In this document: piece by piece, positions 1 through 64,000 of the stretch
How the letters are laid out: every line of letters begins with the position of its first letter
Numbering within the stretch: position 1 is the stretch's first letter
Source: a virus
Virus record (IMG/VR): IMGVR_UViG_3300004369_000005
Coordinates: 1 to 64,000 of that record
Reading direction: 5' to 3' (one strand)
DNA: 64,000 nucleotides
Notes under the pieces: model-generated
What the model was told of the DNA's origin: nothing
The model's database searches: none
The model's input: the letters and a program-made list of their open reading frames with translations, nothing else
Translations under genes and position numbers: made by a program

Positions 1-43
1 TCATACATCTCAGTCGTGAGACGATTGCCAAGCATCCATAGTT

Positions 44-196
44 TCATGATTTATGTTTCTTATCAAAAGGTTGCCAGTGTTGCCAGTTATATTTATGGAT
101 CGCCCATATACCAGCAATAGGAACTGCTATCAACAATATTCCTAGTATTCCAAGTCCTATGGGACTTTCCATTGTGTGTCGTATGAATAAAATCAT
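44..196 (-). CDS. small membrane protein, hypothetical (50 aa, MILFIRHTMESPIGLGILG...)
   Basis: Hand-translated ORF below the track cutoff; one hydrophobic segment; its stop overlaps the ATG of a next gene that runs off the window. Confidence 0.6.
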   Translation of the reverse strand: MILFIRHTMESPIGLGILGILLIAVPIAGIWAIHKYNWQHWQPFDKKHKS

Positions 197-257
197 TCTG
201 AAAATATCGATAGTATAAAAAGAAATACTCCAAAACTACACATGAAAATAAGAATGC

Positions 258-419
258 CTAGTTGGACTTCCATGTTTTCCAAGGGTCGCTATTGTTTATA
301 CATGAATTAGGATGAGCCCATTGTTTTTCATCTTTCATAGACAAAATATGTCTTAGTCTTCGAATCTCTTCTTTTAACCAGCGGTTTTCTTTTTTTAGTT
401 CTTCAATGTGCTGTTCCAT
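258..419 (-). CDS. hypothetical coiled-coil protein (likely start MEQHIEE)
   Basis: Track ORF 258..452; start moved to 419 because the upstream part overlaps ndhP. Confidence 0.5.
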   Translation of the reverse strand: MEQHIEELKKENRWLKEEIRRLRHILSMKDEKQWAHPNSCINNSDPWKTWKSN

Positions 420-534
420 TTCCTTTATAGTTTTCGGTATCATAGTATCCACCTTTCCTTGCTCCGAAGTAGAGTGTGGTTAAAACAAAAGGCACCGCCA
501 CAATTAGCAGTGCCCGTCCCAATAAATGCTCCAT
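403..534 (-). CDS. ndhP: NDH-1 subunit NdhP homolog (43 aa)
   Basis: Hand translation MEHLLGRALLIVAVPFVLTTLYFGARKGGYYDTENYKGNGTAH: one TM helix plus the NdhP C-terminal signature FG.x.G[FY]YD[ST]..Y.GNG[ST]AH. Confidence 0.88.
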   Translation of the reverse strand: MEHLLGRALLIVAVPFVLTTLYFGARKGGYYDTENYKGNGTAH

Positions 535-640
535 GTTTTTTTATTTGGAATGTGTGAAATGACTGAAGTTAATACGAACCATTCGGATGCTGTAGAATAA
601 ACTACATACTTGATATCGTTTACTGTAACGATATACTTCC

Positions 641-754
641 TCATGGATTATGGTTTTTGTTTTCTTTAATTTTTTGATATCCCCATACAGCGAGGGTGCC
701 GATACCTAGACCAGCAAGACAACAGAGTAACATATGCCAAAAGTGATGGGTCAT
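641..754 (-). CDS. small membrane protein, hypothetical (37 aa)
   Basis: Hand-translated MTHHFWHMLLCCLAGLGIGTLAVWGYQKIKENKNHNP; ATGA overlap with the petE stop. Confidence 0.55.
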   Translation of the reverse strand: MTHHFWHMLLCCLAGLGIGTLAVWGYQKIKENKNHNP

Positions 755-1074
755 GAGACGTGAATAGTTCCGATCATTCCAGCCCCCTTGTGGGGACCAC
801 ACCAGTAAGTATAATCTCCTGCCTCTGGGAATGTCAACTCAAAGTCCTCGCCTGGTAACATAGCGAGACCTTCGTGTGAGAGTTCTGGGTGATCCTCTAC
901 CACTACGTTGTGGGGAGGAAGCATGTTGTTGATGAAGTGGACTGATTCGCCAGCAGAGATGGATACCTCGGTAGGTTCAAAGACTAGGTTGCCATTGGCA
1001 CCCATCATGACATCTACAGCCCAAGCAGGTGTAGCAAGAAAAAGTGTAGCAAGTAGTGCAAATAGGAATTTCAT
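751..1074 (-). CDS. petE: plastocyanin
   Basis: Signal peptide, PHNVV motif and YWCGPHKGAGM type-1 copper ligands. Confidence 0.97.
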   Translation of the reverse strand: MKFLFALLATLFLATPAWAVDVMMGANGNLVFEPTEVSISAGESVHFINNMLPPHNVVVEDHPELSHEGLAMLPGEDFELTFPEAGDYTYWCGPHKGAGMIGTIHVS

Positions 1075-1226
1075 TCTTTTACCGAATACTGATCTTGATA
1101 AGTTTTGAGCTTATTAATCAGATCATCATATTGTTCCCACATGTATTCACTACCTGTCTTCTCTTGGTAGAGTTGACAAGCAATGATTAGACGTGTGATA
1201 TCAGTGTCATTGAGACGCATTTTCAT
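1071..1226 (-). CDS. hypothetical cyanophage protein (51 aa)
   Basis: Hand-translated MKMRLNDTDITRLIIACQLYQEKTGSEYMWEQYDDL...; stop overlaps the petE start. Confidence 0.65.
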   Translation of the reverse strand: MKMRLNDTDITRLIIACQLYQEKTGSEYMWEQYDDLINKLKTYQDQYSVKE

Positions 1227-1302
1227 ATCAAAACTCACTTACTAATTATAGGTTCACTAAGTAATAATTCACATTCTTTACAATGTTTTCACAGTTGTGT
1301 TA

Positions 1303-1473
1303 TCATTTCTTGACTGACTTGATGGGGACAGCGAAACGATCCCATGCCTTCTCCCCATAAGAACACTCATCTCTAGTCTCTGGTTTCTGACAGAGCCTAC
1401 AAAACTTTTTCTCTTCTTTCTCTTTCTTCTTTGCTTCTTCAGCGAGATGCTTGATCTCCTTATATGCTCTCAT
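1303..1473 (-). CDS. hypothetical protein with CxxC motif (56 aa)
   Basis: Hand-translated MRAYKEIKHLAEEAKKKEKEEKKFCRLCQKPETRDECSYG... Confidence 0.6.
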   Translation of the reverse strand: MRAYKEIKHLAEEAKKKEKEEKKFCRLCQKPETRDECSYGEKAWDRFAVPIKSVKK

Positions 1474-1501
1474 GATAAACGCTGAGGGTTTACCAAATTA
1501 T

Positions 1502-1771
1502 TTATCCAAAATGAGATACTGAGGTAGCATAGAGATCAGTAACCGCTGCTTCTGTCTCTAGAGTATCAGTTGGTTCCTTCTCAATTACAAGTGGTCTGTG
1601 TGGTGCGACATAGAGACTACCTAGTGTTGTACCACCAGCATTCTTGAGTGTAACTAGGTGAGCGTTACCACCAGCATGGTTGTGCTGTAATAGAATTCTT
1701 GTGCCTAGATCAATGTTCTGACCTGTAGTTGTGAGAGCAGTTGCCTCTCCTAATAGTTTTACTACGTTCAT
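1502..1771 (-). CDS. hypothetical protein
   Basis: ORF track; translationally coupled to gp16. Confidence 0.75.
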   Translation of the reverse strand: MNVVKLLGEATALTTTGQNIDLGTRILLQHNHAGGNAHLVTLKNAGGTTLGSLYVAPHRPLVIEKEPTDTLETEAAVTDLYATSVSHFG

Positions 1772-2169
1772 CGTTTGTTACCGTTCATTTGTTTTAGCAT
1801 CTTCTGTAGTTCCGCAGTGCTACCGACAAACATAGCGTTGTTGGTGACCTTGGTTGGACCTTTCTTTTCCTCATCAAGATCCTTCATCTTCTTATGTAGG
1901 TCTTGGAGTTTCTCAGTCATGTCTGCAACGTGCTTCATTGCCGCTACAGCGACTTCATACGCTCTAGGGTGCCCTGACTCCTGAGCGACCTCTAGAGCGC
2001 CTCTGACCGCCTCCTGACCCTGATCTATGAGGCTGTATAGTTCGCCTCTGGTATATTCATAGTCTTTCTGGCGATCGTCATCAGTTTTATCAACCTTTAC
2101 TGGTGATTTTTCTTCCACAGGTTCAGCACTGATATTGAGGATCTCCTCCATGTTCTCTTCTAGGCTCAT
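1768..2169 (-). CDS. gp16: terminase small subunit (T4 gp16)
   Basis: DYEYTRGELY, HPRAYEV and NNAMFVGSTAELQK motifs; position after gp15. Confidence 0.93.
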   Translation of the reverse strand: MSLEENMEEILNISAEPVEEKSPVKVDKTDDDRQKDYEYTRGELYSLIDQGQEAVRGALEVAQESGHPRAYEVAVAAMKHVADMTEKLQDLHKKMKDLDEEKKGPTKVTNNAMFVGSTAELQKMLKQMNGNKR

Positions 2170-2966
2170 AAGAATTCAATTCCTTCATTAAATCCAAAGT
2201 CATCACTGGCTTCAACTAGAACATCATCGAGAACATCGACAACTCCATCTTCATTGATATCTGTTTTTGCTTTGGGTGTGTAAGTTCTTGTAATGGTTCT
2301 ACGATTAACAGCAGCATCCCCGATAGTCTCGTGAATAATTGCTTTCCTAATAACATCGGAAGTGTTATATGGACCGTAGAGATAAGATCTCATTGTAAAA
2401 TTTAATGTATATGCAATATACCTACGCTGCATAAAACTATCATCCCACTCATCTTCGCTGCTGATGTTGTTTAAAACAATAGCGACATCTCTTTTTTCAT
2501 CCATGTCTGGAATCATATTAAGAGTTACTGAGAATGATGGTTGAAAGTATGGTAAAATTTGCTCTACAATTTGTAGTGCATCGTCCTGAGACTTAGCAAT
2601 AACTCCTAATTCAAAACTCAGATTATAAGGAACAGGAACATACTGAACTCTGACCTCATTACCATTATCAGCAATAATGGTTTTGTATTTTTGAATTGGT
2701 GATGTCTTACGGGAAGAATCGTAATCAATTCCTGTCATCTCGAAATAGAGACGTGGCAATGTGATAGATACTTTTGATGATGAAGCATTCTCTTCCAAAC
2801 GAACAAGAAACTTCTGCTTGGGTCCGTATGCTAAAGGAACCTTTTGCTCCTCTAAAACTTCACCACTGCTAGGATCAGTGCTCTTCATTGTAATATTATT
2901 GAAGAGCGTACCAAACGCAATAATGTTCTTACGAACAATTTGATTGTAAAAATGTGATCCTAACAT
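2166..2966 (-). CDS. gp15: tail sheath stabilizer/completion protein (T4 gp15)
   Basis: FGTLFNNI, KVPLAYGPKQKF, EQILPYFQP motifs; synteny. Confidence 0.95.
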   Translation of the reverse strand: MLGSHFYNQIVRKNIIAFGTLFNNITMKSTDPSSGEVLEEQKVPLAYGPKQKFLVRLEENASSSKVSITLPRLYFEMTGIDYDSSRKTSPIQKYKTIIADNGNEVRVQYVPVPYNLSFELGVIAKSQDDALQIVEQILPYFQPSFSVTLNMIPDMDEKRDVAIVLNNISSEDEWDDSFMQRRYIAYTLNFTMRSYLYGPYNTSDVIRKAIIHETIGDAAVNRRTITRTYTPKAKTDINEDGVVDVLDDVLVEASDDFGFNEGIEFL

Positions 2967-4087
2967 TAGATACTACCCGTAAAATTACCAGCTTCACCAA
3001 AAGGATTTCTTTCCGTCCAATCAATGATGTCATCAGCTTCATTTTCGATCTGTCTATTTTGATCGTAGTTGCTGTTCGTATTATTTAGAGTGTCAAATGT
3101 CTCAGGACTCCACTTAGCACCTGAAGTTAGACCAGTTATAGTCTCAGCAGTTGTAAAAGTTCCTGTTCTGTTTACTACTTCAAGAGCTCTGGTTGCGCTA
3201 TCCCAGGACTTGACTTCTGCTCTATTGTCCTTAGGTGAGTAGTCAATAGTAACAGTAGGAGGAGTTGTATACCCACTACCCCCGTTAGTAACAAGGACGT
3301 TAGTAACAAGACCAGTCGAGCTAACCGTTGCAGTGGCTGTTGCTCCATTTCCATCTCCTGTAATAGTTACTGATGGTGGAAGAGCAGCATTGTAGTGCAA
3401 TCCACTATCGCTAATAGTTATACCATCGACAGAATCTCCACTTAATGTTGCTACTGCTTTAGCGTGGAATTCATCTCCAACAACTTCCTCACCTACAGTA
3501 AAGTCTCCTGTACCACCAGGGTCCATAAAGAGTTTAATGCTATTAGCAAATGTTGTTTCGATATCATCAATTTCTTCGATGCCAGTATCAAAGTCATCAC
3601 TACCGAGTTCATAGATCTCAGCGGTGATAGCATAGAACTGGATCTTACCAAACTGGAAGAATGGTTCTTCCTTACCAACAAACTTGATTTCGTAGATATC
3701 TTGTGTCAACGGGAAATACAATAAGTCTCCCTCATTGGGTCTACTAGTAACAGTGAGATTAGGACTATGCTCTGCCACTTCTTCATCCCAGCGTCTTGTA
3801 GACACGCGGAAGATAATCTCATCTGTAATTCTCAAACCAAACTTACTGATGAACTCTGCATTGTCACCAAAACCCATGACGTTCTGTAGCAGCATTTCTA
3901 TCTGGAATTGTTCTTGATACTTGGAGTATCTAACTTCATCCAGTGTACTGTCTTGCAGAACTATCCTAGGGATATAGTATACATCTGAACCAAACAGTTT
4001 GATTTGCTCGTCCACCAGATCCTGTACGAGATTCTGTTCGCCACTGTGACCTTGGTAGTATGTTGGAAAGTAGGGACTTGTAGGCAT
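2966..4087 (-). CDS. gp14: neck protein (T4 gp14)
   Basis: EQIKLFGSDVYYIPR, SKFGL, RPNEGDLLYFP, PFFQFGK motifs. Confidence 0.95.
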   Translation of the reverse strand: MPTSPYFPTYYQGHSGEQNLVQDLVDEQIKLFGSDVYYIPRIVLQDSTLDEVRYSKYQEQFQIEMLLQNVMGFGDNAEFISKFGLRITDEIIFRVSTRRWDEEVAEHSPNLTVTSRPNEGDLLYFPLTQDIYEIKFVGKEEPFFQFGKIQFYAITAEIYELGSDDFDTGIEEIDDIETTFANSIKLFMDPGGTGDFTVGEEVVGDEFHAKAVATLSGDSVDGITISDSGLHYNAALPPSVTITGDGNGATATATVSSTGLVTNVLVTNGGSGYTTPPTVTIDYSPKDNRAEVKSWDSATRALEVVNRTGTFTTAETITGLTSGAKWSPETFDTLNNTNSNYDQNRQIENEADDIIDWTERNPFGEAGNFTGSI

Positions 4088-4088
4088 C

Positions 4089-4889
4089 TTATCCGATCAT
4101 ATCCATTGGTGGGATTGCATACTTGCTGAGAACTTCGCTTTCGATTTTCTCAATTTCTGCTAGTGCGTCTGTGTAGATTTCTCTACCGTTAAGAGTAACA
4201 CCGCCAGGTAACTGGACGTTGTTATATTTAATTAAATTTGTACCCCACTGCTTCTTCATGAGAGCAGTAGCATACTTTTTGACAAACATATCATTATACA
4301 TTTCAGTCGCATCATTAGGATCAATCATACGATGACACTCAATCAGGATGTTAGATCCATTCTTGAGAAAGTCTTTATCAAGATCCATATAGAGACGATC
4401 ACGACGTGCTGTGTATCTGAACTGCTGGAATGATCCATTATTCAGAACCATATCTAAAGTTTCTAGATATTGTTTAGTCATATAATAGTTGAGGATATCA
4501 AGTGATCCGAATGCATATAGATCATTCAAGAATAATTGATACTCAACGCCAAATAGATTGGAACGGATTGAGTTGCTGACAAGACCAAATACTCTTGTGA
4601 TACCAGTTACATGTGATGGAATTGGAATGTAGTTAGTCGCTTCATTCCAATCGGTTGTACCATTACTAGTTGTTACACTAGCAGCAAACCTTGCTTTATC
4701 GTCAGCAGTAATTTCGTGGTATAAGTAAGCACGCTCCATACCATTGTAGCAGTTCTCTTGGAAGAACTGAATGGTATCATCAATAACGTTGTTGACCTGC
4801 TCGTCATCGATATTGACTTGCAGTACAGGCTCACCCAACTGCCTCTTACAGTATGTTATAAGATCAGCCCTTGAGTTTGGAGATGCCAT
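4089..4889 (-). CDS. gp13: neck protein (T4 gp13)
   Basis: LGEPVLQVNIDDEQ and KKQWGTNLIKYNNVQLPGGVTLNG motifs; ATG at 4889 preferred over the GTG at 4898. Confidence 0.95.
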   Translation of the reverse strand: MASPNSRADLITYCKRQLGEPVLQVNIDDEQVNNVIDDTIQFFQENCYNGMERAYLYHEITADDKARFAASVTTSNGTTDWNEATNYIPIPSHVTGITRVFGLVSNSIRSNLFGVEYQLFLNDLYAFGSLDILNYYMTKQYLETLDMVLNNGSFQQFRYTARRDRLYMDLDKDFLKNGSNILIECHRMIDPNDATEMYNDMFVKKYATALMKKQWGTNLIKYNNVQLPGGVTLNGREIYTDALAEIEKIESEVLSKYAIPPMDMIG

Positions 4890-4896
4890 TACACAC

Positions 4897-4934
4897 AAAA
4901 AATCCCTTCTTACCTATTTAGGAAGAAGGGATTT
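4897..4934 (-). terminator. intrinsic terminator hairpin with a TAAATA late-promoter core in its loop
   Basis: Minus strand AAATCCCTTCTT-CCTAAATAGGT-AAGAAGGGATTT-TTT; 12-bp perfect stem running into a T tract. Confidence 0.7.
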
Positions 4935-4939
4935 AGTAT

Positions 4940-5140
4940 TTATTCAGCGGGTGTTTGCTCTGCTGGTTCTTCCTCACCTGCTAAGAGACCGATAGTCTCC
5001 AGTCCGCCAATGAGTTTTAGTTTGTATTCTTTTGCTTTGTCTAGATTTTTTTCTAGTTCTGCAATTTGCTTGTCTGTATCAGCAATTTGTCTTTCAAAAT
5101 TTTCTTTTAACTGTGCTGGGTCCATTGCCATTTTTATCAC
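4940..5140 (-). CDS. hypothetical coiled-coil protein
   Basis: ORF track; TAAATA upstream at ~5160. Confidence 0.75.
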   Translation of the reverse strand: MIKMAMDPAQLKENFERQIADTDKQIAELEKNLDKAKEYKLKLIGGLETIGLLAGEEEPAEQTPAE

Positions 5141-5193
5141 CTGAGAATAGTGTGTGTATTATTTAGTGGGTAAATGTAAATCAATATTATAAT

Positions 5194-5376
5194 CTACCAT
5201 TTACCTAGGGGGCATGACATATGTTTAAATTTAGTTTTGATAGGCATAAAGCACATGCACTTTTTGCATTGCTTTGAGGGTTTGATGAATTTGTCGCAGG
5301 ACTTACAGATATCCATTCTATCTGCTCTAACGTCCTCGTCAACCATAAATCCCTCTTCAAAAGGATTGGGAAGCAT
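5194..5376 (-). CDS. small Cys-rich protein (DUF6171-like)
   Basis: CKSC...CKKCMC...CPLGKW pattern. Confidence 0.7.
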   Translation of the reverse strand: MLPNPFEEGFMVDEDVRADRMDICKSCDKFIKPSKQCKKCMCFMPIKTKFKHMSCPLGKW

Positions 5377-5381
5377 AAAAT

Positions 5382-6536
5382 TTACTCACTCAACCATGTC
5401 ATTCTAACATATCCAGCACCACCATATCCACCTTCACTGCCAGTGTTACCACCTGCAGTAGCAGAAGTGTTTCCAGTAGAAGCGTTATATGATCCACCAC
5501 CTCCACCGTGTGTGCTATATGAAGACCACTGACCTGCAGTACAACCGCCAGTGTATCCGCCCCCGCCACCAGGACCAGAGAGCTGACCTCCGCCACCTCC
5601 TCCAAATCCACCAGAGTTTGCAAGACCACCTGTTGTATAACAAGTGTTTCCTGTTCCTCCTTTCAATCCGTTAACAAATGCTTTTCCGCCAATTGCAGTA
5701 GCACAGTGAGTGCCGCCATTAGCACCATCACTTAGATATCCACCACCTGCAGCGCCGTAGTGAGTACCACCAGCAGCATTTCCTCCTTCACCGACAGAAG
5801 GAGCTGATACAGCTGTATAACAAGTAAAACCTTGAACGCCCTGGGTAATTTGTCCTCTAGCAATATTAACGTCTCTAGTACATGAAGTTCCCCATGTGTT
5901 GCTAGCAGAACCACCTGCTGCACCAGCACACATCAATAGAGTTTCATTTGTTTCATCATAAATCCAAGTTGCTCCACCACCACCTGCTTCATTGCCGTGT
6001 GGAGATGAATAATCTCCACCACCAGATCCAACAGCAAATGAAATTCTGGTATCTTTTGTGATGTAGAATTCGCCAGAAATTTTTGCACCGTAAATATCAG
6101 TTACTCCTCTGTTCTGACATTTACCACCTCTTGCGCCACCAACTTCAAACTCATAAAGTCCATCTTTTGGTATAGCAACTGTTTGGAATCCTTGTCTCGC
6201 CTGATAAAAGAATCTAACGTTACCAGCAGCAGGAGTCTGGAATATGTATTCATTTTGTATGTCCGTTAATGCAGGACCTTCGTTAGCTCCCTTATCTACA
6301 ATGGGTTTGAAGAGGAATTCGTTGTCGTCTCCAAGACTCCAAAGGTCGTTACCAGTACCAATATTAGTTACCGCCCAGTTGTCAAATGGACCTCTAATTT
6401 GTAGATAATTAATATCAGAATTATATACAATCATTCCTGCTTCTAAATCAGTCAGAGCATCAATCTCTGCCTGGGTTAAAACTGGAAATTTAAGAGGACC
6501 AGTTAGATTAACTGTTTCTACTGTAATCGAAGACAT
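5382..6536 (-). CDS. glycine-rich fibre-tip/adhesin-like protein (ALK/LTK-like Gly-rich domain)
   Basis: GGARGG, GGGGAT, GGFGGGGG, GGGGGYTGG, GGGGGSYN runs; N-terminal LTQAEIDAL..AGMIVYNSD fibre motif. Confidence 0.7.
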   Translation of the reverse strand: MSSITVETVNLTGPLKFPVLTQAEIDALTDLEAGMIVYNSDINYLQIRGPFDNWAVTNIGTGNDLWSLGDDNEFLFKPIVDKGANEGPALTDIQNEYIFQTPAAGNVRFFYQARQGFQTVAIPKDGLYEFEVGGARGGKCQNRGVTDIYGAKISGEFYITKDTRISFAVGSGGGDYSSPHGNEAGGGGATWIYDETNETLLMCAGAAGGSASNTWGTSCTRDVNIARGQITQGVQGFTCYTAVSAPSVGEGGNAAGGTHYGAAGGGYLSDGANGGTHCATAIGGKAFVNGLKGGTGNTCYTTGGLANSGGFGGGGGGQLSGPGGGGGYTGGCTAGQWSSYSTHGGGGGSYNASTGNTSATAGGNTGSEGGYGGAGYVRMTWLSE

Positions 6537-6563
6537 TTTGTATCAAGCTTAGTTTACTGGTTT

Positions 6564-7151
6564 TTAGTATTTAGGAACTTCGACGGTATCATTACCATCA
6601 TTTACTCTATCGGGAAGTTCTAGTGCCAACCTAGGATCTGGTTCATCTACTAGCAAAATCCAACGCTTTCCTTCTTCGTCCCACTCAACACCATCCTTTA
6701 CTCTATCATCTTTATAATAATTATCTGGCAGCGGAAGAGGAGCAAACCATTCCATTCCATTCCACATCCATGATGGATATGGTTGTTGTGGCATTGGAAC
6801 AGTAACATCTTCTCTGTGTAGAGTTTCGATAGAAGACTCGGAAGATGTAAATTCGAATACATAATCATCGAATACATCTACCATGAAATCATAATTTTCT
6901 AAAATTTGATTACCACCATTGGTTTTATATTCTTTTTTACCAATAGGGTATCTTCTCTTCAGAAGTAGATCACCAGATTCTTTATTGGTAATCTTAATCC
7001 CAAAAGAAAGTTTATTGAAGTTAATCTCATTCATTCCTTCACGAACGAAACCAATAGAAATTGTCAATTCTCTAACGGGTTTCATATCTTTTCTAACTTC
7101 CCACTTGCCTGTGGTTAAGTTATGAATAGCAACAATTCTACTTCTTTCCAT
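6564..7151 (-). CDS. hypothetical protein with PxPYPSWxW...W.AP.P.P motif (possible fibre-associated protein)
   Basis: ORF track; motif familiar from phage tail-region proteins. Confidence 0.65.
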   Translation of the reverse strand: MERSRIVAIHNLTTGKWEVRKDMKPVRELTISIGFVREGMNEINFNKLSFGIKITNKESGDLLLKRRYPIGKKEYKTNGGNQILENYDFMVDVFDDYVFEFTSSESSIETLHREDVTVPMPQQPYPSWMWNGMEWFAPLPLPDNYYKDDRVKDGVEWDEEGKRWILLVDEPDPRLALELPDRVNDGNDTVEVPKY

Positions 7152-7171
7152 GATTGTATCCTAGTGTTTAT

Positions 7172-7396
7172 TTACGCTACTGAAGTAACTTCGGTCCATT
7201 CAACTCCATCATAAAACTCCCATGCACCATTACCTCCTTGAAGATCTGTATTCCAAATAATCACACCTTTTTTTGTCTGATCGGGATTAGTATTTCCGTA
7301 TGGGAGTGCGTCTCTAGCAGCAGTGTCAAATAGAGTTGTTTTCAAAGACTTTGTAATTTCAATGTTATCGCAATTTAATCGAGATCCTACAGACAT
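7172..7396 (-). CDS. small fibre-associated hypothetical protein
   Basis: TAARDAL...GVIIWNTD...EFYDGVEW fibre-type motif. Confidence 0.65.
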   Translation of the reverse strand: MSVGSRLNCDNIEITKSLKTTLFDTAARDALPYGNTNPDQTKKGVIIWNTDLQGGNGAWEFYDGVEWTEVTSVA

Positions 7397-7418
7397 TGTA
7401 TTTACGAACAGATATAGT

Positions 7419-7426
7419 TATTTATA
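7419..7426 (-). promoter_or_regulatory. T4-type late promoter TATAAATA
   Basis: Exact TATTTATA on + strand, intergenic, 23 nt upstream of the 7396 start. Confidence 0.8.
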
Positions 7427-7428
7427 GT

Positions 7429-10400
7429 TTACAAAATAGTCCAACTGGAGTTATCACCGAACACAATGTTTACACCTTGTGCCACGGTAATCGGACCAGT
7501 TGATACGTTGTTACTGTTAGCATCGATGTTAACATCATACTGAATTTCAGTATTGTATGCTCTAATAATACCCTGTGAGTCTTGATATTGCTTGACACCA
7601 CCAATATATGTAGCACCAGTAACGTTGAAATCACCTTCAACATCGAGAGCATAACCAGGATCTTTATCAGTAGTGAATCCAATACCAACTCTGGATGCTC
7701 TATAGATGTCATCACCATTAGGAGATTCGGTCCATCTGGATGTTACGAATGGTGCGTTGTTCTGGAACAACTGACCGTTGACATTCAAGTCGCCATTGAT
7801 GTTGGCAACATAGAGTCTTACAGTAGAATCTTCTGGATCAACACCTTGGAAAGCGTTGGTGTTGACTGCCATTCTGTGAACGTCAACAGGAGTTGTACCT
7901 CCCTGACCGTCATCAACTTGTACTACATCTACGGTAAGAGCCAGGGCTGGAATTGTTGGATTCCAATCAACACCACCAGCACTTGCAGATGCGCGAATAG
8001 CAAATACGTTATCATCTAAGAGATTATTTCCAACTTCAAAGTTTCTGAATCCAGAAGAACCTAGGAAGTACAATGGAGCACCACCATTATCATCCTTATG
8101 ACCTATTGTAAGAGAATCTTTGATTCTCGTATCGCCTGTAACATCTAGTTCATAGGAATCATTTGGTGTCATATTAACACCAACTTTACCGTTACCAGTA
8201 ATTGTTAAAGCATTAGAGAAGTTCTTTGTGCTGAAGTGCATTGCAACAGCAGTTGTCAAACCATTGAATAGTTGATTGAAGTAAACATCACCAACGCTAT
8301 TGTCATAATGAATTTCAAATCCTTCTGTAGTTGCATCGCCACCTTCACCCAAGAGTCTTAATCTTGCATCATAGTCATTATTTTGAGAGTAAATATCGAC
8401 GACTACATCTTGTGCTTGATCGTCAGTAATTGTTAGTTTAACTCCAGAAGGAGCAGCAGCTGCACCAATAGCAACGGAATCGTTGCTAGCATCAACAAAG
8501 AATGTATCTGTGTTGACAGTAAAGTCAGTTCCAACTGTTGCATCTGCTAGTAGATTTGCCGTTCCACCAACACTCAAAGTTGCTGTACCGCTAATGGCGA
8601 GATTACCAGTCATGGTATCGCCACCCTTGAGAACGTTCAAGTTGGCAGCACCTTCGATAACTGCACCGTTTGCAGTGTCAAGAGTAATAGTTCCGCAAGA
8701 GAACTGTCCGTTAGCACCACGAAGAACAGCAGTCTCTGCAACATTCAGAGTCTGGAACTGGATGTTACCTGCGTTCCAGATCTTATTACCATTAATAGAG
8801 AATCCATCAACAGTCTGTACCTGAGCGTTTAGAGTACCAGAACCAGCGGTAGCGTTACCACCCTGTGCGACAAGAGCAACGTTATAAGTTGCTGCAAGAG
8901 CAGAACTGTTAAAGTAGATACCAGGAGATGATCCTGATCCATCTGTTCTACCAAGTCTTAGGTTACCTGTACCACCATCACTTTCGAGTGTAGCAACGTT
9001 AATTGTGTTGCCTTCATCAATGGTGAAGTCTTGGAATTCTTTTCTGTCAGTTGCAGAACCGATAGTTAGAGCACCTACGAAGTCACCAGTTGTGAGTCTA
9101 CCAATGATAATTGTGTAGTCATTGGAGTTATCAACGGTATCGTTATTGACGATGATGTTGTCAATCTCGATTGTACCAGTACCCTGTCCCTGTGCGTTGT
9201 AGAGGTTTACTGCCTCACCAGGAACAAATGGTGAAGCTGCAAGAACTAGACCAGAAACATAGATCTTATATCTTCTATCGCCAGGGAAATATCTGATTTC
9301 AATTTGATCTTGGAACGCAGTATCATCAATAAAGTCTGGTAGTCTATTATCGGAAATAGTTCCGTAGTTAATATTGAGAGCGTTTTGATACCAAGATCCT
9401 TGCTTGTTATCAAGTTTGTCTGCATCAAGTCCCGAATCAATACCATCATTGAGTGCGGACCAGATTTTACCCCATGAACCGAATGATGTAACACCAGTTC
9501 CCGAACCACGGATATACAGGTTATCGTTATCGGTAAATGCAAGTTGTCTTACACCACCGAATGAGGTATCGAAACTAGTACCACCTGCTCTGAAGGTAAG
9601 AACCATGTTCTTGGTTCCACCATCATTGAGTAGGTTTGCACTGTTATTAATCGTGTTAGCAACAACACCACCAACGAAGTTATCTGGAGTTGGGCTGGAA
9701 GTTGGGTTGTTAGTACCAGATGCCAGTCTCAATGTGTTACCAGACTGGTTAGCAATACTGATGTTGTATGTACCAGAGAGGCGATCCTCACTCAATCTAC
9801 CAGAACTGATGTTGGTAGCGTTGAGGTAGTAAGAACCTTGCTGACCGTCGAGAAGGTCAGCATCAAGACCAGAGTCGGCACCAACATTCAGTTCGACGGA
9901 TCCGTTACCAGATACACCAATATTGAACTGAGATTTCTTGAATCTTGCAACACCAATAGTACCAAATAGGTCTGTTGAAATTGTTTGATCCGAAACTCTT
10001 TGGATGTCAACCGAAACGTTTGCATACTGTCTATTGACTGTACTTACTTTAGCAAGTAAGACTAGACCAGAACCAGCACCAATTTCTGTTGGTGGGGTTG
10101 AGATTGTAAAGTCTCCATCATATCCAGAACCAGAGGAAGTAATGGTAAGTTCAGTAATTGCACCACCAGCAACAACCAAGTTACACTTGAGACCGTTACC
10201 TGTACCACCAACTAGATCGACATCAAAGTATTGACCGTTTGTGAATCCTGTACCACCATTTGAAATAATTACGGAATCAACAAAATTACCTTGGGTAAAT
10301 GTTGACTCAAAGATCATTGGAGATGATCCTCTTTCAAATTCTAGAATTGTTCCGCTTGGAATTGTTGCAGTTACTGGGTTATTGATAGAAACTGTAGTTT

Positions 10401-13400
10401 CACCATCTACTGTCAGAACACCAGTGATGTTAGTATTTGGTTGAATACCAACAATGTTGTTGAGTACCTCGTGACCGATTAGTGCATCTGCTAAAGTATT
10501 GAAGAGAAGTTCTGAAGATCCAGTATTGACTTGACTAATTAACTGTGCGAAGTATCTTGTCTCTGCTCCCTTGACAGATTGAACTGCTAAAGCCCAACTT
10601 GAATCACCTCTTAAGAAGGTGTATGAGTTTGCAGCTCCAGTCTGAGCGAGAACATCGGTACTGATAGGACCGCCAGTAATAGAAACACCATCAACAACGT
10701 TGCTCGATAGAGATACCCAGTTAGCATTATTAAATGAAGATGTGTTGACTGCTCTGTTGACATCAATATCAACAGAAGGAACATCGCTACTTTCAATTTG
10801 ATCTGTATCTTCGATCTTAATTCTGTTAACGATATTACCGTATAGTCTGCTTTCAATAAATGCATTTGCGGTTGCTTGAGAACCACCACCTTGAGGAGCA
10901 TCAATAGTTACAATTGGTTGTGTGGTATAATTTAAACCACCGATGTACCCATTGAACTTAATGAGTTCAATAAGAACAACTTCACCATTAGCAACGGTTG
11001 CTTGTGCTTTTGCCTCAACAGATCCAGATGTAGGGTTACCACCAGAGATAGTAACAGTTGGTGGCGATGCTTGTAGATAGTTTGTACCACCACTAGTCAA
11101 CTGAATACTGTATACAACACCCTGTCTGTATTCAGTTGCTTGAATACGACCACCAGAGATGCTACCAGTGAAGATATCACCAATAGTAAAGGATAATGTT
11201 GGATCAACATTAAACGATACATACTGACTATCTAAATCATTGTTTAGAATATATGATGTGGATGTATCTTGTTCGATGGCAATGTCACCAGCGAGTGCTC
11301 CTTCAATCTCTAGTCTTGCATCTTCATCGGCAACAGTGTAGACTTCAAATGGTCTGAGTGCTGGAATCTGGTCTACAGAAATCTTACCAGAGTCTGTAAG
11401 TTGAACCAGCGCCTGAGGAACAGCGTTAGTTGAATATGGTTTGTTGATGTATGGACCAAGGTTGTTAGTGATATAATCTCTAACTGCTTTTTGAGTTGGG
11501 ATCTTGCTGTTAGATGAGTTAGCGCCACCAAGAGTGTTAGATGCGTCGAAACCAGTAACAACAACGTCTCCACCTTTCAGTTTCAAGAATTCAACTTCTG
11601 AAATGGTAACAGTACCCGTGAAGGTAATAGCACCAGTTCTGTTCTCGATCTTAGCAAATGTACCAACCTTGAAGTCACCAAGTTCATCAGTACCAGAGAC
11701 ATATACACGACCATAGAGTTCGGAAACCTGTTCGTATGCTTCAATCTTAGTACCACCGTTCTCAGGTAGTGCAAGATAGTTAGTACCAGAACCTGCAAAT
11801 TCCCAAGTATGTGAAGAGGAGTTAACGATAGAAGGTCTGTGTAGTCTGATTGTCGCTCCAACAGGAGGAGTACCTTCTTCCAAACCAGAAATTACATTTG
11901 TTAAGTTGAGTGGTTCTCCAGTGCCATTATCAATCGTTAGATCTGCCGTGAAAGGAGGACCTACAGTAACTCCACCTACAGCATCTACGAAGAACTCAAT
12001 TTCAGGATCTGTATTTCTATATCCATCAAACTTACAGATATAGTGCTCTAGGGGCTCTCTTCCAAGTCCACTAACACGTAGAATAGTTCTACCAGTTGGA
12101 GTTGCAGATACGTTTGAAATAGTACCAACGTCAAAGGAATATGCCTCTCTTCTAAATCCAATAGCGCGGAGAGCAAATGTACCGAAGTTTGTAGCAGAGT
12201 TGGTAATAGAACAATAACCACCAGTATCTGCTAGGACACCATCTTCACAGAAGATAACAAAGACAGAAACCAGCTGGGTATAACCATCTTCGACAACCTT
12301 GTATCCTGTACCACCAAAGGAAACGATAGTGAATGCGGATGCAACCATCGACTTACCCTGGTTGGGGAAGGACGCTGTTCCGTCTAGCTCTAGACCTGGG
12401 AAAGGACAGTTGGGTTGCTTGACCTTGGAACCATCAACCAGAGCACCGCTACCACCTAAGAAGGAGATAACAGAAGAGTTCTGGGTGTATGGCGATGCTT
12501 CAATGATTGGGTAGTCATCATAGATACCACGAATCGCCATTCTCTGGTTATTCTGGTCGTAAATAAAGTTATCTGGATATGTGATAATATCGGTATTATC
12601 CCAAAGAGTACCAGTATTTTTTACTGTTTCTCCTGGTGCAATAGAAGTTTCTGATTCAGGATCTGCTGCATACTCTAGAATTCCGTCTAAGAGTCCAAAC
12701 TCAGTATCAATAGTTGCTTCTACATTAGCGCAGATAGGAGCAGAAGGATAAAGAAGAATGTTCCAATCTTCAAACTTAGGAATTGGAGTGGTTGTTGTAA
12801 CAGGATCGTAGATTAGAATAGTGCCGTTCGTGAGAGACTCAACGTATGTGTGACTTACGCCAGCAGCACTTCCTGCATCACCGACATTCAAACTTACAGT
12901 TGTAACACCACTGCTTGAAGTTACACTAATAACTTCTAAACTCTTACCATAGTTTCTGTCTGTTGGAGTAGGAGAAGCAAGATTTCCACCACCATTAGAA
13001 GAACAGTTGAATGTAAGAGCACCCTCTTTAAAAGCAACTCTACCTGATTGTGGGAATGCTTGTGCTGGATCTGCAAACGAGATTGATAGAGCACCAGATG
13101 CAGAATCGTAAGTCGCAAATGAAGGAGTTACGGCAATGCTATTACCACCACTCCAGTTTCTCATTGCAGCTTTTGCATAGAGTTCTACTCTTTCATACGC
13201 ATAACGAGTTTCATCTAGTTTATCTGCCTCAATACCAGTAAGTTGTAGACCTGTGTAATATGCTTCTGCATTTGTTACAATACCTGAGTTTCCACCAAGA
13301 ACAAGGTCTCTGATTAGACCTCCAAGAATAAAGTTGATATCACGACGACACTTTCTCTCGTTGAGATCACTTAGATTGAGTGAAGGATATAGTGATTGGG

Positions 13401-16400
13401 TATCTAGGAATGCCTGATCTGCAATGACATCTCTATTTCTTGCAATTAGATATGCAGCATCTAGATATGTTCCATTAGTGTTATTAGCAACAACATCAAT
13501 GAAGAGATATGTTAGAGTGTCAATAGCAGCTCTTACATCATTGCAAGCATATCCGCTATTGTTTACTGTTCCATCCGCATTCAATAATGCGGTGCCTGTG
13601 ATTACTGTTGGATCAAAGTATCTTGGGACAGAAGAATATTCAGGAACATAAACTGGATCTGATGGAGTACCATACTCGGTTCTCCAGTTTCTCATTGCAT
13701 AAGTTGCTAGAGTTCTAGCATACTCCATTGCACGAACTGTCTGAATAATCTCATTTTCTACATAATCAATCTTTGCACCGACAACGTACTTTTGACCTGC
13801 CTCAATAACATTATGGTTAGTTCCGAATTCAAGGTCTCTGCAGAGAGCATTGAGGAAGTGTACGATGTCTTGCTTACATTGTTCGTCACTGACAGGAATA
13901 TTAAAACTTGGATATACTTTAGTTCCATTAGAACATTCAACTTCCAGACCAGCAATCTTAACAATCTCATCTTCAGAAATCGTTGCAATTGGATTTACTG
14001 TGCTAACAGTGGCAACTCCAGTTACAGCAGTGTCATAGTTGAAATCGTTTACAGTGTAATCAACACCATTATACGTTACCGTTCCACCAGTAATATATGT
14101 GTGCTCGAACCTAGATGGACCGAGGAAGATATCAAAGGTAGAACCACCAACTTGGATTGCATTGGCAATTGATCTCTTAAACGTATGAGCTGATTGTGGT
14201 AGATGCTTAACTGCTCCAGTTGTAGCGCCAGCAAATGTGTGTACTGCTCTAGGCTCATGCTTGATAGCATTAATATTTTCGTCGCCTGGTACAAATGTAT
14301 GAACGGAAGTATCGGATGATGTTCCAACATTAATAGTAAATGTTCCATCCTGTCTCTTCAATCCATTGGTGGTTGCGGAAACAAAACTGTGTGTTGATAG
14401 ATCAGTTGAAGCTCCAACGTTAACGTCAAATGTATTCGATGTTACGTTGCTAATCTTTAACCATCTGCCACTTGCATAGTCATATGATCTTGGATATGTA
14501 TGCTGAGTAGCATTTCCATCTAGATCACATGTAAAAGTAAGACTATTGTCTTCTAGTAAGATGTAATCATTTTGTGTAAATCCATGACTGGTAATACCAA
14601 TCGTAGCTACTCCAGTAGAAGGATTATATGATGCTGATTCTACTGTGTGAGAATTGCTACCAACAGCAGTAATAGTGATAGACTTACCTGCATATGGATC
14701 AATTCCTGGTCTTGGATATGTGTGCTCTGTTGCGTTACCATCTTTAGCACATGTAAAAGTAAACGAATTGTCGTTCAGAACAACACTTCTACCAACACCA
14801 AGACCATGCTGACCGACAGTAACAGTCAAGTCACCTGTGGAAGGATTGTAGGTAGCATCAGTAGGAGTGAAATATTCGTTCTCTCTAGATGCACCAATAT
14901 TAACAGTAATTTCGGTTTCAGTTACTGCAGTAATTTTAGTTGACTTACCTGCATATGGATCGATTCCTGGACGTGGATATGTCTTGACGGAATCATTTCC
15001 GTCCATCGTACAAGTAAAGCTAATGGAGTTATCTGCAAATACAATACCTTCACCAACACTCAGGGTGTGTGATCCAATGTTTAGAGTGATATCCCCTGTT
15101 GATGGATCATAGGTAGCAGCAGAAGGAGTAAATTCTTGGTTAGCTCCAGATGCTCCAACATTAACAGTAAACGTATTTGTTGTTACTGCATCGACATTTA
15201 GAGTTCTGTTGCTAGCATAGTGATGACTTTCTGGTGTTGCATGTTCGGTTTTATTACCGTCCATGGCGCAGGTGAAGATGATAGACTCATCTTGAATTCT
15301 GATTCCATCACCTACTTGCAATCCGTGGTTTGCAACAGTAAATACTGCCTCACCAGTTGCTGGATCATAAGTTGCATCAGTTGGGGTAAATTGCTGTGCT
15401 GGTGTACCACCAATGTTGTATACAGCAAAATACTCTTTCTTAAACTCATCATTAATTCTTCCAACGACTTCATCTGCAATGAAGTCTCTGTTGTTACGGA
15501 TAAACGTAACAGCGTCCTGGAATCTTCTTTCAACAGGAGTTGCTAGTGGGAAAGTGTTTGGAGAGTTTAGTAGTGTTAGAGTAACAGACTTTGTGTATGA
15601 TCTAACAGTTGCGTTTTGTCCTGGATCGAAGTGTGAGTATGACTCATCACCTGGATCTACTGCATATGCAGGGAATTTTTTGGGAATGACAAATCTTCTG
15701 GAACGACCGTCAGCGTCCTCAAGAATCTTGTAAATTCTTTGATAACCGTTTAGAGGAGAACAATCGATTGGGAATGTTGGTAGACCTTCAATGAAAATTT
15801 CTTGTCCTTCTCTGAAGTCATGGATATTAGTTCTACCGACTAGTTCATTAGTATAAAGTACAATACCACCAAGATCCTCAGCACTACCAAACTGTGATTC
15901 TTGGAAACCACCCGTAGCAATACTTGGATCACCTTGTAGGGTAAAATCAATACGCTGAATAGGTAGTGGGGAGCTGTAGTTATCATCAACAGAAACAACC
16001 TCACCTTCTGCTCTAATTGATTTTAGAGCAGTGGTATCAATTTGGTTCTGTATGATTGTTGCTTCTGAAATATCAATCGATGCTGCTACTTCACTATCCC
16101 ACTCTGGAGCTCCTAAAATAGGTACAACAGTGATGTCCCAATATGTTGGCGAATTATCATCGTTGATTCCAGCAACTTCATAGAAACCTTCCGTGAAGTT
16201 TGCATCATTAGTATCATCTAAGTGAACGTAAGTTCCTGGTGGAATAATTGTATCAGGATCATCTGTTGTACGGAAGATATTTTTACCTGCCGTTTGTGTA
16301 ATATTGAGGGTAATTGGATTACCTTTTGTACCAGTAATAATATATCTGTAACTCTCACCCTCTAGGAAAGAACCACTAGTCAATGTAACGTCGAGAGTAC

Positions 16401-17868
16401 CAGTCAGATATGCATCTGCTCCAATGGTAGTATCAAAGTTAACATCAATAATAGTTGCTCTCGAACCAGTGTTTAGACCGACAACTTCTAAACCTGCTTG
16501 TAAATTAGCACCACCTGTATTTTCTTGGAAGTCAACACGGAATTGATCTGGTCCAAAAATCTGATGACCGACTGGGAAGAAAGTGCCAAAATCTCCATTT
16601 GCTTGAGAGTCTACTAGAATTCTTTGCTTATCGTCAAAGACCATAGCAAAGTCCCAAGTGGCGACTGCATCTCCAACAGAGTCAACCTGATCTCGGTACG
16701 TAACACCAATGATATAGTTCTTATCACCGAACTTCATGATGTGTTTGTTAGGATTCGCTGGTCTAATAATTACCAGACGAAGGTTATCACCAACGATTGA
16801 TGCATCAGGTGGAATAGAGATTGGGTTATCTTCTACGTAATCACCACCAGAAACGATAATTGTTTCTTTAACACCAGGAGTAGTCCATGCCAACTGACAT
16901 GCTTTCTTGATTGTTCTGACTGGGTTTACAGCAGAACGACCGTCATTCTCGTCGTTACCAATCTGCTGTGAAACGTAAATACGACCACCAACGTCATTCG
17001 TTGCTAGGTTAAGGACGTATTCGGTAGTTGCAATTTTATCTGATCGATCACCTAGCAGAGGAGTGATAGATCTTGGATAGACACCTGCAGCTCCAGTTTG
17101 GTTATATCCAAATGCATTTTCGTCTTCTACACGGTAACCAATATGCTTAAATTGAACTTCTCCGTTGAGTTCAATTCCATCAGTATGTGTAGGAGCCTCA
17201 CTTCCAGTTTGTCCTGTATTCAGTGCTTGATAAACATTAGCACCAAAGTATCTGTAGGTATTTTTCTGTAGAATAACATTGGAATCCCAAATAGTTCCAG
17301 TATTATTGACAAAAGTTTTAAAATTTGGACCTCTGAGAACTAGGTCAGGAGTAACGAAGTTATCAATGTCTAAGTTCAGAACTCTCGCCGTATCTGAAAT
17401 GATTGACGTTGATGTTCTAATAGCACCGTTGATATCAAGTTCGAAGTCAACAGTATCAAGGAAAGCTTCAGCAGCAGCACCAAATCCGTTATCACTTGTA
17501 AAAGTGATTTGTGGCGCTTCTGTATAACCACTGCCAGGCTCGTTGATAGCAACGTTAACAACTCGTCCGTTAAAGATAAAAGCAGTGGCAAGAGCTCTGA
17601 TTCCACCAGGAGTTGTTGGAGGTGCAATAGAAACAGCAGGAGCAATGGTATAACCAGAACCGCCAGCAGTAATAGTAATATTATTGACTCGCTGACCTGT
17701 TCTATTAATACCAACACGAGGCAATCCAGTGGTCTCGTCTAGTAGAGTTCTTAGAATCTCTCGTTCACTGGAACCAGTACCACCTCTAATTGCTAGTTCA
17801 TTATCCCCGATTAATTGAGGAGCAACGCCTCTAATTCTTTCTTTATCGGAATTGATATTAAAACTCAT
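7429..17868 (-). CDS. giant virion structural/tail-fibre protein (3479 aa) with nested beta repeats and two phycobiliprotein-like helical domains
   Basis: ORF track; GSGYT..P.V repeats, SGLDADLLDG fibre motifs, beta-helix-like segments; located in the structural block. Confidence 0.85.
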   Translation of the reverse strand: MSFNINSDKERIRGVAPQLIGDNELAIRGGTGSSEREILRTLLDETTGLPRVGINRTGQRVNNITITAGGSGYTIAPAVSIAPPTTPGGIRALATAFIFNGRVVNVAINEPGSGYTEAPQITFTSDNGFGAAAEAFLDTVDFELDINGAIRTSTSIISDTARVLNLDIDNFVTPDLVLRGPNFKTFVNNTGTIWDSNVILQKNTYRYFGANVYQALNTGQTGSEAPTHTDGIELNGEVQFKHIGYRVEDENAFGYNQTGAAGVYPRSITPLLGDRSDKIATTEYVLNLATNDVGGRIYVSQQIGNDENDGRSAVNPVRTIKKACQLAWTTPGVKETIIVSGGDYVEDNPISIPPDASIVGDNLRLVIIRPANPNKHIMKFGDKNYIIGVTYRDQVDSVGDAVATWDFAMVFDDKQRILVDSQANGDFGTFFPVGHQIFGPDQFRVDFQENTGGANLQAGLEVVGLNTGSRATIIDVNFDTTIGADAYLTGTLDVTLTSGSFLEGESYRYIITGTKGNPITLNITQTAGKNIFRTTDDPDTIIPPGTYVHLDDTNDANFTEGFYEVAGINDDNSPTYWDITVVPILGAPEWDSEVAASIDISEATIIQNQIDTTALKSIRAEGEVVSVDDNYSSPLPIQRIDFTLQGDPSIATGGFQESQFGSAEDLGGIVLYTNELVGRTNIHDFREGQEIFIEGLPTFPIDCSPLNGYQRIYKILEDADGRSRRFVIPKKFPAYAVDPGDESYSHFDPGQNATVRSYTKSVTLTLLNSPNTFPLATPVERRFQDAVTFIRNNRDFIADEVVGRINDEFKKEYFAVYNIGGTPAQQFTPTDATYDPATGEAVFTVANHGLQVGDGIRIQDESIIFTCAMDGNKTEHATPESHHYASNRTLNVDAVTTNTFTVNVGASGANQEFTPSAATYDPSTGDITLNIGSHTLSVGEGIVFADNSISFTCTMDGNDSVKTYPRPGIDPYAGKSTKITAVTETEITVNIGASRENEYFTPTDATYNPSTGDLTVTVGQHGLGVGRSVVLNDNSFTFTCAKDGNATEHTYPRPGIDPYAGKSITITAVGSNSHTVESASYNPSTGVATIGITSHGFTQNDYILLEDNSLTFTCDLDGNATQHTYPRSYDYASGRWLKISNVTSNTFDVNVGASTDLSTHSFVSATTNGLKRQDGTFTINVGTSSDTSVHTFVPGDENINAIKHEPRAVHTFAGATTGAVKHLPQSAHTFKRSIANAIQVGGSTFDIFLGPSRFEHTYITGGTVTYNGVDYTVNDFNYDTAVTGVATVSTVNPIATISEDEIVKIAGLEVECSNGTKVYPSFNIPVSDEQCKQDIVHFLNALCRDLEFGTNHNVIEAGQKYVVGAKIDYVENEIIQTVRAMEYARTLATYAMRNWRTEYGTPSDPVYVPEYSSVPRYFDPTVITGTALLNADGTVNNSGYACNDVRAAIDTLTYLFIDVVANNTNGTYLDAAYLIARNRDVIADQAFLDTQSLYPSLNLSDLNERKCRRDINFILGGLIRDLVLGGNSGIVTNAEAYYTGLQLTGIEADKLDETRYAYERVELYAKAAMRNWSGGNSIAVTPSFATYDSASGALSISFADPAQAFPQSGRVAFKEGALTFNCSSNGGGNLASPTPTDRNYGKSLEVISVTSSSGVTTVSLNVGDAGSAAGVSHTYVESLTNGTILIYDPVTTTTPIPKFEDWNILLYPSAPICANVEATIDTEFGLLDGILEYAADPESETSIAPGETVKNTGTLWDNTDIITYPDNFIYDQNNQRMAIRGIYDDYPIIEASPYTQNSSVISFLGGSGALVDGSKVKQPNCPFPGLELDGTASFPNQGKSMVASAFTIVSFGGTGYKVVEDGYTQLVSVFVIFCEDGVLADTGGYCSITNSATNFGTFALRAIGFRREAYSFDVGTISNVSATPTGRTILRVSGLGREPLEHYICKFDGYRNTDPEIEFFVDAVGGVTVGPPFTADLTIDNGTGEPLNLTNVISGLEEGTPPVGATIRLHRPSIVNSSSHTWEFAGSGTNYLALPENGGTKIEAYEQVSELYGRVYVSGTDELGDFKVGTFAKIENRTGAITFTGTVTISEVEFLKLKGGDVVVTGFDASNTLGGANSSNSKIPTQKAVRDYITNNLGPYINKPYSTNAVPQALVQLTDSGKISVDQIPALRPFEVYTVADEDARLEIEGALAGDIAIEQDTSTSYILNNDLDSQYVSFNVDPTLSFTIGDIFTGSISGGRIQATEYRQGVVYSIQLTSGGTNYLQASPPTVTISGGNPTSGSVEAKAQATVANGEVVLIELIKFNGYIGGLNYTTQPIVTIDAPQGGGSQATANAFIESRLYGNIVNRIKIEDTDQIESSDVPSVDIDVNRAVNTSSFNNANWVSLSSNVVDGVSITGGPISTDVLAQTGAANSYTFLRGDSSWALAVQSVKGAETRYFAQLISQVNTGSSELLFNTLADALIGHEVLNNIVGIQPNTNITGVLTVDGETTVSINNPVTATIPSGTILEFERGSSPMIFESTFTQGNFVDSVIISNGGTGFTNGQYFDVDLVGGTGNGLKCNLVVAGGAITELTITSSGSGYDGDFTISTPPTEIGAGSGLVLLAKVSTVNRQYANVSVDIQRVSDQTISTDLFGTIGVARFKKSQFNIGVSGNGSVELNVGADSGLDADLLDGQQGSYYLNATNISSGRLSEDRLSGTYNISIANQSGNTLRLASGTNNPTSSPTPDNFVGGVVANTINNSANLLNDGGTKNMVLTFRAGGTSFDTSFGGVRQLAFTDNDNLYIRGSGTGVTSFGSWGKIWSALNDGIDSGLDADKLDNKQGSWYQNALNINYGTISDNRLPDFIDDTAFQDQIEIRYFPGDRRYKIYVSGLVLAASPFVPGEAVNLYNAQGQGTGTIEIDNIIVNNDTVDNSNDYTIIIGRLTTGDFVGALTIGSATDRKEFQDFTIDEGNTINVATLESDGGTGNLRLGRTDGSGSSPGIYFNSSALAATYNVALVAQGGNATAGSGTLNAQVQTVDGFSINGNKIWNAGNIQFQTLNVAETAVLRGANGQFSCGTITLDTANGAVIEGAANLNVLKGGDTMTGNLAISGTATLSVGGTANLLADATVGTDFTVNTDTFFVDASNDSVAIGAAAAPSGVKLTITDDQAQDVVVDIYSQNNDYDARLRLLGEGGDATTEGFEIHYDNSVGDVYFNQLFNGLTTAVAMHFSTKNFSNALTITGNGKVGVNMTPNDSYELDVTGDTRIKDSLTIGHKDDNGGAPLYFLGSSGFRNFEVGNNLLDDNVFAIRASASAGGVDWNPTIPALALTVDVVQVDDGQGGTTPVDVHRMAVNTNAFQGVDPEDSTVRLYVANINGDLNVNGQLFQNNAPFVTSRWTESPNGDDIYRASRVGIGFTTDKDPGYALDVEGDFNVTGATYIGGVKQYQDSQGIIRAYNTEIQYDVNIDANSNNVSTGPITVAQGVNIVFGDNSSWTIL
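14150..15395 (-). repeat. four ~90-aa intragenic repeats (A.Y[DN]P[AS]TG...H...FTC..DGN...P) with nested closing strands
   Basis: Visible in translation; GACTTACCTGCATATGGATC is identical at 14681-14700 and 14942-14961. Confidence 0.85.
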
Positions 17869-17914
17869 GGTGCTTGCCTAGCTCCCGCCGTTATTTCCTC
17901 TGTTATATTTAGCA

Positions 17915-18415
17915 TCAAGCCCACTCGATGCTTACGACTTCCGTTGCAGCAACCCACTTAATTTGGTTTGTAGTACCTGCGATATTTGTCGTGTAACTAA
18001 ATTGATTTACTGATGACAATGGTGCGATAGTCCAAGTCTGACCTGTAGGAACATCGTCTTTGATAACTGTTGTCATTGTGGATAGTACTGTTGTTGCACC
18101 TGCTCCAGTTGCTAAAACTGCAGTTTCTAATTTTAAAGAATATACATTACCAAGAGGATCAGCACCAACAATTGTTCCCGTAATAAAATTAAGAGTGTTA
18201 TTTGTAAGTGGGATTTGTGATCCTACATTGTCGATAGACAAAATAGCAGTACCAGAACCTCTCATAATAAATCTATGAATGTAACTATCTGTGAAATGAG
18301 TGTTCTTAATTTCCAAAGAGTTTAAATCTTTGGCATTTCTCTTTTCATCAACCACCGTGGTCTTTGCGATGGAAAATCCACCCACAGAATCAAACTTATC
18401 TCTAGTTGTTGCCAT
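17915..18415 (-). CDS. virion structural protein, hypothetical
   Basis: ORF track; FDSVGGFSI N-terminus familiar from cyanophage structural proteins. Confidence 0.75.
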   Translation of the reverse strand: MATTRDKFDSVGGFSIAKTTVVDEKRNAKDLNSLEIKNTHFTDSYIHRFIMRGSGTAILSIDNVGSQIPLTNNTLNFITGTIVGADPLGNVYSLKLETAVLATGAGATTVLSTMTTVIKDDVPTGQTWTIAPLSSVNQFSYTTNIAGTTNQIKWVAATEVVSIEWA

Positions 18416-18417
18416 GT

Positions 18418-21400
18418 TTATTTCTTAGTAATGTGTGAAACAATGGTTAGGTTTACAGTCTGTGTGTTTCCTACAGTAGCTCCTACTGTGATATTTAGTC
18501 TTACCACTCCAGCCGTGAGTTCGAATGTTGGGGTGAATAACTTTCCATTGGTTTGGATATTACCATATTCAGTAAAGAATACATCTGCACCATCATCTGT
18601 AACACCAAACTCAATAAACTCTTTTTCATTGTCAGATGTATTTTCTGCAATCAATACAATCTTTGCTCCTTTGCTTGAAGCAGTTTCGTAAATATTGAAT
18701 ACCGCACTATCAATAGTTCCTTTGGTGAGAACAACATCTGCAGTCTTGACTCTAAGATCAGTAGTTTCAAAGACTTTTAAGTCTGCATCAAACAACTTAA
18801 TATTCGATGGAGTTCCTGTTCCAAATGCAGTATTAAAGAATAGGTCACCATCATTAGATAGCGTTAGAACTGGATCTACATTAATACCACCAGAAAGACC
18901 AATCTTAAAATATTGCTTGGAAGTGTGTAAGAAAGTTGTATCCGCTGTAGTGTTGTCTAATGTTGTTGCAGCATTATCTAGAGTTAATAGTGATGCCGTT
19001 AATTCAAATTCATCGCTGACTACAGATCTTACAACATCAATGTTTTCAAATGATAGTTGATTTTTGCTTAGCGTTAATGTTAAGACGTTCTCATTGAAGA
19101 AGGTCAAAGTATCTTCATCAGTACCAGCAGAGGACTCTGCTTTAATTTGAGTATCCTGGTCTACGTCTTTTACACCACCAAGAGAACCCCAGTTAGTTCC
19201 GTCGTATCCTTCAAACTGACTTGCAGATGTATTAAATCTCAAGGAACCTCGGATTGCACTACCTCTTTGGTTTACGTCACCAACAGGAACTGCAATACTA
19301 GTTGTTGCATCAATTTTAACTTTCTTACCAGTAAGTGGTTTGATTACTACATCATTGATGTCCGTGCTGATAACATTGTTTTTTAATCTAAGATCACCAC
19401 CAATGATGAGTGGGATATCTCCAAATGGACCAATTCTTACTTGAGATACTTCATCAATTACAATCTCTCCTACAGCAAGTTGAATCCATTTTAGAGTTGC
19501 AGTACCGTTAGTAAAGTCATTGCCCGAAGTATCAACTGGTGGGTTGCCACTAGTTCCAGTAGTACCAGACAAGGTTACTTCATATACATTGTTTCTGTAT
19601 CTTAAGTAGTTTCCAGTAAATACCGCTAGGTTTGCAACCCAATTGGTATAAGTAACTCCTACAGTATTTGATGATTTAATTGTCTTGGCAGCATCAAGAA
19701 TTACGTTATTCTTTGTGTTTCTAAATGCTAAAATATCATCATTATAATAATAAAGTGTATTATCATTAGCGCCAGGATTTGCTTCTGCTTTGATGTAGGT
19801 ATTACCATCTAGGTCTCTTACACCACCAAGAGAAGACCACACACCAGCTCCAGAAATATCGCTATAACCTTCATACTGATTGGAGTCAGTGTTAAATCTG
19901 ATTGCTCCATTTTCTGCGTATTGAGTAGGTCTCTGACTATCTGTTCCTTTTGGAATTACAATTCCAGTTGGAGCATCAATTTTAAAAAGTCTATCAGAGT
20001 ATGGTTGAACGACTACGTTATCATTTGATGTTGTGGAGATGATGTTATTTTTGATTTGAAGTCTATCGTTAGAATTAAATCTATCGATGACTTTGATTTC
20101 TCCTTGCGATAGAATGTTACCTGTAGCACCAGTAATAACTGCTTTATCTGTAACATTAATGTTACCAGTAAAATTGGCGTTGATAGTCTGAATGCTAAGT
20201 CCACTACCAGCATCTCTTACTTGTGGAGTTCTTACATAAGTGCTGCCCTCAACAAAAGGAGATTTAGTTAAATTAGTTCCAGTATAATCAGTGCTATTGA
20301 TTTCTGGTGCATTTAGAATAGATGCTGTGATTGTACCAGTTTCTACATCTACATAAAAACTATCTTCTGTATTAATAGAAGCAGCCACAAAGGTAGCGCC
20401 AGAACCATAAGTTCTTGTAGCACCTTGATCTACCGTAAGTGCTACCTCATCACCATCAAAACCACCCTCATCTTCATGAGTTCCTTCGAGACGACAATAG
20501 TAATAAAGAGGGTTTGGAGTTGATGAAGTGACGTTAATTGTTACAAAACTAGAATCTCTAGTTACTCCATCTGTATATTCAACACCACGGAATTCTAGAT
20601 CTGTGGTTCCACTTACAAGAGCATTCTGACTAATCTCTAGTGTAGTTCCATCTACAACAGCAGTAACGGTGGTGTTATTAACAACACCTTGTCCCGATAC
20701 TACTGTGATTACCATGTCTGCTGAAATAGAAGACGTGTCGTCAACAGTAATTTGATTTGATCCAGCAGTAATAGTTGCAGTTTTTGTTACTCTACTTGGA
20801 CTCCATGGACCATCTGGGAATTTACTAAGAGCAAATTCATGGTTCTGGTTAGAACTATCTGCAATGTCAAACACATATGAACTACCAGCTTCTAAAGTGA
20901 TTGATGGTTCAATCTGATTATTAAGAGTAAATCTGTAAGAATTTACTACCGTATCTGTAGTAAAGGTAGAAGAATCGCTTTGTCTAGTCAACTCTTCTTG
21001 TCCGTCTGTGCTAAAATCAGATCCCTCTACTATGAGATAAAGTAAATTTGTTGCAGACTCTTTTACAAGAACAACTTCATATATATCATCGCCATTTGCA
21101 GTTAATCTATCTCCAACAGAGAAAGTTCCTGCAGTAATTGCAGTAGTAAATGTAATTTTTTGAATATCAATATTTCTTACTTCATATATTGTTGGTTTTA
21201 CCAGATTAGTTGGATTAACTGAAAGTACATCTAACTGTTCGTATCCATTACCAGGGTTATTGATAGCAAGTCCAGTAATGGGTCCGAGATCATTTACAAC
21301 ATATGTAAAGTCTGTAGTTGGATTTGCACCATATGCAGGAGTAAATGTCATGGTAGCAGAGCCTGGCTCATTGCTATCATCGGACATTGTTAACGTATTT

Positions 21401-23217
21401 GTGGAATAATCAATTTCATCAATTGTAGCTCCACTAAACAAGTCTGCATTACCAGCAGTTTGTGTCAATGACATTCCTGGAAAAAGTCCAGTAGTGCTAC
21501 TTACTTGAATTTGATTTGCTGATTGACTTGTAGTAAAATCAACAGGAACGCCAGACTCAGTTGCCGTAGCGGCACTTGACAGTGTGATGGTTGTAGCATT
21601 TACAATGGTAATTGTTGTTCCTGGGTCTACGTTAGTAGTTCCAGTAATTTCCATTCCATTGATAAGTTGAGCTGTACTTGAAACCGTAGCGGTCGTACTA
21701 TTTTCAGTGAAGTTTGTTTGAACTGAAATAGTACCAAATACAGTACCAGTAACTCCAGTAGTCTCATCAGGCAGAATTAGTGTATCCCCAGGTTGATACC
21801 CAGTTCCCTGAATGCTGAAACTGAATGAACTTACAATACCTGGAATAGTAGTGACAGTAAACTCAAATCCACTACCGCCTACATTTCCTAGATTTGCTTG
21901 ATCGATAGATAGAACATCATTCTGCAGATATCCAAAACCATTTTCATTTGTATCGACAGATGTAACGACACCAGTGTATGTTGTTGTAGCACCTAAAGTA
22001 TATTCAAATCCAGTTCCATTTGCTAGATTTAATTGTAGAACATCGTTAGGATTATAATCTTCACCAATGTTTAGAACGTTAATTGTAGTTACATTGCCAT
22101 TTGAATCTACAATAGCATCACAAAGGAGTCCATTGCCGTGCTCCCCAACTGTTCCAGATTGAACTGTAATAGTTGCACCCATGCCCTCGTGAATAGAGCA
22201 ATCGTATTTAATATCTCCAGAAGGAGCTCCTGGTTTGATGATAAGATCAATGAATCCAGTTCCATTTTGAGTAACAAATGCTCCTGGATCAAGAGCAGTA
22301 TTATTCGTATTTCTAAAGATTAAAGGATGACCGTCATTCGACGAATCGGAAATGACAAATCTATATGTGTTTCCAGCATCAAGAGTTAGTGCCTGTTGAG
22401 TATTGCCATCAAGTTGGTATACGTTTGAAGGTGGTGGACTACCAGGATTTGAAACAGTAGTTACTACGAAAGTTTGCTGTGGGGAGTTGAAGAATGAAAC
22501 TCCATTATAAGTTCCTTGGTTATATCCGCTACCAGCATTAGTGATAGTTCCATTATAATTAACTTCGCCAGTTACAGTAACAGTAGCAGTTTCTCCACTA
22601 CCACTACTTGAAATATTTGTAAAAGGAACGTTCTCATATGTTCCTGGGTAATAACCACTACCACCATCAGTAATAGCACCATCAACACCCTTTACAGTAA
22701 AGGAACAGATTGCTCCAGTACCACTACCACCTTCTAGATACTGGTCGTTATATTCACCAAAGTCGTAACCAGAACCTTCTGATGTGATGTTTCCGTTATA
22801 CTCACTAACAGTAATATTTCCAGTTAAGTTGTTACCAATACCACCAGTAATTGGAATATTGTTATAATTTCCTGGGTCGTAGTTTAGACCAGGATTTGTA
22901 ATAACAAGTTCACCAACAATGTTCTTTTGAGTAATAATATCTTTGAACGAAATAAAAGAATCTGGTGATAGATTAGTAAGTTTTTTTCCTGAGGCAACAA
23001 ATCCTAAGACACTATTGTCTACTCGATAAAATCCTAGTTGATTATCTGAAGTAAACGATAGAGCTGGATTGTCAACTGATCCATCACCAAGTTTTAGGAT
23101 GCCTGTTTGTAGATCACTACCACCTGCATTAATACTAAAAATTTGTTCCGAGATTTCATTAATCTTTACCCTCTGTTGTTCGAAGGTATCTGTTCTAGCG
23201 ACGGTGATTGCTGGCAT
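18418..23217 (-). CDS. virion structural/fibre protein (1599 aa) with cupredoxin-like domains
   Basis: ARTDTFEQQRVKIN N-terminus; two G.[IL]RFNT...Q[YF]EGY...W.SLGGV.D.D repeats; H...CSIHEGM motif. Confidence 0.85.
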   Translation of the reverse strand: MPAITVARTDTFEQQRVKINEISEQIFSINAGGSDLQTGILKLGDGSVDNPALSFTSDNQLGFYRVDNSVLGFVASGKKLTNLSPDSFISFKDIITQKNIVGELVITNPGLNYDPGNYNNIPITGGIGNNLTGNITVSEYNGNITSEGSGYDFGEYNDQYLEGGSGTGAICSFTVKGVDGAITDGGSGYYPGTYENVPFTNISSSGSGETATVTVTGEVNYNGTITNAGSGYNQGTYNGVSFFNSPQQTFVVTTVSNPGSPPPSNVYQLDGNTQQALTLDAGNTYRFVISDSSNDGHPLIFRNTNNTALDPGAFVTQNGTGFIDLIIKPGAPSGDIKYDCSIHEGMGATITVQSGTVGEHGNGLLCDAIVDSNGNVTTINVLNIGEDYNPNDVLQLNLANGTGFEYTLGATTTYTGVVTSVDTNENGFGYLQNDVLSIDQANLGNVGGSGFEFTVTTIPGIVSSFSFSIQGTGYQPGDTLILPDETTGVTGTVFGTISVQTNFTENSTTATVSSTAQLINGMEITGTTNVDPGTTITIVNATTITLSSAATATESGVPVDFTTSQSANQIQVSSTTGLFPGMSLTQTAGNADLFSGATIDEIDYSTNTLTMSDDSNEPGSATMTFTPAYGANPTTDFTYVVNDLGPITGLAINNPGNGYEQLDVLSVNPTNLVKPTIYEVRNIDIQKITFTTAITAGTFSVGDRLTANGDDIYEVVLVKESATNLLYLIVEGSDFSTDGQEELTRQSDSSTFTTDTVVNSYRFTLNNQIEPSITLEAGSSYVFDIADSSNQNHEFALSKFPDGPWSPSRVTKTATITAGSNQITVDDTSSISADMVITVVSGQGVVNNTTVTAVVDGTTLEISQNALVSGTTDLEFRGVEYTDGVTRDSSFVTINVTSSTPNPLYYYCRLEGTHEDEGGFDGDEVALTVDQGATRTYGSGATFVAASINTEDSFYVDVETGTITASILNAPEINSTDYTGTNLTKSPFVEGSTYVRTPQVRDAGSGLSIQTINANFTGNINVTDKAVITGATGNILSQGEIKVIDRFNSNDRLQIKNNIISTTSNDNVVVQPYSDRLFKIDAPTGIVIPKGTDSQRPTQYAENGAIRFNTDSNQYEGYSDISGAGVWSSLGGVRDLDGNTYIKAEANPGANDNTLYYYNDDILAFRNTKNNVILDAAKTIKSSNTVGVTYTNWVANLAVFTGNYLRYRNNVYEVTLSGTTGTSGNPPVDTSGNDFTNGTATLKWIQLAVGEIVIDEVSQVRIGPFGDIPLIIGGDLRLKNNVISTDINDVVIKPLTGKKVKIDATTSIAVPVGDVNQRGSAIRGSLRFNTSASQFEGYDGTNWGSLGGVKDVDQDTQIKAESSAGTDEDTLTFFNENVLTLTLSKNQLSFENIDVVRSVVSDEFELTASLLTLDNAATTLDNTTADTTFLHTSKQYFKIGLSGGINVDPVLTLSNDGDLFFNTAFGTGTPSNIKLFDADLKVFETTDLRVKTADVVLTKGTIDSAVFNIYETASSKGAKIVLIAENTSDNEKEFIEFGVTDDGADVFFTEYGNIQTNGKLFTPTFELTAGVVRLNITVGATVGNTQTVNLTIVSHITKK

Positions 23218-23410
23218 TTTCGATTAACTCTCGCAGTAAAGACTTTATTTCAGAAACTTCGTTCTTCAACATATTTATGTCTTCCAACGCGGAAGTTAGT
23301 GATTTTGATTTACGTCTGGCTTCAATAGCAGATTCGTCCAAATTAATGATGGCACCTGTGTTTTGGTCTCTTACGAGACCATTGTGCCCCGAGACTTTAA
23401 TGTAGTCCAT
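23195..23410 (-). CDS. hypothetical protein
   Basis: LVRDQNTGAIIN motif plus C-terminal coiled coil. Confidence 0.8.
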   Translation of the reverse strand: MDYIKVSGHNGLVRDQNTGAIINLDESAIEARRKSKSLTSALEDINMLKNEVSEIKSLLRELIENASNHRR

Positions 23411-23418
23411 GCGCGGAA

Positions 23419-26400
23419 TCAGAATGCAGCAACTGCTCTAATGTCTTGTATCTTAGGAATGTATGATGGGTCAACACCCTTCATAACAATCTTAATAGCA
23501 AAGGAAGAAAATTCTGGTAGATTTTCTACACTATACTTAAGATCTTGGTATGATGACTGTTTTTCAACAACGCTAGAAATACTATTGTCTGCAGTAGCAA
23601 TTTCAAAATTATCTGGTTCTCCAGATTCATTGAAGTAGAACCACTCAGAATCTCCAAAGTTCTCTTGACTAGAGGCTTTTTTGTACTTATAAAGAACTTC
23701 GATGTTGGAGATATCTGTAGTATTTGCTAGGATGTGTACGTCAATTGCAGTAGCAGGACTTGCAATATAAACTTCTTTAGTTACATACTTAGCAACAGAA
23801 GAACTGTTCTTTGTAGAATCTTCGGGAACAAAGTCAATACCATTAGTATATGATACCTTAGCAACCTCTACCAAGAACGCTTCATCCTCGGGTTGAGTAG
23901 CGTATGAGATAATATCTCCTACGCGGAAAATGTCAGGTTGTTGATCTGCAATGATATTGTTTCTGGTATATAGATTTGAGTCAACGATCTTAGCAGTATA
24001 ATTATCATTAATTGGTTTAGCGTCAACTCTTACAGTAAGTTTTCTTTCTGCTCTATTCCAGATAACAGATCTTCCAGTAATCTTATTATCGTATGTCTCA
24101 GTAATCTTAGATTCAACTGGATTTCTAGCAACAATATTGATATCCTCACCTGCTGGAGATTGAGTAGAACTATTGATAATAGGTGTTACTAGAAGAGGGA
24201 TAGATCCAACAGCACATGATCCAGAAAAATCAGTATTGTTTGTAAACTGAGTGAATTCTAGATTTTCATTTAAAACAAATCCTTGCTTAGTTCTTACTTT
24301 AATCCAAACATTATTACCTTCTACTTTAGCGACAGATCCTGTTGCCTGTGAAGTAGAACCCTTAACACTTTGGTTGTTAAAGATGCTTGGAGTCTCCTGA
24401 CCTTCTGGAGTAGTAATAGCAACAGCAAATTTGTATACTGGATAGAATTCTAGAATCTGATCTCTTCTACCGTATCTATCTTCTTGACCGCTTGCTTTTT
24501 CAATTCTGTTAGATACAGTCTTGACACTACAAGAGGAAAGATCAACAACTGGTGACAAATATGAACGATCTGAAGACAACTTCATTTTGTATGTTAATGA
24601 TCTATTGATATTATTGAGGGTTTCATTAATATCTGAAGCAATGAACTTTTGATTGTCAAAGTAATGCGGTTCGTTTAAGAAAGTTCTCTCGAAGTCGGTT
24701 TGTGAATATGAGGTATAGTTAGTCGTTGAGGAATCAACAGGAACAACATTAGTTGTTTTTACTTCAGTATCGAGTTTAGTTCCAGTTACAGTCAAGTATT
24801 GTACTTGTGGATATAGAACTTCATATTTTCTGTTAAAGGTAGCATACATGTTAGATCCACCACCAACAGCTGTCTTAGACGCAGATAGTGGAGATGTAAT
24901 AGTATAAGTATCGATACCAGAATTAGCAACTTGATATAAGTTAGTATTAAGCGCCTCAGATGTTACGCCACCAACACTGCCACTTCCTTTAAAGAAGACG
25001 TATGAATGTCCCATTCCTTCATAACCATTATCTCTATGATGTACTTTGAGAATTCTGTTATTATTTTTAAAGAGAGGTGAAGTGGCAATAGAAGATGCAG
25101 TAGCATTAGTTTCAATAGAATCTACTCCTAGTTTTTCAAATCCAAGTGACTTATTCTTGATTAGTAGTTCCGAATTTCTACTGATATCAAATTCTGCTCT
25201 GTAGAGAGTAAACTTGATGTCTTCGAAGTTATCTTCGGTCCAACTTTCAGTGTTCTGTGACTTATATACAGAACCCAAAGATGGTTGAGTGGTAATAACT
25301 GTGCTGGTAGATAGATCAGTTTCGCCTAGTCTAGACGCCCACATCATATACTCATTAGAATCAGTCTCAACAACCAAAGCATACTCAGTATCATTAGCAA
25401 GATATACTGGATAATCAAACTTAAAGTTGGTTGGAGTAGTGGATTCCGTGAGACCCACGAAATCGCTTGCTACGCCCATTCTAACTGCTGGTGTGTCAAT
25501 ATCAATCAATGTCTCTACTTCGCATCCTCCAGCGCCATTACCGATGCCTCTGATTACAACAGAAGGTGCTTCGGTATATCCAAAACCAGGAATAGAAACC
25601 TCGGTGTTGTAGATCTTACCACCAGATACATTTACTGTTGCTGTTGCAACAGATCCACCAGGAAGTTGGGGACTCTCGATAGTAAATACTGCATTGTCAT
25701 AATTTTGACCTGGATTTAGAATTCTAATCTCAGATAATTTTCCACTGTCCTTAGCGATTGTGAGAACTAGATTAGTACCACCTGTGTCGTTAGCCAAAGT
25801 TACTGATGGAATAGTAAGTTGCTCGTTTGGCAAGAATGAACGACCATTGTGATTCTCTAGGACTAGAGTATAAACTTGTTCGTTGGTGAGAGAAAAAATA
25901 CCAGTAGAAGATGGCACTAAATCAACACCGTTCTTATCAACAATTTTTAAGATTGGACCAGAAGCAGCAGAGCTGTTTCCAACAACATATTCTCCCTTTG
26001 TCACTAAAACATTACCGTTAGCATATACTTTTAGATATGTTTCTGGTGTTAGAACTTTCTCAGTTCCTGGGACAATGTTCTTGCCTGGTTTTTCAAAGTC
26101 TACATTTGTAATGTAAGTCTTAATTGGGATAGAAGAACTCTTCTTATTGAAGTATAGATCTACGCTAGTAACAAATACACCACCTTCATAGTTTTCGACT
26201 TTAAAAGTCTGTGCCAGTGGATTAGGTCTGATTGGGTTATCAGTATTGCTATCAACAAATTGAACGCCTTCATTAGACTTAAAGTACGATGGTTTTGTTG
26301 AAATAATACTGACAGGATTTTCTGGTAGAATACCTGTTGCATAATACTTAACTTCTGCATAAGTATCTACTGTAGCTTTAGGTGCATCAACACCACTCGA

Positions 26401-29400
26401 AGTAAATCTAAGTGTTAGAATTCCAGTAGTAAATCGGATTTCTTCCGATGATGCATCAAAATCTAGACCTGATATATCACCATCCCAAGTAGCATTCTTA
26501 GCAGGTGCTTTTCCACCAGGAATTAGAATAATACCGCTAGCATTGCCATTTGAATCTGTTATAATCTCACCATTAAATGCTGATAGTGAGTTACCAGCAA
26601 TACCAGTAAACTTCAGGTCAGGATTGACCCAACGGTTGATATTTCTGCCTTCTAAAAATACGTTAATTTTAGTATTTGGTTTTAGTCTTCTAATTACAAA
26701 CTTAACTTCCTGTGACTTAGCAAAGAATTGAAGTGCTGTTCCAACAGAGTTTTCGCCAACAGATTTACTTTGAACTCCCTTAGCAAGTTCATTGTTCTGT
26801 GGACTAATGTTTGAAGTACTTCCTACTGATGCTGCCTTAACTTCTGCAGTAGAACTGTTACTGTTTAGTTCTCCAAGAGAATTGATTGAAGTAAATGATG
26901 GAGCTGTTCCAACCCAGTTTACAATAAATGAATTGTATAGACTTGCGAAACTTTCTTTGACATTATCTTTTGCCAAGAAAATATTGTAGATACTAGTATT
27001 GGTATCTACAACCAATGGAGCAACTGTCTGATCGTACCATTGATCGATAGCAGGAGAAATTTCTCCATCACCAACATATTGGACGACTACAAATGGATTT
27101 GGATTAATAGTCTTAGAAGCGAAATCATTACCTAATAGCGAAAGTTGACTATAAGGAAGAGTTACGATTCCATTTGTATTTGCATATCCAGATACTACTC
27201 TTTGGTCTTCTCTGGTGTTGACTTCTACCAACTTGATAGAATCTTCTTTAGATTGTGGTCTTAGAACAGATTGTCTGCTGTCAATCGAACAAAGATAATC
27301 CTGGGATGTCAGAGCACCAACACCATGAGTTTCAAAGTTATCAACAAAGAATCCAGACTTAAATCTGTCTAGACCAATTTCATCTTTAACTTGCATGTTA
27401 AGAGCTTGTTGCTCTAGAATGCTTAGAGTGGTGTAATACTCAAGACGCTCAATACGCTTCTCTAGTTTACCGATGTCACGCATTGTGTAACGACGGTTAT
27501 CTACAGGAGTAATTCTTACATCCTTAGTTGTCTTTGTAAAAGCAGGAATGTAAAGATAGAAGAGAGGAACAGCATCTTTAACAGGATCTGGTTTTGATGG
27601 GTTGAGTGAAGAGTTTCCTTCTTTAACAATAAACTCTCCGTTCTTGTTGAGGAAGACACCATCCATACGATCCAGATATTGAATCTGACTAAACTTGAAG
27701 GTATATTCTAGGGTATTGTCTGGTGCTGGTGTAGCAGCAAATACAGAACCAACGCCAGAGAAGTTACTTCCAGTCACTTCTAGAGATGCAGTATCTTGGA
27801 AACCAGCAAGAATAGTTTGACTGTTGACCTTGGGTCTAAAGTCAATTAGGTTCTTCAATTCAACTGTACCAAGAACTGATGATTCAAATGTTGGAATCTC
27901 GTCTTCTAAAACACCTGCCTCATGTAGATATGAATCGATAGTACAGAAATCACCTTGTGAATGCTCGAAGTAATCAAATGCAATAACAATCTGACCTACA
28001 GGAGATTCTGCTCCTGGTTTTAAGTTAATTCTAGAAACATCATATAGTGTATCTCTTTGACCGTTGTCAAATGTAAATCTGCTGGTAATATCAGAACCAG
28101 AAACTAAATTGCCTGCACTATCAATTTCTGGAGGAGCAGTTGTGGTTCCCTCATAGACATAAAGTAATCTAAAAGCATCAGAGTATGACAAAATTTCTAC
28201 TGCATTACTATCATAATCCGTTCCTCTGAAAGGAATTACTCTGTCTCCAGCGGAATCTACAACAATTCTCTTTTTTCTTACAGCAGTCTTGAGTCTTGGT
28301 TTTGCATTACTGACTTCAATAGTTGCAGACAACTTAAGAATAGGAGCTGTATATGTTTGCAACTGTTCTTCTGTTAACGAAGTTGAGTTGAAATAATTTG
28401 TTGGTAGATTAAATGAAATGCTACCAGAGGTTAATCCACTAGAGGTATCTGTAGAAGATCTGATTTCTACAAGATCTGGATCAATGTATACGATATCTCC
28501 TTCCGAAACTAGGTCTGCATCATTCTTTTTAAGAACGGTTACAATATAGTTGTTTTCATTGAAAGCAGTAAATCTCTGCGTACCAAATGGTAATTGTGCT
28601 GCAAACGTAATTAGACCACCACCAGCAGAACCAGATGTTACAAAGTCTCTTCTAAAGTTATATACGATCTTTGTATCTTCTGGACTGTTTACAATCTTAG
28701 AGATTGATCTACTGCCTGTTGGGAACAATAACGTTCCTCCATTTGGATTTCCTAATTTAGGACGGAATCTTACAACGCTGGTTGCATTAACGTCACGATA
28801 TAATGTTTCGTCAATATAGATTCTAGATTTGGCAGATCCTTTTTGCTCTGTAGCATATTGAACGATTGCTCTAATTACATTGTTTTCTGAATCGGAAAAT
28901 TGAATCAAATCACCTTGCTGTAATACAGAAGATGCATTGGCACTAAAGCTAGTAGATTCTAGGAACTTTGTTCCCATCTTACCAAAGAATGTAAAGGCAG
29001 TAACATCATATAACTCACCATATGCTCTGTCATCAATCAAAACATCTGCGGTGAAAGTATTGACACCACCAGAACCATAAGTTGCACCTAGTGATTTTAC
29101 ATTGTTTGGAGTATAAGTAACGACTGTATTTTTGTGTAGTACGGTATCTAAAACACAAGGAGTCGTAATAGTTCCTACTGAAGTTGGAACTACCAAAGGT
29201 GGTTTTGTATACACGGTACTTACTGCTGATCGATCAAGAATATCGATTCTGTAGATAGATTCTCCTACCTGACCGAAAGTAATTTGAGTCTCATCAAATT
29301 CAACACCATCGATTTTTAGTTTAGGATCGGAATAACCAGCACCTCTCTCACTAACAATAAAGTGAGAAATAGTTCCTTCTGTAGCAATCTTTGTTAGAAC

Positions 29401-31605
29401 ACCATCCTCATCCTTTAGTGTTTCTCCTGGTAGGAATCTTCCTGAAATTGTTTTAACGAATAGTCTTCTTCCAAATGAATAGTTACCTGCCGCTGGTCCT
29501 TCGATGACGCCATATGCACCACTAGTCAATCCAAAAATGTATTTACCAATACCATAAGATCCATCTGCTGGTTCTGTTTCTAATGTAATTTTTGTAAAGA
29601 ACTGTGGGTCAAAATATGACATTCCAAAGATTGCATTGTATGCCTTGGATCCATTAGCAAGATTTCCCTGTGAGATAACTTTATCTAGATCGCTATTAAA
29701 TCCAGTTCCTCTGCTTTTAAGATAAAAGTTACTTGGCTTTACTGTACCAATTACAGGAGTAATAGTATCGCTATAATCAACAACTCTACCATAAGTAACA
29801 GAACCACTATCTTCCTTTTCGTCACCTAGAGCGTCTGCTTGAGTTAGGAATACTTTTCTATACTTTTCACCTGAACTCTCGTCATACTCAAGGAATGTTC
29901 TTTCCAAGTCTGCCTTGTTACCAACAACAGTAACTTCTAAATATTGAGCTGACAAATCATCAATGTTATCATTTAACGCTGGCTTGAATACCTTTGTAAA
30001 AGATACAACATCAACATAGTCAACAACGTTAGTTCCTGCTCTACTTCTTACATACCACAATTTTGCAAAGTAATTTGCACTCGATGGATTTGTAAGGTCG
30101 GATGAAACAACACCAGCAATAGGTAAATTGTCGTTGACAGTTTTGATAGTTAGAGTTTTGATCGCTCTATTTGGATCTATAAATTTACCTCTACGTTCTA
30201 GAGAAGTTCTGTAATTTCCTTCTTCTTCATTTCCATTAGTACCAACATATCCATCATTATACATTGATGACAAATAGATTGTAGGATATGCAGTTAGTTC
30301 TGATCCTTCTTGGTTTAGTGGAACACTACCGAAGACATTAGTAATAGTATAAGTTGGGAGACCTTTTGTTTTGAGTGTTACGTTATCTGTAGTAAGACTT
30401 TCTCTTGCCTTATTAACTTCAAGATACTTAGTCTCTTTATTTACAATTTCAAAACCTCTGATGTATGCTTTACCAGGACCAATACTAGCGATCATCTTTC
30501 TAGATGCCTCGGTAGATTCTAGTCCGTTGTAAAGACCAAATTCATCTACAGCGTAAATACCATTGTTTCCATCTTTCTGGATGTAGTCTCTTACATCTAC
30601 AGTAAAGTTGTCAACAACATAATCACCACTTTCATCATATGTTCTTCTTGCAAGTGTCTGCTCGATGACACTATAATCAGCAGATGTTACTTTTCTAAGA
30701 ATACTACCTTTCTTTACTGTAATTAGTTGAATAAAGTTTTTATCGGTAATAGCATCTAGAGCAAACTCTTTTAGTTTGAGAGAAATTTTTAGTCTATGAG
30801 CTCCAGGTGCTGTATAGTTTGAACTACCAATAGCATTATCATATAGAGAAGAATCTTCTTCTGGAGTAACAACTTCTTCTACAATAGTAAATCCAACTTT
30901 AGCGGATGGTTTGTCGTAATACTCATCAATAACTAGTAAATCTTCATCATTGCGGACAAAAAATCCATTGACAAAATAGATACCTTCTTCTACCTTAACA
31001 CCAGAAGCAAATCCCATAGCAGGACTGCTAACATTAACTACATCTTTAGTGTCGGGATCTTTGACTTCGATACTAGTTGGTAGAACACTACCATCTGTTC
31101 CCACAACCATTAGTGGTGTATTGACACCATCGATGACTTCCAGAGTTTCACCCTGTCTAAAAGTAGACTCAGCATTAGAGTTTCCACTGTTAATATAGTT
31201 AACATAAAGTGTATCAGCGGAAGTTTCTGTTGCTAAATTTGTTGCTAGTACGTTACCGATAACACCAGATGTTAGTCCGCGAATTTGTAGTCCCTTTAGT
31301 TGAGTAATATCATATTTTTTATATACGATATCATCACCTTCTGAGACTGCTACCTCAGATACGGAAGATAATTTTACATAATCTAACTTTGTATTAAGAC
31401 CTACCTCACCAGGAATAACTAATTCTCCCTGCTTAAATGCGTATCTACCAAAGGACTCAATCTGATTCTGAAGCAGAGATTGAATCTGGGAAAGTTCTCT
31501 ACCTTGAATAGAGTATCCAGGACGGAATAGAATTTTATAAAAATTCTTATTTGCGTCGAAGTCCTCGTAATAAGGATTTACATTAAGGTTAGTCTTTTGT
31601 GGCAT
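23419..31605 (-). CDS. VrlC-like / DUF4815 large virion structural protein (2728 aa)
   Basis: MPQKTNLNVNPYYEDF, APGAHRLKI, NRRYTMRDIGKLEKRIERLEYYT, RFKSGFFVDNF, PLAQTF motifs. Confidence 0.88.
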   Translation of the reverse strand: MPQKTNLNVNPYYEDFDANKNFYKILFRPGYSIQGRELSQIQSLLQNQIESFGRYAFKQGELVIPGEVGLNTKLDYVKLSSVSEVAVSEGDDIVYKKYDITQLKGLQIRGLTSGVIGNVLATNLATETSADTLYVNYINSGNSNAESTFRQGETLEVIDGVNTPLMVVGTDGSVLPTSIEVKDPDTKDVVNVSSPAMGFASGVKVEEGIYFVNGFFVRNDEDLLVIDEYYDKPSAKVGFTIVEEVVTPEEDSSLYDNAIGSSNYTAPGAHRLKISLKLKEFALDAITDKNFIQLITVKKGSILRKVTSADYSVIEQTLARRTYDESGDYVVDNFTVDVRDYIQKDGNNGIYAVDEFGLYNGLESTEASRKMIASIGPGKAYIRGFEIVNKETKYLEVNKARESLTTDNVTLKTKGLPTYTITNVFGSVPLNQEGSELTAYPTIYLSSMYNDGYVGTNGNEEEGNYRTSLERRGKFIDPNRAIKTLTIKTVNDNLPIAGVVSSDLTNPSSANYFAKLWYVRSRAGTNVVDYVDVVSFTKVFKPALNDNIDDLSAQYLEVTVVGNKADLERTFLEYDESSGEKYRKVFLTQADALGDEKEDSGSVTYGRVVDYSDTITPVIGTVKPSNFYLKSRGTGFNSDLDKVISQGNLANGSKAYNAIFGMSYFDPQFFTKITLETEPADGSYGIGKYIFGLTSGAYGVIEGPAAGNYSFGRRLFVKTISGRFLPGETLKDEDGVLTKIATEGTISHFIVSERGAGYSDPKLKIDGVEFDETQITFGQVGESIYRIDILDRSAVSTVYTKPPLVVPTSVGTITTPCVLDTVLHKNTVVTYTPNNVKSLGATYGSGGVNTFTADVLIDDRAYGELYDVTAFTFFGKMGTKFLESTSFSANASSVLQQGDLIQFSDSENNVIRAIVQYATEQKGSAKSRIYIDETLYRDVNATSVVRFRPKLGNPNGGTLLFPTGSRSISKIVNSPEDTKIVYNFRRDFVTSGSAGGGLITFAAQLPFGTQRFTAFNENNYIVTVLKKNDADLVSEGDIVYIDPDLVEIRSSTDTSSGLTSGSISFNLPTNYFNSTSLTEEQLQTYTAPILKLSATIEVSNAKPRLKTAVRKKRIVVDSAGDRVIPFRGTDYDSNAVEILSYSDAFRLLYVYEGTTTAPPEIDSAGNLVSGSDITSRFTFDNGQRDTLYDVSRINLKPGAESPVGQIVIAFDYFEHSQGDFCTIDSYLHEAGVLEDEIPTFESSVLGTVELKNLIDFRPKVNSQTILAGFQDTASLEVTGSNFSGVGSVFAATPAPDNTLEYTFKFSQIQYLDRMDGVFLNKNGEFIVKEGNSSLNPSKPDPVKDAVPLFYLYIPAFTKTTKDVRITPVDNRRYTMRDIGKLEKRIERLEYYTTLSILEQQALNMQVKDEIGLDRFKSGFFVDNFETHGVGALTSQDYLCSIDSRQSVLRPQSKEDSIKLVEVNTREDQRVVSGYANTNGIVTLPYSQLSLLGNDFASKTINPNPFVVVQYVGDGEISPAIDQWYDQTVAPLVVDTNTSIYNIFLAKDNVKESFASLYNSFIVNWVGTAPSFTSINSLGELNSNSSTAEVKAASVGSTSNISPQNNELAKGVQSKSVGENSVGTALQFFAKSQEVKFVIRRLKPNTKINVFLEGRNINRWVNPDLKFTGIAGNSLSAFNGEIITDSNGNASGIILIPGGKAPAKNATWDGDISGLDFDASSEEIRFTTGILTLRFTSSGVDAPKATVDTYAEVKYYATGILPENPVSIISTKPSYFKSNEGVQFVDSNTDNPIRPNPLAQTFKVENYEGGVFVTSVDLYFNKKSSSIPIKTYITNVDFEKPGKNIVPGTEKVLTPETYLKVYANGNVLVTKGEYVVGNSSAASGPILKIVDKNGVDLVPSSTGIFSLTNEQVYTLVLENHNGRSFLPNEQLTIPSVTLANDTGGTNLVLTIAKDSGKLSEIRILNPGQNYDNAVFTIESPQLPGGSVATATVNVSGGKIYNTEVSIPGFGYTEAPSVVIRGIGNGAGGCEVETLIDIDTPAVRMGVASDFVGLTESTTPTNFKFDYPVYLANDTEYALVVETDSNEYMMWASRLGETDLSTSTVITTQPSLGSVYKSQNTESWTEDNFEDIKFTLYRAEFDISRNSELLIKNKSLGFEKLGVDSIETNATASSIATSPLFKNNNRILKVHHRDNGYEGMGHSYVFFKGSGSVGGVTSEALNTNLYQVANSGIDTYTITSPLSASKTAVGGGSNMYATFNRKYEVLYPQVQYLTVTGTKLDTEVKTTNVVPVDSSTTNYTSYSQTDFERTFLNEPHYFDNQKFIASDINETLNNINRSLTYKMKLSSDRSYLSPVVDLSSCSVKTVSNRIEKASGQEDRYGRRDQILEFYPVYKFAVAITTPEGQETPSIFNNQSVKGSTSQATGSVAKVEGNNVWIKVRTKQGFVLNENLEFTQFTNNTDFSGSCAVGSIPLLVTPIINSSTQSPAGEDINIVARNPVESKITETYDNKITGRSVIWNRAERKLTVRVDAKPINDNYTAKIVDSNLYTRNNIIADQQPDIFRVGDIISYATQPEDEAFLVEVAKVSYTNGIDFVPEDSTKNSSSVAKYVTKEVYIASPATAIDVHILANTTDISNIEVLYKYKKASSQENFGDSEWFYFNESGEPDNFEIATADNSISSVVEKQSSYQDLKYSVENLPEFSSFAIKIVMKGVDPSYIPKIQDIRAVAAF

Positions 31606-31639
31606 TGTACTCCGCCAAATACTAGCATCTTGTCCCTAG

Positions 31640-31646
31640 TATTTAG
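31640..31646 (-). promoter_or_regulatory. probable late promoter (CTAAATA variant)
   Basis: TATTTAG on + strand between the gp8 terminator and the start at 31605. Confidence 0.55.
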
Positions 31647-31653
31647 TAGAGAT

Positions 31654-31681
31654 AAAAAAAATCCCCCGCTTTCGCGAGGGA
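31654..31681 (-). terminator. rho-independent terminator after gp8
   Basis: Minus strand TCCCTCGC-GAAA-GCGGGGGA-TTTTTTTT. Confidence 0.88.
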
Positions 31682-31702
31682 CTTAATAATCTGATTTTTA
31701 AA

Positions 31703-33553
31703 TCAGAACTCGATAACGAGTTTGATGTCTTCAATCTGGTCTGGAGCACGAGTGATTAGACGACGGTTCTCAACGTAGATTACATCACCTGAGTTGTTTT
31801 CAATTTCAGGAGTAGCAAGACCTGCGTTGAATGTCTTACCTAGAAGTTCGGTTCCGTTAGCAAGTGTGGTCTCAACATCACCTGAAGCAGCAGATGTGTC
31901 ACCAGTGATTGCGTTAGCAGAAGATTCGAATGCTCTTACAACACCAGAATCTAGGTGAGCTTCTACAGTTTGGATGTACTTGAGAACACCTTCACCAGCG
32001 ATGTCATTACCGTTGCCATCTTTGTCAAGAGTCCAAGAAACAACTGTACCGTATGCAGTACCACCAGTTACAGTCTGCTGAATTCTTTCGTCAACGATGT
32101 AGTCAGCATCTGCACCAGTGATCTTGACTGCCTTGAGACCTGAAGCGGTGTCTGCAGTTAGGAATGCAGTTGAACCCCACTGGAGAGGATCCTTAAGAAT
32201 ACCGATTCTACGGAAGTCGTTGTCAACTGGGAAGTCGCCTGAACCCTCATCATAGGTGAGACGGATGTTAGTCATCACGCGCTTACCATTGAGTTCTACT
32301 TCGTGGTCTGAACCATGACCGCCTTGAGGAGGCATAACTGCCTTAAGTGAACCGTAAGCAGTGTTAGGTACGGTAGCAGTAGAAGATAGACCAGAGTTGG
32401 TGAATACGAAACCTTGCTTTAGGAGAATATTACCGTAGGTGTAACCTGAACCACGAGCAAACATTTCAGCAGAGGTGATTGCACCAGCAGCACTAGTGGT
32501 GAATCTTACGATAGCACCTGAACCATCACCCTGAACTTCTGTGTAGAGAGTGGCGCTTGCAGGTAGATCATCGCCAGCATCTTCGATTAGAACTACATCG
32601 AGAGCACCATCAACTGCGAGAGCTTCTACAGCAACTCTAGAAGGATTGGTTGTTTCAACGATTGGCATGAAGTCCGATGAAAGGAACTTGATAACATCAT
32701 CGGTGGGGATGGTATACATGTGCTTCCAGAGGTAGTTGCCACTTGGAGCACTCCAGATACCAGTTGAACCATCGTAGTTTGCACCATCAGTAGTTCTGGG
32801 TTGCTCTGCCTCTAGAACATCAACACCAGTTGGGCTTGAAGGAGTCTCACCATTATAGAGACACTTGAATACTTCATAGTCAGAGTTCATTACATAGAAC
32901 TTAGCGTCTGCAATCGAAGTAACAGATGATGAAGATACACCAGAGATACCTGTCTGACCGTTGCCAGATGCAGAGTAGTTAGGCTTCCACATGTCAAATC
33001 TTGGGTTGACAGAGGTGCTCCAGTTGTAGCGACGAATAACTGTTCTTGCGTGCTGAGAATCAATTTTCTTAGCAGCAATAATCTCATCATAGAGAGAAAG
33101 CTTCTCAGTCTGGTTATCCAGAGGAGCAGGAGGATTGTCCTCAGTGCCGTAACGATAAACGCCAGTTTGTGCTCCTACGCTAGTGGAGATAGTTGAACCA
33201 CCGTCTGCTGTTTCTCTGATGTCGGAACCTAAGGCAGGTGCAGAGTTAACTCCGCTTGAACCAAAAATGTCGGTAAGAAGAAGAGCGTTATCATAGATAC
33301 CTGCAATAGTGGCACGGAATGCAGTACCAGTGTAATCACCAGCGGAAGTTCCTACAAAAATTTCTCTGCCAACCGTAAAGTTGTTCTGGAGCTTCGAGTG
33401 AATCTCTAAGTATGCATACCATCCTTGTGGGCGTCCCACAAAGAAATACATTCGAGAGCCGTCGCCAGCGGGATCGGCATCACTTTCTTGAAGTGATTCT
33501 AGGAATTGACTCGCATTAAAAATGCGAAACTTATCAGAGATAATAGCAGTCAT
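31703..33553 (-). CDS. gp8: baseplate wedge subunit (T4 gp8)
   Basis: MTAIISDKFRIFNA, FYVMNSDYEVFKCLYN, YLWKHMYTIP, IYVENRRLITRAPDQIEDIKLVIEF. Confidence 0.92.
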   Translation of the reverse strand: MTAIISDKFRIFNASQFLESLQESDADPAGDGSRMYFFVGRPQGWYAYLEIHSKLQNNFTVGREIFVGTSAGDYTGTAFRATIAGIYDNALLLTDIFGSSGVNSAPALGSDIRETADGGSTISTSVGAQTGVYRYGTEDNPPAPLDNQTEKLSLYDEIIAAKKIDSQHARTVIRRYNWSTSVNPRFDMWKPNYSASGNGQTGISGVSSSSVTSIADAKFYVMNSDYEVFKCLYNGETPSSPTGVDVLEAEQPRTTDGANYDGSTGIWSAPSGNYLWKHMYTIPTDDVIKFLSSDFMPIVETTNPSRVAVEALAVDGALDVVLIEDAGDDLPASATLYTEVQGDGSGAIVRFTTSAAGAITSAEMFARGSGYTYGNILLKQGFVFTNSGLSSTATVPNTAYGSLKAVMPPQGGHGSDHEVELNGKRVMTNIRLTYDEGSGDFPVDNDFRRIGILKDPLQWGSTAFLTADTASGLKAVKITGADADYIVDERIQQTVTGGTAYGTVVSWTLDKDGNGNDIAGEGVLKYIQTVEAHLDSGVVRAFESSANAITGDTSAASGDVETTLANGTELLGKTFNAGLATPEIENNSGDVIYVENRRLITRAPDQIEDIKLVIEF

Positions 33554-33591
33554 GGTTGTTCTTCCGACGTTGTGATTAATTGTGCCAAAGT

Positions 33592-33605
33592 TATTTATAT
33601 TTATA
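33592..33605 (-). promoter_or_regulatory. two overlapping T4-type late promoters TATAAATA
   Basis: TATTTATA at 33592-33599 and 33598-33605 on + strand, upstream of gp8. Confidence 0.8.
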
Positions 33606-33612
33606 CGATTAT

Positions 33613-36600
33613 TTAGTCAACCTCAATATTAATCATTTCATCACCTGCGGAGATGGTTGTTGGTCCACTGTAGACGGTACATCCATCGAAGGTTGTTCCA
33701 GTCTTACTCGTATATTGGATAATGGATCCTCCGCTTGTAAAGAGGTAACCAGAATCCAGGAAGTATTTAGTAGGTTCAGCACCTGGGTCTCCACTGTTAT
33801 TAACTGAAATTGTTCCGCTGATGAGACCATTCTGTGAAGTAATTGCAATTGCATTTTGAATGGATGGATTAGCAAGATTGAAGTAGTCACCGTTGATTGT
33901 GTAACTGGAGTTCGGACGATCTTCAAAGTCCGCAAGAGTCATTTGTGGGAACAATGCGGAGAATCTTTCAATAGAAACTCCAGATGCATTCGCGGAACCA
34001 TCGTCATATCCAACATAATTCCAGTTTCTTAGGGTAGGTCCAGCATTACCTGTGGTATAGTTACCTAGGTAATCTCCAGAACCAGAAGAACCAAATAGTT
34101 GGTTGATAACATCAATCAGATCTCCGTCTCTTGTTAGGACATCATGATCGTCAGTAATATCTACAAAACCGCCATCTCTGGTTGGAACTGGGTCGCTGAG
34201 GAAGATCGATTCGACGAATCCATCAACAACACCAGATCCAGGATGGATTCTGAGTAGTTCTGTTGGACCATTGTGTACGACTTCATGATGAATGCTAATA
34301 TGATGTAACTCTTCAACATGATTGACTGTTGTTCTGACAACAGAATCAGCGAAGATTCCAGTCTCTTGTGGGCGGGTTGTGATTGCGTTTGCTTCGATAG
34401 AAGACGCGGAAACAGAAGAGATTGTTGGAGCAAGACTGGAGCGAATCTGCTTATGGGAGACCTTCCAATCTGCCAATCTAACTGCAGATTTCTTGATATC
34501 AACTTTGATTTCAATGTTGTCGCGGGTGAGAGATTCGAACCTTGCTTCAGAGTTGATTGCACCCGCACCTGCGGCACCACCAGACTCAGTAACGATATTT
34601 GCCTGTACCGTAGCAATAACGGTAGGTCTAACCTGAGACTTGATGATAGTCTTGGCAATCTTCCAGTCAACGATCTGTACGGCATCTTTCTTGATGTCCG
34701 CCTTGATTTCAGTTGCACCAACACTGAGGGAGTTAAAGGAAGCAATCGAATCCTTAGGAGCAATGCTGAGAGCATCACTAATAATAGAGATATGTGAAGT
34801 AGATGTAACAGTAGGAGCGACCTGTGCCTTGACGATTGTCTGTGTGACTTTCCAATCAACCAGATTGATATCCGCTTTCTGGATCTCAAGTCTGTCTGGT
34901 TGCTTAATAGCATACATCTCACCAAAGGAAGCAATAGAATCCTTAGGAGCAATACTAAGTGCCTCACTGATAATATCAATTCTATTGGTGGAGGTGATAG
35001 AAGGTCCAACCTGAGACTTGATAATAGTCTTAGCAATCTTCCAGTCAACGATCTGTACGGCATCTTTCTTGATGTCTCTCTTAACAAGAGTTTCTTTACG
35101 GGCAAGAGTTTCAATAGCAGAGAACGAATCTCTAGGTGCAATACTGGTTGCGATTGCCTCAGTAACTGATGTACTGGTGAAGACAATAGAAGGTCTGAGA
35201 GTTGCCTTGACAATAGTCTGCTCGACTCTCCAATCATATAGATTGATATTTGCCTTCTGAATCTCAAGTCTATCAGGTTGTGTATAATGTGTAAGACTGT
35301 CGATAGAGACAAATGTCTCAGAAGGACGTGTTGTGATTGCTTCAGTGGAAGCGAGGAATGTTGTATTGGTGGAGACAATGGAAGGTGTAACTTGCTCCTT
35401 AATGATTGTTTGAGTAACTTTCCAGTCAACAATCTGAATTGCTTCCTTCTTGATATCTCTCTTAACAAGAGTTTCTTTCCAGGCAAGAGTTTCGATAGCA
35501 GAGAACGAATCTCTAGGAGCAATACTGATTGCATCACTGATGATGCTAATCTGTGAAGTGGAAGATACAGTAGGTCTGACAGTTGCCTTAGCATAGATCT
35601 GAGTGATCTTAACGTCAGGAACAACTGCTTCCTTCTTAATATCTTGCTCGATAAGAGTCTCTTTCCATGCAAGACTATCGAGTTTCTCAAATGAAGCGTA
35701 TGGTTTGACAGTGACAGATTCGGAGAATACGTTGAGTAGAGTAACCTCTGTCGTGATTGCCTTGTGAGCGGCAGCTGTGACAACTGTCTGAGTTACTACA
35801 GGGGCAGGGAAGAAGATGTTCTGTCTCTGCAGTTCACCGCGAATAATTGTTCTGTCAAAATCAAGCGTTGAGAATAGTCCGATGACTTTTCTAGCGCCAA
35901 CGTCAGTCTTACGCTGAGTCTTAGCAGTGACATAAGATAGAGAGTCAATTGCTTGGACTGATTGAATCTGAGCGGTGATAACTCTTTCATTGAGAGTTGC
36001 TTTCTGCTCGACACTGACTGGTCTTGGTTCAAACCACTTAGCAAATTCGTTGTCTTCGTTGAACTTAACTTCAGAATCAACTTGCTTAATCTTAACAGCT
36101 GCAACAGACTGAATAGCAGCAACGCCACCAGAGACAACTTCAACCTTCTTAGGAATCTGCTTGAGGAATGTTCCTGCCAACCATGGTTTAGCTGTGGTGC
36201 CATCTACTCCTCTCTGTAGATTTAAGAATCTATCAGTGAGTTTACGGTAGTATCTGACGACCTCATCGCCAATCATTAGGTAACCGTTCGTCTCAAACTT
36301 GCTAGTATCAGCAATGTATGCAACAGTATCTGTTGCTGTCATATCTAGATCTAGGTAAGCACCAGTCTCATAGTAGTTGAAGTTTCCTAGAGAATCGTTG
36401 AAGATTCTCTTTTGTGACTGCGTGGTAAGTTTTCTTGATGTCTGAGTGATAGAAACAGACTTGACAAAGGGAGTTCTGGTAGAAGCAATAGAAACATACT
36501 CGTTCTGACCCAAGAACATATCAATCAGATATGTCTGAACCTTCTTATTCTTACTATCAGTAAACTTGGTAAGAGGTTGTACTACTCTACAATCCAAGTC

Positions 36601-39600
36601 TTTCTTTAGATTATCATCACCTTCTACCTGAATAATTGCCGTGAGTGACTTGAAAACTGCTCTTGGAGATTCTGCGATAATAGCAGAAGTAGAGAATGCC
36701 AGTGGAACTGGTAGACTTGCAATAGAAATTTCGGATGCAATAGTCTTGATATTTGCATCAAGTTTTGGTTGAATACCAATAGTAACAAGAGATACAGCAA
36801 TATCTCTTTCAACTAAGATGTCATATCCTCTAGCAACTACTGTCTTAGGAGCAGAAGTATATCCACTACCAGGGTTGATTAGATCAACACTGAGGATGTG
36901 ACCGCCAAGAGTTAGAACCTCTGCCTGTGCTCCACCACCATTGCCATCTTCAGGAATAAACTGAATGATTGGTGGTGTATAGTATTGATATGCTGTAGGT
37001 TGTGTATTAGGATTATAGTTACGCTGGTTCCACTCTAGTCTTGCAATTCTGCCAGTGAGAACTTGGTTTCCATTTTCGTCCTCTACCGTCTCCATAATAG
37101 GAACAACACTGAGACCTGTTCCTTCGGTAGATCCGTTGTATGCTTCGACACCAACAATACCAAAAATGGAGTTATTAGATGGAATAGAATTGCTGTAATC
37201 CTTAGAGGTTACAATGCTAGGAAGTGCAGAGATCTTTCTGAAAGCAGACTCGCCATCGACTCTAATAGTATCACCACTGTTTAGTGGTAAGAAAGTCTTT
37301 CTGTAAGATCTACCTAGTTTAGTAGCATTCCACTTACCATTTCTATCCGCAAGACGGATTCTTCCTGTCTCGTCTCTAGTAATAGTTCTGTCAATTTGAT
37401 TAATGATAACGTTTGTGGTAATTGAAGCATCAGCAATAGATGCTAGTCGTACAACATATCTGTCTCCAAATGCTTCACTTGTTACGAGTTCGTGGTATTG
37501 AGAAACAATAAATCTTGCTTTAATAGTTACAATATTACCAACTTCACTGAAGATATATGGATCAATAATATCTCCTATAGGAGCATCAAAAGATGAACCA
37601 TTGGATTTAGATCCAATCGCTCTATATCCAGCATATCTCTTGTCTCGCATCCAAGAGTCATATGATACATTATCATCATTCCTAGCAAGTCTATTAACTG
37701 CTTGAACTGCAAAAGCTGTTGATTTATCGAGAGTGAATGTAATATCACCTTGGATGTAATAAGTGTTTGGTGAGTAGTCGTAGATATTGAGAATCTGACC
37801 GACATCCCTACCATAAAGGAGTCTCATATCAACATCATTCTGCTCTGTGATTGGAACATTAAAGTAGATGTTAGGACCAGAGATAGTGTAACTATAACCT
37901 TCTCTCTGTAAGACACCATCGACAAAAACGAACAAGAATTCTTTCTCGTCGATCTTCTGGACTGAGCGATCCTCCATATCCAGGATTAGGAATGGACCAG
38001 ATCTTACACCATCTACCAAGTTGTAATCAATTGTAAGTCTCTTATAGTTACCAACTCCAAGACCTACAACTCTTTCAACTGCAGTTGGTTCGCCAATACT
38101 CTTAGCACCAAAATCTTGATCCCAGATAGGAGCAACATCAAATACAATCTTGTTAGGAATTACAGTTCTATCAATATAATATGCATCGCCACCTGGGTAA
38201 GTTGCGTTATACTTAGGTTGCTGTAATACGGCATTGATGGTGATAAAGAAGTCCTCATCTTCCTCAGAGTTGACTTCTGTGCCATCTTCCCAATACAGTT
38301 CGAACTCTTTGGTTTCTCCGTCAACATAATCAGGGAGCGACCTTGAAACTGATTCTTCATTGAGAATGTCAGTAACATTAGCAAATAGAGAATCTACTGA
38401 AGAAATGACATCAGCACATTCACTATCTGGAAGCAGAGGATCTTCGATGATGTTATAATTTGTGTATACTCTCAGTGAAGTCCAGTTACCTTCGCTGTTT
38501 AGATTCTGTGGTGTCGCATCGACATATCCAGTTCCAAAAGCAAGGATGTCCTTAACAATTTGAATGTAAGAACTCAGTGCTGACGCCACATTAGCACATG
38601 CTGGGGTGAGAGAATCAATAGCAACGTCTGGATCTGTAACAGGAGCAATGTTGGTATAAGTTCCTGCACCCAGACTATTTCTCATTGCTAGTGTCATCTT
38701 CTCGACTAGCAAATCCCACGCAGCAATAGCTGCGGCAGTCTCTTCAACACTTCTATTAATAGATGTTAAAACTTCTCCATAAGGATATCCTGCATTGGTG
38801 TAATATAGTCTTCCAAATTCTACAACCTGCTCGGTGCCACCAAACTTAAGGTGATAAACAATTGCGTCGATGAGATATCCTAGATCTCTAGCACATTTTT
38901 CGACTGTTGTTTGGAGAGTGTAGTTATTGTAGATAGTAGCACTAACTTCTTCCTGCAAGTATGCTTTGTTTGCAGCAATTAGATTTGCAGCATCATAGAA
39001 AGTACCAGTATTAATACCACTGAAGTAGAATGTAGCAGTATCAGATCCAGAGAATGATGGAGGAACACTGAAGGTATCTCCCTCATCAACAGTAAATGTA
39101 TCGCCTGGTTCTACCGCTGCTGTGCTAGTTGGGCTAACAGCATTTCCATCAGTAATGCCATCAAAGGTTGTAGTTCCCGCAGGAGCTCCACCTCCTCCAA
39201 ATCCAGAGTTAGAGAGTGCTGCTCTAGTCAGTGTAATTTGAGTCTCACTATCAATAGAAGCGATTCTAGTGCCTTCTGGGAAAGAACCACCAGAACTGAT
39301 AAGCATACCAACAGCAACTTTGTTGGTGTCTGCCATCGTCAGAACTCTGGATCCTTGAATAAAGTTAACATTATTAATTACAATGTCCCAGTTCCTAATT
39401 GCCAGTTTAGAAAGATTGGTAGCATATCTAATAATATCGAGAGAAGATTCTTTATTGTCAGTAATATAATCGTAAGTATTATCTTCGTTAAAATACGATA
39501 GATAATCAACAGTCTTTACATTACCTCCAAACCTTAAATCATGCTCGTATGCCTTGAGGATACTTCTCAGATCTGACTCATAACTAGATCCTTTGGTACT

Positions 39601-42600
39601 CCAATCTAGTGTTGGGTAGATCTCTTTACCGTAACCAACAGATTCCGAGACAATAAAGTCAAGATTTCTTTCGATCTGATTAGCAGAATCTAACCATCTT
39701 CCGTTACGCTGGAAAATGTTTCTGATTTTTCTTAGATACCTGTTATTTGATGCAGTATCTTTGAATGCAAAATATCTGCCATAGAATTGCATTCCTTTGT
39801 ATGATGTTACATCACCAAGTCTAGATCCAGTCAGTTTTGTGCTATTACCAAGAGGTGCTTGCGAGAATACAATATCACTTCCATCAATTGTATATGCTAC
39901 TCCTGGTTCCTGTAAGATTCCATCTAAAGTAACAAAGATATTATTTACTTTTGCAGGAACAAAAGGATTATCAAAAGAATCTCTTAGTTGGAACCTAGTT
40001 GTACCAACGGTTTTGACGTTTGCTCCAGTATAAGGGGTGTCATTGATGTCAACACCATCGAATGAGTTCTTTGCATACCATGGCTTACCATCGGCAATAA
40101 CATCATCATAGAATCCAGGAGTTGGGTTGTATACTCTAATAGTATATGCTCTGAATTCATTGAAATTAAATTCTGAGGATGCAATAGAACCAGGACCTCT
40201 TCTGATTCTGTTATTTTCTACTTTTTGAATAGACTGAGTGATAACTCTATGTTTGATATCACTAGTAATAGTATTAACTTCTGGATTCCAAAGTTGTATA
40301 ATAGAAGCCTTGCCAGATCTAGGCATCTTAGCAGGCATTCTTGTATTAGCATCAGTCTCAATATCAACTTGACCGAACAGTTTGAAACCAGCGGGGTGTG
40401 TTGTTGACTTAATTAAGTCTCTCCACTGATCGATTGGAGTTCTAGACTTGACAACATAGGAATAATCCTGATAGAAGAAACTATCAGTTATTCTCTGTGA
40501 TCTGTCACTAACTTTACCTCTAGCAGAAGTATAAAATCCTGCATTGTCGTAAGATGATGTGATATTCTCAGTTAGTGTACTAAAATAGACTGCTTTCACC
40601 GCAGCTCTATTAGTTGGATTGCTAACACTAACAATAGGAAAATTATTTCTTACAATTCCCTGTAGTTGATTGAGTTTTAGTAAATTTGTACCAACTTTAA
40701 ACTCACCAACTCGTGCTCGGAAAACTTCTCTTCCTTCTGCATTCGTTTGTGTTACAATCTCTCCTTTTTGGAAGTTACCAATCGGTTCTGTAGGAGATGA
40801 TCTCTTCAGTGCAATAGTAAACTGAGATGTAAAACTAGATGCTACTGTTTTGTCTAAATGGAAGGCACCACCATTGCGAGTAATCTTAATGCTCTGAGGA
40901 ACACCAATAGTATTACTATCAACATACAACTCGGCATTAGATTCAATAATCTCTACTGTTGGTTTGTATGTGTATCCTTTTCCTGCATTCTCTACAGCAA
41001 TAATAGAAATCTTACCATTAGTTACACTTGGTTTGAATCTAGCACCCTGTCCGTCTCCGTCAGTAATTACAACAACTGGATTTGTGTAATTTGATCCACC
41101 TTCTGTTACGGTTATACCAGTAATAACTTGTACTTTTTCATCAAACTCTACTTCAGCAGTTGCTTTGTATGTTGGAGTGATGTCTACACCAGTAATTACA
41201 GGAACTTTCTTATAGTTAAGACCAAGATTAGTTACCTTAATAGTATTGATTTCGCCAATAGAGAAAGCACCTTTTGATGTGTACGTAATAACTCCCGATC
41301 CATCCCACAGAGGTTTGAAAGGAACATTGTATACAATTCTTGTAGGTGTTACATAAATTACAGTCTTCTCGCCCTGTAGAGGATCTGTAATAAGTTCTAG
41401 ATATGCATCATCTGACGTTACAACACCATTCTTGTCAAAATAGTAGAATGTTGTAAAATCAGTTCCTACTTTAGTATCATACTGGTTCTCAGCAATCCTA
41501 GGACCAAAACCAAATTTAACTTCCGTAAACGCTCCTGTATTTCCAGGAAGAATAGTAGATGCAAGTTTTTCTTCTGTAATAAGATTGTATGCTCTACTTG
41601 GACTTAAGTCAAAATAAGTTCCAGTTAGAGATGAGTGTGAAGTATCAAACTTGTAGCGATAAAATTCCTGAATCTGAATATTTGGATTGGGGGTGAATGA
41701 AATGTTATCTTCAGAAATTTCAAACTTGAAGTTAGGAGATTCGACACTAGAAACAGTTACAAGTCTTGCTGGTGTACTACCATCAAAGAACGTGCTGCTA
41801 TTTTGAATTGAAGTAGCAGTATTTCTTTCAATACCATAATTGTAAACCAGGATTACTGATTGAGTGCTTCTATCATAAGTTAATACTTTTCCTGATGTTG
41901 ATAATCCACCAACTTGGAAGTTTTCTGGGAAGTTATATTGTGCTTTATATAAAGTTACTATTTGACCGTCATAATGATTCGTATCTACAGAACCTTCAAT
42001 GCCACGATTGACAGTAATCTCTGTTGGACTATCAATAGCAGTTACTTCCAGAATCTCGGATCCAATTTTAATCAGATCACCAATTGCGAGACCAGTAGTG
42101 CTCTTTAGTACAAGCTTGTTCTTTCCTTCTGCAAAACCAACGTGATCGACGTAGATGGAAAGTCTGGCAGTGCTTCTAGAAGCAGATGATCTGAAAAGAG
42201 ATTCATCATCGACAGAAAGATAATCACCTTTTCTATATCCAGTTCCTTTATTGGTGATGTCAACAGTAGCGACAGTAGCAGAAACTGTTGCAATAATTTC
42301 TAAACCTGTACTAGTTACTAATCCAGTCTCATCATCAAACACCTTAATGTAGTCTGGAAGGTCATCATTAGTGATAATAAATGATCCTCCAATATAATTG
42401 TATCCAGGTGTTTTTACATAAACTTTATTGCCTACAATTTGACCGTTATTAATTGTAAAAGATGCAACTAACCCATCACCGTCACCGCCAGAAATTACAA
42501 CATTATTGTAAACACCATCACGGTATCCAGAGTGAGTTCCTTGGACCTGTAAATCTGATACAACGTTGTTTTTGACAATGATAGTTGCAGTTGCACCAGT

Positions 42601-45600
42601 TCCAGATCCACCAGTTAGTGCTACATCAGTATACGTAGCAGGAGCATAATCTGCTCCACCGTTTAGAATTTGGAATGCTCCAATACCAGTATCGGAAATT
42701 TCTGATTCATATTCTGGTGTTTTTAGAACTACATTTTGATATAGTCTCTTTCTAACATAATAGTCCTTTGTCTTGATAGAATCATCTGGTCTAATATCAA
42801 CCGTGATTTTATCATCAATACCAAGACCATGTGGACTTGAAGTCTCAATCAACGCAACACTCTGATTAACCTCAAATGGTTCTAAGTTATCGCTAAGAGA
42901 AGTAAGAACTACTGGTTTAGATCCAGAAGTGTTAAAGAAGTCAGAAGACTGTAAGAAGTAGTCGCCACCAACTTCTTCTGCAACACCATTACCAGTTGGT
43001 TCATTTGCATTAGATGTAAATTCTTGTCCTACTTGGAACTGTAATCCAGCACCAATTTGATCCCAATTCGTATCACCAAGTTCTACGATTCTGTATACTT
43101 TGTTTGGTAGAATTGAAGTTGCTGTAATTCTGCCTTGGTTAAGAGGAACCCAGTCACCCTCAGTTACTTTGATTTCTACTGTATTCTGACTGCTAGTTCC
43201 ATTTAGAATTTCGCCTTTTGCTACAGCAGGGTTAATACCATCAGTCAAACTGAGGATTGCTCCTTTAGTAAAAGAACTCTTCTGATCGAGTAGAATAAAG
43301 AAGGTTTTGATGTCAGCTGAGAATGTTCCAGTGTTGTCAAATGTACCAATGACATTCTTAAGAACAATTTGATTGTCATTTCTGACTTCACCTACAATAA
43401 CACCAGATGCATTAGAAGATGGTTGTCTTAACGTATCATCTTCAAATAAGTAAGCATTTTGAATTGTAGTTAATTTAACTACTTTATTTTCATAGCTGTC
43501 AATATACTCTACAGGTTTTCCCTTAACAGACTCAACTAGTGCTTCTGCTTGAGATCCATCTGTACCTCTATTATCAAAATATAGTTTTGAATTGACAGAG
43601 AATACATCTGCAGATCTTTCTACAGTGACTCTATCAACTGTGCCTGCTTTTACGCTACCAATCTCTGCAATAACACCTTCGCCATTTCCAGGCATACCCA
43701 ATTCATTTAATCTTCTAGATTTCTTGGGAATGTCATTTTGGTTAATATTTGAATTGTAGTTACTATCTACTGGCAGTGAATAAAAGTTTTGTCCTAGAAT
43801 GTATGGGAATTGTGGTACTTGATTGGCATTAATAGTAATGAAATAAGCATAAACTCCTTCTGGGAAATCAGGAGTAACACAAAATCGTCCATTGTTTTCA
43901 TCTAGCGAACCATTTTTATGCTTATAGGTATAGTCATTTGTAAATGTACCTAAAGGATATTGATTGATTCCTGGTCCTCCACGTCTGGTGGCGTTAAGAA
44001 TATAACTAGTTGTCATACGGGCAATGCCCGAATTATGGTCTAATGGGTCTTGGAAACCATAGGGACCATAGATTGGATTGCCATCATAAGCAAAACCAAT
44101 AATTGGTGAGTGTCTTAGAGTTCCAGTTTCTTGGTTATTGGCAGTAATATTGTCATTAAGGGCATATCTAAATGCTTTTGGATTTGCAAATTGACCGTAA
44201 CCGTATTCATATGAAATATTGTAATTTTCAAAGACATAACCATTCTGGTCGTCCATTACAGACTTATACTTCTCATATCTGTTGAAATTCCATTCTGTTA
44301 ATTCAACTTGTGCCTTTGCACCTTTTCCAACAGGAAGAATGTCAACTCTTACCGTACTCTGATTATAAAATACACCCTCAGAGTTTTTTTCGAATCCAGT
44401 AATTCTTCCATCAACATCAATAATAGCAGTAAAGTCTGCAAAACGACCTTTGCCATTTCTATCAGTAATTCTTACAATAGGTGGAGAAGAATAAAACTCA
44501 CCAGCATTATCAATAATCAAACTGGTTACTTTATCGCCAGTTACAACTGCGCGAACAATAGCACCTCTACCAGAAGTTACCTCAATCGTTGGTTCAACAG
44601 GAAATACCTTCTGCGAAGTTACAGTGTAACTTTCAACAACTGATCCTGATAGATTTGCTTGTACTAAATCAGGAACACCATCAACTAGAACAAATGGTGG
44701 TTTGGCATATCCTGAACCTTGATCTACAACAGATACAGATTCTAAATTTCCATATCTAATACTTTCTTTGTCTTTGTATCCATATAGACGAACACCATTA
44801 AGGAGAAGTCCAACTTCTGACTTGGGAGTAGCATACTTTTCAGTAGTCTTAATTGCGTTTTTTCTAAGAATACGAAGAAGTTTTTGATCTTTAATTGGTT
44901 GGTTATCTAGAATACTTTCCTTAAAGATTTCATATGATGGAAAGCTAGAAGATGTGATATAATAATATTGTTCGTCTGCAAAAATAGCAGAAACATCAGT
45001 TGCAACTGGAGACAGTTGTGACTCAATGGTTGGTTTAGTTGGAATCTTGACAGGAAGATTATTATTCAGGATCCATCTATAAATGTTAGATCCAGTCTGA
45101 GTGATCTTATTATCGGCAGTTTGGAAACCAGGAATAGAGATCTGAACCTTATCATTTGGATATGAATAAGGTTGAGCGTCGGTAATCTTGAAATCGTAGA
45201 CTACACCTAAGGTCAGAAGTTCTACATCAGCACCTTTGATAATAACTGGTTTGTATACAGATGTACCTACCTCATGGGTATAAGTAACATCACCTCTTTT
45301 CTCGATAGTAAATTGAGTTACATTTTTGTCATTGAAGGAGATAATTTCTTCTCCAATTAGAATTTTACCTTTTTCCTTCCATCCAACGGTAGAAAATACA
45401 TTAACTCTTTTTCCAATACCTGTTGTATTAGAAAGAGTCTTAGTGAGACTAGTTTTTGTGGAAATAGCAAACTCACCAGTTACAGTCTCTGGTGCAAGGA
45501 CCAGATTGACAATTGCTTCTCCATCTGCAGTAATATCGCCAATTACGTTATCTACAGTAGCGGAGACATATCCATACTCTTCTGTCTCTTCTTGTACTAC

Positions 45601-46380
45601 TACTTTACCAATTAGATCGTTAACGTTGCCACTAACAACCTTTACTTTCAAAGCATAGATATTCGTCCAATCAGACTCAGAAGACTTAAGGGTAAAATCT
45701 GTTGGTTTGTATACTTCTGGTTTTTCCCTGGCATCTTTAGATATGATAGTATTAAAGATGAACTTGATAGAACTATCAGTACCTTTTGCCTTATAGAACT
45801 TATCAATGTTCTTGATAAGAGTTCTTTTATCAACTTCACCTTTTAGATACTTTTCTGGGAAAGAACCTAAGTATTGAGATTCAAAATTCTTGACAAATGC
45901 ATACAGGAAAAGGTTACTAATATTGTAAACCTTTACACCATAGTTATGACTTGCTGCATTTGTGCTTGTAAAAGTAGTAGACTCATACAAGTCACCTAAT
46001 GATGTATTGCCACTTACTCCTCTATGGCAATTTTTAAATTCAGTTTCTGTTCTTTTTTCATAGAAAATAATCTCATCATTAATTCTGATGTAACCATTCT
46101 TCTCTGGGAATGAAGTTGCATCATCAACAACGATGATTGTTTCAGTAGCATTAACTGTTACTGATAGTTCTGTGTACTGCTTTAGAAGACGTTTCTCATA
46201 ATAATCAATATCAGCATACTTTTGGATATTGTTAATAATATCCAAGGTGCCGCCTTGCACTTCCTGTGCTTCATAATACTTCTCTACAAACTTACTAAAC
46301 AGTTCGTATTCTGAAGAAATGAATTCAGGAAGCTGCGACTCAATTAGAGTTGAAATTCTCTTAGTCTTTACAGCAGGCAT
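33613..46380 (-). CDS. gp7: baseplate wedge initiator (T4 gp7-like), giant 4255-aa form
   Basis: ISTLIESQLPEFI N-terminus, FYKAKGT, HSPIIGFAYDGNPIYGPYG, DSFFYQDYSYVVKS..THPAGFKLFG; lies between gp6 and gp8. Confidence 0.88.
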   Translation of the reverse strand: MPAVKTKRISTLIESQLPEFISSEYELFSKFVEKYYEAQEVQGGTLDIINNIQKYADIDYYEKRLLKQYTELSVTVNATETIIVVDDATSFPEKNGYIRINDEIIFYEKRTETEFKNCHRGVSGNTSLGDLYESTTFTSTNAASHNYGVKVYNISNLFLYAFVKNFESQYLGSFPEKYLKGEVDKRTLIKNIDKFYKAKGTDSSIKFIFNTIISKDAREKPEVYKPTDFTLKSSESDWTNIYALKVKVVSGNVNDLIGKVVVQEETEEYGYVSATVDNVIGDITADGEAIVNLVLAPETVTGEFAISTKTSLTKTLSNTTGIGKRVNVFSTVGWKEKGKILIGEEIISFNDKNVTQFTIEKRGDVTYTHEVGTSVYKPVIIKGADVELLTLGVVYDFKITDAQPYSYPNDKVQISIPGFQTADNKITQTGSNIYRWILNNNLPVKIPTKPTIESQLSPVATDVSAIFADEQYYYITSSSFPSYEIFKESILDNQPIKDQKLLRILRKNAIKTTEKYATPKSEVGLLLNGVRLYGYKDKESIRYGNLESVSVVDQGSGYAKPPFVLVDGVPDLVQANLSGSVVESYTVTSQKVFPVEPTIEVTSGRGAIVRAVVTGDKVTSLIIDNAGEFYSSPPIVRITDRNGKGRFADFTAIIDVDGRITGFEKNSEGVFYNQSTVRVDILPVGKGAKAQVELTEWNFNRYEKYKSVMDDQNGYVFENYNISYEYGYGQFANPKAFRYALNDNITANNQETGTLRHSPIIGFAYDGNPIYGPYGFQDPLDHNSGIARMTTSYILNATRRGGPGINQYPLGTFTNDYTYKHKNGSLDENNGRFCVTPDFPEGVYAYFITINANQVPQFPYILGQNFYSLPVDSNYNSNINQNDIPKKSRRLNELGMPGNGEGVIAEIGSVKAGTVDRVTVERSADVFSVNSKLYFDNRGTDGSQAEALVESVKGKPVEYIDSYENKVVKLTTIQNAYLFEDDTLRQPSSNASGVIVGEVRNDNQIVLKNVIGTFDNTGTFSADIKTFFILLDQKSSFTKGAILSLTDGINPAVAKGEILNGTSSQNTVEIKVTEGDWVPLNQGRITATSILPNKVYRIVELGDTNWDQIGAGLQFQVGQEFTSNANEPTGNGVAEEVGGDYFLQSSDFFNTSGSKPVVLTSLSDNLEPFEVNQSVALIETSSPHGLGIDDKITVDIRPDDSIKTKDYYVRKRLYQNVVLKTPEYESEISDTGIGAFQILNGGADYAPATYTDVALTGGSGTGATATIIVKNNVVSDLQVQGTHSGYRDGVYNNVVISGGDGDGLVASFTINNGQIVGNKVYVKTPGYNYIGGSFIITNDDLPDYIKVFDDETGLVTSTGLEIIATVSATVATVDITNKGTGYRKGDYLSVDDESLFRSSASRSTARLSIYVDHVGFAEGKNKLVLKSTTGLAIGDLIKIGSEILEVTAIDSPTEITVNRGIEGSVDTNHYDGQIVTLYKAQYNFPENFQVGGLSTSGKVLTYDRSTQSVILVYNYGIERNTATSIQNSSTFFDGSTPARLVTVSSVESPNFKFEISEDNISFTPNPNIQIQEFYRYKFDTSHSSLTGTYFDLSPSRAYNLITEEKLASTILPGNTGAFTEVKFGFGPRIAENQYDTKVGTDFTTFYYFDKNGVVTSDDAYLELITDPLQGEKTVIYVTPTRIVYNVPFKPLWDGSGVITYTSKGAFSIGEINTIKVTNLGLNYKKVPVITGVDITPTYKATAEVEFDEKVQVITGITVTEGGSNYTNPVVVITDGDGQGARFKPSVTNGKISIIAVENAGKGYTYKPTVEIIESNAELYVDSNTIGVPQSIKITRNGGAFHLDKTVASSFTSQFTIALKRSSPTEPIGNFQKGEIVTQTNAEGREVFRARVGEFKVGTNLLKLNQLQGIVRNNFPIVSVSNPTNRAAVKAVYFSTLTENITSSYDNAGFYTSARGKVSDRSQRITDSFFYQDYSYVVKSRTPIDQWRDLIKSTTHPAGFKLFGQVDIETDANTRMPAKMPRSGKASIIQLWNPEVNTITSDIKHRVITQSIQKVENNRIRRGPGSIASSEFNFNEFRAYTIRVYNPTPGFYDDVIADGKPWYAKNSFDGVDINDTPYTGANVKTVGTTRFQLRDSFDNPFVPAKVNNIFVTLDGILQEPGVAYTIDGSDIVFSQAPLGNSTKLTGSRLGDVTSYKGMQFYGRYFAFKDTASNNRYLRKIRNIFQRNGRWLDSANQIERNLDFIVSESVGYGKEIYPTLDWSTKGSSYESDLRSILKAYEHDLRFGGNVKTVDYLSYFNEDNTYDYITDNKESSLDIIRYATNLSKLAIRNWDIVINNVNFIQGSRVLTMADTNKVAVGMLISSGGSFPEGTRIASIDSETQITLTRAALSNSGFGGGGAPAGTTTFDGITDGNAVSPTSTAAVEPGDTFTVDEGDTFSVPPSFSGSDTATFYFSGINTGTFYDAANLIAANKAYLQEEVSATIYNNYTLQTTVEKCARDLGYLIDAIVYHLKFGGTEQVVEFGRLYYTNAGYPYGEVLTSINRSVEETAAAIAAWDLLVEKMTLAMRNSLGAGTYTNIAPVTDPDVAIDSLTPACANVASALSSYIQIVKDILAFGTGYVDATPQNLNSEGNWTSLRVYTNYNIIEDPLLPDSECADVISSVDSLFANVTDILNEESVSRSLPDYVDGETKEFELYWEDGTEVNSEEDEDFFITINAVLQQPKYNATYPGGDAYYIDRTVIPNKIVFDVAPIWDQDFGAKSIGEPTAVERVVGLGVGNYKRLTIDYNLVDGVRSGPFLILDMEDRSVQKIDEKEFLFVFVDGVLQREGYSYTISGPNIYFNVPITEQNDVDMRLLYGRDVGQILNIYDYSPNTYYIQGDITFTLDKSTAFAVQAVNRLARNDDNVSYDSWMRDKRYAGYRAIGSKSNGSSFDAPIGDIIDPYIFSEVGNIVTIKARFIVSQYHELVTSEAFGDRYVVRLASIADASITTNVIINQIDRTITRDETGRIRLADRNGKWNATKLGRSYRKTFLPLNSGDTIRVDGESAFRKISALPSIVTSKDYSNSIPSNNSIFGIVGVEAYNGSTEGTGLSVVPIMETVEDENGNQVLTGRIARLEWNQRNYNPNTQPTAYQYYTPPIIQFIPEDGNGGGAQAEVLTLGGHILSVDLINPGSGYTSAPKTVVARGYDILVERDIAVSLVTIGIQPKLDANIKTIASEISIASLPVPLAFSTSAIIAESPRAVFKSLTAIIQVEGDDNLKKDLDCRVVQPLTKFTDSKNKKVQTYLIDMFLGQNEYVSIASTRTPFVKSVSITQTSRKLTTQSQKRIFNDSLGNFNYYETGAYLDLDMTATDTVAYIADTSKFETNGYLMIGDEVVRYYRKLTDRFLNLQRGVDGTTAKPWLAGTFLKQIPKKVEVVSGGVAAIQSVAAVKIKQVDSEVKFNEDNEFAKWFEPRPVSVEQKATLNERVITAQIQSVQAIDSLSYVTAKTQRKTDVGARKVIGLFSTLDFDRTIIRGELQRQNIFFPAPVVTQTVVTAAAHKAITTEVTLLNVFSESVTVKPYASFEKLDSLAWKETLIEQDIKKEAVVPDVKITQIYAKATVRPTVSSTSQISIISDAISIAPRDSFSAIETLAWKETLVKRDIKKEAIQIVDWKVTQTIIKEQVTPSIVSTNTTFLASTEAITTRPSETFVSIDSLTHYTQPDRLEIQKANINLYDWRVEQTIVKATLRPSIVFTSTSVTEAIATSIAPRDSFSAIETLARKETLVKRDIKKDAVQIVDWKIAKTIIKSQVGPSITSTNRIDIISEALSIAPKDSIASFGEMYAIKQPDRLEIQKADINLVDWKVTQTIVKAQVAPTVTSTSHISIISDALSIAPKDSIASFNSLSVGATEIKADIKKDAVQIVDWKIAKTIIKSQVRPTVIATVQANIVTESGGAAGAGAINSEARFESLTRDNIEIKVDIKKSAVRLADWKVSHKQIRSSLAPTISSVSASSIEANAITTRPQETGIFADSVVRTTVNHVEELHHISIHHEVVHNGPTELLRIHPGSGVVDGFVESIFLSDPVPTRDGGFVDITDDHDVLTRDGDLIDVINQLFGSSGSGDYLGNYTTGNAGPTLRNWNYVGYDDGSANASGVSIERFSALFPQMTLADFEDRPNSSYTINGDYFNLANPSIQNAIAITSQNGLISGTISVNNSGDPGAEPTKYFLDSGYLFTSGGSIIQYTSKTGTTFDGCTVYSGPTTISAGDEMINIEVD
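34360..35710 (-). repeat. ~7 tandem 63-aa (189-nt) mosaic repeats near the gp7 C-terminus
   Basis: SIAP.DS...DIKK.A.QIVDWK...I.K..V.P units; 44-bp exact DNA match at 34655-34698 and 35033-35076 (offset 378 = 2x189). Confidence 0.9.
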
Positions 46381-46384
46381 TTAC

Positions 46385-48181
46385 TTACTCTTTGTATGCA
46401 GTGAATGAGGAATTGGCAACGTCAACATCCAAGTAAACCTCACGGAGTGCCTGAATATCATTAGAAAGTGGTTTTACACGAACAGAGATTCTATTATCAA
46501 AGAAACTACCTTTGATGATAGTCAAATTATAAAGTTTGAGTTCACCTTTATCATAATCAATATCACCGACTTCCTTGTCTAGAAGGACTTTTTCACCTGT
46601 TGCGGTATCTAGTCTATATAGGACAATTTTGCCATCCCTATCTTCAAGATAGACATCAAACAAAGGATATTCTGTGACTCTAAATCCAGTAGTAGAAAGG
46701 GTTGCGCCATCACAATCTTTATCAAAAGGATTCTGGTAACAGATTTCGTAATAGAACGTAGAATTTAACTGTGGATAGAAATCCTTCCTCATTGTGACTG
46801 TTGTCAAATTAGAGTTAATTGCTCGGTCTGCATCATCAATTACACCAGTAAATTTACTGTGTCTAAACTTACCGTTAAACTTCTCTGTATTTGATGTATT
46901 GATATAATCCTGCACTGTTCCAATAACTTTGTCGCGAATTTGTGCTGGTGATTGATCTGTTTTATCACCACTGTAATAAATCTTACTTTGTATCTCGACA
47001 TATAGTACAGATGGGTCTACAATCACTGGAGTAACAGAAGCAACCGAATACTTCTTCAACTCATCAATAATTTGCTTTTTAGTAACACTTGTTACATAAG
47101 TAGCATCCTTTGGTTTTAGTACAATGAATACTTTTCCATACTGAGGAGGATCTGCATCTTCTCCGCCGTAAATAATGATGTCACTAGTAGCAGGATAAAT
47201 TTTTCTAATAATAGATGAGTAATCATTTGATGTTACTGCTCTATCCTGTGATCCATATGCCTTAGGAGCATTGAACTTAATCTTGCTAATAGACTCCAGT
47301 CCTTCGCCTCCAGAAGCAGCAATCGTTGAATCAACAGTTACCTCGAAAGCGTTAGGAGAGACCCCTTGTGGGTTCTCCAGGACGCCAGAGAAGACGAATG
47401 TGCGTACACCATTGCTCTCTGGTCCAGAAGTGGTTAGATAGGAAACTTCTATTCTTGATCCATTTTCAAGTTTCTTACCTAGTACACCATCGCCAAAAAC
47501 TAATTCGTATCTTTCATCCTCGATCTCGTCTAGAAAGAATACTTTAGAATCTTGATCTACATCTAAAATATTGTCTGCTACTAGATATGGTTCGCTAAAC
47601 GATCCACCTGTAGGAAATACGTTTACTCTTACTGTATTAGTATCAATGTTCTGGTTGTCAAGAATAAATTTCTGTGACTTAAGTGATGTATTAACAGTGT
47701 AAGTATTTTTTAAAAGAGTTCCTTCATACACAGGAACTTCTGTAAAAATTGCTTTTTGATTCGATACTTGTGCCTTTACATCATTAAGAACAACGTATTG
47801 ATATGTCGTGTTGTCGTATGATGCAACAAATCCTGTTCCTTTCTTAAGTAGGAGTTCAGTATCAGTTGTTGGGTTATTGTAATCGACTGTAAAACTAATA
47901 TAAGCAACAGGAGATGTGATGCTCTTAGGTCTGTAACCTAATTGCTTTGCCAGAGCAACCACATTGTCCCTGAGGGTGGCAGAATCAATGAATAGTTCAT
48001 TGACTACCATGTTGGTGTTAAATGCCGTATAATACGTGTTATAGGCAAGTGTGTCGATTAGCGTTGATAACGCAGATCCTTCGAAGTCATAATCAGTAAA
48101 GTCCGACTGCGCTCTAAGGTATTCCTTCAGAGCAGACTTGATATCTTCAAAGTCTAAATTAGCAACTTGAGTATATGGCAT
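46385..48181 (-). CDS. gp6: baseplate wedge subunit (T4 gp6)
   Basis: LDFEDIK, FTDYDFEGS, LAYNTYY, FGDGVLGKKL, QDRAVT..DY motifs. Confidence 0.95.
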   Translation of the reverse strand: MPYTQVANLDFEDIKSALKEYLRAQSDFTDYDFEGSALSTLIDTLAYNTYYTAFNTNMVVNELFIDSATLRDNVVALAKQLGYRPKSITSPVAYISFTVDYNNPTTDTELLLKKGTGFVASYDNTTYQYVVLNDVKAQVSNQKAIFTEVPVYEGTLLKNTYTVNTSLKSQKFILDNQNIDTNTVRVNVFPTGGSFSEPYLVADNILDVDQDSKVFFLDEIEDERYELVFGDGVLGKKLENGSRIEVSYLTTSGPESNGVRTFVFSGVLENPQGVSPNAFEVTVDSTIAASGGEGLESISKIKFNAPKAYGSQDRAVTSNDYSSIIRKIYPATSDIIIYGGEDADPPQYGKVFIVLKPKDATYVTSVTKKQIIDELKKYSVASVTPVIVDPSVLYVEIQSKIYYSGDKTDQSPAQIRDKVIGTVQDYINTSNTEKFNGKFRHSKFTGVIDDADRAINSNLTTVTMRKDFYPQLNSTFYYEICYQNPFDKDCDGATLSTTGFRVTEYPLFDVYLEDRDGKIVLYRLDTATGEKVLLDKEVGDIDYDKGELKLYNLTIIKGSFFDNRISVRVKPLSNDIQALREVYLDVDVANSSFTAYKE

Positions 48182-48573
48182 TATCGAGTACGCTCTAGGA
48201 AGAATTCTACATTTACGGGTGCATCATCCCTGCCTACGATATAATAACTTAACTCAATATCATATCCGTTATCCTCATCGTTTGGAATACAACGGATAGT
48301 GTCAACGGTAATCCTAGGTTCATACTTAGCAAGACAATTGGAAATCTCACCTCTGATGAGACCAGCACTACCATAGTCTAGTGGTTCGAACAACATTCTA
48401 GAAATGTTCGATCCTAGATCAGGACGAAATGGACGTTCTCCCTTCACAGTAAGAAGCAAAGCAGTGATCGATTGAGCGATAGCTGCTTTATCCTTCACTG
48501 TTACCAAATCATCGGAAACAGGATGCTTCTTAAATGTAACACTCAAATCTTTGAATGTCTGAAAGGAAGGCAT
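48181..48573 (-). CDS. gp25: baseplate wedge subunit (T4 gp25, GPW/gp25 family)
   Basis: GERPFRPDLGS and YEPRI motifs. Confidence 0.93.
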   Translation of the reverse strand: MPSFQTFKDLSVTFKKHPVSDDLVTVKDKAAIAQSITALLLTVKGERPFRPDLGSNISRMLFEPLDYGSAGLIRGEISNCLAKYEPRITVDTIRCIPNDEDNGYDIELSYYIVGRDDAPVNVEFFLERTR

Positions 48574-48603
48574 TTAGACACAGCACGGGATGTCTTTATT
48601 TAT

Positions 48604-48819
48604 TCACTCGTGCCAACGCTCTACAAAATCATCAAAACCACCCGCTCCTCCACAAGGACGCTCAAGGCGGTCTTCGGGAAGTGGATATAGTTCTTCCTTC
48701 ATCTTTGATCTACGACGCTTTGCAGCGGCATCTAGAAGGCGATCACTGTCAGTTTCAGTGATGAGTGTCATACCTTCCTCAATAAATTCTTCGCTTTTGT
48801 CTACAGGAAATAATCCCAT
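48604..48819 (-). CDS. hypothetical protein (likely start MGLFPVDKS)
   Basis: Track ORF 48604..48855, trimmed to the first ATG. Confidence 0.65.
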   Translation of the reverse strand: MGLFPVDKSEEFIEEGMTLITETDSDRLLDAAAKRRRSKMKEELYPLPEDRLERPCGGAGGFDDFVERWHE

Positions 48820-48821
48820 GT

Positions 48822-49325
48822 TTAACTCCAGTGATTGTTTGGTCTTTCCCACCAAAAATGTAAATCTTTGATAGTATCATCATAATAAAGTGAAACTAAG
48901 TCACTCTTATATTTACTATGGATATTTTCACATAATGATAAAGTGTAGTAATTCTTGTCTACAAACTTTTCCATTACCTTAGTAATCCAAGTATAATTGC
49001 CACCTCTGATTACACCTGCCTCACATAAAACAAAATTATCCCAGTCTAGAACCCAGTCAGCAAAATTAATTTCAAAATCAAGTTTATACTTATTTACATT
49101 TTCGTCTGGAAATGGCACATTGACTGCTTCAATATGAAAAATCTCTCGATCCATAGATAATGAATGCGAGAGATGCTGAGTTACAATACCAGAGTAATCA
49201 GGAGACACGCACAAGAAACAAGTCTTTGAGGGATGAATATTCCAATCAGACATCTTGATCTTATACGACATCTCCTGAATGAGTGCCATCTCTTTGTCTT
49301 GTGAGATAAACAAAAGTTCTTTCAT
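48822..49325 (-). CDS. phosphoribosyltransferase-fold protein (putative)
   Basis: FVLCEAGVIRGGNY resembles a PRPP-binding loop; C-terminal HFWWE. Confidence 0.55.
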   Translation of the reverse strand: MKELLFISQDKEMALIQEMSYKIKMSDWNIHPSKTCFLCVSPDYSGIVTQHLSHSLSMDREIFHIEAVNVPFPDENVNKYKLDFEINFADWVLDWDNFVLCEAGVIRGGNYTWITKVMEKFVDKNYYTLSLCENIHSKYKSDLVSLYYDDTIKDLHFWWERPNNHWS

Positions 49326-49888
49326 CGTTCGATAATCATGTTGAAGGACAAGATAATTCTTTCCTTATCGCTCTGATTCACTTCAGTATAGTGATTACAG
49401 GCAGCAGGGAAAATAATTAGAGAACCTTCAGTAATCTCATCGGGTTGATGTGTCATTGTCAATCCTTTCATGAAATCTCCAAAGGGAGAGACAAATGTTG
49501 TTGGGGTATGAACTTCTGGATCATACTCAATAAACAAAACAGCATTATACCCAATAGAACCATGGTTATGTACTGTATGGTTCATGCCATAGATTGACTT
49601 TTCAAACCACCACCACTGAGGAATAATACTAGTACATCCAACAGCATCACCAAAACGATTGATATCGCTTTCGATAATATCAACGACTGGTTGGAAACTC
49701 TCTTTTTCTTCTTTGTTGTAGTTTGTAAGCACGTTATCTTTTAAGGATAACTCTTTCTGCTTATACAGTTCAAGGAGTTTTGGTTTTTTAATTTCCCAGT
49801 CCTGAATCTGCAACTTGAAGATTGGAACTGAGAACATTGGATATGCTTTGACATCCTCCTCGACTGCTGGAGTCGAGACCTCACTCAT
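49322..49888 (-). CDS. putative 2OG-Fe(II) oxygenase (TIGR02466-like)
   Basis: HTVHNH, EGSLIIFPA..HY, SDKERIILSFN motifs. Confidence 0.8.
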   Translation of the reverse strand: MSEVSTPAVEEDVKAYPMFSVPIFKLQIQDWEIKKPKLLELYKQKELSLKDNVLTNYNKEEKESFQPVVDIIESDINRFGDAVGCTSIIPQWWWFEKSIYGMNHTVHNHGSIGYNAVLFIEYDPEVHTPTTFVSPFGDFMKGLTMTHQPDEITEGSLIIFPAACNHYTEVNQSDKERIILSFNMIIER

Positions 49889-50031
49889 CGTCCTTGACCT
49901 CTGTAACGCTTCTTAGCGCCATTACGACTGGTAGCAGAATATTTTGTGTTCTTGCTGCTTCCTTGACGTGTGGTTTTGGGTTGCGACTCAATAATCTTCT
50001 TACCGCTAAGACCAACTTTTGCTCGTGCCAT
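49885..50031 (-). CDS. small basic protein (48 aa)
   Basis: Hand-translated MARAKVGLSGKKIIESQPKTTRQGSSKNTKYSATSRNGAKKRYRGQGR; ATGA overlap with the next gene. Confidence 0.75.
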   Translation of the reverse strand: MARAKVGLSGKKIIESQPKTTRQGSSKNTKYSATSRNGAKKRYRGQGR

Positions 50032-50061
50032 AATTAATTTTTAATTGACTTACTTATTTTA

Positions 50062-50400
50062 CTAGATAGGTCCTTGACTGTCAACTGTTACAGTTAATGC
50101 ACCAGCAGACGCTACAATTCCTGCAGGACCAACAGGAGAGGTTAGAAGACTTCCAATGACTGCCATCGGTGTTCCATTCACCATAACGGTTGGAGAACCC
50201 GTGGAGATCACGTCACTATGCAAGTCTGGTGGTATAGGAAGTGCCGCAAAATGTGGTAAAGTAGTATCACCTACCTTATGAACGTTCCTGCCGTTAATAA
50301 TAACATTAGGAGATGCACTAATATATCCAACAGGAGACCAAGGACCATGACCTGTAGTCATATCCCATGGAGTATATAACGCGGGAGTATTAGATAACAT
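50062..50400 (-). CDS. PAAR-motif spike tip protein (T4 gp5.4-like)
   Basis: D.TTGHG, SPNVIINGRNVHKVGD, H.DVISTGSPTVMVNGTPMAVIG. Confidence 0.88.
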   Translation of the reverse strand: MLSNTPALYTPWDMTTGHGPWSPVGYISASPNVIINGRNVHKVGDTTLPHFAALPIPPDLHSDVISTGSPTVMVNGTPMAVIGSLLTSPVGPAGIVASAGALTVTVDSQGPI

Positions 50401-51256
50401 TGAGTGGTACAGGAACCTTTGGAGTATTTATTCCGTACTCTAACCTCTTAATCGCCGTGTCCTGATCGTTCTGTACGGTCATATGCGCTGTAGAAAGAAA
50501 AGTGCCCGCGCTACTAACAATCGTAATGTCAAAGAACACTCTTAACTTCATAATGTCACTAGGTTTGTAACTAATAATGTCGGAGCAACGCTTTAACCAC
50601 CCCTCCATAACTGGAGCATCATACATCTTCGCATCTGCAAACGTTAAAGGATAAAAACTCTCGGCGCTTATGCTGCTAGGATACTTCCTCTTTAACATCG
50701 AAGGATCAAACAATTCCCCCTCTGCCTCTAACTTCTCAATCTTTTCTAAAGTCTCATAATACACCCCATCCCCAGAAATCTTGACAATGGCATTCGGTAA
50801 CCTCAGTAACCATTCCCTATCATGAAAGTTACGTTCACTGAAATACCCCGAAATCGTCACCAGAGGCGCTGCACCAGTCGCAAACTCACTGTTGAATACA
50901 AAGGGTTCATTATACAGTGGAGCGACCCACAGGGGACTCACAGGCACCTCAAATTCAGTGTCAAAACTTCTGGTGGTGTCGAATGAAGGACGAGGTTCCT
51001 CCAAAATGCAGTAAGATGGACCAGTCACTGACATACTGGTGATGACCTCGTTAGGCAGTGTTGGATATGCTTCTATCGTTAGTGAAAAACTTTGATAGGG
51101 TTTCACATACGTCGGTTCTGCGTCTGGAATGATATCTACGGTCGGTTTGAACTCATAGTCCCCTGCAGGTAGTCCAAGCAACTTTAAGGACCTTGGAGCG
51201 GTTGCTGGGAGGGGATAAAACCCTACCTCGATCTCATCCGTGAATATCTCTGCCAT
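50390..51256 (-). CDS. hypothetical protein (probably baseplate-associated)
   Basis: 288-aa ORF coupled to the PAAR gene. Confidence 0.7.
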   Translation of the reverse strand: MAEIFTDEIEVGFYPLPATAPRSLKLLGLPAGDYEFKPTVDIIPDAEPTYVKPYQSFSLTIEAYPTLPNEVITSMSVTGPSYCILEEPRPSFDTTRSFDTEFEVPVSPLWVAPLYNEPFVFNSEFATGAAPLVTISGYFSERNFHDREWLLRLPNAIVKISGDGVYYETLEKIEKLEAEGELFDPSMLKRKYPSSISAESFYPLTFADAKMYDAPVMEGWLKRCSDIISYKPSDIMKLRVFFDITIVSSAGTFLSTAHMTVQNDQDTAIKRLEYGINTPKVPVPLNVI

Positions 51257-51486
51257 TAGACTGACTGCGCGACTCTTAGCAAATCTTTCTTAATCCCTTC
51301 AACATTATTGTGAAGATAATCTAAAGTATCTGACAGTGTTTCGTACTCACTCGCCTCAGGGCGGCGGTACGCTAATGTCGGTCTCTCCAAGTTCGATACT
51401 CGCACTTCCAGACTCTCCAATCTCTGCAACAGCACTAGGAGTTTTTCCTCCAAGCTTGTCTGTTGCTGCTCTGACGACGTTTCCAT
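51256..51486 (-). CDS. hypothetical coiled-coil protein
   Basis: ORF track; stop overlaps the next start. Confidence 0.65.
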   Translation of the reverse strand: METSSEQQQTSLEEKLLVLLQRLESLEVRVSNLERPTLAYRRPEASEYETLSDTLDYLHNNVEGIKKDLLRVAQSV

Positions 51487-51601
51487 TATTTGAATCTCCT
51501 CTCATGAATGATTCCGCTGCCTTCGTCTCGAACTCGTCGCAAAATGCATCAAAGTTACTCAGAATGGCATCGAAGTTTTCAAAATCAACTTTCTGGGGCA
51601 T
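51356..51601 (-). CDS. hypothetical protein (first gene of the late block)
   Basis: ORF track; GATAAATA late-type box at ~51645-51652; overlaps the next ORF by 131 nt. Confidence 0.55.
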   Translation of the reverse strand: MPQKVDFENFDAILSNFDAFCDEFETKAAESFMRGDSNNGNVVRAATDKLGGKTPSAVAEIGESGSASIELGETDISVPPP

Positions 51602-51722
51602 TTTTTTTCTGGCGGAATTTTTTATAACGGGACTTTACCAAAATATTTATCGGTCGTCTGGATACTTTTGTAGGTTAGGGGAGTCATGCGTTTTTGGAAT
51701 CGCTTGGCGACCCGACTAGTAC

Positions 51723-51751
51723 AAAAAAACCCCCTAACAACTGCCAGGGGG
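51723..51751 (-). terminator. intrinsic terminator ending the small-ORF (early) region
   Basis: Minus strand CCCCCT-10 nt loop-AGGGGG-TTTTTTT. Confidence 0.75.
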
Positions 51752-51762
51752 CGGGGTCTGTG

Positions 51763-51963
51763 CTAGGATGCTGTGGCGACTAGTCGTCGGCACTGCCTCT
51801 CAATCTGTCGCAATGCGTTCACGTCGCTAGGACTGCTGCTGCATGTGCTGATGATGCCTAGGCGTTCGTGCTTGTATTTGCGGTGCTTTCGATCACTGGT
51901 GAGGATGAACCCATAGCGAGCGTGGATGGCGTCCGCTTCTCTGGTGAAGGACTTCTTAGACAT
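51763..51963 (-). CDS. HicA-like (dsRBD-fold) small protein
   Basis: 66 aa, basic; YGF....RKHRKYKH....I.T.SSSPSD pattern. Confidence 0.55.
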   Translation of the reverse strand: MSKKSFTREADAIHARYGFILTSDRKHRKYKHERLGIISTCSSSPSDVNALRQIERQCRRLVATAS

Positions 51964-51966
51964 GGG

Positions 51967-52143
51967 TCAGGCGAAGGTGGGGAGACGGTCGATCGCTTCT
52001 TGCGCGTGATGCTCTGCAAAGACCCCAGCGATGAGGGCGGCGCTGTGTGCTGTGCCCTGTAGGGTGTTGCTGCTGACCCATCCTGTCTGGCGGGTGCTGA
52101 TGTCAGAGGCGAGGCGGAAGCAGGTGGGGTTGCGCTTTGTCAT
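51967..52143 (-). CDS. hypothetical protein (58 aa)
   Basis: Hand-translated MTKRNPTCFRLASDISTRQTGWVSSNTLQG...; directly downstream of cassette 1. Confidence 0.65.
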   Translation of the reverse strand: MTKRNPTCFRLASDISTRQTGWVSSNTLQGTAHSAALIAGVFAEHHAQEAIDRLPTFA

Positions 52144-52165
52144 GCTGTGCTGTGTTGATGTGGTT

Positions 52166-52222
52166 AGTCTACAGGCAAGGGGGGCAGCAGAGACCCCCCT
52201 AGTGTACGGTTCAGAGATCGAC
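52166..52222 (-). promoter_or_regulatory. palindrome/-10 promoter cassette 1 (degenerate)
   Basis: -10 TAGACT 52166-71; TACGGTT-caga-GATCGAC 52205-22; 33-nt gap. Confidence 0.55.
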
Positions 52223-52483
52223 CATCATGGCATTCATCTCATCGGCATCGATGGCGCACGAATCCCAACGCACCCCATCCTTGGTTTGCACGAGGTGGCG
52301 ACCGATCATGCCGTCAGTCATGGCACGAACGAACTTATCCCAAGGGGTCTCATCGTTGCCGCAGAACTCAACACACGCCTTAGCGGTGTTGTAGAGGAAT
52401 TCATCGTTGCCAATCCAGAGGGCAGCGTTCCAGGTTTCGTAGGTCGCCCAACCGTTGTAGGTGCTGAGGGTGGAAGCGGTCAT
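52211..52483 (-). CDS. conserved phage hypothetical protein (YNGWATYETWNAALWIGNDE)
   Basis: Track ORF trimmed to the ATG downstream of cassette 2. Confidence 0.8.
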   Translation of the reverse strand: MTASTLSTYNGWATYETWNAALWIGNDEFLYNTAKACVEFCGNDETPWDKFVRAMTDGMIGRHLVQTKDGVRWDSCAIDADEMNAMMVDL

Positions 52484-52505
52484 GTCGTTTGTTTGAACTG
52501 AAGTC

Positions 52506-52562
52506 ATTATAGGGGCAGGGGGTTGCCCTTGTGGGGCAATGGTGGACGGTTCAGTAACCGTA
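52506..52562 (-). promoter_or_regulatory. palindrome/-10 promoter cassette 2
   Basis: -10 TATAAT 52506-11; GACGGTT-cagt-AACCGTA 52545-62; 33-nt gap. Confidence 0.75.
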
Positions 52563-52733
52563 ACGCTGGCGGCGCATCTCGGTTTGGTAGCGGCGCTCAT
52601 CGATGTCGTCAGCGGTGAAGTAATCATCGAAGTCGCCGTCGCCCATGTCGTAGGCATAGTTGGCGGGTTGCTGCCCTGCCTTGCCAGTGAGGGAGGCGAA
52701 GGAGAAGCGGTCGAAGTTGGTTTCGTTTGTCAT
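52551..52733 (-). CDS. hypothetical acidic protein (MTNETNFDRF...)
   Basis: Track ORF trimmed to the ATG downstream of cassette 3. Confidence 0.7.
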   Translation of the reverse strand: MTNETNFDRFSFASLTGKAGQQPANYAYDMGDGDFDDYFTADDIDERRYQTEMRRQRYGY

Positions 52734-52739
52734 GTGCTT

Positions 52740-52797
52740 AGTATAAGGGGTCAGGGGCGCAGTCTGGGGGTGATAGTGTGCCAGTTCCTCAATCGAA
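52740..52797 (-). promoter_or_regulatory. palindrome/-10 promoter cassette 3
   Basis: -10 TATACT 52740-45; GCCAGTT-cctc-AATCGAA 52780-97; 34-nt gap. Confidence 0.7.
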
Positions 52798-53004
52798 CAA
52801 CAGGGCGGCGATTGCCTCAATCCCTGCCTCGTCTGCCTTGACGGTGACCCATGCCATAGGGTTGCCCTTAGCGGGGCACTTCCAGATCACCACATCCTCA
52901 TCGTAGGTTGCTGCCAGTTGGTAGGCATGGGTCATGTCAGTCGCCCACATGCAACCGTGAGGGTCGAACGTACCGAACGATTTGGGTTGAACTGCGATTG
53001 CCAT
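52789..53004 (-). CDS. hypothetical protein
   Basis: ORF track; downstream of cassette 4. Confidence 0.75.
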   Translation of the reverse strand: MAIAVQPKSFGTFDPHGCMWATDMTHAYQLAATYDEDVVIWKCPAKGNPMAWVTVKADEAGIEAIAALLFD

Positions 53005-53027
53005 GTGTGCTTTGCTTTGTTCCCCTT

Positions 53028-53084
53028 ATTATAAGGGCGAGGATGCCGCGGCCAAGGGCAGCGAGTGCCAGATCTCCAACTGTC
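53028..53084 (-). promoter_or_regulatory. palindrome/-10 promoter cassette 4
   Basis: -10 TATAAT 53028-33; GCCAGAT-ctcc-AACTGTC 53067-84; 33-nt gap. Confidence 0.75.
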
Positions 53085-53176
53085 TGCTGTGTCTTAACAA
53101 CAGGCAGGGATGGCATACAATAGTGTGCCAATTGCAGCGGTAGTATGGGTGAACTAGTTTGAGCCGCGAGTTTGTG

Positions 53177-53389
53177 TTACTTAGCGTCTGGAATTAGGGA
53201 GATCAAAGTATCCTCATCATAGAGATCTACGATCTCTTCAGTTACTTCATCCCATGTCAATTTGTCGTACTCTCGTTCTAACAAATCAACGCACATATGC
53301 ACGAGGGAATCTGTATCCATGCCATCTACAATATGCCAGACATAGTTCTCAACGAGTTGGCGACGATCCTGTTCGGTAGGCATAATCAA
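53177..53389 (-). CDS. hypothetical acidic protein
   Basis: ORF track; Y...IVDGMD..SL motif. Confidence 0.7.
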   Translation of the reverse strand: MIMPTEQDRRQLVENYVWHIVDGMDTDSLVHMCVDLLEREYDKLTWDEVTEEIVDLYDEDTLISLIPDAK

Positions 53390-53419
53390 ATGGTGAAGAA
53401 TGTGTGGACTAAGTTATAC

Positions 53420-53773
53420 TCAGACCAGCAGGTCATTGATAGCAAGGGCACCAAGTCTCATGCCAGAGCGAAACTCAGTGACAAAGAATTCAGTGCCATT
53501 GTAGAGGCGAATGAACCACTCAAAGTTCTTCTGAAACACACCCTCACCAGCGATTCCATGCTCGGTCATGATAGCATTCAGGCGAGACTTGGTGGTGTTA
53601 GATTGCCAACCACCATCAAACAATTTGATGCCGTTGTCATCAACTTCGGCAATCAGATTGCCATGCAGGTAGACATAAGAAATGCCGTCAACATTCAGCA
53701 CCTCAGTGTTATCGAGTTTCCAATCAGTGCCGTTGGTGATAGCGGCATTCATGAGTCGTTCGATCTTACGCAT
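53420..53773 (-). CDS. conserved phage hypothetical protein (MRKIE...VYLHGNLIA...GGWQSNTTKSRLNAI)
   Basis: Track ORF trimmed to the ATG downstream of cassette 5. Confidence 0.8.
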   Translation of the reverse strand: MRKIERLMNAAITNGTDWKLDNTEVLNVDGISYVYLHGNLIAEVDDNGIKLFDGGWQSNTTKSRLNAIMTEHGIAGEGVFQKNFEWFIRLYNGTEFFVTEFRSGMRLGALAINDLLV

Positions 53774-53809
53774 GAGAGAAAAGTGAAGTGGTTTGTTTGA
53801 ACTGAAGTC

Positions 53810-53867
53810 ATTATAGACACAGGGTCGGCAGGAATGCGACCGATGCTGTGCCACTTAATCAACTGTC
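53810..53867 (-). promoter_or_regulatory. palindrome/-10 promoter cassette 5
   Basis: -10 TATAAT 53810-15; GCCACTT-aatc-AACTGTC 53850-67; 34-nt gap. Confidence 0.8.
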
Positions 53868-53990
53868 CTCTCGCCAGGTCAGAGGATCTTCCTGTTCGAT
53901 ATCCTCTTGCATGTCGAAAGGCATCATCTCACGATCATCAATGTCGAGATCGAAGATCTCACCAGGCATGTCTTGAATTTCATCCCACAT
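53859..53990 (-). CDS. small acidic protein (43 aa, MWDEIQDMPGEIFDLD...)
   Basis: Hand-translated; stop lies inside the cassette 5 palindrome. Confidence 0.6.
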   Translation of the reverse strand: MWDEIQDMPGEIFDLDIDDREMMPFDMQEDIEQEDPLTWREDS

Positions 53991-54021
53991 TGTTAGTTAA
54001 GCGAAGAACAGTTAGTGTTAA

Positions 54022-54213
54022 TCAGAGACCGTTGAGGTAATCAGCGAGTGCCTCATCATACTCTGCTTTGGTGTTAAAAACACGACCGTGAATCATGCGA
54101 GGATAGGTAGCATCAACACCAGCATGTGCTACCATCTGGCAGTCTGCCTCATCGTATCCCATCTCAATGAGAGTGGCGACGTAGGGGTTGTTCGTTTGGG
54201 TTTCGTTTGTCAT
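54022..54213 (-). CDS. hypothetical protein (MTNETQTNNPYV...)
   Basis: Track ORF trimmed to the ATG downstream of cassette 6. Confidence 0.75.
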   Translation of the reverse strand: MTNETQTNNPYVATLIEMGYDEADCQMVAHAGVDATYPRMIHGRVFNTKAEYDEALADYLNGL

Positions 54214-54219
54214 GTAGAC

Positions 54220-54277
54220 ATTATAGACACAGGGTCGAGCGGTTTGGGGGTCACAGTGTGCCACTTCTCCAACTGGT
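54220..54277 (-). promoter_or_regulatory. palindrome/-10 promoter cassette 6
   Basis: -10 TATAAT 54220-25; GCCACTT-ctcc-AACTGGT 54260-77; 34-nt gap. Confidence 0.8.
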
Positions 54278-54540
54278 TAGTCTTGAGTGGTGTAATCTAT
54301 CTCAAATGCACCCTCACATTCAGGCACTTCATAATCATCTAAAATCACACGATAATCAATCGATTTGATACACCAACCTGTGGCACATGTGATCTCTTCT
54401 ACGAGATCATCACCATCATCTGCCTCCCAAACTGTACCAAATACACCTTCACGGAGTTCTTCTTTATATTCATATGTGATGGGTTCATCATAAACATCAT
54501 CACTAAAATCAAAGGCGATGTCAGTAACTTGGAATTGCAT
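54277..54540 (-). CDS. hypothetical acidic protein
   Basis: ORF track; WEADD.DDLVEEIT.ATGWCI motif. Confidence 0.75.
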   Translation of the reverse strand: MQFQVTDIAFDFSDDVYDEPITYEYKEELREGVFGTVWEADDGDDLVEEITCATGWCIKSIDYRVILDDYEVPECEGAFEIDYTTQD

Positions 54541-54553
54541 GATTGTGATTGAA

Positions 54554-54763
54554 TTAGTTTACTTCAGCGAGCAACAGTTTGTGACAACGATCTGCCTCTA
54601 CGAGTTCTTCATCATCAAGTTCATCCCATTCAACATACTCATAGGCACCACGGTTAGACTCAACGCTGCCATCAGATAGCAAGGGGTGATACATAAGAAC
54701 TCGCTGGTGATTACCATCCAAAGTGTATACTAACTGGTTTGCTTTAGAGTGAATGAAAACCAT
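54554..54763 (-). CDS. hypothetical protein
   Basis: Track ORF 54554..54781; start probably 54763 given the promoter position. Confidence 0.7.
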   Translation of the reverse strand: MVFIHSKANQLVYTLDGNHQRVLMYHPLLSDGSVESNRGAYEYVEWDELDDEELVEADRCHKLLLAEVN

Positions 54764-54785
54764 GAAAAATCCCGTCAACATGTAT

Positions 54786-54841
54786 ACAATACACGATAAC
54801 GGGACCTTTGCAATATTCAGTGTGCCAGTTTAGAAAGTGTC
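54786..54841 (-). promoter_or_regulatory. palindrome/-10 promoter cassette 7
   Basis: -10 TATTGT 54786-91; GCCAGTT-taga-AAGTGTC 54824-41; 32-nt gap. Confidence 0.72.
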
Positions 54842-54988
54842 ATAGTATTCATCCACTTCTCTCTTGAATTTGGTAACTTTCTTCTTAGTCTGTCTGCGAA
54901 TATTCTTCACTTCGTAACCAAAATCTTCAAAATCTTCATCGAATTGTTGATACTTTTGGTTGTCGGACTGATTGTAACGCTTACCCAT
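54830..54988 (-). CDS. small charged protein (52 aa, MGKRYNQSDNQKYQQFDEDF...)
   Basis: Hand-translated; stop lies inside the cassette 7 palindrome. Confidence 0.65.
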   Translation of the reverse strand: MGKRYNQSDNQKYQQFDEDFEDFGYEVKNIRRQTKKKVTKFKREVDEYYDTF

Positions 54989-55022
54989 TGTAATTGTAAA
55001 GTATTAGTAATACAAAGCAATA

Positions 55023-55268
55023 TTATTTAGATTCAATCAAGATATTATTCTTGATTGAAGTATGAAGAAACTTACCCAGACTACCTCCAGTCTTCAATTC
55101 AATGCTAATGAGTTCTTTACACAAATCTTCTTGGAATTGCTCTACATTTTCACAGTTAAACGTATATTCTTTGTCTTTATTGCTATTATACACGATTTTA
55201 ACAGTGTTATCAACAATTTCGATGCTATCTACAGCTGTAGAGATCAAATTGTCGTACTTTTTAGACAT
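55023..55268 (-). CDS. KTSC-like domain protein (putative nucleic-acid binding)
   Basis: STAVDSIEI..NTVKIVYNSN..KEYTF...GSLGKFLHTSIK resembles the KTSC pattern. Confidence 0.55.
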   Translation of the reverse strand: MSKKYDNLISTAVDSIEIVDNTVKIVYNSNKDKEYTFNCENVEQFQEDLCKELISIELKTGGSLGKFLHTSIKNNILIESK

Positions 55269-55297
55269 TTTAAGTGGTTTGTTAATGTTTAAAGGTT

Positions 55298-55389
55298 AAA
55301 AACTCAAAAAATTAAGAAATCTTAAAAATTAAGATTCTCAATAAACTCAAAATATTAAAAAACTCAATATTTTGACTTTTTGAGTTTTT
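55298..55389 (-). ncRNA. AT-rich three-way-junction inverted-repeat element (candidate structured leader/ncRNA or DNA cruciform)
   Basis: 13-bp outer stem 55298-55310/55377-55389 enclosing 8-bp (55318-25/55329-36) and 10-bp (55347-56/55366-75) perfect hairpins. Confidence 0.5.
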
Positions 55390-55428
55390 GAGAAAAGCGG
55401 CAGGAGCACCCCTTTGCCTCATGACAGT

Positions 55429-55483
55429 ATTATAGGGTATCTGGGAGTGCTTTGGAGGTGTTGTGGACGGTTTCAGAGGTGTC
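55429..55483 (-). promoter_or_regulatory. palindrome/-10 promoter cassette 8
   Basis: -10 TATAAT 55429-34; GACGGTT-tcag-AGGTGTC 55466-83; 31-nt gap. Confidence 0.7.
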
Positions 55484-55638
55484 ACAGAGGCACTTGACGT
55501 TCGTTAGGTTGCGTGCTAAGCCAACATCGACTCCGCACCTTACCCCTATTTTATTAAGCATTTATTATTATTGATTCTCAACTAGACTATCTTATTGAGA
55601 ACCATTGGTATGACTAGCGCGGAAGCACCTTGAAAACC

Positions 55639-55821
55639 TTATTGATTCTCATTAGCACGGTGTCTTGTCACTGCTAGTATATTTTGTCCTGGGTTGAGAT
55701 CTTTCACAACTTGTGCTGCATCTTCATAGTCTATTGCATCTACTACAGTATGGTATCTTACCATATGATATTCTTCATCCCATGTCTGTACTGTATACAT
55801 TATCCTCTCCATCAGATGCAT
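55639..55821 (-). CDS. hypothetical protein
   Basis: ORF track; start uncertain. Confidence 0.6.
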   Translation of the reverse strand: MHLMERIMYTVQTWDEEYHMVRYHTVVDAIDYEDAAQVVKDLNPGQNILAVTRHRANENQ

Positions 55822-55972
55822 TCAATTTGTCTGTCTCTTTCTGAATGAAATCAGTTAACAAGTCAATGAAGTCTTGTTCGGTCCAATCATTGAATACAGA
55901 CTCATAAGGATCATTCTCATCCCATGAGATTGTGAATGTGTTATCATCTTCCTGTTCTACATTGATTGTCAT
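55775..55972 (-). CDS. hypothetical acidic protein
   Basis: ORF track; FTISWDENDP...FNDWTEQDF. Confidence 0.7.
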   Translation of the reverse strand: MTINVEQEDDNTFTISWDENDPYESVFNDWTEQDFIDLLTDFIQKETDKLNASDGEDNVYSTDMG

Positions 55973-56144
55973 TGTGGTTCACATACGATGTACTGATAAT
56001 AGTTGCCGTAAGTATCTTGTGCTTGACGACAGAAATACATTGGGTTCTTTGGTTGTAGTGATACAATCTCATTAAGAGTGATTAGTGCAATAGCAAATTG
56101 TATGAATGGTAGGACCTTTACTATTGTCTCACGATAGTTGTTCT

Positions 56145-56369
56145 TCATTCAAATACTGGTATTACTGGTGGATTCCATTCATCTCTTACTGCTTTCATAA
56201 TATGTTTGGGAGTACCATAGTAACCCATATGCATCCATACACAATCAATGTATTGTAGATCTTCTCTATCTACTGTTGGATTGAATGAATCACAATATTT
56301 GACAATATCATAGGGAACTTTAACTTGTTTCCAGGTGATAGGTTCTTCAACATAGTATGGGACAGTCAT
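56145..56369 (-). CDS. hypothetical protein
   Basis: ORF track. Confidence 0.7.
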   Translation of the reverse strand: MTVPYYVEEPITWKQVKVPYDIVKYCDSFNPTVDREDLQYIDCVWMHMGYYGTPKHIMKAVRDEWNPPVIPVFE

Positions 56370-56438
56370 TTCTTTACTGGTGCTGTTAGTTCAAGAGTGA
56401 GTGTTAGTAGTAGTATGAATGAGAAGATAAAGAGTGTA

Positions 56439-56999
56439 CTAATCATGATTGTAATTTTCCTCTTTAAATTGACACCATCCTGTTGCAATAAACTTAGTTG
56501 ATGTTGTTGGTGTTACACCTTTATGTGGGTGAGTCCAGTATGCAGGCCATATTGCCATCATACCTTGTCTTGCACGTAGTTTCATGTTTTGGTATGGAAA
56601 CTCTGTCCCTTCATTACAAGTATTAAGATAGATCATCCATGCAATATGTCTACGTGGATGATAGGATGAGTATTCACAATGAGGGGAGAAATAACCTTCA
56701 CCTTCATTATAACGTTGAATATTATAATAGGGGCAGATTTCCCATGGTTCAATCTGTTCTAGGAAGTGATACTTATTAACATAGTTTTGTATCCCTTTCA
56801 CAACAGCAGGATAGATGAATGAGTTGTACTGAATGAATTCAGTTTGGAAGAAGTTAGCATGAAGATCAGTAGAGAGTTTATACTCTGGGTTGACTTCATC
56901 ATGATTAATTGCACCAGGAACTGTACGCTTATCCTTTTGGAATAGCGCACAGCAGGTAGCAGCATCATAGTCTTCCATTACCTTGTAGAGTTCAATCAT
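56439..56999 (-). CDS. 2OG-Fe(II) oxygenase (prolyl-4-hydroxylase-like)
   Basis: NIQRY..GEGY..HCE, AWMIYLN, GTEF, WPAYWTHPHKG, KFIATGW motifs. Confidence 0.88.
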   Translation of the reverse strand: MIELYKVMEDYDAATCCALFQKDKRTVPGAINHDEVNPEYKLSTDLHANFFQTEFIQYNSFIYPAVVKGIQNYVNKYHFLEQIEPWEICPYYNIQRYNEGEGYFSPHCEYSSYHPRRHIAWMIYLNTCNEGTEFPYQNMKLRARQGMMAIWPAYWTHPHKGVTPTTSTKFIATGWCQFKEENYNHD

Positions 57000-57372
57000 C
57001 AGTCAAATGATCGACACATGCTAATTTCTCAAGAACTTCTTGATTATGTTTTTCGAGAGCACATGGCATTGCTTCTTTGAGTGCTTCTGTTACATTCTCT
57101 TTAAATGAACGATACGGAATGAAGATATCATCATCCTCAGTCTTATAGTCTGGATGATTCTCTTTAAACTGACGCTCTACCTCATACACAAGATTAGACA
57201 CAATGTCATTAATGACTTCCATTGTGTGTGGTTGAAGTTGATCCCAGAGGTATCCAGGGAGCAGATCATCCTTGACACGATCTAGCATTGCTTTTTTACA
57301 TTGCCATTGATCGTCAAAGATGTTGAGAAACTCTTGCCAATCGTCTTGAGATTTAAAGTTGGGAATACTCAT
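56992..57372 (-). CDS. hypothetical protein
   Basis: ORF track. Confidence 0.75.
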   Translation of the reverse strand: MSIPNFKSQDDWQEFLNIFDDQWQCKKAMLDRVKDDLLPGYLWDQLQPHTMEVINDIVSNLVYEVERQFKENHPDYKTEDDDIFIPYRSFKENVTEALKEAMPCALEKHNQEVLEKLACVDHLTDD

Positions 57373-57523
57373 TTGTTTTTAGGGCAATTGTGTTGTAAAT
57401 TGTGTTGAATCATTGTGAGTGCTGAATTAATATCAAGGGCATAATCTTCATAGATCCAATCTCCTACCGTGATAGTGTAATACACCAAACATTTAGGATT
57501 TGATTGGCGAATTGTAATATCAA

Positions 57524-57757
57524 TCATTTGTTCTTCTCACAATAAAGGAAATACTTGTATTCTGCGACTTGATGTGGTGCGTATCTAATTATATCACATT
57601 CTTTGTACTTGTCAACCACCTCAAATGATGATTCATTGATTGGTGTGTCATTCATTGATAAGACTGCAATGATTAACATAACAGTACCTAGAACACCAAG
57701 AGTAAGTGCTACACCATTACGAAACTCTTTGAAAGCATACTTGTCATCTTCAGTCAT
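57524..57757 (-). CDS. hypothetical membrane protein
   Basis: One TM segment; FEVVDKYKECDIIRY motif. Confidence 0.7.
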   Translation of the reverse strand: MTEDDKYAFKEFRNGVALTLGVLGTVMLIIAVLSMNDTPINESSFEVVDKYKECDIIRYAPHQVAEYKYFLYCEKNK

Positions 57758-57932
57758 AAGGTTGCTGGGGGTCTTTCTTCCAGGTATCAGTATAGCACAA
57801 CCATGGTTCTAGTTTGGGTGACATTTCAGCAGTCCAATGATAACCATTTACATCAATGGCATCTAGGTAATGAATACGAGTCTTTGGGTCAATGACTCGT
57901 GAGATTGTCACAAATTTGGTTCTTTCCATCAT
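57750..57932 (-). CDS. hypothetical protein
   Basis: ORF track; IHYLDAIDVNGYHWTAEM. Confidence 0.7.
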   Translation of the reverse strand: MMERTKFVTISRVIDPKTRIHYLDAIDVNGYHWTAEMSPKLEPWLCYTDTWKKDPQQPYD

Positions 57933-58117
57933 TCAAACCCCTCTACTGGATATTGTTGTGGTTTATCTTTCCATTCAGTGATAGCCATGACGAGATCAAT
58001 GAGTGAAGCATCTTTACCTTTGTAGGATGCGGCACAGAATACATCATCCCACCAATCTGCTACAATATCATACAATTCTTGTTGTTCTTCAGTCATGATC
58101 GTCCTCGTAAATTCCAT
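57929..58117 (-). CDS. hypothetical protein
   Basis: ORF track; true start probably the internal MTEEQQE. Confidence 0.6.
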   Translation of the reverse strand: MEFTRTIMTEEQQELYDIVADWWDDVFCAASYKGKDASLIDLVMAITEWKDKPQQYPVEGFE

Positions 58118-58305
58118 GGGTCAACACCTTCTGGGATTGGGGAATTCCATAATCCTTCATCAGCATACATCTCATACCAACCATAGTTTAGTTCTCCAAA
58201 AAATGCAAGTCGGTCAATGTCATCATTATACTCACTGAATCTGAAGTAAAACACATTACGCCAGTGCCAATAGGCATCACTAAACCATTCAGTCATCTTC
58301 AGCAA
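58093..58305 (-). CDS. hypothetical protein
   Basis: ORF track. Confidence 0.65.
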   Translation of the reverse strand: MLKMTEWFSDAYWHWRNVFYFRFSEYNDDIDRLAFFGELNYGWYEMYADEGLWNSPIPEGVDPWNLRGRS

Positions 58306-58708
58306 GTCTCGTCATCGCATCACCATTCTCTTCATAGAGTTTATCAAGTGCTTCCAATGCTTTTCTTTCTTGTTCGGACATTGACATGATTTTGTCAGCT
58401 CTATAATCGCCAGACTTCCAGCGACGATACCTTGCTAGATTGCGTCTATCAAAGTCTAGAACATCAAAGCGAAGTTCGAATCGTCTCCATCTAAAACAGA
58501 ATCCAATGTCACGAGGACCAATACCAATAATCAGGAAGGGAAACCATTCAAGAGGAGCAAAATCATCCCATTGAATACACATATCAATGAGAGCAAACTT
58601 ACTAGAGATTGGAAGCAGTTGGAAATACCACTCACTCCCATAGTCTTCGTAATAGAGGTAATCAAAGAGTTTCATTGGAATAATATACTTTAAGGTTGTC
58701 TCCACCAA
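58289..58708 (-). CDS. hypothetical protein
   Basis: ORF track; true start probably MKLFDY. Confidence 0.65.
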   Translation of the reverse strand: MVETTLKYIIPMKLFDYLYYEDYGSEWYFQLLPISSKFALIDMCIQWDDFAPLEWFPFLIIGIGPRDIGFCFRWRRFELRFDVLDFDRRNLARYRRWKSGDYRADKIMSMSEQERKALEALDKLYEENGDAMTRLAEDD

Positions 58709-58844
58709 TATTCAGATGGTAAATTGTACCATCATTACCGTAGATGCCAATCCATACATGGCGTCCCTCTTCCATAGTTTCGTAGTGAAACATTCTAACA
58801 TCTTCGAGCACAATTTCGTCTGGGTTTGTAGTAAATCTACTCAT
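58662..58844 (-). CDS. hypothetical protein
   Basis: ORF track. Confidence 0.7.
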   Translation of the reverse strand: MSRFTTNPDEIVLEDVRMFHYETMEEGRHVWIGIYGNDGTIYHLNIGGDNLKVYYSNETL

Positions 58845-59308
58845 GCTACTCCATTAGCACTATCAGCTAATGCTTCCATGTCAGAATGTCCCCATGGTGG
58901 CATATGATCGCCTTTGATCTTGGGTTCACTACCAAAGTTCTTCTCATAATGAGCGTTCATCTTAGCCCATTCTGCATCACGCTTCATAAACTCCTGGTAT
59001 TTCTTCTCCAGGTCCTCATCCATGGTGAGTTCATACTCTTTACAGACCTTACGCTGATCTTCCTCACGCACACAGTCATTGAATACCAATGACATAGCAC
59101 CAGAGCGAATAGATTGTGGGTCCATGCCTACACATAGCATGAACTTCTCAAATAACTTGAAATACTGCTTGCAGTTGAGGTCTGCTGCTGGTGCAGTGAT
59201 AAGATAATGCTCTTCAGGGATAAAATCATCATCAGTCCAGGATGATGTACCATACGTGGGAGTGAACGTAGCATCAAACTTAAATTGTACTTCTGCTTCG
59301 TAGGTCAT
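58841..59308 (-). CDS. hypothetical protein
   Basis: ORF track. Confidence 0.75.
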   Translation of the reverse strand: MTYEAEVQFKFDATFTPTYGTSSWTDDDFIPEEHYLITAPAADLNCKQYFKLFEKFMLCVGMDPQSIRSGAMSLVFNDCVREEDQRKVCKEYELTMDEDLEKKYQEFMKRDAEWAKMNAHYEKNFGSEPKIKGDHMPPWGHSDMEALADSANGVA

Positions 59309-59475
59309 TGGTCGTTCTCGTCAGGATTCTTAGGGTTTGCGAATGTACCGTAGTTGTAAGTATAGTAGAGAAAGTTGTTGATGCTACGCTCGATGCCTAG
59401 CGATTCTTTTACATCCAACCATGACTGATATTCTAGTTGGAGATCTTCACCCAATTCAATTGTGACTTCCATAGT

Positions 59476-59943
59476 TTATTTGCCAGTATACTGATAGCAC
59501 TTGTAGTTTGGATGATAACGATCAATATATTTCTGTGCGTGTTCGATACAGGTAAACCAACACTTTTTCTTCTCAGTAAGATCCTCAAGGAAAATGGGGA
59601 AAGTTGTCAGGTGGGGAAACTGTTCGATCTTTCTGCTGTTCGTTACCTTGATCTCTTGTTTGGAGGAACTTTTCCGCGTTGTTGATGTCTTGCTGGATTT
59701 CTTCTGCGGACTGGTCGATGATATACTCTTTGATTGCGTCTTCTTTGACGCTGTACCAGTCGTGAGTTTGCTCGTGTTCTTCTTCAGTGCTGCTGCTGTC
59801 TTCGACTCTACGGATGATGATCGTGTTGTTGTCTTGGATGTCCCACTCGATGATGTCATCTTCTTCCCAACCGAGTTCTTGCATGAGTTCTTCTGGGAAT
59901 TCGACGAAGAGGTCTTCTGAGTCTTCATACTGTTGCACTTCAA
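59476..59943 (-). CDS. hypothetical protein with a Lys/Ser/Thr-rich N-part overlapping the AbrB-like gene (start uncertain)
   Basis: C-terminal FPIFLEDLTEKKKCWFTCIEHAQKYIDRY looks protein-like and extends past the overlapping ORF. Confidence 0.5.
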   Translation of the reverse strand: MKCNSMKTQKTSSSNSQKNSCKNSVGKKMTSSSGTSKTTTRSSSVESKTAAALKKNTSKLTTGTASKKTQSKSISSTSPQKKSSKTSTTRKSSSKQEIKVTNSRKIEQFPHLTTFPIFLEDLTEKKKCWFTCIEHAQKYIDRYHPNYKCYQYTGK

Positions 59944-59974
59944 GGGTAAACTTATTTGATGTATCCATTTTCAC
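59585..59974 (-). CDS. AbrB/MazE-like DNA-binding domain protein
   Basis: DLFVEFPEELMQELGWEEDDIIEW...TIIIRR swapped-hairpin pattern. Confidence 0.65.
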   Translation of the reverse strand: MKMDTSNKFTLEVQQYEDSEDLFVEFPEELMQELGWEEDDIIEWDIQDNNTIIIRRVEDSSSTEEEHEQTHDWYSVKEDAIKEYIIDQSAEEIQQDINNAEKFLQTRDQGNEQQKDRTVSPPDNFPHFP

Positions 59975-60632
59975 GTAGCCACTCTCCTGTCAATGGTGTT
60001 GGTTTGTAAGTAGTCCACATTGTACCAGCAGCACATGCTTCTAGTGCTTTTTGTGTCATTCCCTCTGTTCTACCAGCCCAGGATGCCTCTGCCTCCCAAG
60101 GCACAGCAGATGCAGGATATGTACGCTCTGCCAGTGTACGCCATAGAATAGGCACAGATTCTTCAGGCATAATGATAGCAATCATGCTATTGTCGATGCT
60201 ACCTGCCATACAGTCTTGTGCTGCGTGCCATCCTTCATGACGCATTACTGCCATCAGTGTGCCAGGATGATCCATGTACTTCTTATTGAGATAGAAGTTG
60301 TTTGACACTGTGTGGTAGACTCCACGATGTCCGACTGGGAAATAACGCTCATCAGCAAGATATACTTTCACACCAATGTCATTCAGTGTGGAGAGCATGT
60401 TGTTGAACTCTTGTGCTACTATCGTAAACTCTTCCATGTTATCATAATTGGAAGAGATGTCTAGCATAGAATAGACTTCCTTAACATCTTTGGTACACTC
60501 ACGGAGCAACATACACCCCATTGCGTCCATGCTGTAGAATCCTTTGGTAATCTTGTCCTCATTAGCAAGGGCAACATGTGCTGTGCCTAGACTAACAGCA
60601 GTGAGGAGCGCAAGGAGTGTTTGTTTCATCAT
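59952..60632 (-). CDS. putative zinc metallopeptidase-like protein with signal peptide
   Basis: RHEGWHAAQDC (HEXXH) plus downstream EAEA; N-terminal signal peptide. Confidence 0.7.
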   Translation of the reverse strand: MMKQTLLALLTAVSLGTAHVALANEDKITKGFYSMDAMGCMLLRECTKDVKEVYSMLDISSNYDNMEEFTIVAQEFNNMLSTLNDIGVKVYLADERYFPVGHRGVYHTVSNNFYLNKKYMDHPGTLMAVMRHEGWHAAQDCMAGSIDNSMIAIIMPEESVPILWRTLAERTYPASAVPWEAEASWAGRTEGMTQKALEACAAGTMWTTYKPTPLTGEWLRENGYIK

Positions 60633-60749
60633 GATTGGAGTGGTTCAGTCTTACGTTTTTCTTGGATAGCAGCAAATAGTTCTGCTTGACGTGCGTCGTC
60701 TTGATCTACAACTGCTTGCATAAAGTCAGCTACTAGTTGACGCATCTCT

Positions 60750-60965
60750 TCAGAGATCGAAGGTTGTTCTGAGTTCATCGTAATCTGTGTAAAGGGTTTC
60801 TTCTGACTCGTGATTCTCAGGATCTAACCACTCAAACCACTCATCTGCAAAGGCAATAGCATCATCATTACGATCTTCTGCAATCAACTCACGGAAACGT
60901 TCTACTACCCAACCACAAATATCGTCACGTTGTTCGGAAATGCGAAGTGCATCAAGGTTATTCAT
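60750..60965 (-). CDS. hypothetical protein
   Basis: ORF track. Confidence 0.7.
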   Translation of the reverse strand: MNNLDALRISEQRDDICGWVVERFRELIAEDRNDDAIAFADEWFEWLDPENHESEETLYTDYDELRTTFDL

Positions 60966-61210
60966 AGTTTGTTAGCGAAGAGAACGTTGTTGAGGTGGTC
61001 GTACTGGATGAATTCTACATCATCAGGGAGCATAGAGACAGCAGCAGCGGCAAAATCGTTAGGAAACTTCTTGAATAAGCGCCAGAACTTTTGAATGCCG
61101 TCGTAGTCTAGATCTTCATGTGGAAGGACACGAATCTCCCATGAACCACGAGTGTATCGGTTAGGATACGGGTTAATGTACTCGCGGATGTGCTCTTGTA
61201 GCAAATTCAT
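60962..61210 (-). CDS. hypothetical protein
   Basis: ORF track; coupled overlaps. Confidence 0.7.
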   Translation of the reverse strand: MNLLQEHIREYINPYPNRYTRGSWEIRVLPHEDLDYDGIQKFWRLFKKFPNDFAAAAVSMLPDDVEFIQYDHLNNVLFANKL

Positions 61211-61434
61211 TTGACAAATACCTCAGAGGAGTGTTCCTGGTGCAGTTGTGCTGCCTGCTTCAAATAATAGCACATATGCGCTACATATTCAACGTCTTCG
61301 TCACAAGGTTCGAAATCGTAAGCACAATTCCAATCGACAGTGCCGTCAGCATTAACTGGCGCACCGTAGAAATCATCACCATCGAGGGCAAAAGCATGAT
61401 CGTCAGCAACAAGATAGAACTGAGGAGCAGACAT
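61207..61434 (-). CDS. hypothetical protein
   Basis: ORF track; directly downstream of the sigma70 promoter. Confidence 0.75.
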   Translation of the reverse strand: MSAPQFYLVADDHAFALDGDDFYGAPVNADGTVDWNCAYDFEPCDEDVEYVAHMCYYLKQAAQLHQEHSSEVFVK

Positions 61435-61457
61435 TGGAGGAGAAGCGAAGGAACTAC

Positions 61458-61486
61458 AGTGTACTATGTATGTTAGAGAGTGTCAA
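61458..61486 (-). promoter_or_regulatory. canonical sigma70-type promoter TTGACA-N17-TACACT
   Basis: -35 at 61481-86, -10 at 61458-63, exact 17-nt spacer, intergenic. Confidence 0.85.
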
Positions 61487-61490
61487 GGGG

Positions 61491-61871
61491 TCACTTCATG
61501 TAAAGATAACCGCCCGCCCAGTCTGCATTCTCAAGCAACCACTCGCGGTCCTTAATCAGGCAGAGGTTAAAGCGAACATGCTTAGCAGGTGCTTTAAATG
61601 ATGCTGGTTTGTATACTTCACCAGTCTTCTTGTCAACAAAAGCATGAACGGAGCGAGAACCGTTAGCATCCATGATGATCTTGTGATACTTGCGACCAGA
61701 TTCAATGTAGAACTTGTAGTCGCTGCTGGTGTGGCGGGACTTGTAGTTATCCAGCAGAGCATCACACAGCATCAGAGTCCACTTGCGGATGTTAAGTTCG
61801 ATGGTGTTGCGAGCATCAGCGGTGGCGCAGAACTCAGCGAAGGTTTCGGACTTGGTGATGGTGGCAGTCAT
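61491..61871 (-). CDS. conserved T4-like phage hypothetical protein (GRKYHKI...SVHAFVDKKTGEVYKPASFKAPAK)
   Basis: Track ORF trimmed to the ATG downstream of cassette 9. Confidence 0.8.
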   Translation of the reverse strand: MTATITKSETFAEFCATADARNTIELNIRKWTLMLCDALLDNYKSRHTSSDYKFYIESGRKYHKIIMDANGSRSVHAFVDKKTGEVYKPASFKAPAKHVRFNLCLIKDREWLLENADWAGGYLYMK

Positions 61872-61892
61872 GTCGTTGTCTGAACTGATGTC

Positions 61893-61949
61893 AGTATAGA
61901 TGGTCTTGGTGGGGTTTGGGAGAGAGATCATGCCACTTCCGCAGCTGGC
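61893..61949 (-). promoter_or_regulatory. palindrome/-10 promoter cassette 9
   Basis: -10 TATACT 61893-98; GCCACTT-ccgc-AGCTGGC 61932-49; 33-nt gap. Confidence 0.75.
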
Positions 61950-62134
61950 ACACGGGACACGGTGAGACGCTTGAAGTTATACTCGCGCCAGGCATCACAT
62001 GCCTCGTTCACCATGCGATTGTGCTGACGATCCATGCCCTTTGCCGTCTTGCAACGCTTGACCTTACGGAAATACACGATGGGGATCTCGGTCTCGGGCA
62101 TGTCGATCTCGATCTTGTAGTGAGAGTAGGTCAT
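61928..62134 (-). CDS. hypothetical basic protein
   Basis: ORF track; downstream of cassette 10. Confidence 0.75.
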   Translation of the reverse strand: MTYSHYKIEIDMPETEIPIVYFRKVKRCKTAKGMDRQHNRMVNEACDAWREYNFKRLTVSRVPAAEVA

Positions 62135-62159
62135 GGGTGGTTCCCTTGTCGATGTCCTT

Positions 62160-62215
62160 AGTATAGGGCTCAGGAGAGCAGTTCGAGCACCTCGTGGGAC
62201 AGTTCCTCAACTGGC
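62160..62215 (-). promoter_or_regulatory. palindrome/-10 promoter cassette 10
   Basis: -10 TATACT 62160-65; GACAGTT-cctc-AACTGGC 62198-215; 32-nt gap. Confidence 0.82.
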
Positions 62216-62283
62216 ATATCGCGTTCGATCTCGATCACATCGTATTCTTCATCGAGTTGATCCAGGAGCCAGCGGTCGAGCAT
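62170..62283 (-). CDS. small acidic protein (37 aa, MLDRWLLDQLDEEYDV...)
   Basis: Hand-translated; reads through the cassette 10 palindrome. Confidence 0.5.
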   Translation of the reverse strand: MLDRWLLDQLDEEYDVIEIERDMPVEELSHEVLELLS

Positions 62284-62287
62284 AACT

Positions 62288-62533
62288 TCATTCATCATTG
62301 TCTTGTTTGATAATTTTGTCGTAGTTGAGATTAGCATGGTATACGTCATTGAATCTGACGCATACTTCCTTGAGAGCGGGATCTTGTTTAGGCACAGGTT
62401 TGTGCCCGACAGAGCGTAATTGTCGCCACGTCATGACAGTATCATGAGGACGTTGTGCTTTGTAAAATGGTTCTAGCGCAGCATACTCACGAACTGTGAG
62501 TGTATGACGTGGCGGTAAAGAACCTTGTGTCAT
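62288..62533 (-). CDS. hypothetical protein
   Basis: ORF track. Confidence 0.7.
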   Translation of the reverse strand: MTQGSLPPRHTLTVREYAALEPFYKAQRPHDTVMTWRQLRSVGHKPVPKQDPALKEVCVRFNDVYHANLNYDKIIKQDNDE

Positions 62534-62667
62534 ACTTCTAAAAGCGAAAATTCAATGTGGTCGCAGCATGAATCATCATCATGCAAGTCAATCATGTCAG
62601 TGTCAGTGAGACAGGTGAGTTTACCGAAGAGAAAGTCGATGAATTCGTGATCTTCTTTAGAAAACAT
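62530..62667 (-). CDS. small hypothetical protein (45 aa, MFSKEDHEFIDFLFGKL...)
   Basis: Hand-translated; ATGA coupling to the next gene. Confidence 0.6.
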   Translation of the reverse strand: MFSKEDHEFIDFLFGKLTCLTDTDMIDLHDDDSCCDHIEFSLLEV

Positions 62668-62824
62668 TGGTCCAGCGAGTGTGGTTTGCTTTAGTGATAC
62701 GTCCTTCTGTCAACATGTTATCACACACATTACAGAAGACTTGAAACTTCTCTTCTCTTGTGAGTGTGTCAACACCATCACAAGTTTTCATAACCTTGAG
62801 AATGTATGCTTTGGTAGTAATCAT
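62657..62824 (-). CDS. small hypothetical protein (55 aa, MITTKAYILKVMKTCDG...)
   Basis: Hand-translated; coupled to neighbours. Confidence 0.65.
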   Translation of the reverse strand: MITTKAYILKVMKTCDGVDTLTREEKFQVFCNVCDNMLTEGRITKANHTRWTNVF

Positions 62825-62976
62825 CAGAAGTTCAGGAGATAGGTGTTGTCAGGATAGATACCGAACTCTTCACAACGGCACTCGTAAGCAATACGCTTAA
62901 GCATCTCAATATCCATCTCTTCAATGGACTTGAGAATAGTGCGGCGCATCTGAGCGGTGATGGTGTCGTCTTTCAT
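62824..62976 (-). CDS. small hypothetical protein (50 aa, MKDDTITAQMRR...)
   Basis: Hand-translated; first ORF after cassette 11. Confidence 0.65.
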   Translation of the reverse strand: MKDDTITAQMRRTILKSIEEMDIEMLKRIAYECRCEEFGIYPDNTYLLNF

Positions 62977-63001
62977 GGGTCGTTCCCTTGACTACCTTTG
63001 T

Positions 63002-63057
63002 AGTATAGAGTCAATCCATCTCACAGGCGAGGTATCCTAGACACTTTACCAAGTGTC
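63002..63057 (-). promoter_or_regulatory. palindrome/-10 promoter cassette 11
   Basis: -10 TATACT 63002-07; perfect GACACTT-tacc-AAGTGTC 63040-57; 32-nt gap. Confidence 0.82.
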
Positions 63058-63187
63058 CCTCAACCTCAGTATCGGACAGACCATGGCGCAATGCTGTATC
63101 ACGCACCATGGCAATGGGAGCACCCCACAGCAGGTCGATCAGGAACTTCAGTTCAGAGGCGGTCAGAGGGACTTCAGCGGTCTTCAT
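63011..63187 (-). CDS. small hypothetical protein (58 aa, MKTAEVPLTASELKF...)
   Basis: Hand-translated; reads through the cassette 11 palindrome. Confidence 0.55.
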   Translation of the reverse strand: MKTAEVPLTASELKFLIDLLWGAPIAMVRDTALRHGLSDTEVEGHLVKCLGYLACEMD

Positions 63188-63231
63188 AGGTCACAGGGGT
63201 CAGAGGGGCATTACAGGCGCTTCTAGGTGCC

Positions 63232-63513
63232 TCAGACGAACGATAGGACACTAGGGCGCATGGGTTTTAGGATCTGCATGGCACTGTAGGGTGTGGTATC
63301 ATGAATGTCAACCACATCTCCTATTTTCTTTGAGTTGATAGGTGCGTAGTATTTTTTTGTGCTGGGTTTGTAGAATCCCCAGATGGATTTAACTTGCTCG
63401 GAAGTGTAACTAAATTGATAGTGGTTAACAATCCAAATACGAACAATACCACGACTGGGAGTGTCATATTCGTAAGAATATCCTTTAGGCGGGACATGAG
63501 GGAACTCTAGCAT
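63232..63513 (-). CDS. conserved cyanophage hypothetical protein (SIWGFY...YYAPIN...TTPYSAM)
   Basis: ORF track. Confidence 0.78.
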   Translation of the reverse strand: MLEFPHVPPKGYSYEYDTPSRGIVRIWIVNHYQFSYTSEQVKSIWGFYKPSTKKYYAPINSKKIGDVVDIHDTTPYSAMQILKPMRPSVLSFV

Positions 63514-63755
63514 CAGCAGTAAACAGGAGAGTAATCTTTGCCAGTGTATGCTTCAGTGTTGAAATCAGTAACCTCAGCACCGTTGGCAAGATAGTTGCGG
63601 ATGTCGTAGAGAGCGTCAGACTTGACACGAGTGGTGAAAGAAGTCATCTGCTGAGAGAGTTCTTCAGTGGGGTGCCAGATCACACGCTTGACGAAACGCT
63701 TGCCACCAGCGACGGGGAAGAAGTCAACCTGGGTGGCAGAGGTTTGGAGTTGCAT
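63513..63755 (-). CDS. hypothetical protein
   Basis: ORF track; downstream of cassette 12. Confidence 0.78.
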   Translation of the reverse strand: MQLQTSATQVDFFPVAGGKRFVKRVIWHPTEELSQQMTSFTTRVKSDALYDIRNYLANGAEVTDFNTEAYTGKDYSPVYC

Positions 63756-63778
63756 GGGTGTCTCTCGATTACCTTGTA

Positions 63779-63834
63779 ATTATAGGGTGTGCTCCGCGCT
63801 TGCGGAGCGTGGCGCGGACAGTTTGCGAACTGTC
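63779..63834 (-). promoter_or_regulatory. palindrome/-10 promoter cassette 12
   Basis: -10 TATAAT 63779-84; perfect GACAGTT-tgcg-AACTGTC 63817-34; 32-nt gap containing hairpin GCTCCGC-gctt-GCGGAGC. Confidence 0.85.
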
Positions 63835-64000
63835 ACACCAGTTTGTCGATGAGGAACTCTGAAAGAGCGGTCCAATCAGGACAGGTAACATCATGGCAGT
63901 AAGTCATACCAGCAGCATTACCACGTTTTTGCTGAAGAATACGGAAGTCCCACTTATATTTGTCTTTGCGTGACTTGCTAGTAGAATTATCACGGAGAGT
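63833..64000 (-). CDS. 3' end of a hypothetical protein (partial; continues beyond the window)
   Basis: Open frame ...KDKYKWDFRILQQKRGNAAGMTYCHDVTCPDWTALSEFLIDKLV*. Confidence 0.6.
   Translation of the reverse strand, partial: TLRDNSTSKSRKDKYKWDFRILQQKRGNAAGMTYCHDVTCPDWTALSEFLIDKLV

What the first reader, a model, noticed from the sequence alone, without database searches (positions are those of the whole stretch)
12670..15522. Two more phycobiliprotein-like domains in the 3479-aa fibre protein, one split by a ~500-aa insertion
Seen: copy 1 begins FQDAVTFIRNNRDFIADEV (aa 783), is interrupted by the beta-repeat block, and resumes as EQCKQDIVHFLNALCRDLEFGTN...AMRNW...ACNDVRAAIDTL (C1331, C1442). 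Copy 2 is LDAAYLIARNRDVIADQA..YPSL...RKCRRDINFILGGLIRDLVLGGNSG...AMRNW, then an insert, then ICANVEATIDTEF (C1507, C1713). Both keep the C-x-x-D helix and the C-terminal Cys helix seen in gp7. Inference: the same module family recurs in two separate virion proteins (four copies), which argues against a chance motif match and suggests multiple chromophore sites per particle.
Basis: partly seen in the sequence, partly recalled or inferred. Interest (0 to 1): 0.85.

Follow-up and report, generated by a model that had tools for sequence, protein, structure and literature searches.

The report
Phycobiliprotein-fold domains in cyanophage fibre
A giant tail-fibre protein of a marine cyanobacterial virus contains two domains, one split by a 500-residue insert, that are true distant relatives of the host's light-harvesting pigment proteins and keep the pigment-attachment motif; this makes it testable whether the virus particle carries pigment and senses light, although pigment binding itself is not shown.

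Summary
Residues 781-1735 of the 3479-residue fibre protein (window 7429-17868, minus strand) of a T4-like cyanomyovirus form two tandem all-helical modules.

**Fold.** AlphaFold2 models, made with phage-only alignments, superpose on phycobiliproteins (PBPs):
- Module 2: Z 15.4, rmsd 1.8 A over 127 residues.
- Module 1: Z 16.0 over 150 residues. Its two N-terminal helices pack back onto the C-terminal helices across a 507-residue beta insert.

**Sequence.** A profile of the module hits only PBPs in the PDB (best E 6.6e-6). It aligns K-C-R-R-D on Cys82-Arg84-Asp85 of phycoerythrin alpha. It also finds PBP-sized frames as the top hit in five of five cyanobacterial genomes.

**Conservation.** In about 1,600 module copies from metagenomes, this Cys, Arg and Asp are among the five most conserved positions.

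**Inserts.** Insert lengths vary widely between orthologues, and one orthologue has no insert in module 2.

**Distribution.** Among isolates the module occurs only in cyanophages. The lyase gene cpeT sits next to a module-bearing fibre gene in three phage genera.

Homology and fold are well supported. Bilin attachment is a plausible inference, not shown. The same scan had already reported the same domain family in another protein of this genome.

The parts
7429..17868 (-). 3479-aa fibre / virion structural protein gene that holds both modules
   Evidence: ORF list and translation. PHROG phrog_5342 'tail fiber protein' matches end to end. Orthologues in S-RIM44, S-CAM4, S-RSM4, ACG-2014e and S-WAM2 are annotated as tail fibre or structural protein.
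15445..15528 (-). Module 1, N-terminal piece (aa 781-808): two helices equivalent to PBP helices A/B
   Evidence: AF2 helices 7-18 and 20-34 of model mc53331250e3b. They are included in the superposition on phycoerythrin beta, model 1..687 on chain 25..184. Seed HMM hit 782-817.
13912..15432 (-). Insert 1 (aa 813-1319, 507 aa), all-beta, in the B-E loop of module 1. It holds four tandem ~85-aa units (aa 826-1169, window 14362-15393), a linker and a small beta domain that is present in all orthologues.
   Evidence: AF2 strands 39-545. The unit HMM finds four tandem copies. In orthologues the distance from the start of the N piece to the start of the C piece is ~120, ~541 or 1275-1383 aa.
13483..13887 (-). 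Module 1, C-terminal piece (aa 1328-1462): helices E, F, G and H. Motif Q-C-K-Q-D with C1331; second Cys C1442 at the start of the last helix.
   Evidence: AF2 helices 554-574, 578-586, 600-618 and 669-688. VIA-align Z 16.0, rmsd 2.7 A, 150 residues against phycoerythrin beta. C557, D560 and C668 of the alignment are invariant in 38 orthologues.
13159..13470 (-). Module 2, N-terminal part (aa 1467-1570): helices A/B, E (K-C-R-R-D, C1507), F and G
   Evidence: AF2 helices 13-23, 25-39, 47-70, 74-81 and 94-116. The profile aligns C53/R55/D56 on Cys82/Arg84/Asp85 of phycoerythrin alpha. K52, C53, R55 and D56 are invariant in 29 orthologues.
12811..13140 (-). Insert 2 (aa 1577-1686): one beta unit of the same repeat family, in the G-H loop of module 2
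   Evidence: AF2 strands 123-232. It is homologous to the four units of insert 1. It is absent in orthologue L087, and the whole module spans 196 to ~1160 aa in other orthologues.
12664..12810 (-). Module 2, G-H loop remainder and last helix (aa 1687-1735), with C1713 as the first residue of the helix
   Evidence: AF2 helix 259-281. Model residue 278 aligns with residue 172 of phycocyanin beta, which places C259 at beta-153 if the helix is ungapped. C259 is invariant.
38506..39711 (-). The two related modules in the 4255-aa gp7-like baseplate protein (aa 2224-2340 and 2457-2625). They are context for the finding.
   Evidence: blastp and HMM hits. Pfam PF00502 scores 21.9 bits against a cut-off of 22.2. 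Motifs are S-Y-E-S-D (Cys lost) and K-C-A-R-D.

Best explanation
SHOWN (about 0.93 confidence for this part). Window 12664-15528 (minus strand, aa 781-1735 of the fibre) encodes two tandem domains with the phycobiliprotein (globin-like) fold. They are true but distant homologues of PBP subunits. They lack the N-terminal X-Y helix hairpin and are built into a giant virion protein. Module 1 is interrupted in its B-E loop by a 507-aa beta-rich insert. Module 2 is interrupted in its G-H loop by one unit of the same beta repeat. INFERRED from variation between orthologues. The helical module is a compact, insertion-tolerant hub, and its loops display beta-repeat arrays of very variable length, probably the surface-exposed and fast-evolving part of the fibre. 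INFERRED and untested. The Cys-x-Arg-Asp site on helix E is the PBP bilin-attachment signature, and these residues are among the most conserved positions of the whole family. I therefore think it more likely than not that this Cys carries a covalently bound bilin. Attachment would happen in the infected cell, where bilins and lyases are present, by a host or phage lyase (CpeT for the second, beta-153-like Cys) or autocatalytically, as in ApcE. The fibre would then be a pigment-bearing part of the adsorption apparatus that might respond to light.
For: Fold. The AF2 model of module 2 has pLDDT 84.5. VIA-align gives Z 15.4, rmsd 1.8 A over 127 residues against phycocyanin beta 34-172. All top 50 rows are phycobiliproteins or bilin-binding proteins derived from or modelled on them (two are engineered), and 196 chains score Z>=8. 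Foldseek gives PBPs probability 1.0. The model of module 1 has pLDDT 85.9. It scores Z 16.0 over 150 residues against phycoerythrin beta with model range 1..687, so the split halves reassemble; the next non-PBP row scores Z 8.3. Sequence. The A1 profile against the PDB has phycoerythrin alpha on top, E 1.4e-4, with the motif aligned on Cys82-Arg84-Asp85. The paralogue profile A3 gives 76 hits, all top 60 being PBPs, best E 6.6e-6. hhalign against CpcA gives 89%, E 2.4e-6. PF00502 exceeds its cut-off for one copy elsewhere on the contig (26 bits). A3 finds PBP-sized frames as the best hit in 5 of 5 cyanobacterial genomes. Inserts. Their lengths vary, and one natural variant has no insert in module 2. 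Site conservation. Among 344 local module copies, Cys is kept in 94% and Asp in 98%. Among 1,516 copies from 150 representative proteins, C-x-R-D is kept in 94%. D1510, C1507 and R1509 are among the five most conserved columns. One 969-aa protein has eight modules and exactly eight Cys, all in this motif. Cys makes up only 0.16% of gp7, yet 3 of its 7 Cys sit at the two bilin-equivalent positions. Context. All 337 isolate records with the module are cyanophages. cpeT lies 1-1.5 kb upstream, on the same strand, of a module-bearing giant fibre gene in S-PM2, S-RSM4 and S-WAM2. Every isolate with an orthologue of this fibre is in the cpeT list.
Against: No chromophore, absorbance or pocket geometry was tested, and model coordinates could not be inspected. 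The B-E loop is 6-8 residues shorter than in CpcA in the profile alignment. From my memory of PBP structures, that loop contributes bilin contacts. Large inserts sit in two loops that flank the pocket. Module 1 has Gln in place of the Arg, and its own profile finds no PBP by sequence. One gp7 copy has lost the Cys yet persists. The fibre copies alone give no Pfam hit. Many module-bearing phages, such as Syn9 and S-RIM2, do not appear in the listed cpeT rows, so CpeT cannot be generally required. To my knowledge no coloured cyanophage preparation has been reported. The HMM used for the census contains the motif, so the counts lean slightly towards it.
Confidence: 0.5

Rival explanations
1. Apo scaffold. 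The modules descend from a captured PBP gene but no longer bind any chromophore. The helical domain is only a stable, insertion-tolerant hub for building fibres, and the C-x-R-D residues are kept for folding or packing.
For: Both modules carry large inserts of variable length in loops next to the former pocket. The B-E loop is shortened relative to CpcA. One gp7 copy lacks the Cys and copy 1 lacks the Arg. The X-Y hairpin is missing. Phage fibres often reuse host folds as building blocks (general knowledge).
Against: Packing needs do not easily explain why a Cys, an Arg and an Asp on one face of a helix are among the five most conserved of ~116 positions in ~1,600 copies, while the residue between them is free. 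They also do not explain a protein that has Cys only at this site.
Confidence: 0.33
2. Same fold, other chemistry. The conserved Cys-Arg-Asp site binds something other than a bilin (a metal ion or another tetrapyrrole), or the Cys forms disulfides between subunits once the particle is in oxidising sea water.
For: The conserved residues are reactive and polar. Each beta-repeat unit also keeps a conserved Cys in an F-T-C motif, so these proteins use Cys elsewhere as well. Virions do meet oxidising conditions outside the cell.
Against: Homology puts the site exactly on the bilin Cys and on its Arg/Asp partners. Tandem-array proteins with a single Cys per module argue against disulfides within a domain. 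In the PBP fold the two Cys positions are far apart (my knowledge of PBP structures).
Confidence: 0.12
3. Chance or convergence. The region is a generic helical bundle that happens to carry a PBP-like motif, and AlphaFold2 copied the PBP fold from that motif.
For: Single copies fall below Pfam's cut-off. hhalign reaches only 88-89% probability, with aligned columns mostly in the first half. Helical models can reach a middling Z by chance (note).
Against: Two independent models give Z 15-16 over the whole domain. One of them comes from a copy with no detectable sequence match to PBPs. Profile hits in the PDB are exclusively PBPs. The reciprocal search of cyanobacterial genomes lands on PBP-sized frames. 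The order and spacing of helices and both Cys positions agree with PBPs.
Confidence: 0.03

Closest known systems
Phycobiliprotein subunits (Pfam PF00502: CpcA/B, CpeA/B, ApcA/B)
   Same: The predicted globin-like helices A/B-E-F-G-H superpose at rmsd 1.8-2.7 A. K-C-x-R-D on helix E aligns with Cys82-Arg84-Asp85. A second Cys opens the last helix, as in beta subunits. By sequence the first half is closest to alpha subunits.
   Different: The modules have no X-Y hairpin and are not free 160-180-aa subunits. They are embedded in 3,000-6,000-aa virion proteins, in up to ~35 copies per protein. They are split by large beta inserts and have a shorter B-E loop. They have their own conserved D-L-x-x-G-G-N, second Asp and Tyr. 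No chromophore has been shown.
ApcE (core-membrane linker) PBP-like domain with its PB-loop
   Same: ApcE is a precedent for a PBP domain that is one part of a large multidomain protein. The ApcE chain 8imi_0 matches at Z 15.0. From my own knowledge, not tested here: its PB-loop insert lies between helices B and E, the site of insert 1, and it attaches phycocyanobilin without a lyase.
   Different: The ApcE insert is a short loop, not a 500-aa array of beta domains. ApcE sits in the phycobilisome core, not in a virus particle. ApcE has one such domain, whereas these proteins have many.
Globins / flavohemoglobin globin domain
   Same: Same superfold. Flavohemoglobins appear among the Foldseek rows.
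   Different: Those rows have far weaker alignments (TM 0.2, rmsd 18-20 A). Globins have no C-x-R-D motif. No globin appears among the sequence-profile hits.
Cyanophage pigment genes (cpeT, pebS/pcyA, ho1)
   Same: They occur in the same phage lineages. cpeT neighbours a module-bearing fibre gene. T-type lyases serve beta-Cys153 (PMC10452541), which is the position of the module's second Cys.
   Different: These genes are enzymes regarded as acting on host antenna proteins, and no phage-encoded substrate has been described. P-SSM2 has a bilin reductase but no module and no cpeT.

Membership tests
Phycobiliprotein superfamily (fold level) | Globin-like all-alpha fold with helices A, B, E, F, G and H in PBP topology | tested here: met
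   On predicted models only. Module 2: Z 15.4, rmsd 1.8 A, 127 residues. Module 1: Z 16.0, rmsd 2.7 A, 150 residues across the insert. The top rows are PBPs or PBP-derived proteins.
Pfam PF00502 Phycobilisome protein | A single sequence scores above the curated cut-off (22.2 bits) | tested here: not met
   The fibre as a whole and its modules alone give no Pfam hit even at E<=10. The gp7 region scores 21.9 bits. One copy in the third giant ORF scores 26 bits.
Phycobiliprotein superfamily (sequence homology) | Significant, specific and reciprocal profile similarity to PBPs | tested here: met
   A3 profile against the PDB: 76 hits, the top 60 all PBPs, best E 6.6e-6. A1 profile: E 1.4e-4. hhalign against CpcA: 89%, E 2.4e-6. 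PBP-sized frames are the best hits in 5 of 5 cyanobacterial genomes. The profile of module 1 alone finds nothing; its link runs through module 2.
Phycobiliproteins | Cys82 with Arg84/86 and Asp85/87 on helix E (bilin attachment site) | tested here: met
   Module 2 has K-C-R-R-D aligned residue for residue with K-C-L-R-D of phycoerythrin alpha. Module 1 keeps the Cys and Asp but has Gln for the Arg.
Phycobiliprotein beta subunits | Second bilin Cys (beta-153 in phycocyanin) in the G-H loop at the start of helix H | tested here: inconclusive
   Only alignment ranges are available. Model 278 on chain 172 puts C259 on residue 153 if helix H is ungapped. A permissive hhalign run also pairs it with the Cys of G-D-C-S, but without significance. 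No residue-level superposition could be read.
Phycobiliproteins | N-terminal X-Y helix hairpin that forms the alpha-beta monomer | tested here: not met
   Most superpositions start at chain residue 24-35, though a few cryptophyte beta-chain rows reach chain residue 3-4. Profile matches start at PF00502 position 16-32.
Phycobiliproteins | Free-standing subunit of about 160-185 aa that assembles into (alpha-beta)3 discs | tested here: not met
   The modules are internal parts of 3,479-, 4,255- and 5,228-aa proteins and are interrupted by inserts. Oligomeric state was not tested.
Phycobiliproteins | Covalently bound bilin with visible absorbance | not testable with these tools
   This needs expression with bilin synthesis genes, or spectroscopy and mass spectrometry of virions.

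The most novel reading that the evidence does not exclude
The virion is a photoreceptor. Bilins bound to the PBP-like modules of the fibre and baseplate proteins sense green or blue light and switch the adsorption apparatus. This would be the unexplained cause of light-dependent adsorption of cyanomyoviruses, and the phage lyase CpeT would exist to pigment the phage's own fibre. Modules and cpeT are present in P-HM1, P-HM2 and S-PM2, which do not adsorb in the dark. Both are absent from P-SSM2 and P-SSP7, which do adsorb in the dark (phenotypes from PMC6628666). That is only five phages, and they are not independent.
Probability: 0.2. Interest if true: 0.95.

Novelty: new variant of a known kind. 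Interest (0 to 1): 0.85.

Why it matters
Phycobiliproteins are known as the antenna proteins of cyanobacteria, red algae and cryptophytes. Here the same fold, with its pigment-attachment signature intact, is a repeated building block of virus particle proteins. The profile search found 1,261 protein clusters world-wide, with up to about 35 copies in one protein.

Two open questions become directly testable:
- Why adsorption of several cyanomyoviruses needs light but not host photosynthesis. [quoted passage not shown]
- What the phage-encoded lyase CpeT is for. It occurs even in phages of Prochlorococcus MED4.

The result is of interest even if the domains are pigment-free. It would be a clear case of a host antenna gene turned into a structural module. 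It would also be a natural example of a globin-like domain that tolerates inserts of 100 to more than 1,000 residues in two different loops.

Tried and rejected
- Pfam on the whole fibre and on each module alone gave no family, even at E<=10.
- The profile of module 1 alone (A2) against PDB sequences gave no hit at E<=1. Its PBP identity rests on the model and on its similarity to module 2.
- hhalign against a CpcB-only alignment was not significant (1.9%). That alignment had very low diversity.
- The ESM Atlas search with the first 125 residues of module 2 gave best scores of 0.79-0.82, below the level of a lead.
- Tandem Repeats Finder on 12600-15600 found nothing. The beta units repeat only at protein level.
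- CpeT (PF06206) and bilin reductase (PF05996) were not found on this 92-kb contig. The contig is about 48% complete. It ends in an HNH gene and a tRNA-Asn upstream of the 5228-aa ORF, which is where cpeT follows in S-RSM4 and S-WAM2. The absence therefore says little.
- The C-terminal Cys-helix HMM found only 104 copies among the 150 representative proteins. Whether the second Cys is general could not be settled.
- psbA was absent from five large viral records that carry related giant proteins, and CpeT was present in one of them. The host of those viruses is open.
A first reference was out of frame.
- Six of the nine literature searches looked for prior reports. None found a description of PBP-like domains in cyanophage virion proteins. 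Subscription journals are mostly not covered.
- No complex-prediction job was sent, because no binding claim is made.


Full report
**Setting.** The window is the structural-gene block of a T4-like cyanomyovirus, and all the genes named here lie on the minus strand.
- PHROG matches give gp25 (48181-48573), gp6 (46385-48181), a 4255-aa gp7-like protein (33613-46380) and gp8 (31703-33553).
- Two further giant proteins follow, then the 3479-aa protein at 7429-17868. That protein matches the 'tail fiber protein' family phrog_5342 end to end.
- DNA and protein searches of isolate phages hit only Synechococcus and Prochlorococcus phages.
- The window is part of a 92,120-base viral contig estimated to be 48% complete.

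**Observation.**
- The finding's coordinates equal residues 783-1733 of the fibre.
- The two copies match each other at blastp E 1e-10. Both match two copies in gp7 at E 1e-8 to 1e-9.
- A seed HMM of the four copies recovers the N-terminal piece of copy 1 (782-817) and its C-terminal piece (1317-1403) as separate significant hits.
- The same HMM finds about eleven pieces in a third giant ORF outside the window (contig 75853-91536, 5228 aa).

**Are the inserts real?** I fetched 80 related viral loci and mapped both modules in each.
- In module 1, the distance from the start of the N piece to the start of the C piece is about 120 aa in many orthologues, about 541 aa here and in others, and 1275-1383 aa in two.
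- Module 2 spans 196 aa in one orthologue (L087). It spans about 300 aa here, and 408, about 725 or about 1160 aa elsewhere.
- The alignment of module 2 (A1, 29 sequences) shows that L087 lacks the beta segment altogether while the helices align on both sides. K52, C53, R55, D56 and C259 are invariant.
- The insert of module 2 is one unit of a ~85-110-aa beta repeat. Four tandem units of the same family make up most of the insert in module 1.
- Both loops are therefore sites where beta units are gained and lost.

**Fold.** AlphaFold2 was run without templates, on alignments that contain phage sequences only.
- Module 2 has mean pLDDT 84.5. It shows six helices (2-8, the end of module 1's last helix, then 13-23, 25-39, 47-70, 74-81 and 94-116), a beta domain (123-232), and a last helix (259-281) that starts with the second Cys.
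- Foldseek gave probability 1.0 to phycoerythrins and phycocyanins.
- VIA-align gave Z 15.4, rmsd 1.8 A over 127 residues against phycocyanin beta residues 34-172. All 50 listed rows are PBPs, including the ApcE domain, or bilin-binding proteins derived from or modelled on them, two of them engineered.
- The 691-residue stretch that holds module 1 has pLDDT 85.9: helices 7-34, strands 39-545, helices 554-688.
- Its best matches are phycoerythrin beta chains at Z 16.0, rmsd 2.7 A over 150 residues, with model range 1..687. The next unrelated rows reach only Z 8.3 and cover the beta units.
- The two terminal helices are therefore predicted to pack back onto the C-terminal helices across 507 inserted residues.
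- Most superpositions start near PBP residue 25-35, so the X-Y hairpin of PBPs is absent.

**Sequence homology.**
- Single copies are weak. The fibre gives no Pfam hit, gp7 scores 21.9 bits against a cut-off of 22.2, and one copy in the third ORF scores 26 bits.
- Profiles are clear. The A1 profile's best PDB hit is phycoerythrin alpha (E 1.4e-4), with the module's K-C-R-R-D aligned on K81-C82-L83-R84-D85.
- A nine-sequence profile of paralogues and orthologues (A3) hits 76 PDB sequences at E<=1. The top 60 are all PBPs, best E 6.6e-6.
- hhalign against an alignment of 106 CpcA sequences, which I extracted from cyanobacterial loci, gives 89% probability and E 2.4e-6.
- In the reverse direction, A3 searched in six frames over five whole cyanobacterial genomes finds, as the best hit in every genome, an open frame of 171-191 aa. 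One of these is a cpcA locus I had already fetched.
- Module 1 alone finds no PBP by sequence. It belongs through its similarity to module 2 and through its model.

**The attachment site.**
- In 344 distinct module copies from this phage, its relatives, S-PM2 and P-HM1/2, the Cys82-equivalent is Cys in 94% and the Asp is kept in 98%. The Arg is kept in 56%; orthologues of module 1 have Gln.
- The A3 profile finds 1,261 clusters among 1.84 billion representative proteins. Many are giant proteins with up to 35 matched stretches.
- In 1,516 copies from the best 150 proteins, C-x-R-D is intact in 94%: Cys 97.7%, Arg 95%, Asp 99.3%.
- Ranked by information content, the five most conserved columns are the Asp, a second Asp eleven residues on, a Tyr on the next helix, the Cys and the Arg.
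- One 969-aa protein has eight modules and eight cysteines, every one of them in this motif.
- Cys is rare in these proteins. It makes up 0.16% of gp7, and three of its seven Cys lie at the two bilin-equivalent positions.
- The census HMM contains the motif, which biases the counts a little. The motif is, however, a small share of a typical 60-100-bit match.
- The second Cys is invariant in the orthologues of both fibre modules. By alignment register it falls on beta-153. It could not be traced in the tandem-array proteins.

**Context.**
- Of 50,697 isolate phage records, 337 carry the module, and all are cyanophages. A second, very different query gave the same result.
- cpeT occurs in 66 records. 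These include every isolate with an orthologue of this fibre: S-RIM44, S-CAM4, S-RSM4, ACG-2014e, S-WAM2 and Sf-CH1b.
- In S-PM2, S-RSM4 and S-WAM2, cpeT lies 1-1.5 kb upstream of a module-bearing giant 'short tail fiber' gene, on the same strand. Only tRNAs, an HNH gene or a 2OG oxygenase lie between them.
- Our contig ends in the same HNH gene and a tRNA-Asn upstream of its 5228-aa ORF. The failure to find cpeT on it is therefore probably truncation.
- Published work reports that P-HM1 and P-HM2 do not adsorb in the dark, that P-SSM2 and P-SSP7 do, and that S-PM2 adsorption needs light but not photosynthesis. The cause is unknown (PMC6628666; see also PMC2984593).
- I found modules and cpeT in P-HM1, P-HM2 and S-PM2. 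I found neither in P-SSM2 or P-SSP7, even at E<=10. P-SSM2 does have a bilin reductase.
- Five related phages are far too few for a correlation. This is a lead only.

**Reading.**
- That these are PBP-derived domains of PBP fold, one split by a ~500-aa insert and one by a ~110-aa insert, is well supported.
- That they serve as hubs for variable beta arrays follows from the variation in length between orthologues.
- That they bind bilin is an inference from the conservation of exactly the residues that bind bilin in PBPs, from the restriction to cyanophages, and from the cpeT neighbourhood.
- Against bilin binding: the shortened B-E loop, the inserts beside the pocket, the copies that have lost the Cys or the Arg, the many module-bearing phages without cpeT, and the lack of any spectroscopic observation.
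- I put bilin attachment at about one in two, and a light-sensing role at about one in five.

**Novelty.**
- Six of the nine literature searches looked for prior reports and found no description of PBP-like domains in cyanophage virion proteins.
- The same scan had already reported the same domain family on other DNA of this genome, in the 5228-aa ORF, and in gp7. My tests here were independent of those notes.

Noticed in passing
contig G000 75853-91536 (outside the window; loci L001, L003, L005-L007): A third giant ORF (5228 aa) holds about eleven HMM pieces of the same module. Several N-terminal pieces come before several C-terminal pieces, which looks like domains nested inside one another. 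Seven copies carry C-x-R/D-D motifs.
   Followed up: partly
contig G000 91537-92120 (outside the window): An HNH endonuclease-like frame and a tRNA-Asn (92026-92100, complement) lie just upstream of the 5228-aa ORF. In S-RSM4 and S-WAM2 the same arrangement continues into a tRNA cluster and then cpeT, so cpeT probably lies just beyond the end of this contig.
   Followed up: partly
window 14362-15393 and 12811-13140 (fibre aa 826-1169 and 1577-1686): Each ~85-110-aa beta-repeat unit keeps a Cys in an F-T-C-x-x-D/N-G motif (C867, C953, C1040, C1114, C1622). The number of units differs greatly between orthologues. The repeat is invisible at DNA level.
   Followed up: partly
window ~16650-17000 and ~12000-12560 (fibre aa ~290-410 and ~1770-1950): By eye, these stretches look like parts of a right-handed beta-helix domain lying on either side of the module region. 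If so, the two PBP-like modules and their inserts may themselves be an insertion in a larger domain. This was not tested.
   Followed up: no
proteins P0123-P0125 and P0190; loci L226-L284: Metagenomic giant proteins carry up to 35 tandem modules. Relatives of one of them (P0126, query) lie on viral records of 102-271 kb, three of them 96-100% complete by CheckV, that have no psbA. One of five has a CpeT gene. P0190 (969 aa) has eight modules and exactly eight Cys.
   Followed up: partly
L225 (S-PM2 NC_006820 165928-177267): In this RefSeq record a run of tRNA features is annotated inside the 3779-aa 'short tail fiber' CDS. This looks like a coordinate error in the annotation rather than biology.
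   Followed up: no
window ~15500 (fibre aa 786) compared with loci L010-L087: Most orthologues have Cys in the first helix of module 1 (Q-D-A-C), where this phage and its closest relatives have Val.
   Followed up: no

Follow-up and report, generated by a model that had tools for sequence, protein, structure and literature searches.

The giant baseplate protein (4255 aa) of a marine cyanobacterial virus contains two globin-fold domains that are well supported as true distant homologues of phycobiliproteins (PBPs), the antenna proteins of cyanobacteria, red algae and cryptophytes. One of the two domains sits, together with a beta-rich domain, as an insertion in the G-H loop of the other. Both are members of an extensive module family derived from PBPs that was found, among 50,697 phage records, only in cyanophages (205 records). 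The best explanation at present is that these modules may still hold a covalently bound bilin, a reading to which we give slightly less than even weight.

The window analysed is a stretch of 64,000 nucleotides, and the coordinates of its features are collected in Table 1. The gene for the 4255-aa protein lies in the baseplate wedge cluster between the homologues of gp6 and gp8, the position expected of a T4-type gp7. The protein matches phrog_4406 (virion structural protein) over its full length and baseplate wedge PHROGs in part, and its P-HM1 counterpart, which carries the orthologous module, has the annotation gp7. T4 gp7 is likewise encoded between a gp6-like wedge gene and one at the gp8 position. 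However, T4 gp7 has 1032 aa, so that the cyanophage protein is about four times as long, and its YHYH, PBP-like and repeat regions are absent from T4 gp7.

Table 1. Positions of the giant virion protein gene, its neighbours and the PBP-like modules (window coordinates)
Feature	Position	Strand	Details
Giant virion protein gene, gp7 position	33613..46380	(-)	single ORF, 4255 aa
gp6-like baseplate wedge gene	46385..48181	(-)	directly upstream of the 4255-aa gene; phrog_219, E 7e-213
Baseplate wedge gene, gp8 position	31703..33553	(-)	directly downstream; phrog_438, E 2e-162
Outer PBP-like domain, N-terminal part	39388..39744	(-)	aa 2213-2331; helices about Y/A to G
Beta-rich insertion domain between outer and inner globins	39025..39387	(-)	aa 2332-2452; strands at model residues 133-252
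Inner PBP-like domain, complete globin fold	38521..39024	(-)	aa 2453-2620; model pLDDT 78.7
K-C-A-R-D motif, inner domain	38884..38898	(-)	C2496 codon 38893-38895; Cys82/84 equivalent
C2595 codon	38596..38598	(-)	first turn of inner-domain helix H; position like beta Cys153/155 (model)
Helix H of outer domain, led by C2655	38353..38433	(-)	aa 2650-2676; completes the outer globin beyond the insertion
C2655 codon	38416..38418	(-)	first turn of outer-domain helix H (model)
Further module copies in 3479-aa virion protein (7429-17868)	12673..13917	(-)	profile matches E 2e-8 and 7e-17
Copy in 3479-aa protein	13483-13917	(-)	
Split copy in 3479-aa protein	13132-13479 + helix H at 12673-12801	(-)	

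Translation of the minus strand from 38360 to 39690 reproduced exactly the peptides of the original prediction, and the codons of C2496 and C2595 lie where it had placed them. It had also proposed a nested arrangement of the two copies, with Tyr at the first Cys position of the second copy and a later helix led by C2655 completing that copy, and this architecture was recovered by two approaches. In the profile of the inner domain, positions 6-118 match aa 2226-2330 and positions 118-163 match aa 2628-2675, that is, both parts of the split outer domain. The model of a 503-aa stretch aligns to PBPs across residues 18..474, and helix 452-473 of the model, the helix H of the outer domain, falls within these structural alignments. 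The outer domain has its helices at model residues 28-128 and a PF00502 stretch at aa 2214-2258, and Tyr2267 occupies the Cys82/84 position with the Asp of the motif retained. The beta-rich insertion resembles small beta domains of phage virion proteins (8eci, Z 9.2 over 66 aa; 9n71_B, Z 7.8).

The claim that these are globin-fold homologues of PBPs is well supported by PDB sequence, profile-profile and fold comparisons, together with a borderline Pfam score. PF00502 is the sole Pfam family matched in the region. The 503-aa stretch scores 22.0 bits, just under the cut-off of 22.2 bits (E 1.7e-4), and the whole 4255-aa protein scores 15.3 bits; 40 of the 42 orthologues match the family (best E 1.9e-6). 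PBPs account for every PDB sequence match, 20/20 by phmmer and 32/32 with a profile, and 51 of these 52 are C-phycocyanin alpha with Cys on Cys84. The best single-sequence E-value against the PDB is 0.0025. Such marginal scores could also arise if an unrelated helical bundle had, by accident, the same short K-C-A-R-D-x-G-Y motif as phycocyanin alpha, and the same can be said of the Foldseek E-values, which exceed 1e-3, and of middling Z-scores, which helical folds often give. We consider a chance resemblance of this kind very improbable. The hhalign comparison of the inner domain with CpcA gave 93.9% (E 1.6e-7), and that of a broad module-family profile (A5) with 53 mixed PBPs gave 95.4% (E 1.7e-8, 67 columns). 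In addition, a second protein of the same genome carries a copy at 26 bits, above the Pfam cut-off, both halves of the split outer domain are in register with one profile, and the best 50 Foldseek matches are all PBPs (TM 0.5-0.65).

AlphaFold models agree with the globin-like fold that had been predicted and match PBPs best. In VIA comparisons the whole stretch matches phycoerythrin beta (5aqd_M) with Z 15.8 over 151 aa at 2.9 A, and the inner domain alone does so with Z 14.5 over 147 of its 168 residues at 3.0 A, above all non-PBP globins. Allophycocyanin and ApcE give Z 13-14.7 (13.0 each for the inner domain). Phycoerythrin beta is thus nearest by structure (Z 14.5-15.8), whereas CpcA is nearest by sequence (19-23 bits). 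The inner domain matches CpcB alone weakly, and in sequence neither the beta subunits nor the Cys153/155 helix resemble it to a statistically significant degree; global hhalign pairs the Cys-led last helix with PBP helix H at 58% probability only.

The next-best structural matches of the inner domain are sensor globins, namely pXO2-61 (Z 11.8), a globin-coupled sensor (Z 11.4) and RsbR (Z 9.9). The RsbR N-domain, pXO2-61, the globin domain of photocobilin and the BBAG proteins (PMC10151467) have broadly the same fold (Z 9.3-11.8). These non-heme sensor and non-phycobilisome bilin-binding globins serve in ligand binding or signalling and raise the alternative that the phage domains recognize something other than a bilin, such as a non-bilin small molecule or a component of the host surface or antenna, in the manner of RsbR, pXO2-61 or a receptor-binding domain. 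The module-bearing proteins, annotated as baseplate, tail fibre or short tail fibre, are indeed placed where receptor recognition happens. Nevertheless, this alternative appears improbable. Sequence profiles indicate PBPs only, with no sensor-globin or globin Pfam family matched and no sequence-level match between these globins and the phage module. The family alignment lacks a conserved heme His, and conservation falls instead on the bilin-site residues. Both the C-x-R-D motif and the helix-H Cys occur in the phage module but not in the sensor and non-phycobilisome bilin-binding globins.

The likeness to PBPs, known from sequence and predicted fold, extends to several details. The alpha and beta subunits (PF00502: CpcA/B, CpeA/B, ApcA/B) and the module have in common a globin-type fold with helices A, B, E, F, G and H, a K-C-x-R-D motif at the start of helix E (Cys82/84, Arg and Asp) and a G-G turn after helix E. 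In the models a Cys also leads the last helix of each domain, a position that resembles that of Cys153/155 in the PBP beta subunits. There are also clear differences. PBP subunits are free proteins of 160-180 aa, but the module is embedded in a 4255-aa virion protein, shares about 15-20% identity with them and occurs here as two copies, the G-H loop of one enclosing the other. Alpha-beta pairing and assembly into (alpha-beta)3 rings and phycobilisome rods are known from the PBPs, whereas the setting of the module is a virion baseplate and not an antenna. The N-terminal X-Y hairpin, which in PBPs builds the alpha-beta monomer, is missing from the inner domain, where alignments start at PBP residue 25 or later with no extra N-terminal helix; the outer domain has one further helix (model residues 10-24) at a pLDDT of about 40. 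In PBPs the bilin pocket is lined by the B-E loop, and in the module this loop is shorter by about 10 residues.

A precedent for an embedded PBP domain exists in the core-membrane linker ApcE (4xxi, Z 13.0-13.6), in which a PBP-fold domain likewise lies within a very large multidomain protein and is interrupted by an insert, the PB-loop. ApcE attaches its bilin without a lyase, so an embedded PBP domain can be chromophorylated. However, ApcE belongs to the cellular antenna, what is inserted in it is a loop and not whole domains, and its attachment Cys is at a different position.

In phmmer, hmmsearch and hhalign alignments the K-C-A-R-D of the inner domain falls on that of C-phycocyanin alpha, which places C2496 at the Cys82/84 position as was originally proposed. 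Among 121 homologues, C2496 is conserved in 95%, C2595 in 98% and C2655 in 98%. Paralogous copies from six phage genomes behave similarly: 39 distinct helix-E segments retain Asp in 39, Cys in 33 and Arg in 27, and the helix-H Cys is found in 29/29 distinct segments. In a 36-copy family alignment with a mean identity of 27%, the Asp is the only invariant column.

It has to be considered that the module carries no pigment and that a host PBP gene was captured long ago and reused as a helical building block, spacer or oligomerisation unit, a reading that we regard as a serious contender though not a probable one. The conserved Cys, Arg and Asp residues would then serve folding or assembly through inter-domain or inter-subunit disulfides, helix capping or salt bridges. 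The loss of the helix-E Cys or Arg from some copies fits such a role. However, Cys is otherwise strongly avoided in the 4255-aa protein, with 7 in total, yet it is kept at both PBP attachment positions across a family of such low identity. The disulfide version is further weakened by the odd number of cysteines in the region, three, and by the structures of PBPs, in which Cys82 and Cys153 are on opposite faces of the globin. Since C2655 is retained so widely although the outer domain has no helix-E Cys, a disulfide between helices E and H within one domain cannot explain it.

In its multiplication the module also resembles a pigment-free building block. Three giant virion proteins of the phage studied here contain members of the family, including the 3479-aa protein, whose translated copies contain the motifs Q-C-K-Q-D and K-C-R-R-D as well as the helix-H Cys. 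In a representative library it was found in 1165 proteins, with up to 35 matched stretches per giant protein, and copies are often nested or split by inserts. The restriction to cyanophages, on the other hand, speaks for the bilin reading; Methylophilales phage Melnitz-1, a member of the same family (Kyanoviridae), has no module. A literature search found no paper that describes PBPs as building blocks of virus particles, nor any report of pigmented cyanophage particles.

The original prediction noted that no bilin genes are present in the window, and this holds for the whole 92-kb genome fragment (48% complete), which encodes no bilin or lyase gene; cpeT is absent as well from S-B43, the closest isolate relative of this phage. 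The role of cpeT in phages has been called unresolved (PMC3037559). Across cyanophages, the association of cpeT with the module runs in one direction. Among 26 isolate cyanomyoviruses, 17 of the 23 genomes with the module have cpeT, as against 0 of the 3 without it (Fisher p about 0.03), so that all 17 cpeT genomes carry the module, but six module-bearing phages, S-B43 among them, lack cpeT. The three phages without module and cpeT may form a single lineage, and the association may therefore rest on one event. The gene neighbourhood is conserved. Among 57 viral contigs with cpeT and a full 3-kb flank, an ORF bearing the module follows on the same strand in 39 and precedes in none, and the gene order in S-PM2 and Syn1 is cpeT, a 2OG oxygenase gene and a giant fibre gene. 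A pigment-free module leaves this neighbourhood unaccounted for. FDBR genes do not track the module and are present in P-SSM2 and S-SSM7, both of which are module-free. Light is required for the adsorption of P-HM1, P-HM2 and S-PM2, and P-SSM2 and P-SSP7 adsorb in the dark (PMC6628666). The first three phages possess the module and cpeT; the latter two have neither.

If the modules do hold bilin, the chromophore would come from the host or from phage ho1, pebS or pcyA and would be attached in the infected cell before or during virion assembly. The Cys that leads helix H (C2595 and C2655) may be one attachment site, of the kind served by T-type lyases, with CpeT/CpcT supplied by the phage or the host. 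The Cys of the C-x-R-D motif (C2496) may be the other, where a host S-type lyase would act or, as in ApcE, the bilin would attach autocatalytically. The pyrrole nitrogens and propionates would be held by the Asp and Arg. Chromophores would in that case sit on the baseplate and fibres of the virion, with possible roles in light-gated adsorption, photoprotection or just stabilisation of the fold. The loss of the X-Y hairpin, the shortened loop at the bilin pocket and the module-bearing phages without cpeT (6/23) count against bound bilin and favour the pigment-free module. For chromophore attachment and light sensing our confidence stays a little below the midpoint. The fuller proposal, that cyanomyovirus particles bear bilins, that cpeT is kept for virion proteins and not for the host antenna, and that the pigment is the photoreceptor for light-dependent adsorption, is unlikely on present evidence.

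With the homology to PBPs and the retained attachment residues, it is now testable whether the virus particle carries a pigment. Two puzzles of long standing become directly testable as well: most T4-like cyanophages carry cpeT without its partners, and S-PM2, P-HM1 and P-HM2 need light for adsorption although host photosynthesis is not required. Modules that bind bilin would provide a phage-encoded substrate for the phage bilin genes and a chromophore for the virions, and particles that both bear bilin and sense light would be the first pigmented, light-sensing virion. If they bind none, they would still represent a clear case in which the most abundant myoviruses of the ocean captured a host antenna protein and multiplied it as a structural module.

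The gp7-position protein of this virus holds two nested homologues of phycobiliproteins (PBPs) that keep the bilin-site residues. PF00502 is the sole Pfam family matched by the region, and a 503-aa stretch scored 22.0 bits, just under the cut-off of 22.2; the same family is matched by 40 of 42 orthologues with a best E of 1.9e-6. Whether queried with one sequence or with a profile of orthologues, the Protein Data Bank returned only PBPs, 51 of 52 of them phycocyanin alpha subunits, and in every match the phage K-C-A-R-D-L-G-Y is aligned on the K-C-A-R-D-I-G-Y around Cys84. Profile-profile comparisons with cyanobacterial cpcA, cpcB and 33 other PBPs provided a homology test that is independent of database thresholds. 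The inner domain matched CpcA with 93.9% probability (E 1.6e-7, hhalign), and a family alignment of 36 phage copies matched 53 mixed PBPs with 95.4% (E 1.7e-8). The inner domain matched CpcB alone weakly (5.6%) and a global hhalign run against beta subunits gave a meaningless alignment, therefore the putative equivalence of the helix-H cysteine with Cys155 is one of fold position and short motif likeness.

AlphaFold models of aa 2201-2703 (pLDDT 79, pTM 0.74) and of the inner domain alone (pLDDT 79) both rank PBPs first in structure searches. Phycoerythrin beta is matched with Z 15.8 over 151 aa by the longer model and with Z 14.5 over 147 of 168 aa by the inner domain, allophycocyanin and the PBP domain of ApcE follow at Z 13-14.7, and sensor globins come next at Z 11-12. 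All of the top 50 Foldseek matches of the inner domain are PBPs, with modest E-values of 4e-3 and above; a look-up in the ESM Atlas gave no usable match. Taken together, it is very probable that the region is homologous to PBPs.

The outer domain is interrupted in its G-H loop, where a beta-rich domain and the complete inner globin are inserted, and it is closed by a final helix. The proposal that one copy is nested in the other is correct according to two independent results. The inner-domain profile matches aa 2226-2330 at its positions 6-118 and aa 2628-2675 at its positions 118-163, and PBPs align across residues 18..474 of the AlphaFold model. Unlike PBPs, the inner domain has no X-Y hairpin, by which PBPs pair alpha with beta, and its B-E loop is about 10 residues shorter. 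The inserted beta domain resembles small beta domains of phage virion proteins, with matches to Arthrobacter phage Bridgette (8eci, Z 9.2), the Mystique tail tube (9n71_B, Z 7.8) and phi92 gp150 (Z 6.6).

Only seven cysteines are present in the entire 4255-aa protein. C2496 and C2595 of the inner domain and C2655 of the outer domain are kept in 95%, 98% and 98%, respectively, of 121 homologues that are 53-98% identical. Among paralogues from six phage genomes (39 distinct helix-E and 29 distinct helix-H segments), the C-x-R-D motif keeps its Asp in 39/39, its Cys in 33/39 and its Arg in 27/39 helix-E segments, and the Asp is the sole invariant column of the 36-copy family alignment, in which mean identity is 27%. 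The corresponding residues of PBPs contact the bilin, the Asp at its pyrrole nitrogens and the Arg at a propionate. The helix-H Cys occurs in 29/29 segments, a count that is somewhat biased because profile-based detection favours Cys-bearing segments. It could be argued that the cysteines pair as a disulfide. This alternative is weakened because the helix-H Cys of the outer domain persists in 98% of orthologues even though a Tyr occupies the helix-E Cys position, because the number of cysteines in the region is odd, and because Cys82 and Cys153 of PBP beta subunits lie on opposite faces. Heme binding was also considered and was dropped, as no His is conserved across the family alignment.

The region lies in a single long ORF flanked by wedge genes, and translation of window positions 38360-39690 reproduced every peptide quoted in the original prediction and confirmed the three cysteine codons. 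The protein matches phrog_4406 ('virion structural protein') over its full length, and Prochlorococcus phage P-HM1 has a counterpart that carries the annotation gp7. Among isolates, myoviruses of Synechococcus are nearest; comparison of DNA or protein points to S-WAM2 and S-B43, and the closest of the named homologues belongs to S-RSM4. The YHYH domain in the N-terminal third is found in nearly all listed homologues as well. About 8 divergent repeats, each some 70-80 aa long, make up the C-terminal part of the protein and share the motif ...W-K-E-T-L-V-K-R-D-I-K-K-[ED]-A... and then V-D-W-K-[VI]; at the DNA level, Tandem Repeats Finder detected no repeat beneath them.

Coordinates of the features discussed, in the window unless another record is named
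Feature	Nucleotides	Protein (aa)	Remark
Two- to three-module protein	7429-17868	3479 in length	
Wedge gene	31703-33553		phrog_438; adjoins the gp7-position gene
gp7-position gene	33613..46380 (-)	4255 in length	phrog_4406
Alternative-frame ORF	34161-35783	540 in length	probably a by-product of the C-terminal repeat region
C-terminal repeats	about 34620-36215 (-)	about 3390-3920	
Outer domain, helices up to G		about 2213 to 2331	
Beta-rich domain	39025-39387 (-)	2332-2452	
Inner globin		2453-2620	
Final helix of outer domain		2650-2676	
YHYH domain	43813-44295 (-)	696-856	PF14240, E 2e-28
gp6-like wedge gene	46385-48181		phrog_219; adjoins the gp7-position gene on the other side
2OG-Fe(II) oxygenase gene	49322-49888 (-)		just upstream of the gp6/gp7 cluster
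Giant ORF (source contig, G000)	75853-91536 (-)	5228 in length	just beyond the window
Upstream end of the source contig (G000)	91594-92120		HNH-endonuclease-like small ORF upstream of the giant ORF, then contig end
2OG-Fe(II) oxygenase (S-PM2)	165307-165888		T4-GC 104
2OG-Fe(II) oxygenase (Syn1)	20572-21144		T4-GC 104
'Short tail fiber protein' (S-PM2, NC_006820)	165928-177267	3779 in length	L267
Region of the module-bearing frames (S-B43, MN018232)	about 127300-128500 and 137300-137800	1392 and 2184 in length	

The modules form a large family that was restricted to cyanophages in the searches carried out here. The same contig encodes two to three copies in a 3479-aa protein and about 8 further modules in a 5228-aa ORF, one of which reaches 26 bits, above the PF00502 cut-off. 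With the inner domain as query, tblastn against 50,697 phage records gave matches at 411 places in 205 records; each record is named for a phage of Synechococcus or Prochlorococcus or has the generic name 'Cyanophage', one being a marine single-cell virus. The matched genes are annotated as structural or baseplate wedge proteins, or as tail fibre or short tail fibre proteins. In a representative library of 1.84 billion proteins, 1165 match at E <= 1e-3, most of them 1-6 kaa in length and containing as many as 35 matching segments per protein. Methylophilales phage Melnitz-1, which also belongs to the Kyanoviridae and has a heterotroph host, has no module. No earlier description of PBP-like modules in cyanophage virion proteins was found in the literature searched. 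The module-bearing frames of S-B43 reach just 1392 and 2184 aa, and a TAA stop falls within one module match, which may reflect split giant genes or sequencing errors in this record.

No gene for CpeT, FDBR or heme oxygenase was found in the source genome, which says little for a 92-kb contig estimated to be 48% complete. Co-occurrence of the module with cpeT, a check put forward in the original prediction, was scored in 26 isolate cyanomyoviruses, 17 classic genomes and nine others taken as an even sample of gp6 matches without regard to the module. PF00502 was left out of the scoring since its sensitivity falls far short of that of a profile built from the family itself: it misses S-ShM2 with its five copies. 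With the module present, cpeT is present in 17 phages and absent from 6; both are absent from P-SSM2 (NC_006883), S-SM2 (NC_015279) and S-SSM7 (NC_015287). The association runs one way: no genome was found with cpeT and no module (p about 0.03, one-sided Fisher test), and 6 of 23 module-bearing phages do without cpeT, including S-B43, the isolate nearest to the source contig. The test is weak because the module is nearly universal, because the trio that lacks it may represent a single lineage, and because cpeT is missing from a quarter of the phages that carry it. Bilin reductase genes do not follow the module distribution, and P-SSM2 and S-SSM7 encode one although both module and cpeT are absent. 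The main rival explanation is that the module is structural and free of pigment, a serious contender whose probability we place somewhat below one half.

Gene order is more telling than co-occurrence. In S-PM2 and Syn1, cpeT is followed by a 2OG-Fe(II) oxygenase and then by a giant 'short tail fiber protein' packed with modules, and in the complete contig G006 a distance of 290 bp separates cpeT from the start of the giant gene downstream. Since an oxygenase gene of this kind also lies close to the gp6/gp7 cluster in the window, such an enzyme could perhaps modify these virion proteins. Among 57 viral contigs with a long-form cpeT (43-100% identical) and a full 3-kb downstream flank, 39 have a module match on the same strand within 3 kb downstream of cpeT; in the remaining 18 an open-ended ORF on the cpeT strand runs off the flank, and none of the 57 has a module match upstream. 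At the place upstream of the 5228-aa ORF, where relatives have cpeT before genes of this kind, the source contig has a small HNH-endonuclease-like ORF and then ends. The S-PM2 record lists 16 tRNA features inside the fibre CDS under the same locus tag, which looks like an annotation or coordinate artefact. A predicted complex of CpeT and the inner domain, both from one relative genome and each with an alignment, scored 0.00 without controls and counts neither way.

One paper reports that darkness prevents adsorption of P-HM1 and P-HM2 but not of P-SSM2 or the podovirus P-SSP7, and states that S-PM2 needs light to adsorb, independently of host photosynthesis (PMC6628666). The module and cpeT are both present in P-HM1, P-HM2 and S-PM2, and neither was found in P-SSM2 or P-SSP7. 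The phenotype fits the pattern, and five phages are an anecdote and not a test. Light sensing by the virion, as had been proposed, is a further step along a chain that includes putative chromophorylation, and as a whole it is unlikely. We infer tentatively, at slightly less than an even chance, that during infection the cell loads the modules with chromophore; a T-type lyase would attach bilin to the helix-H Cys and a host lyase, or autocatalysis as in ApcE, would attach it to the C-x-R-D Cys.
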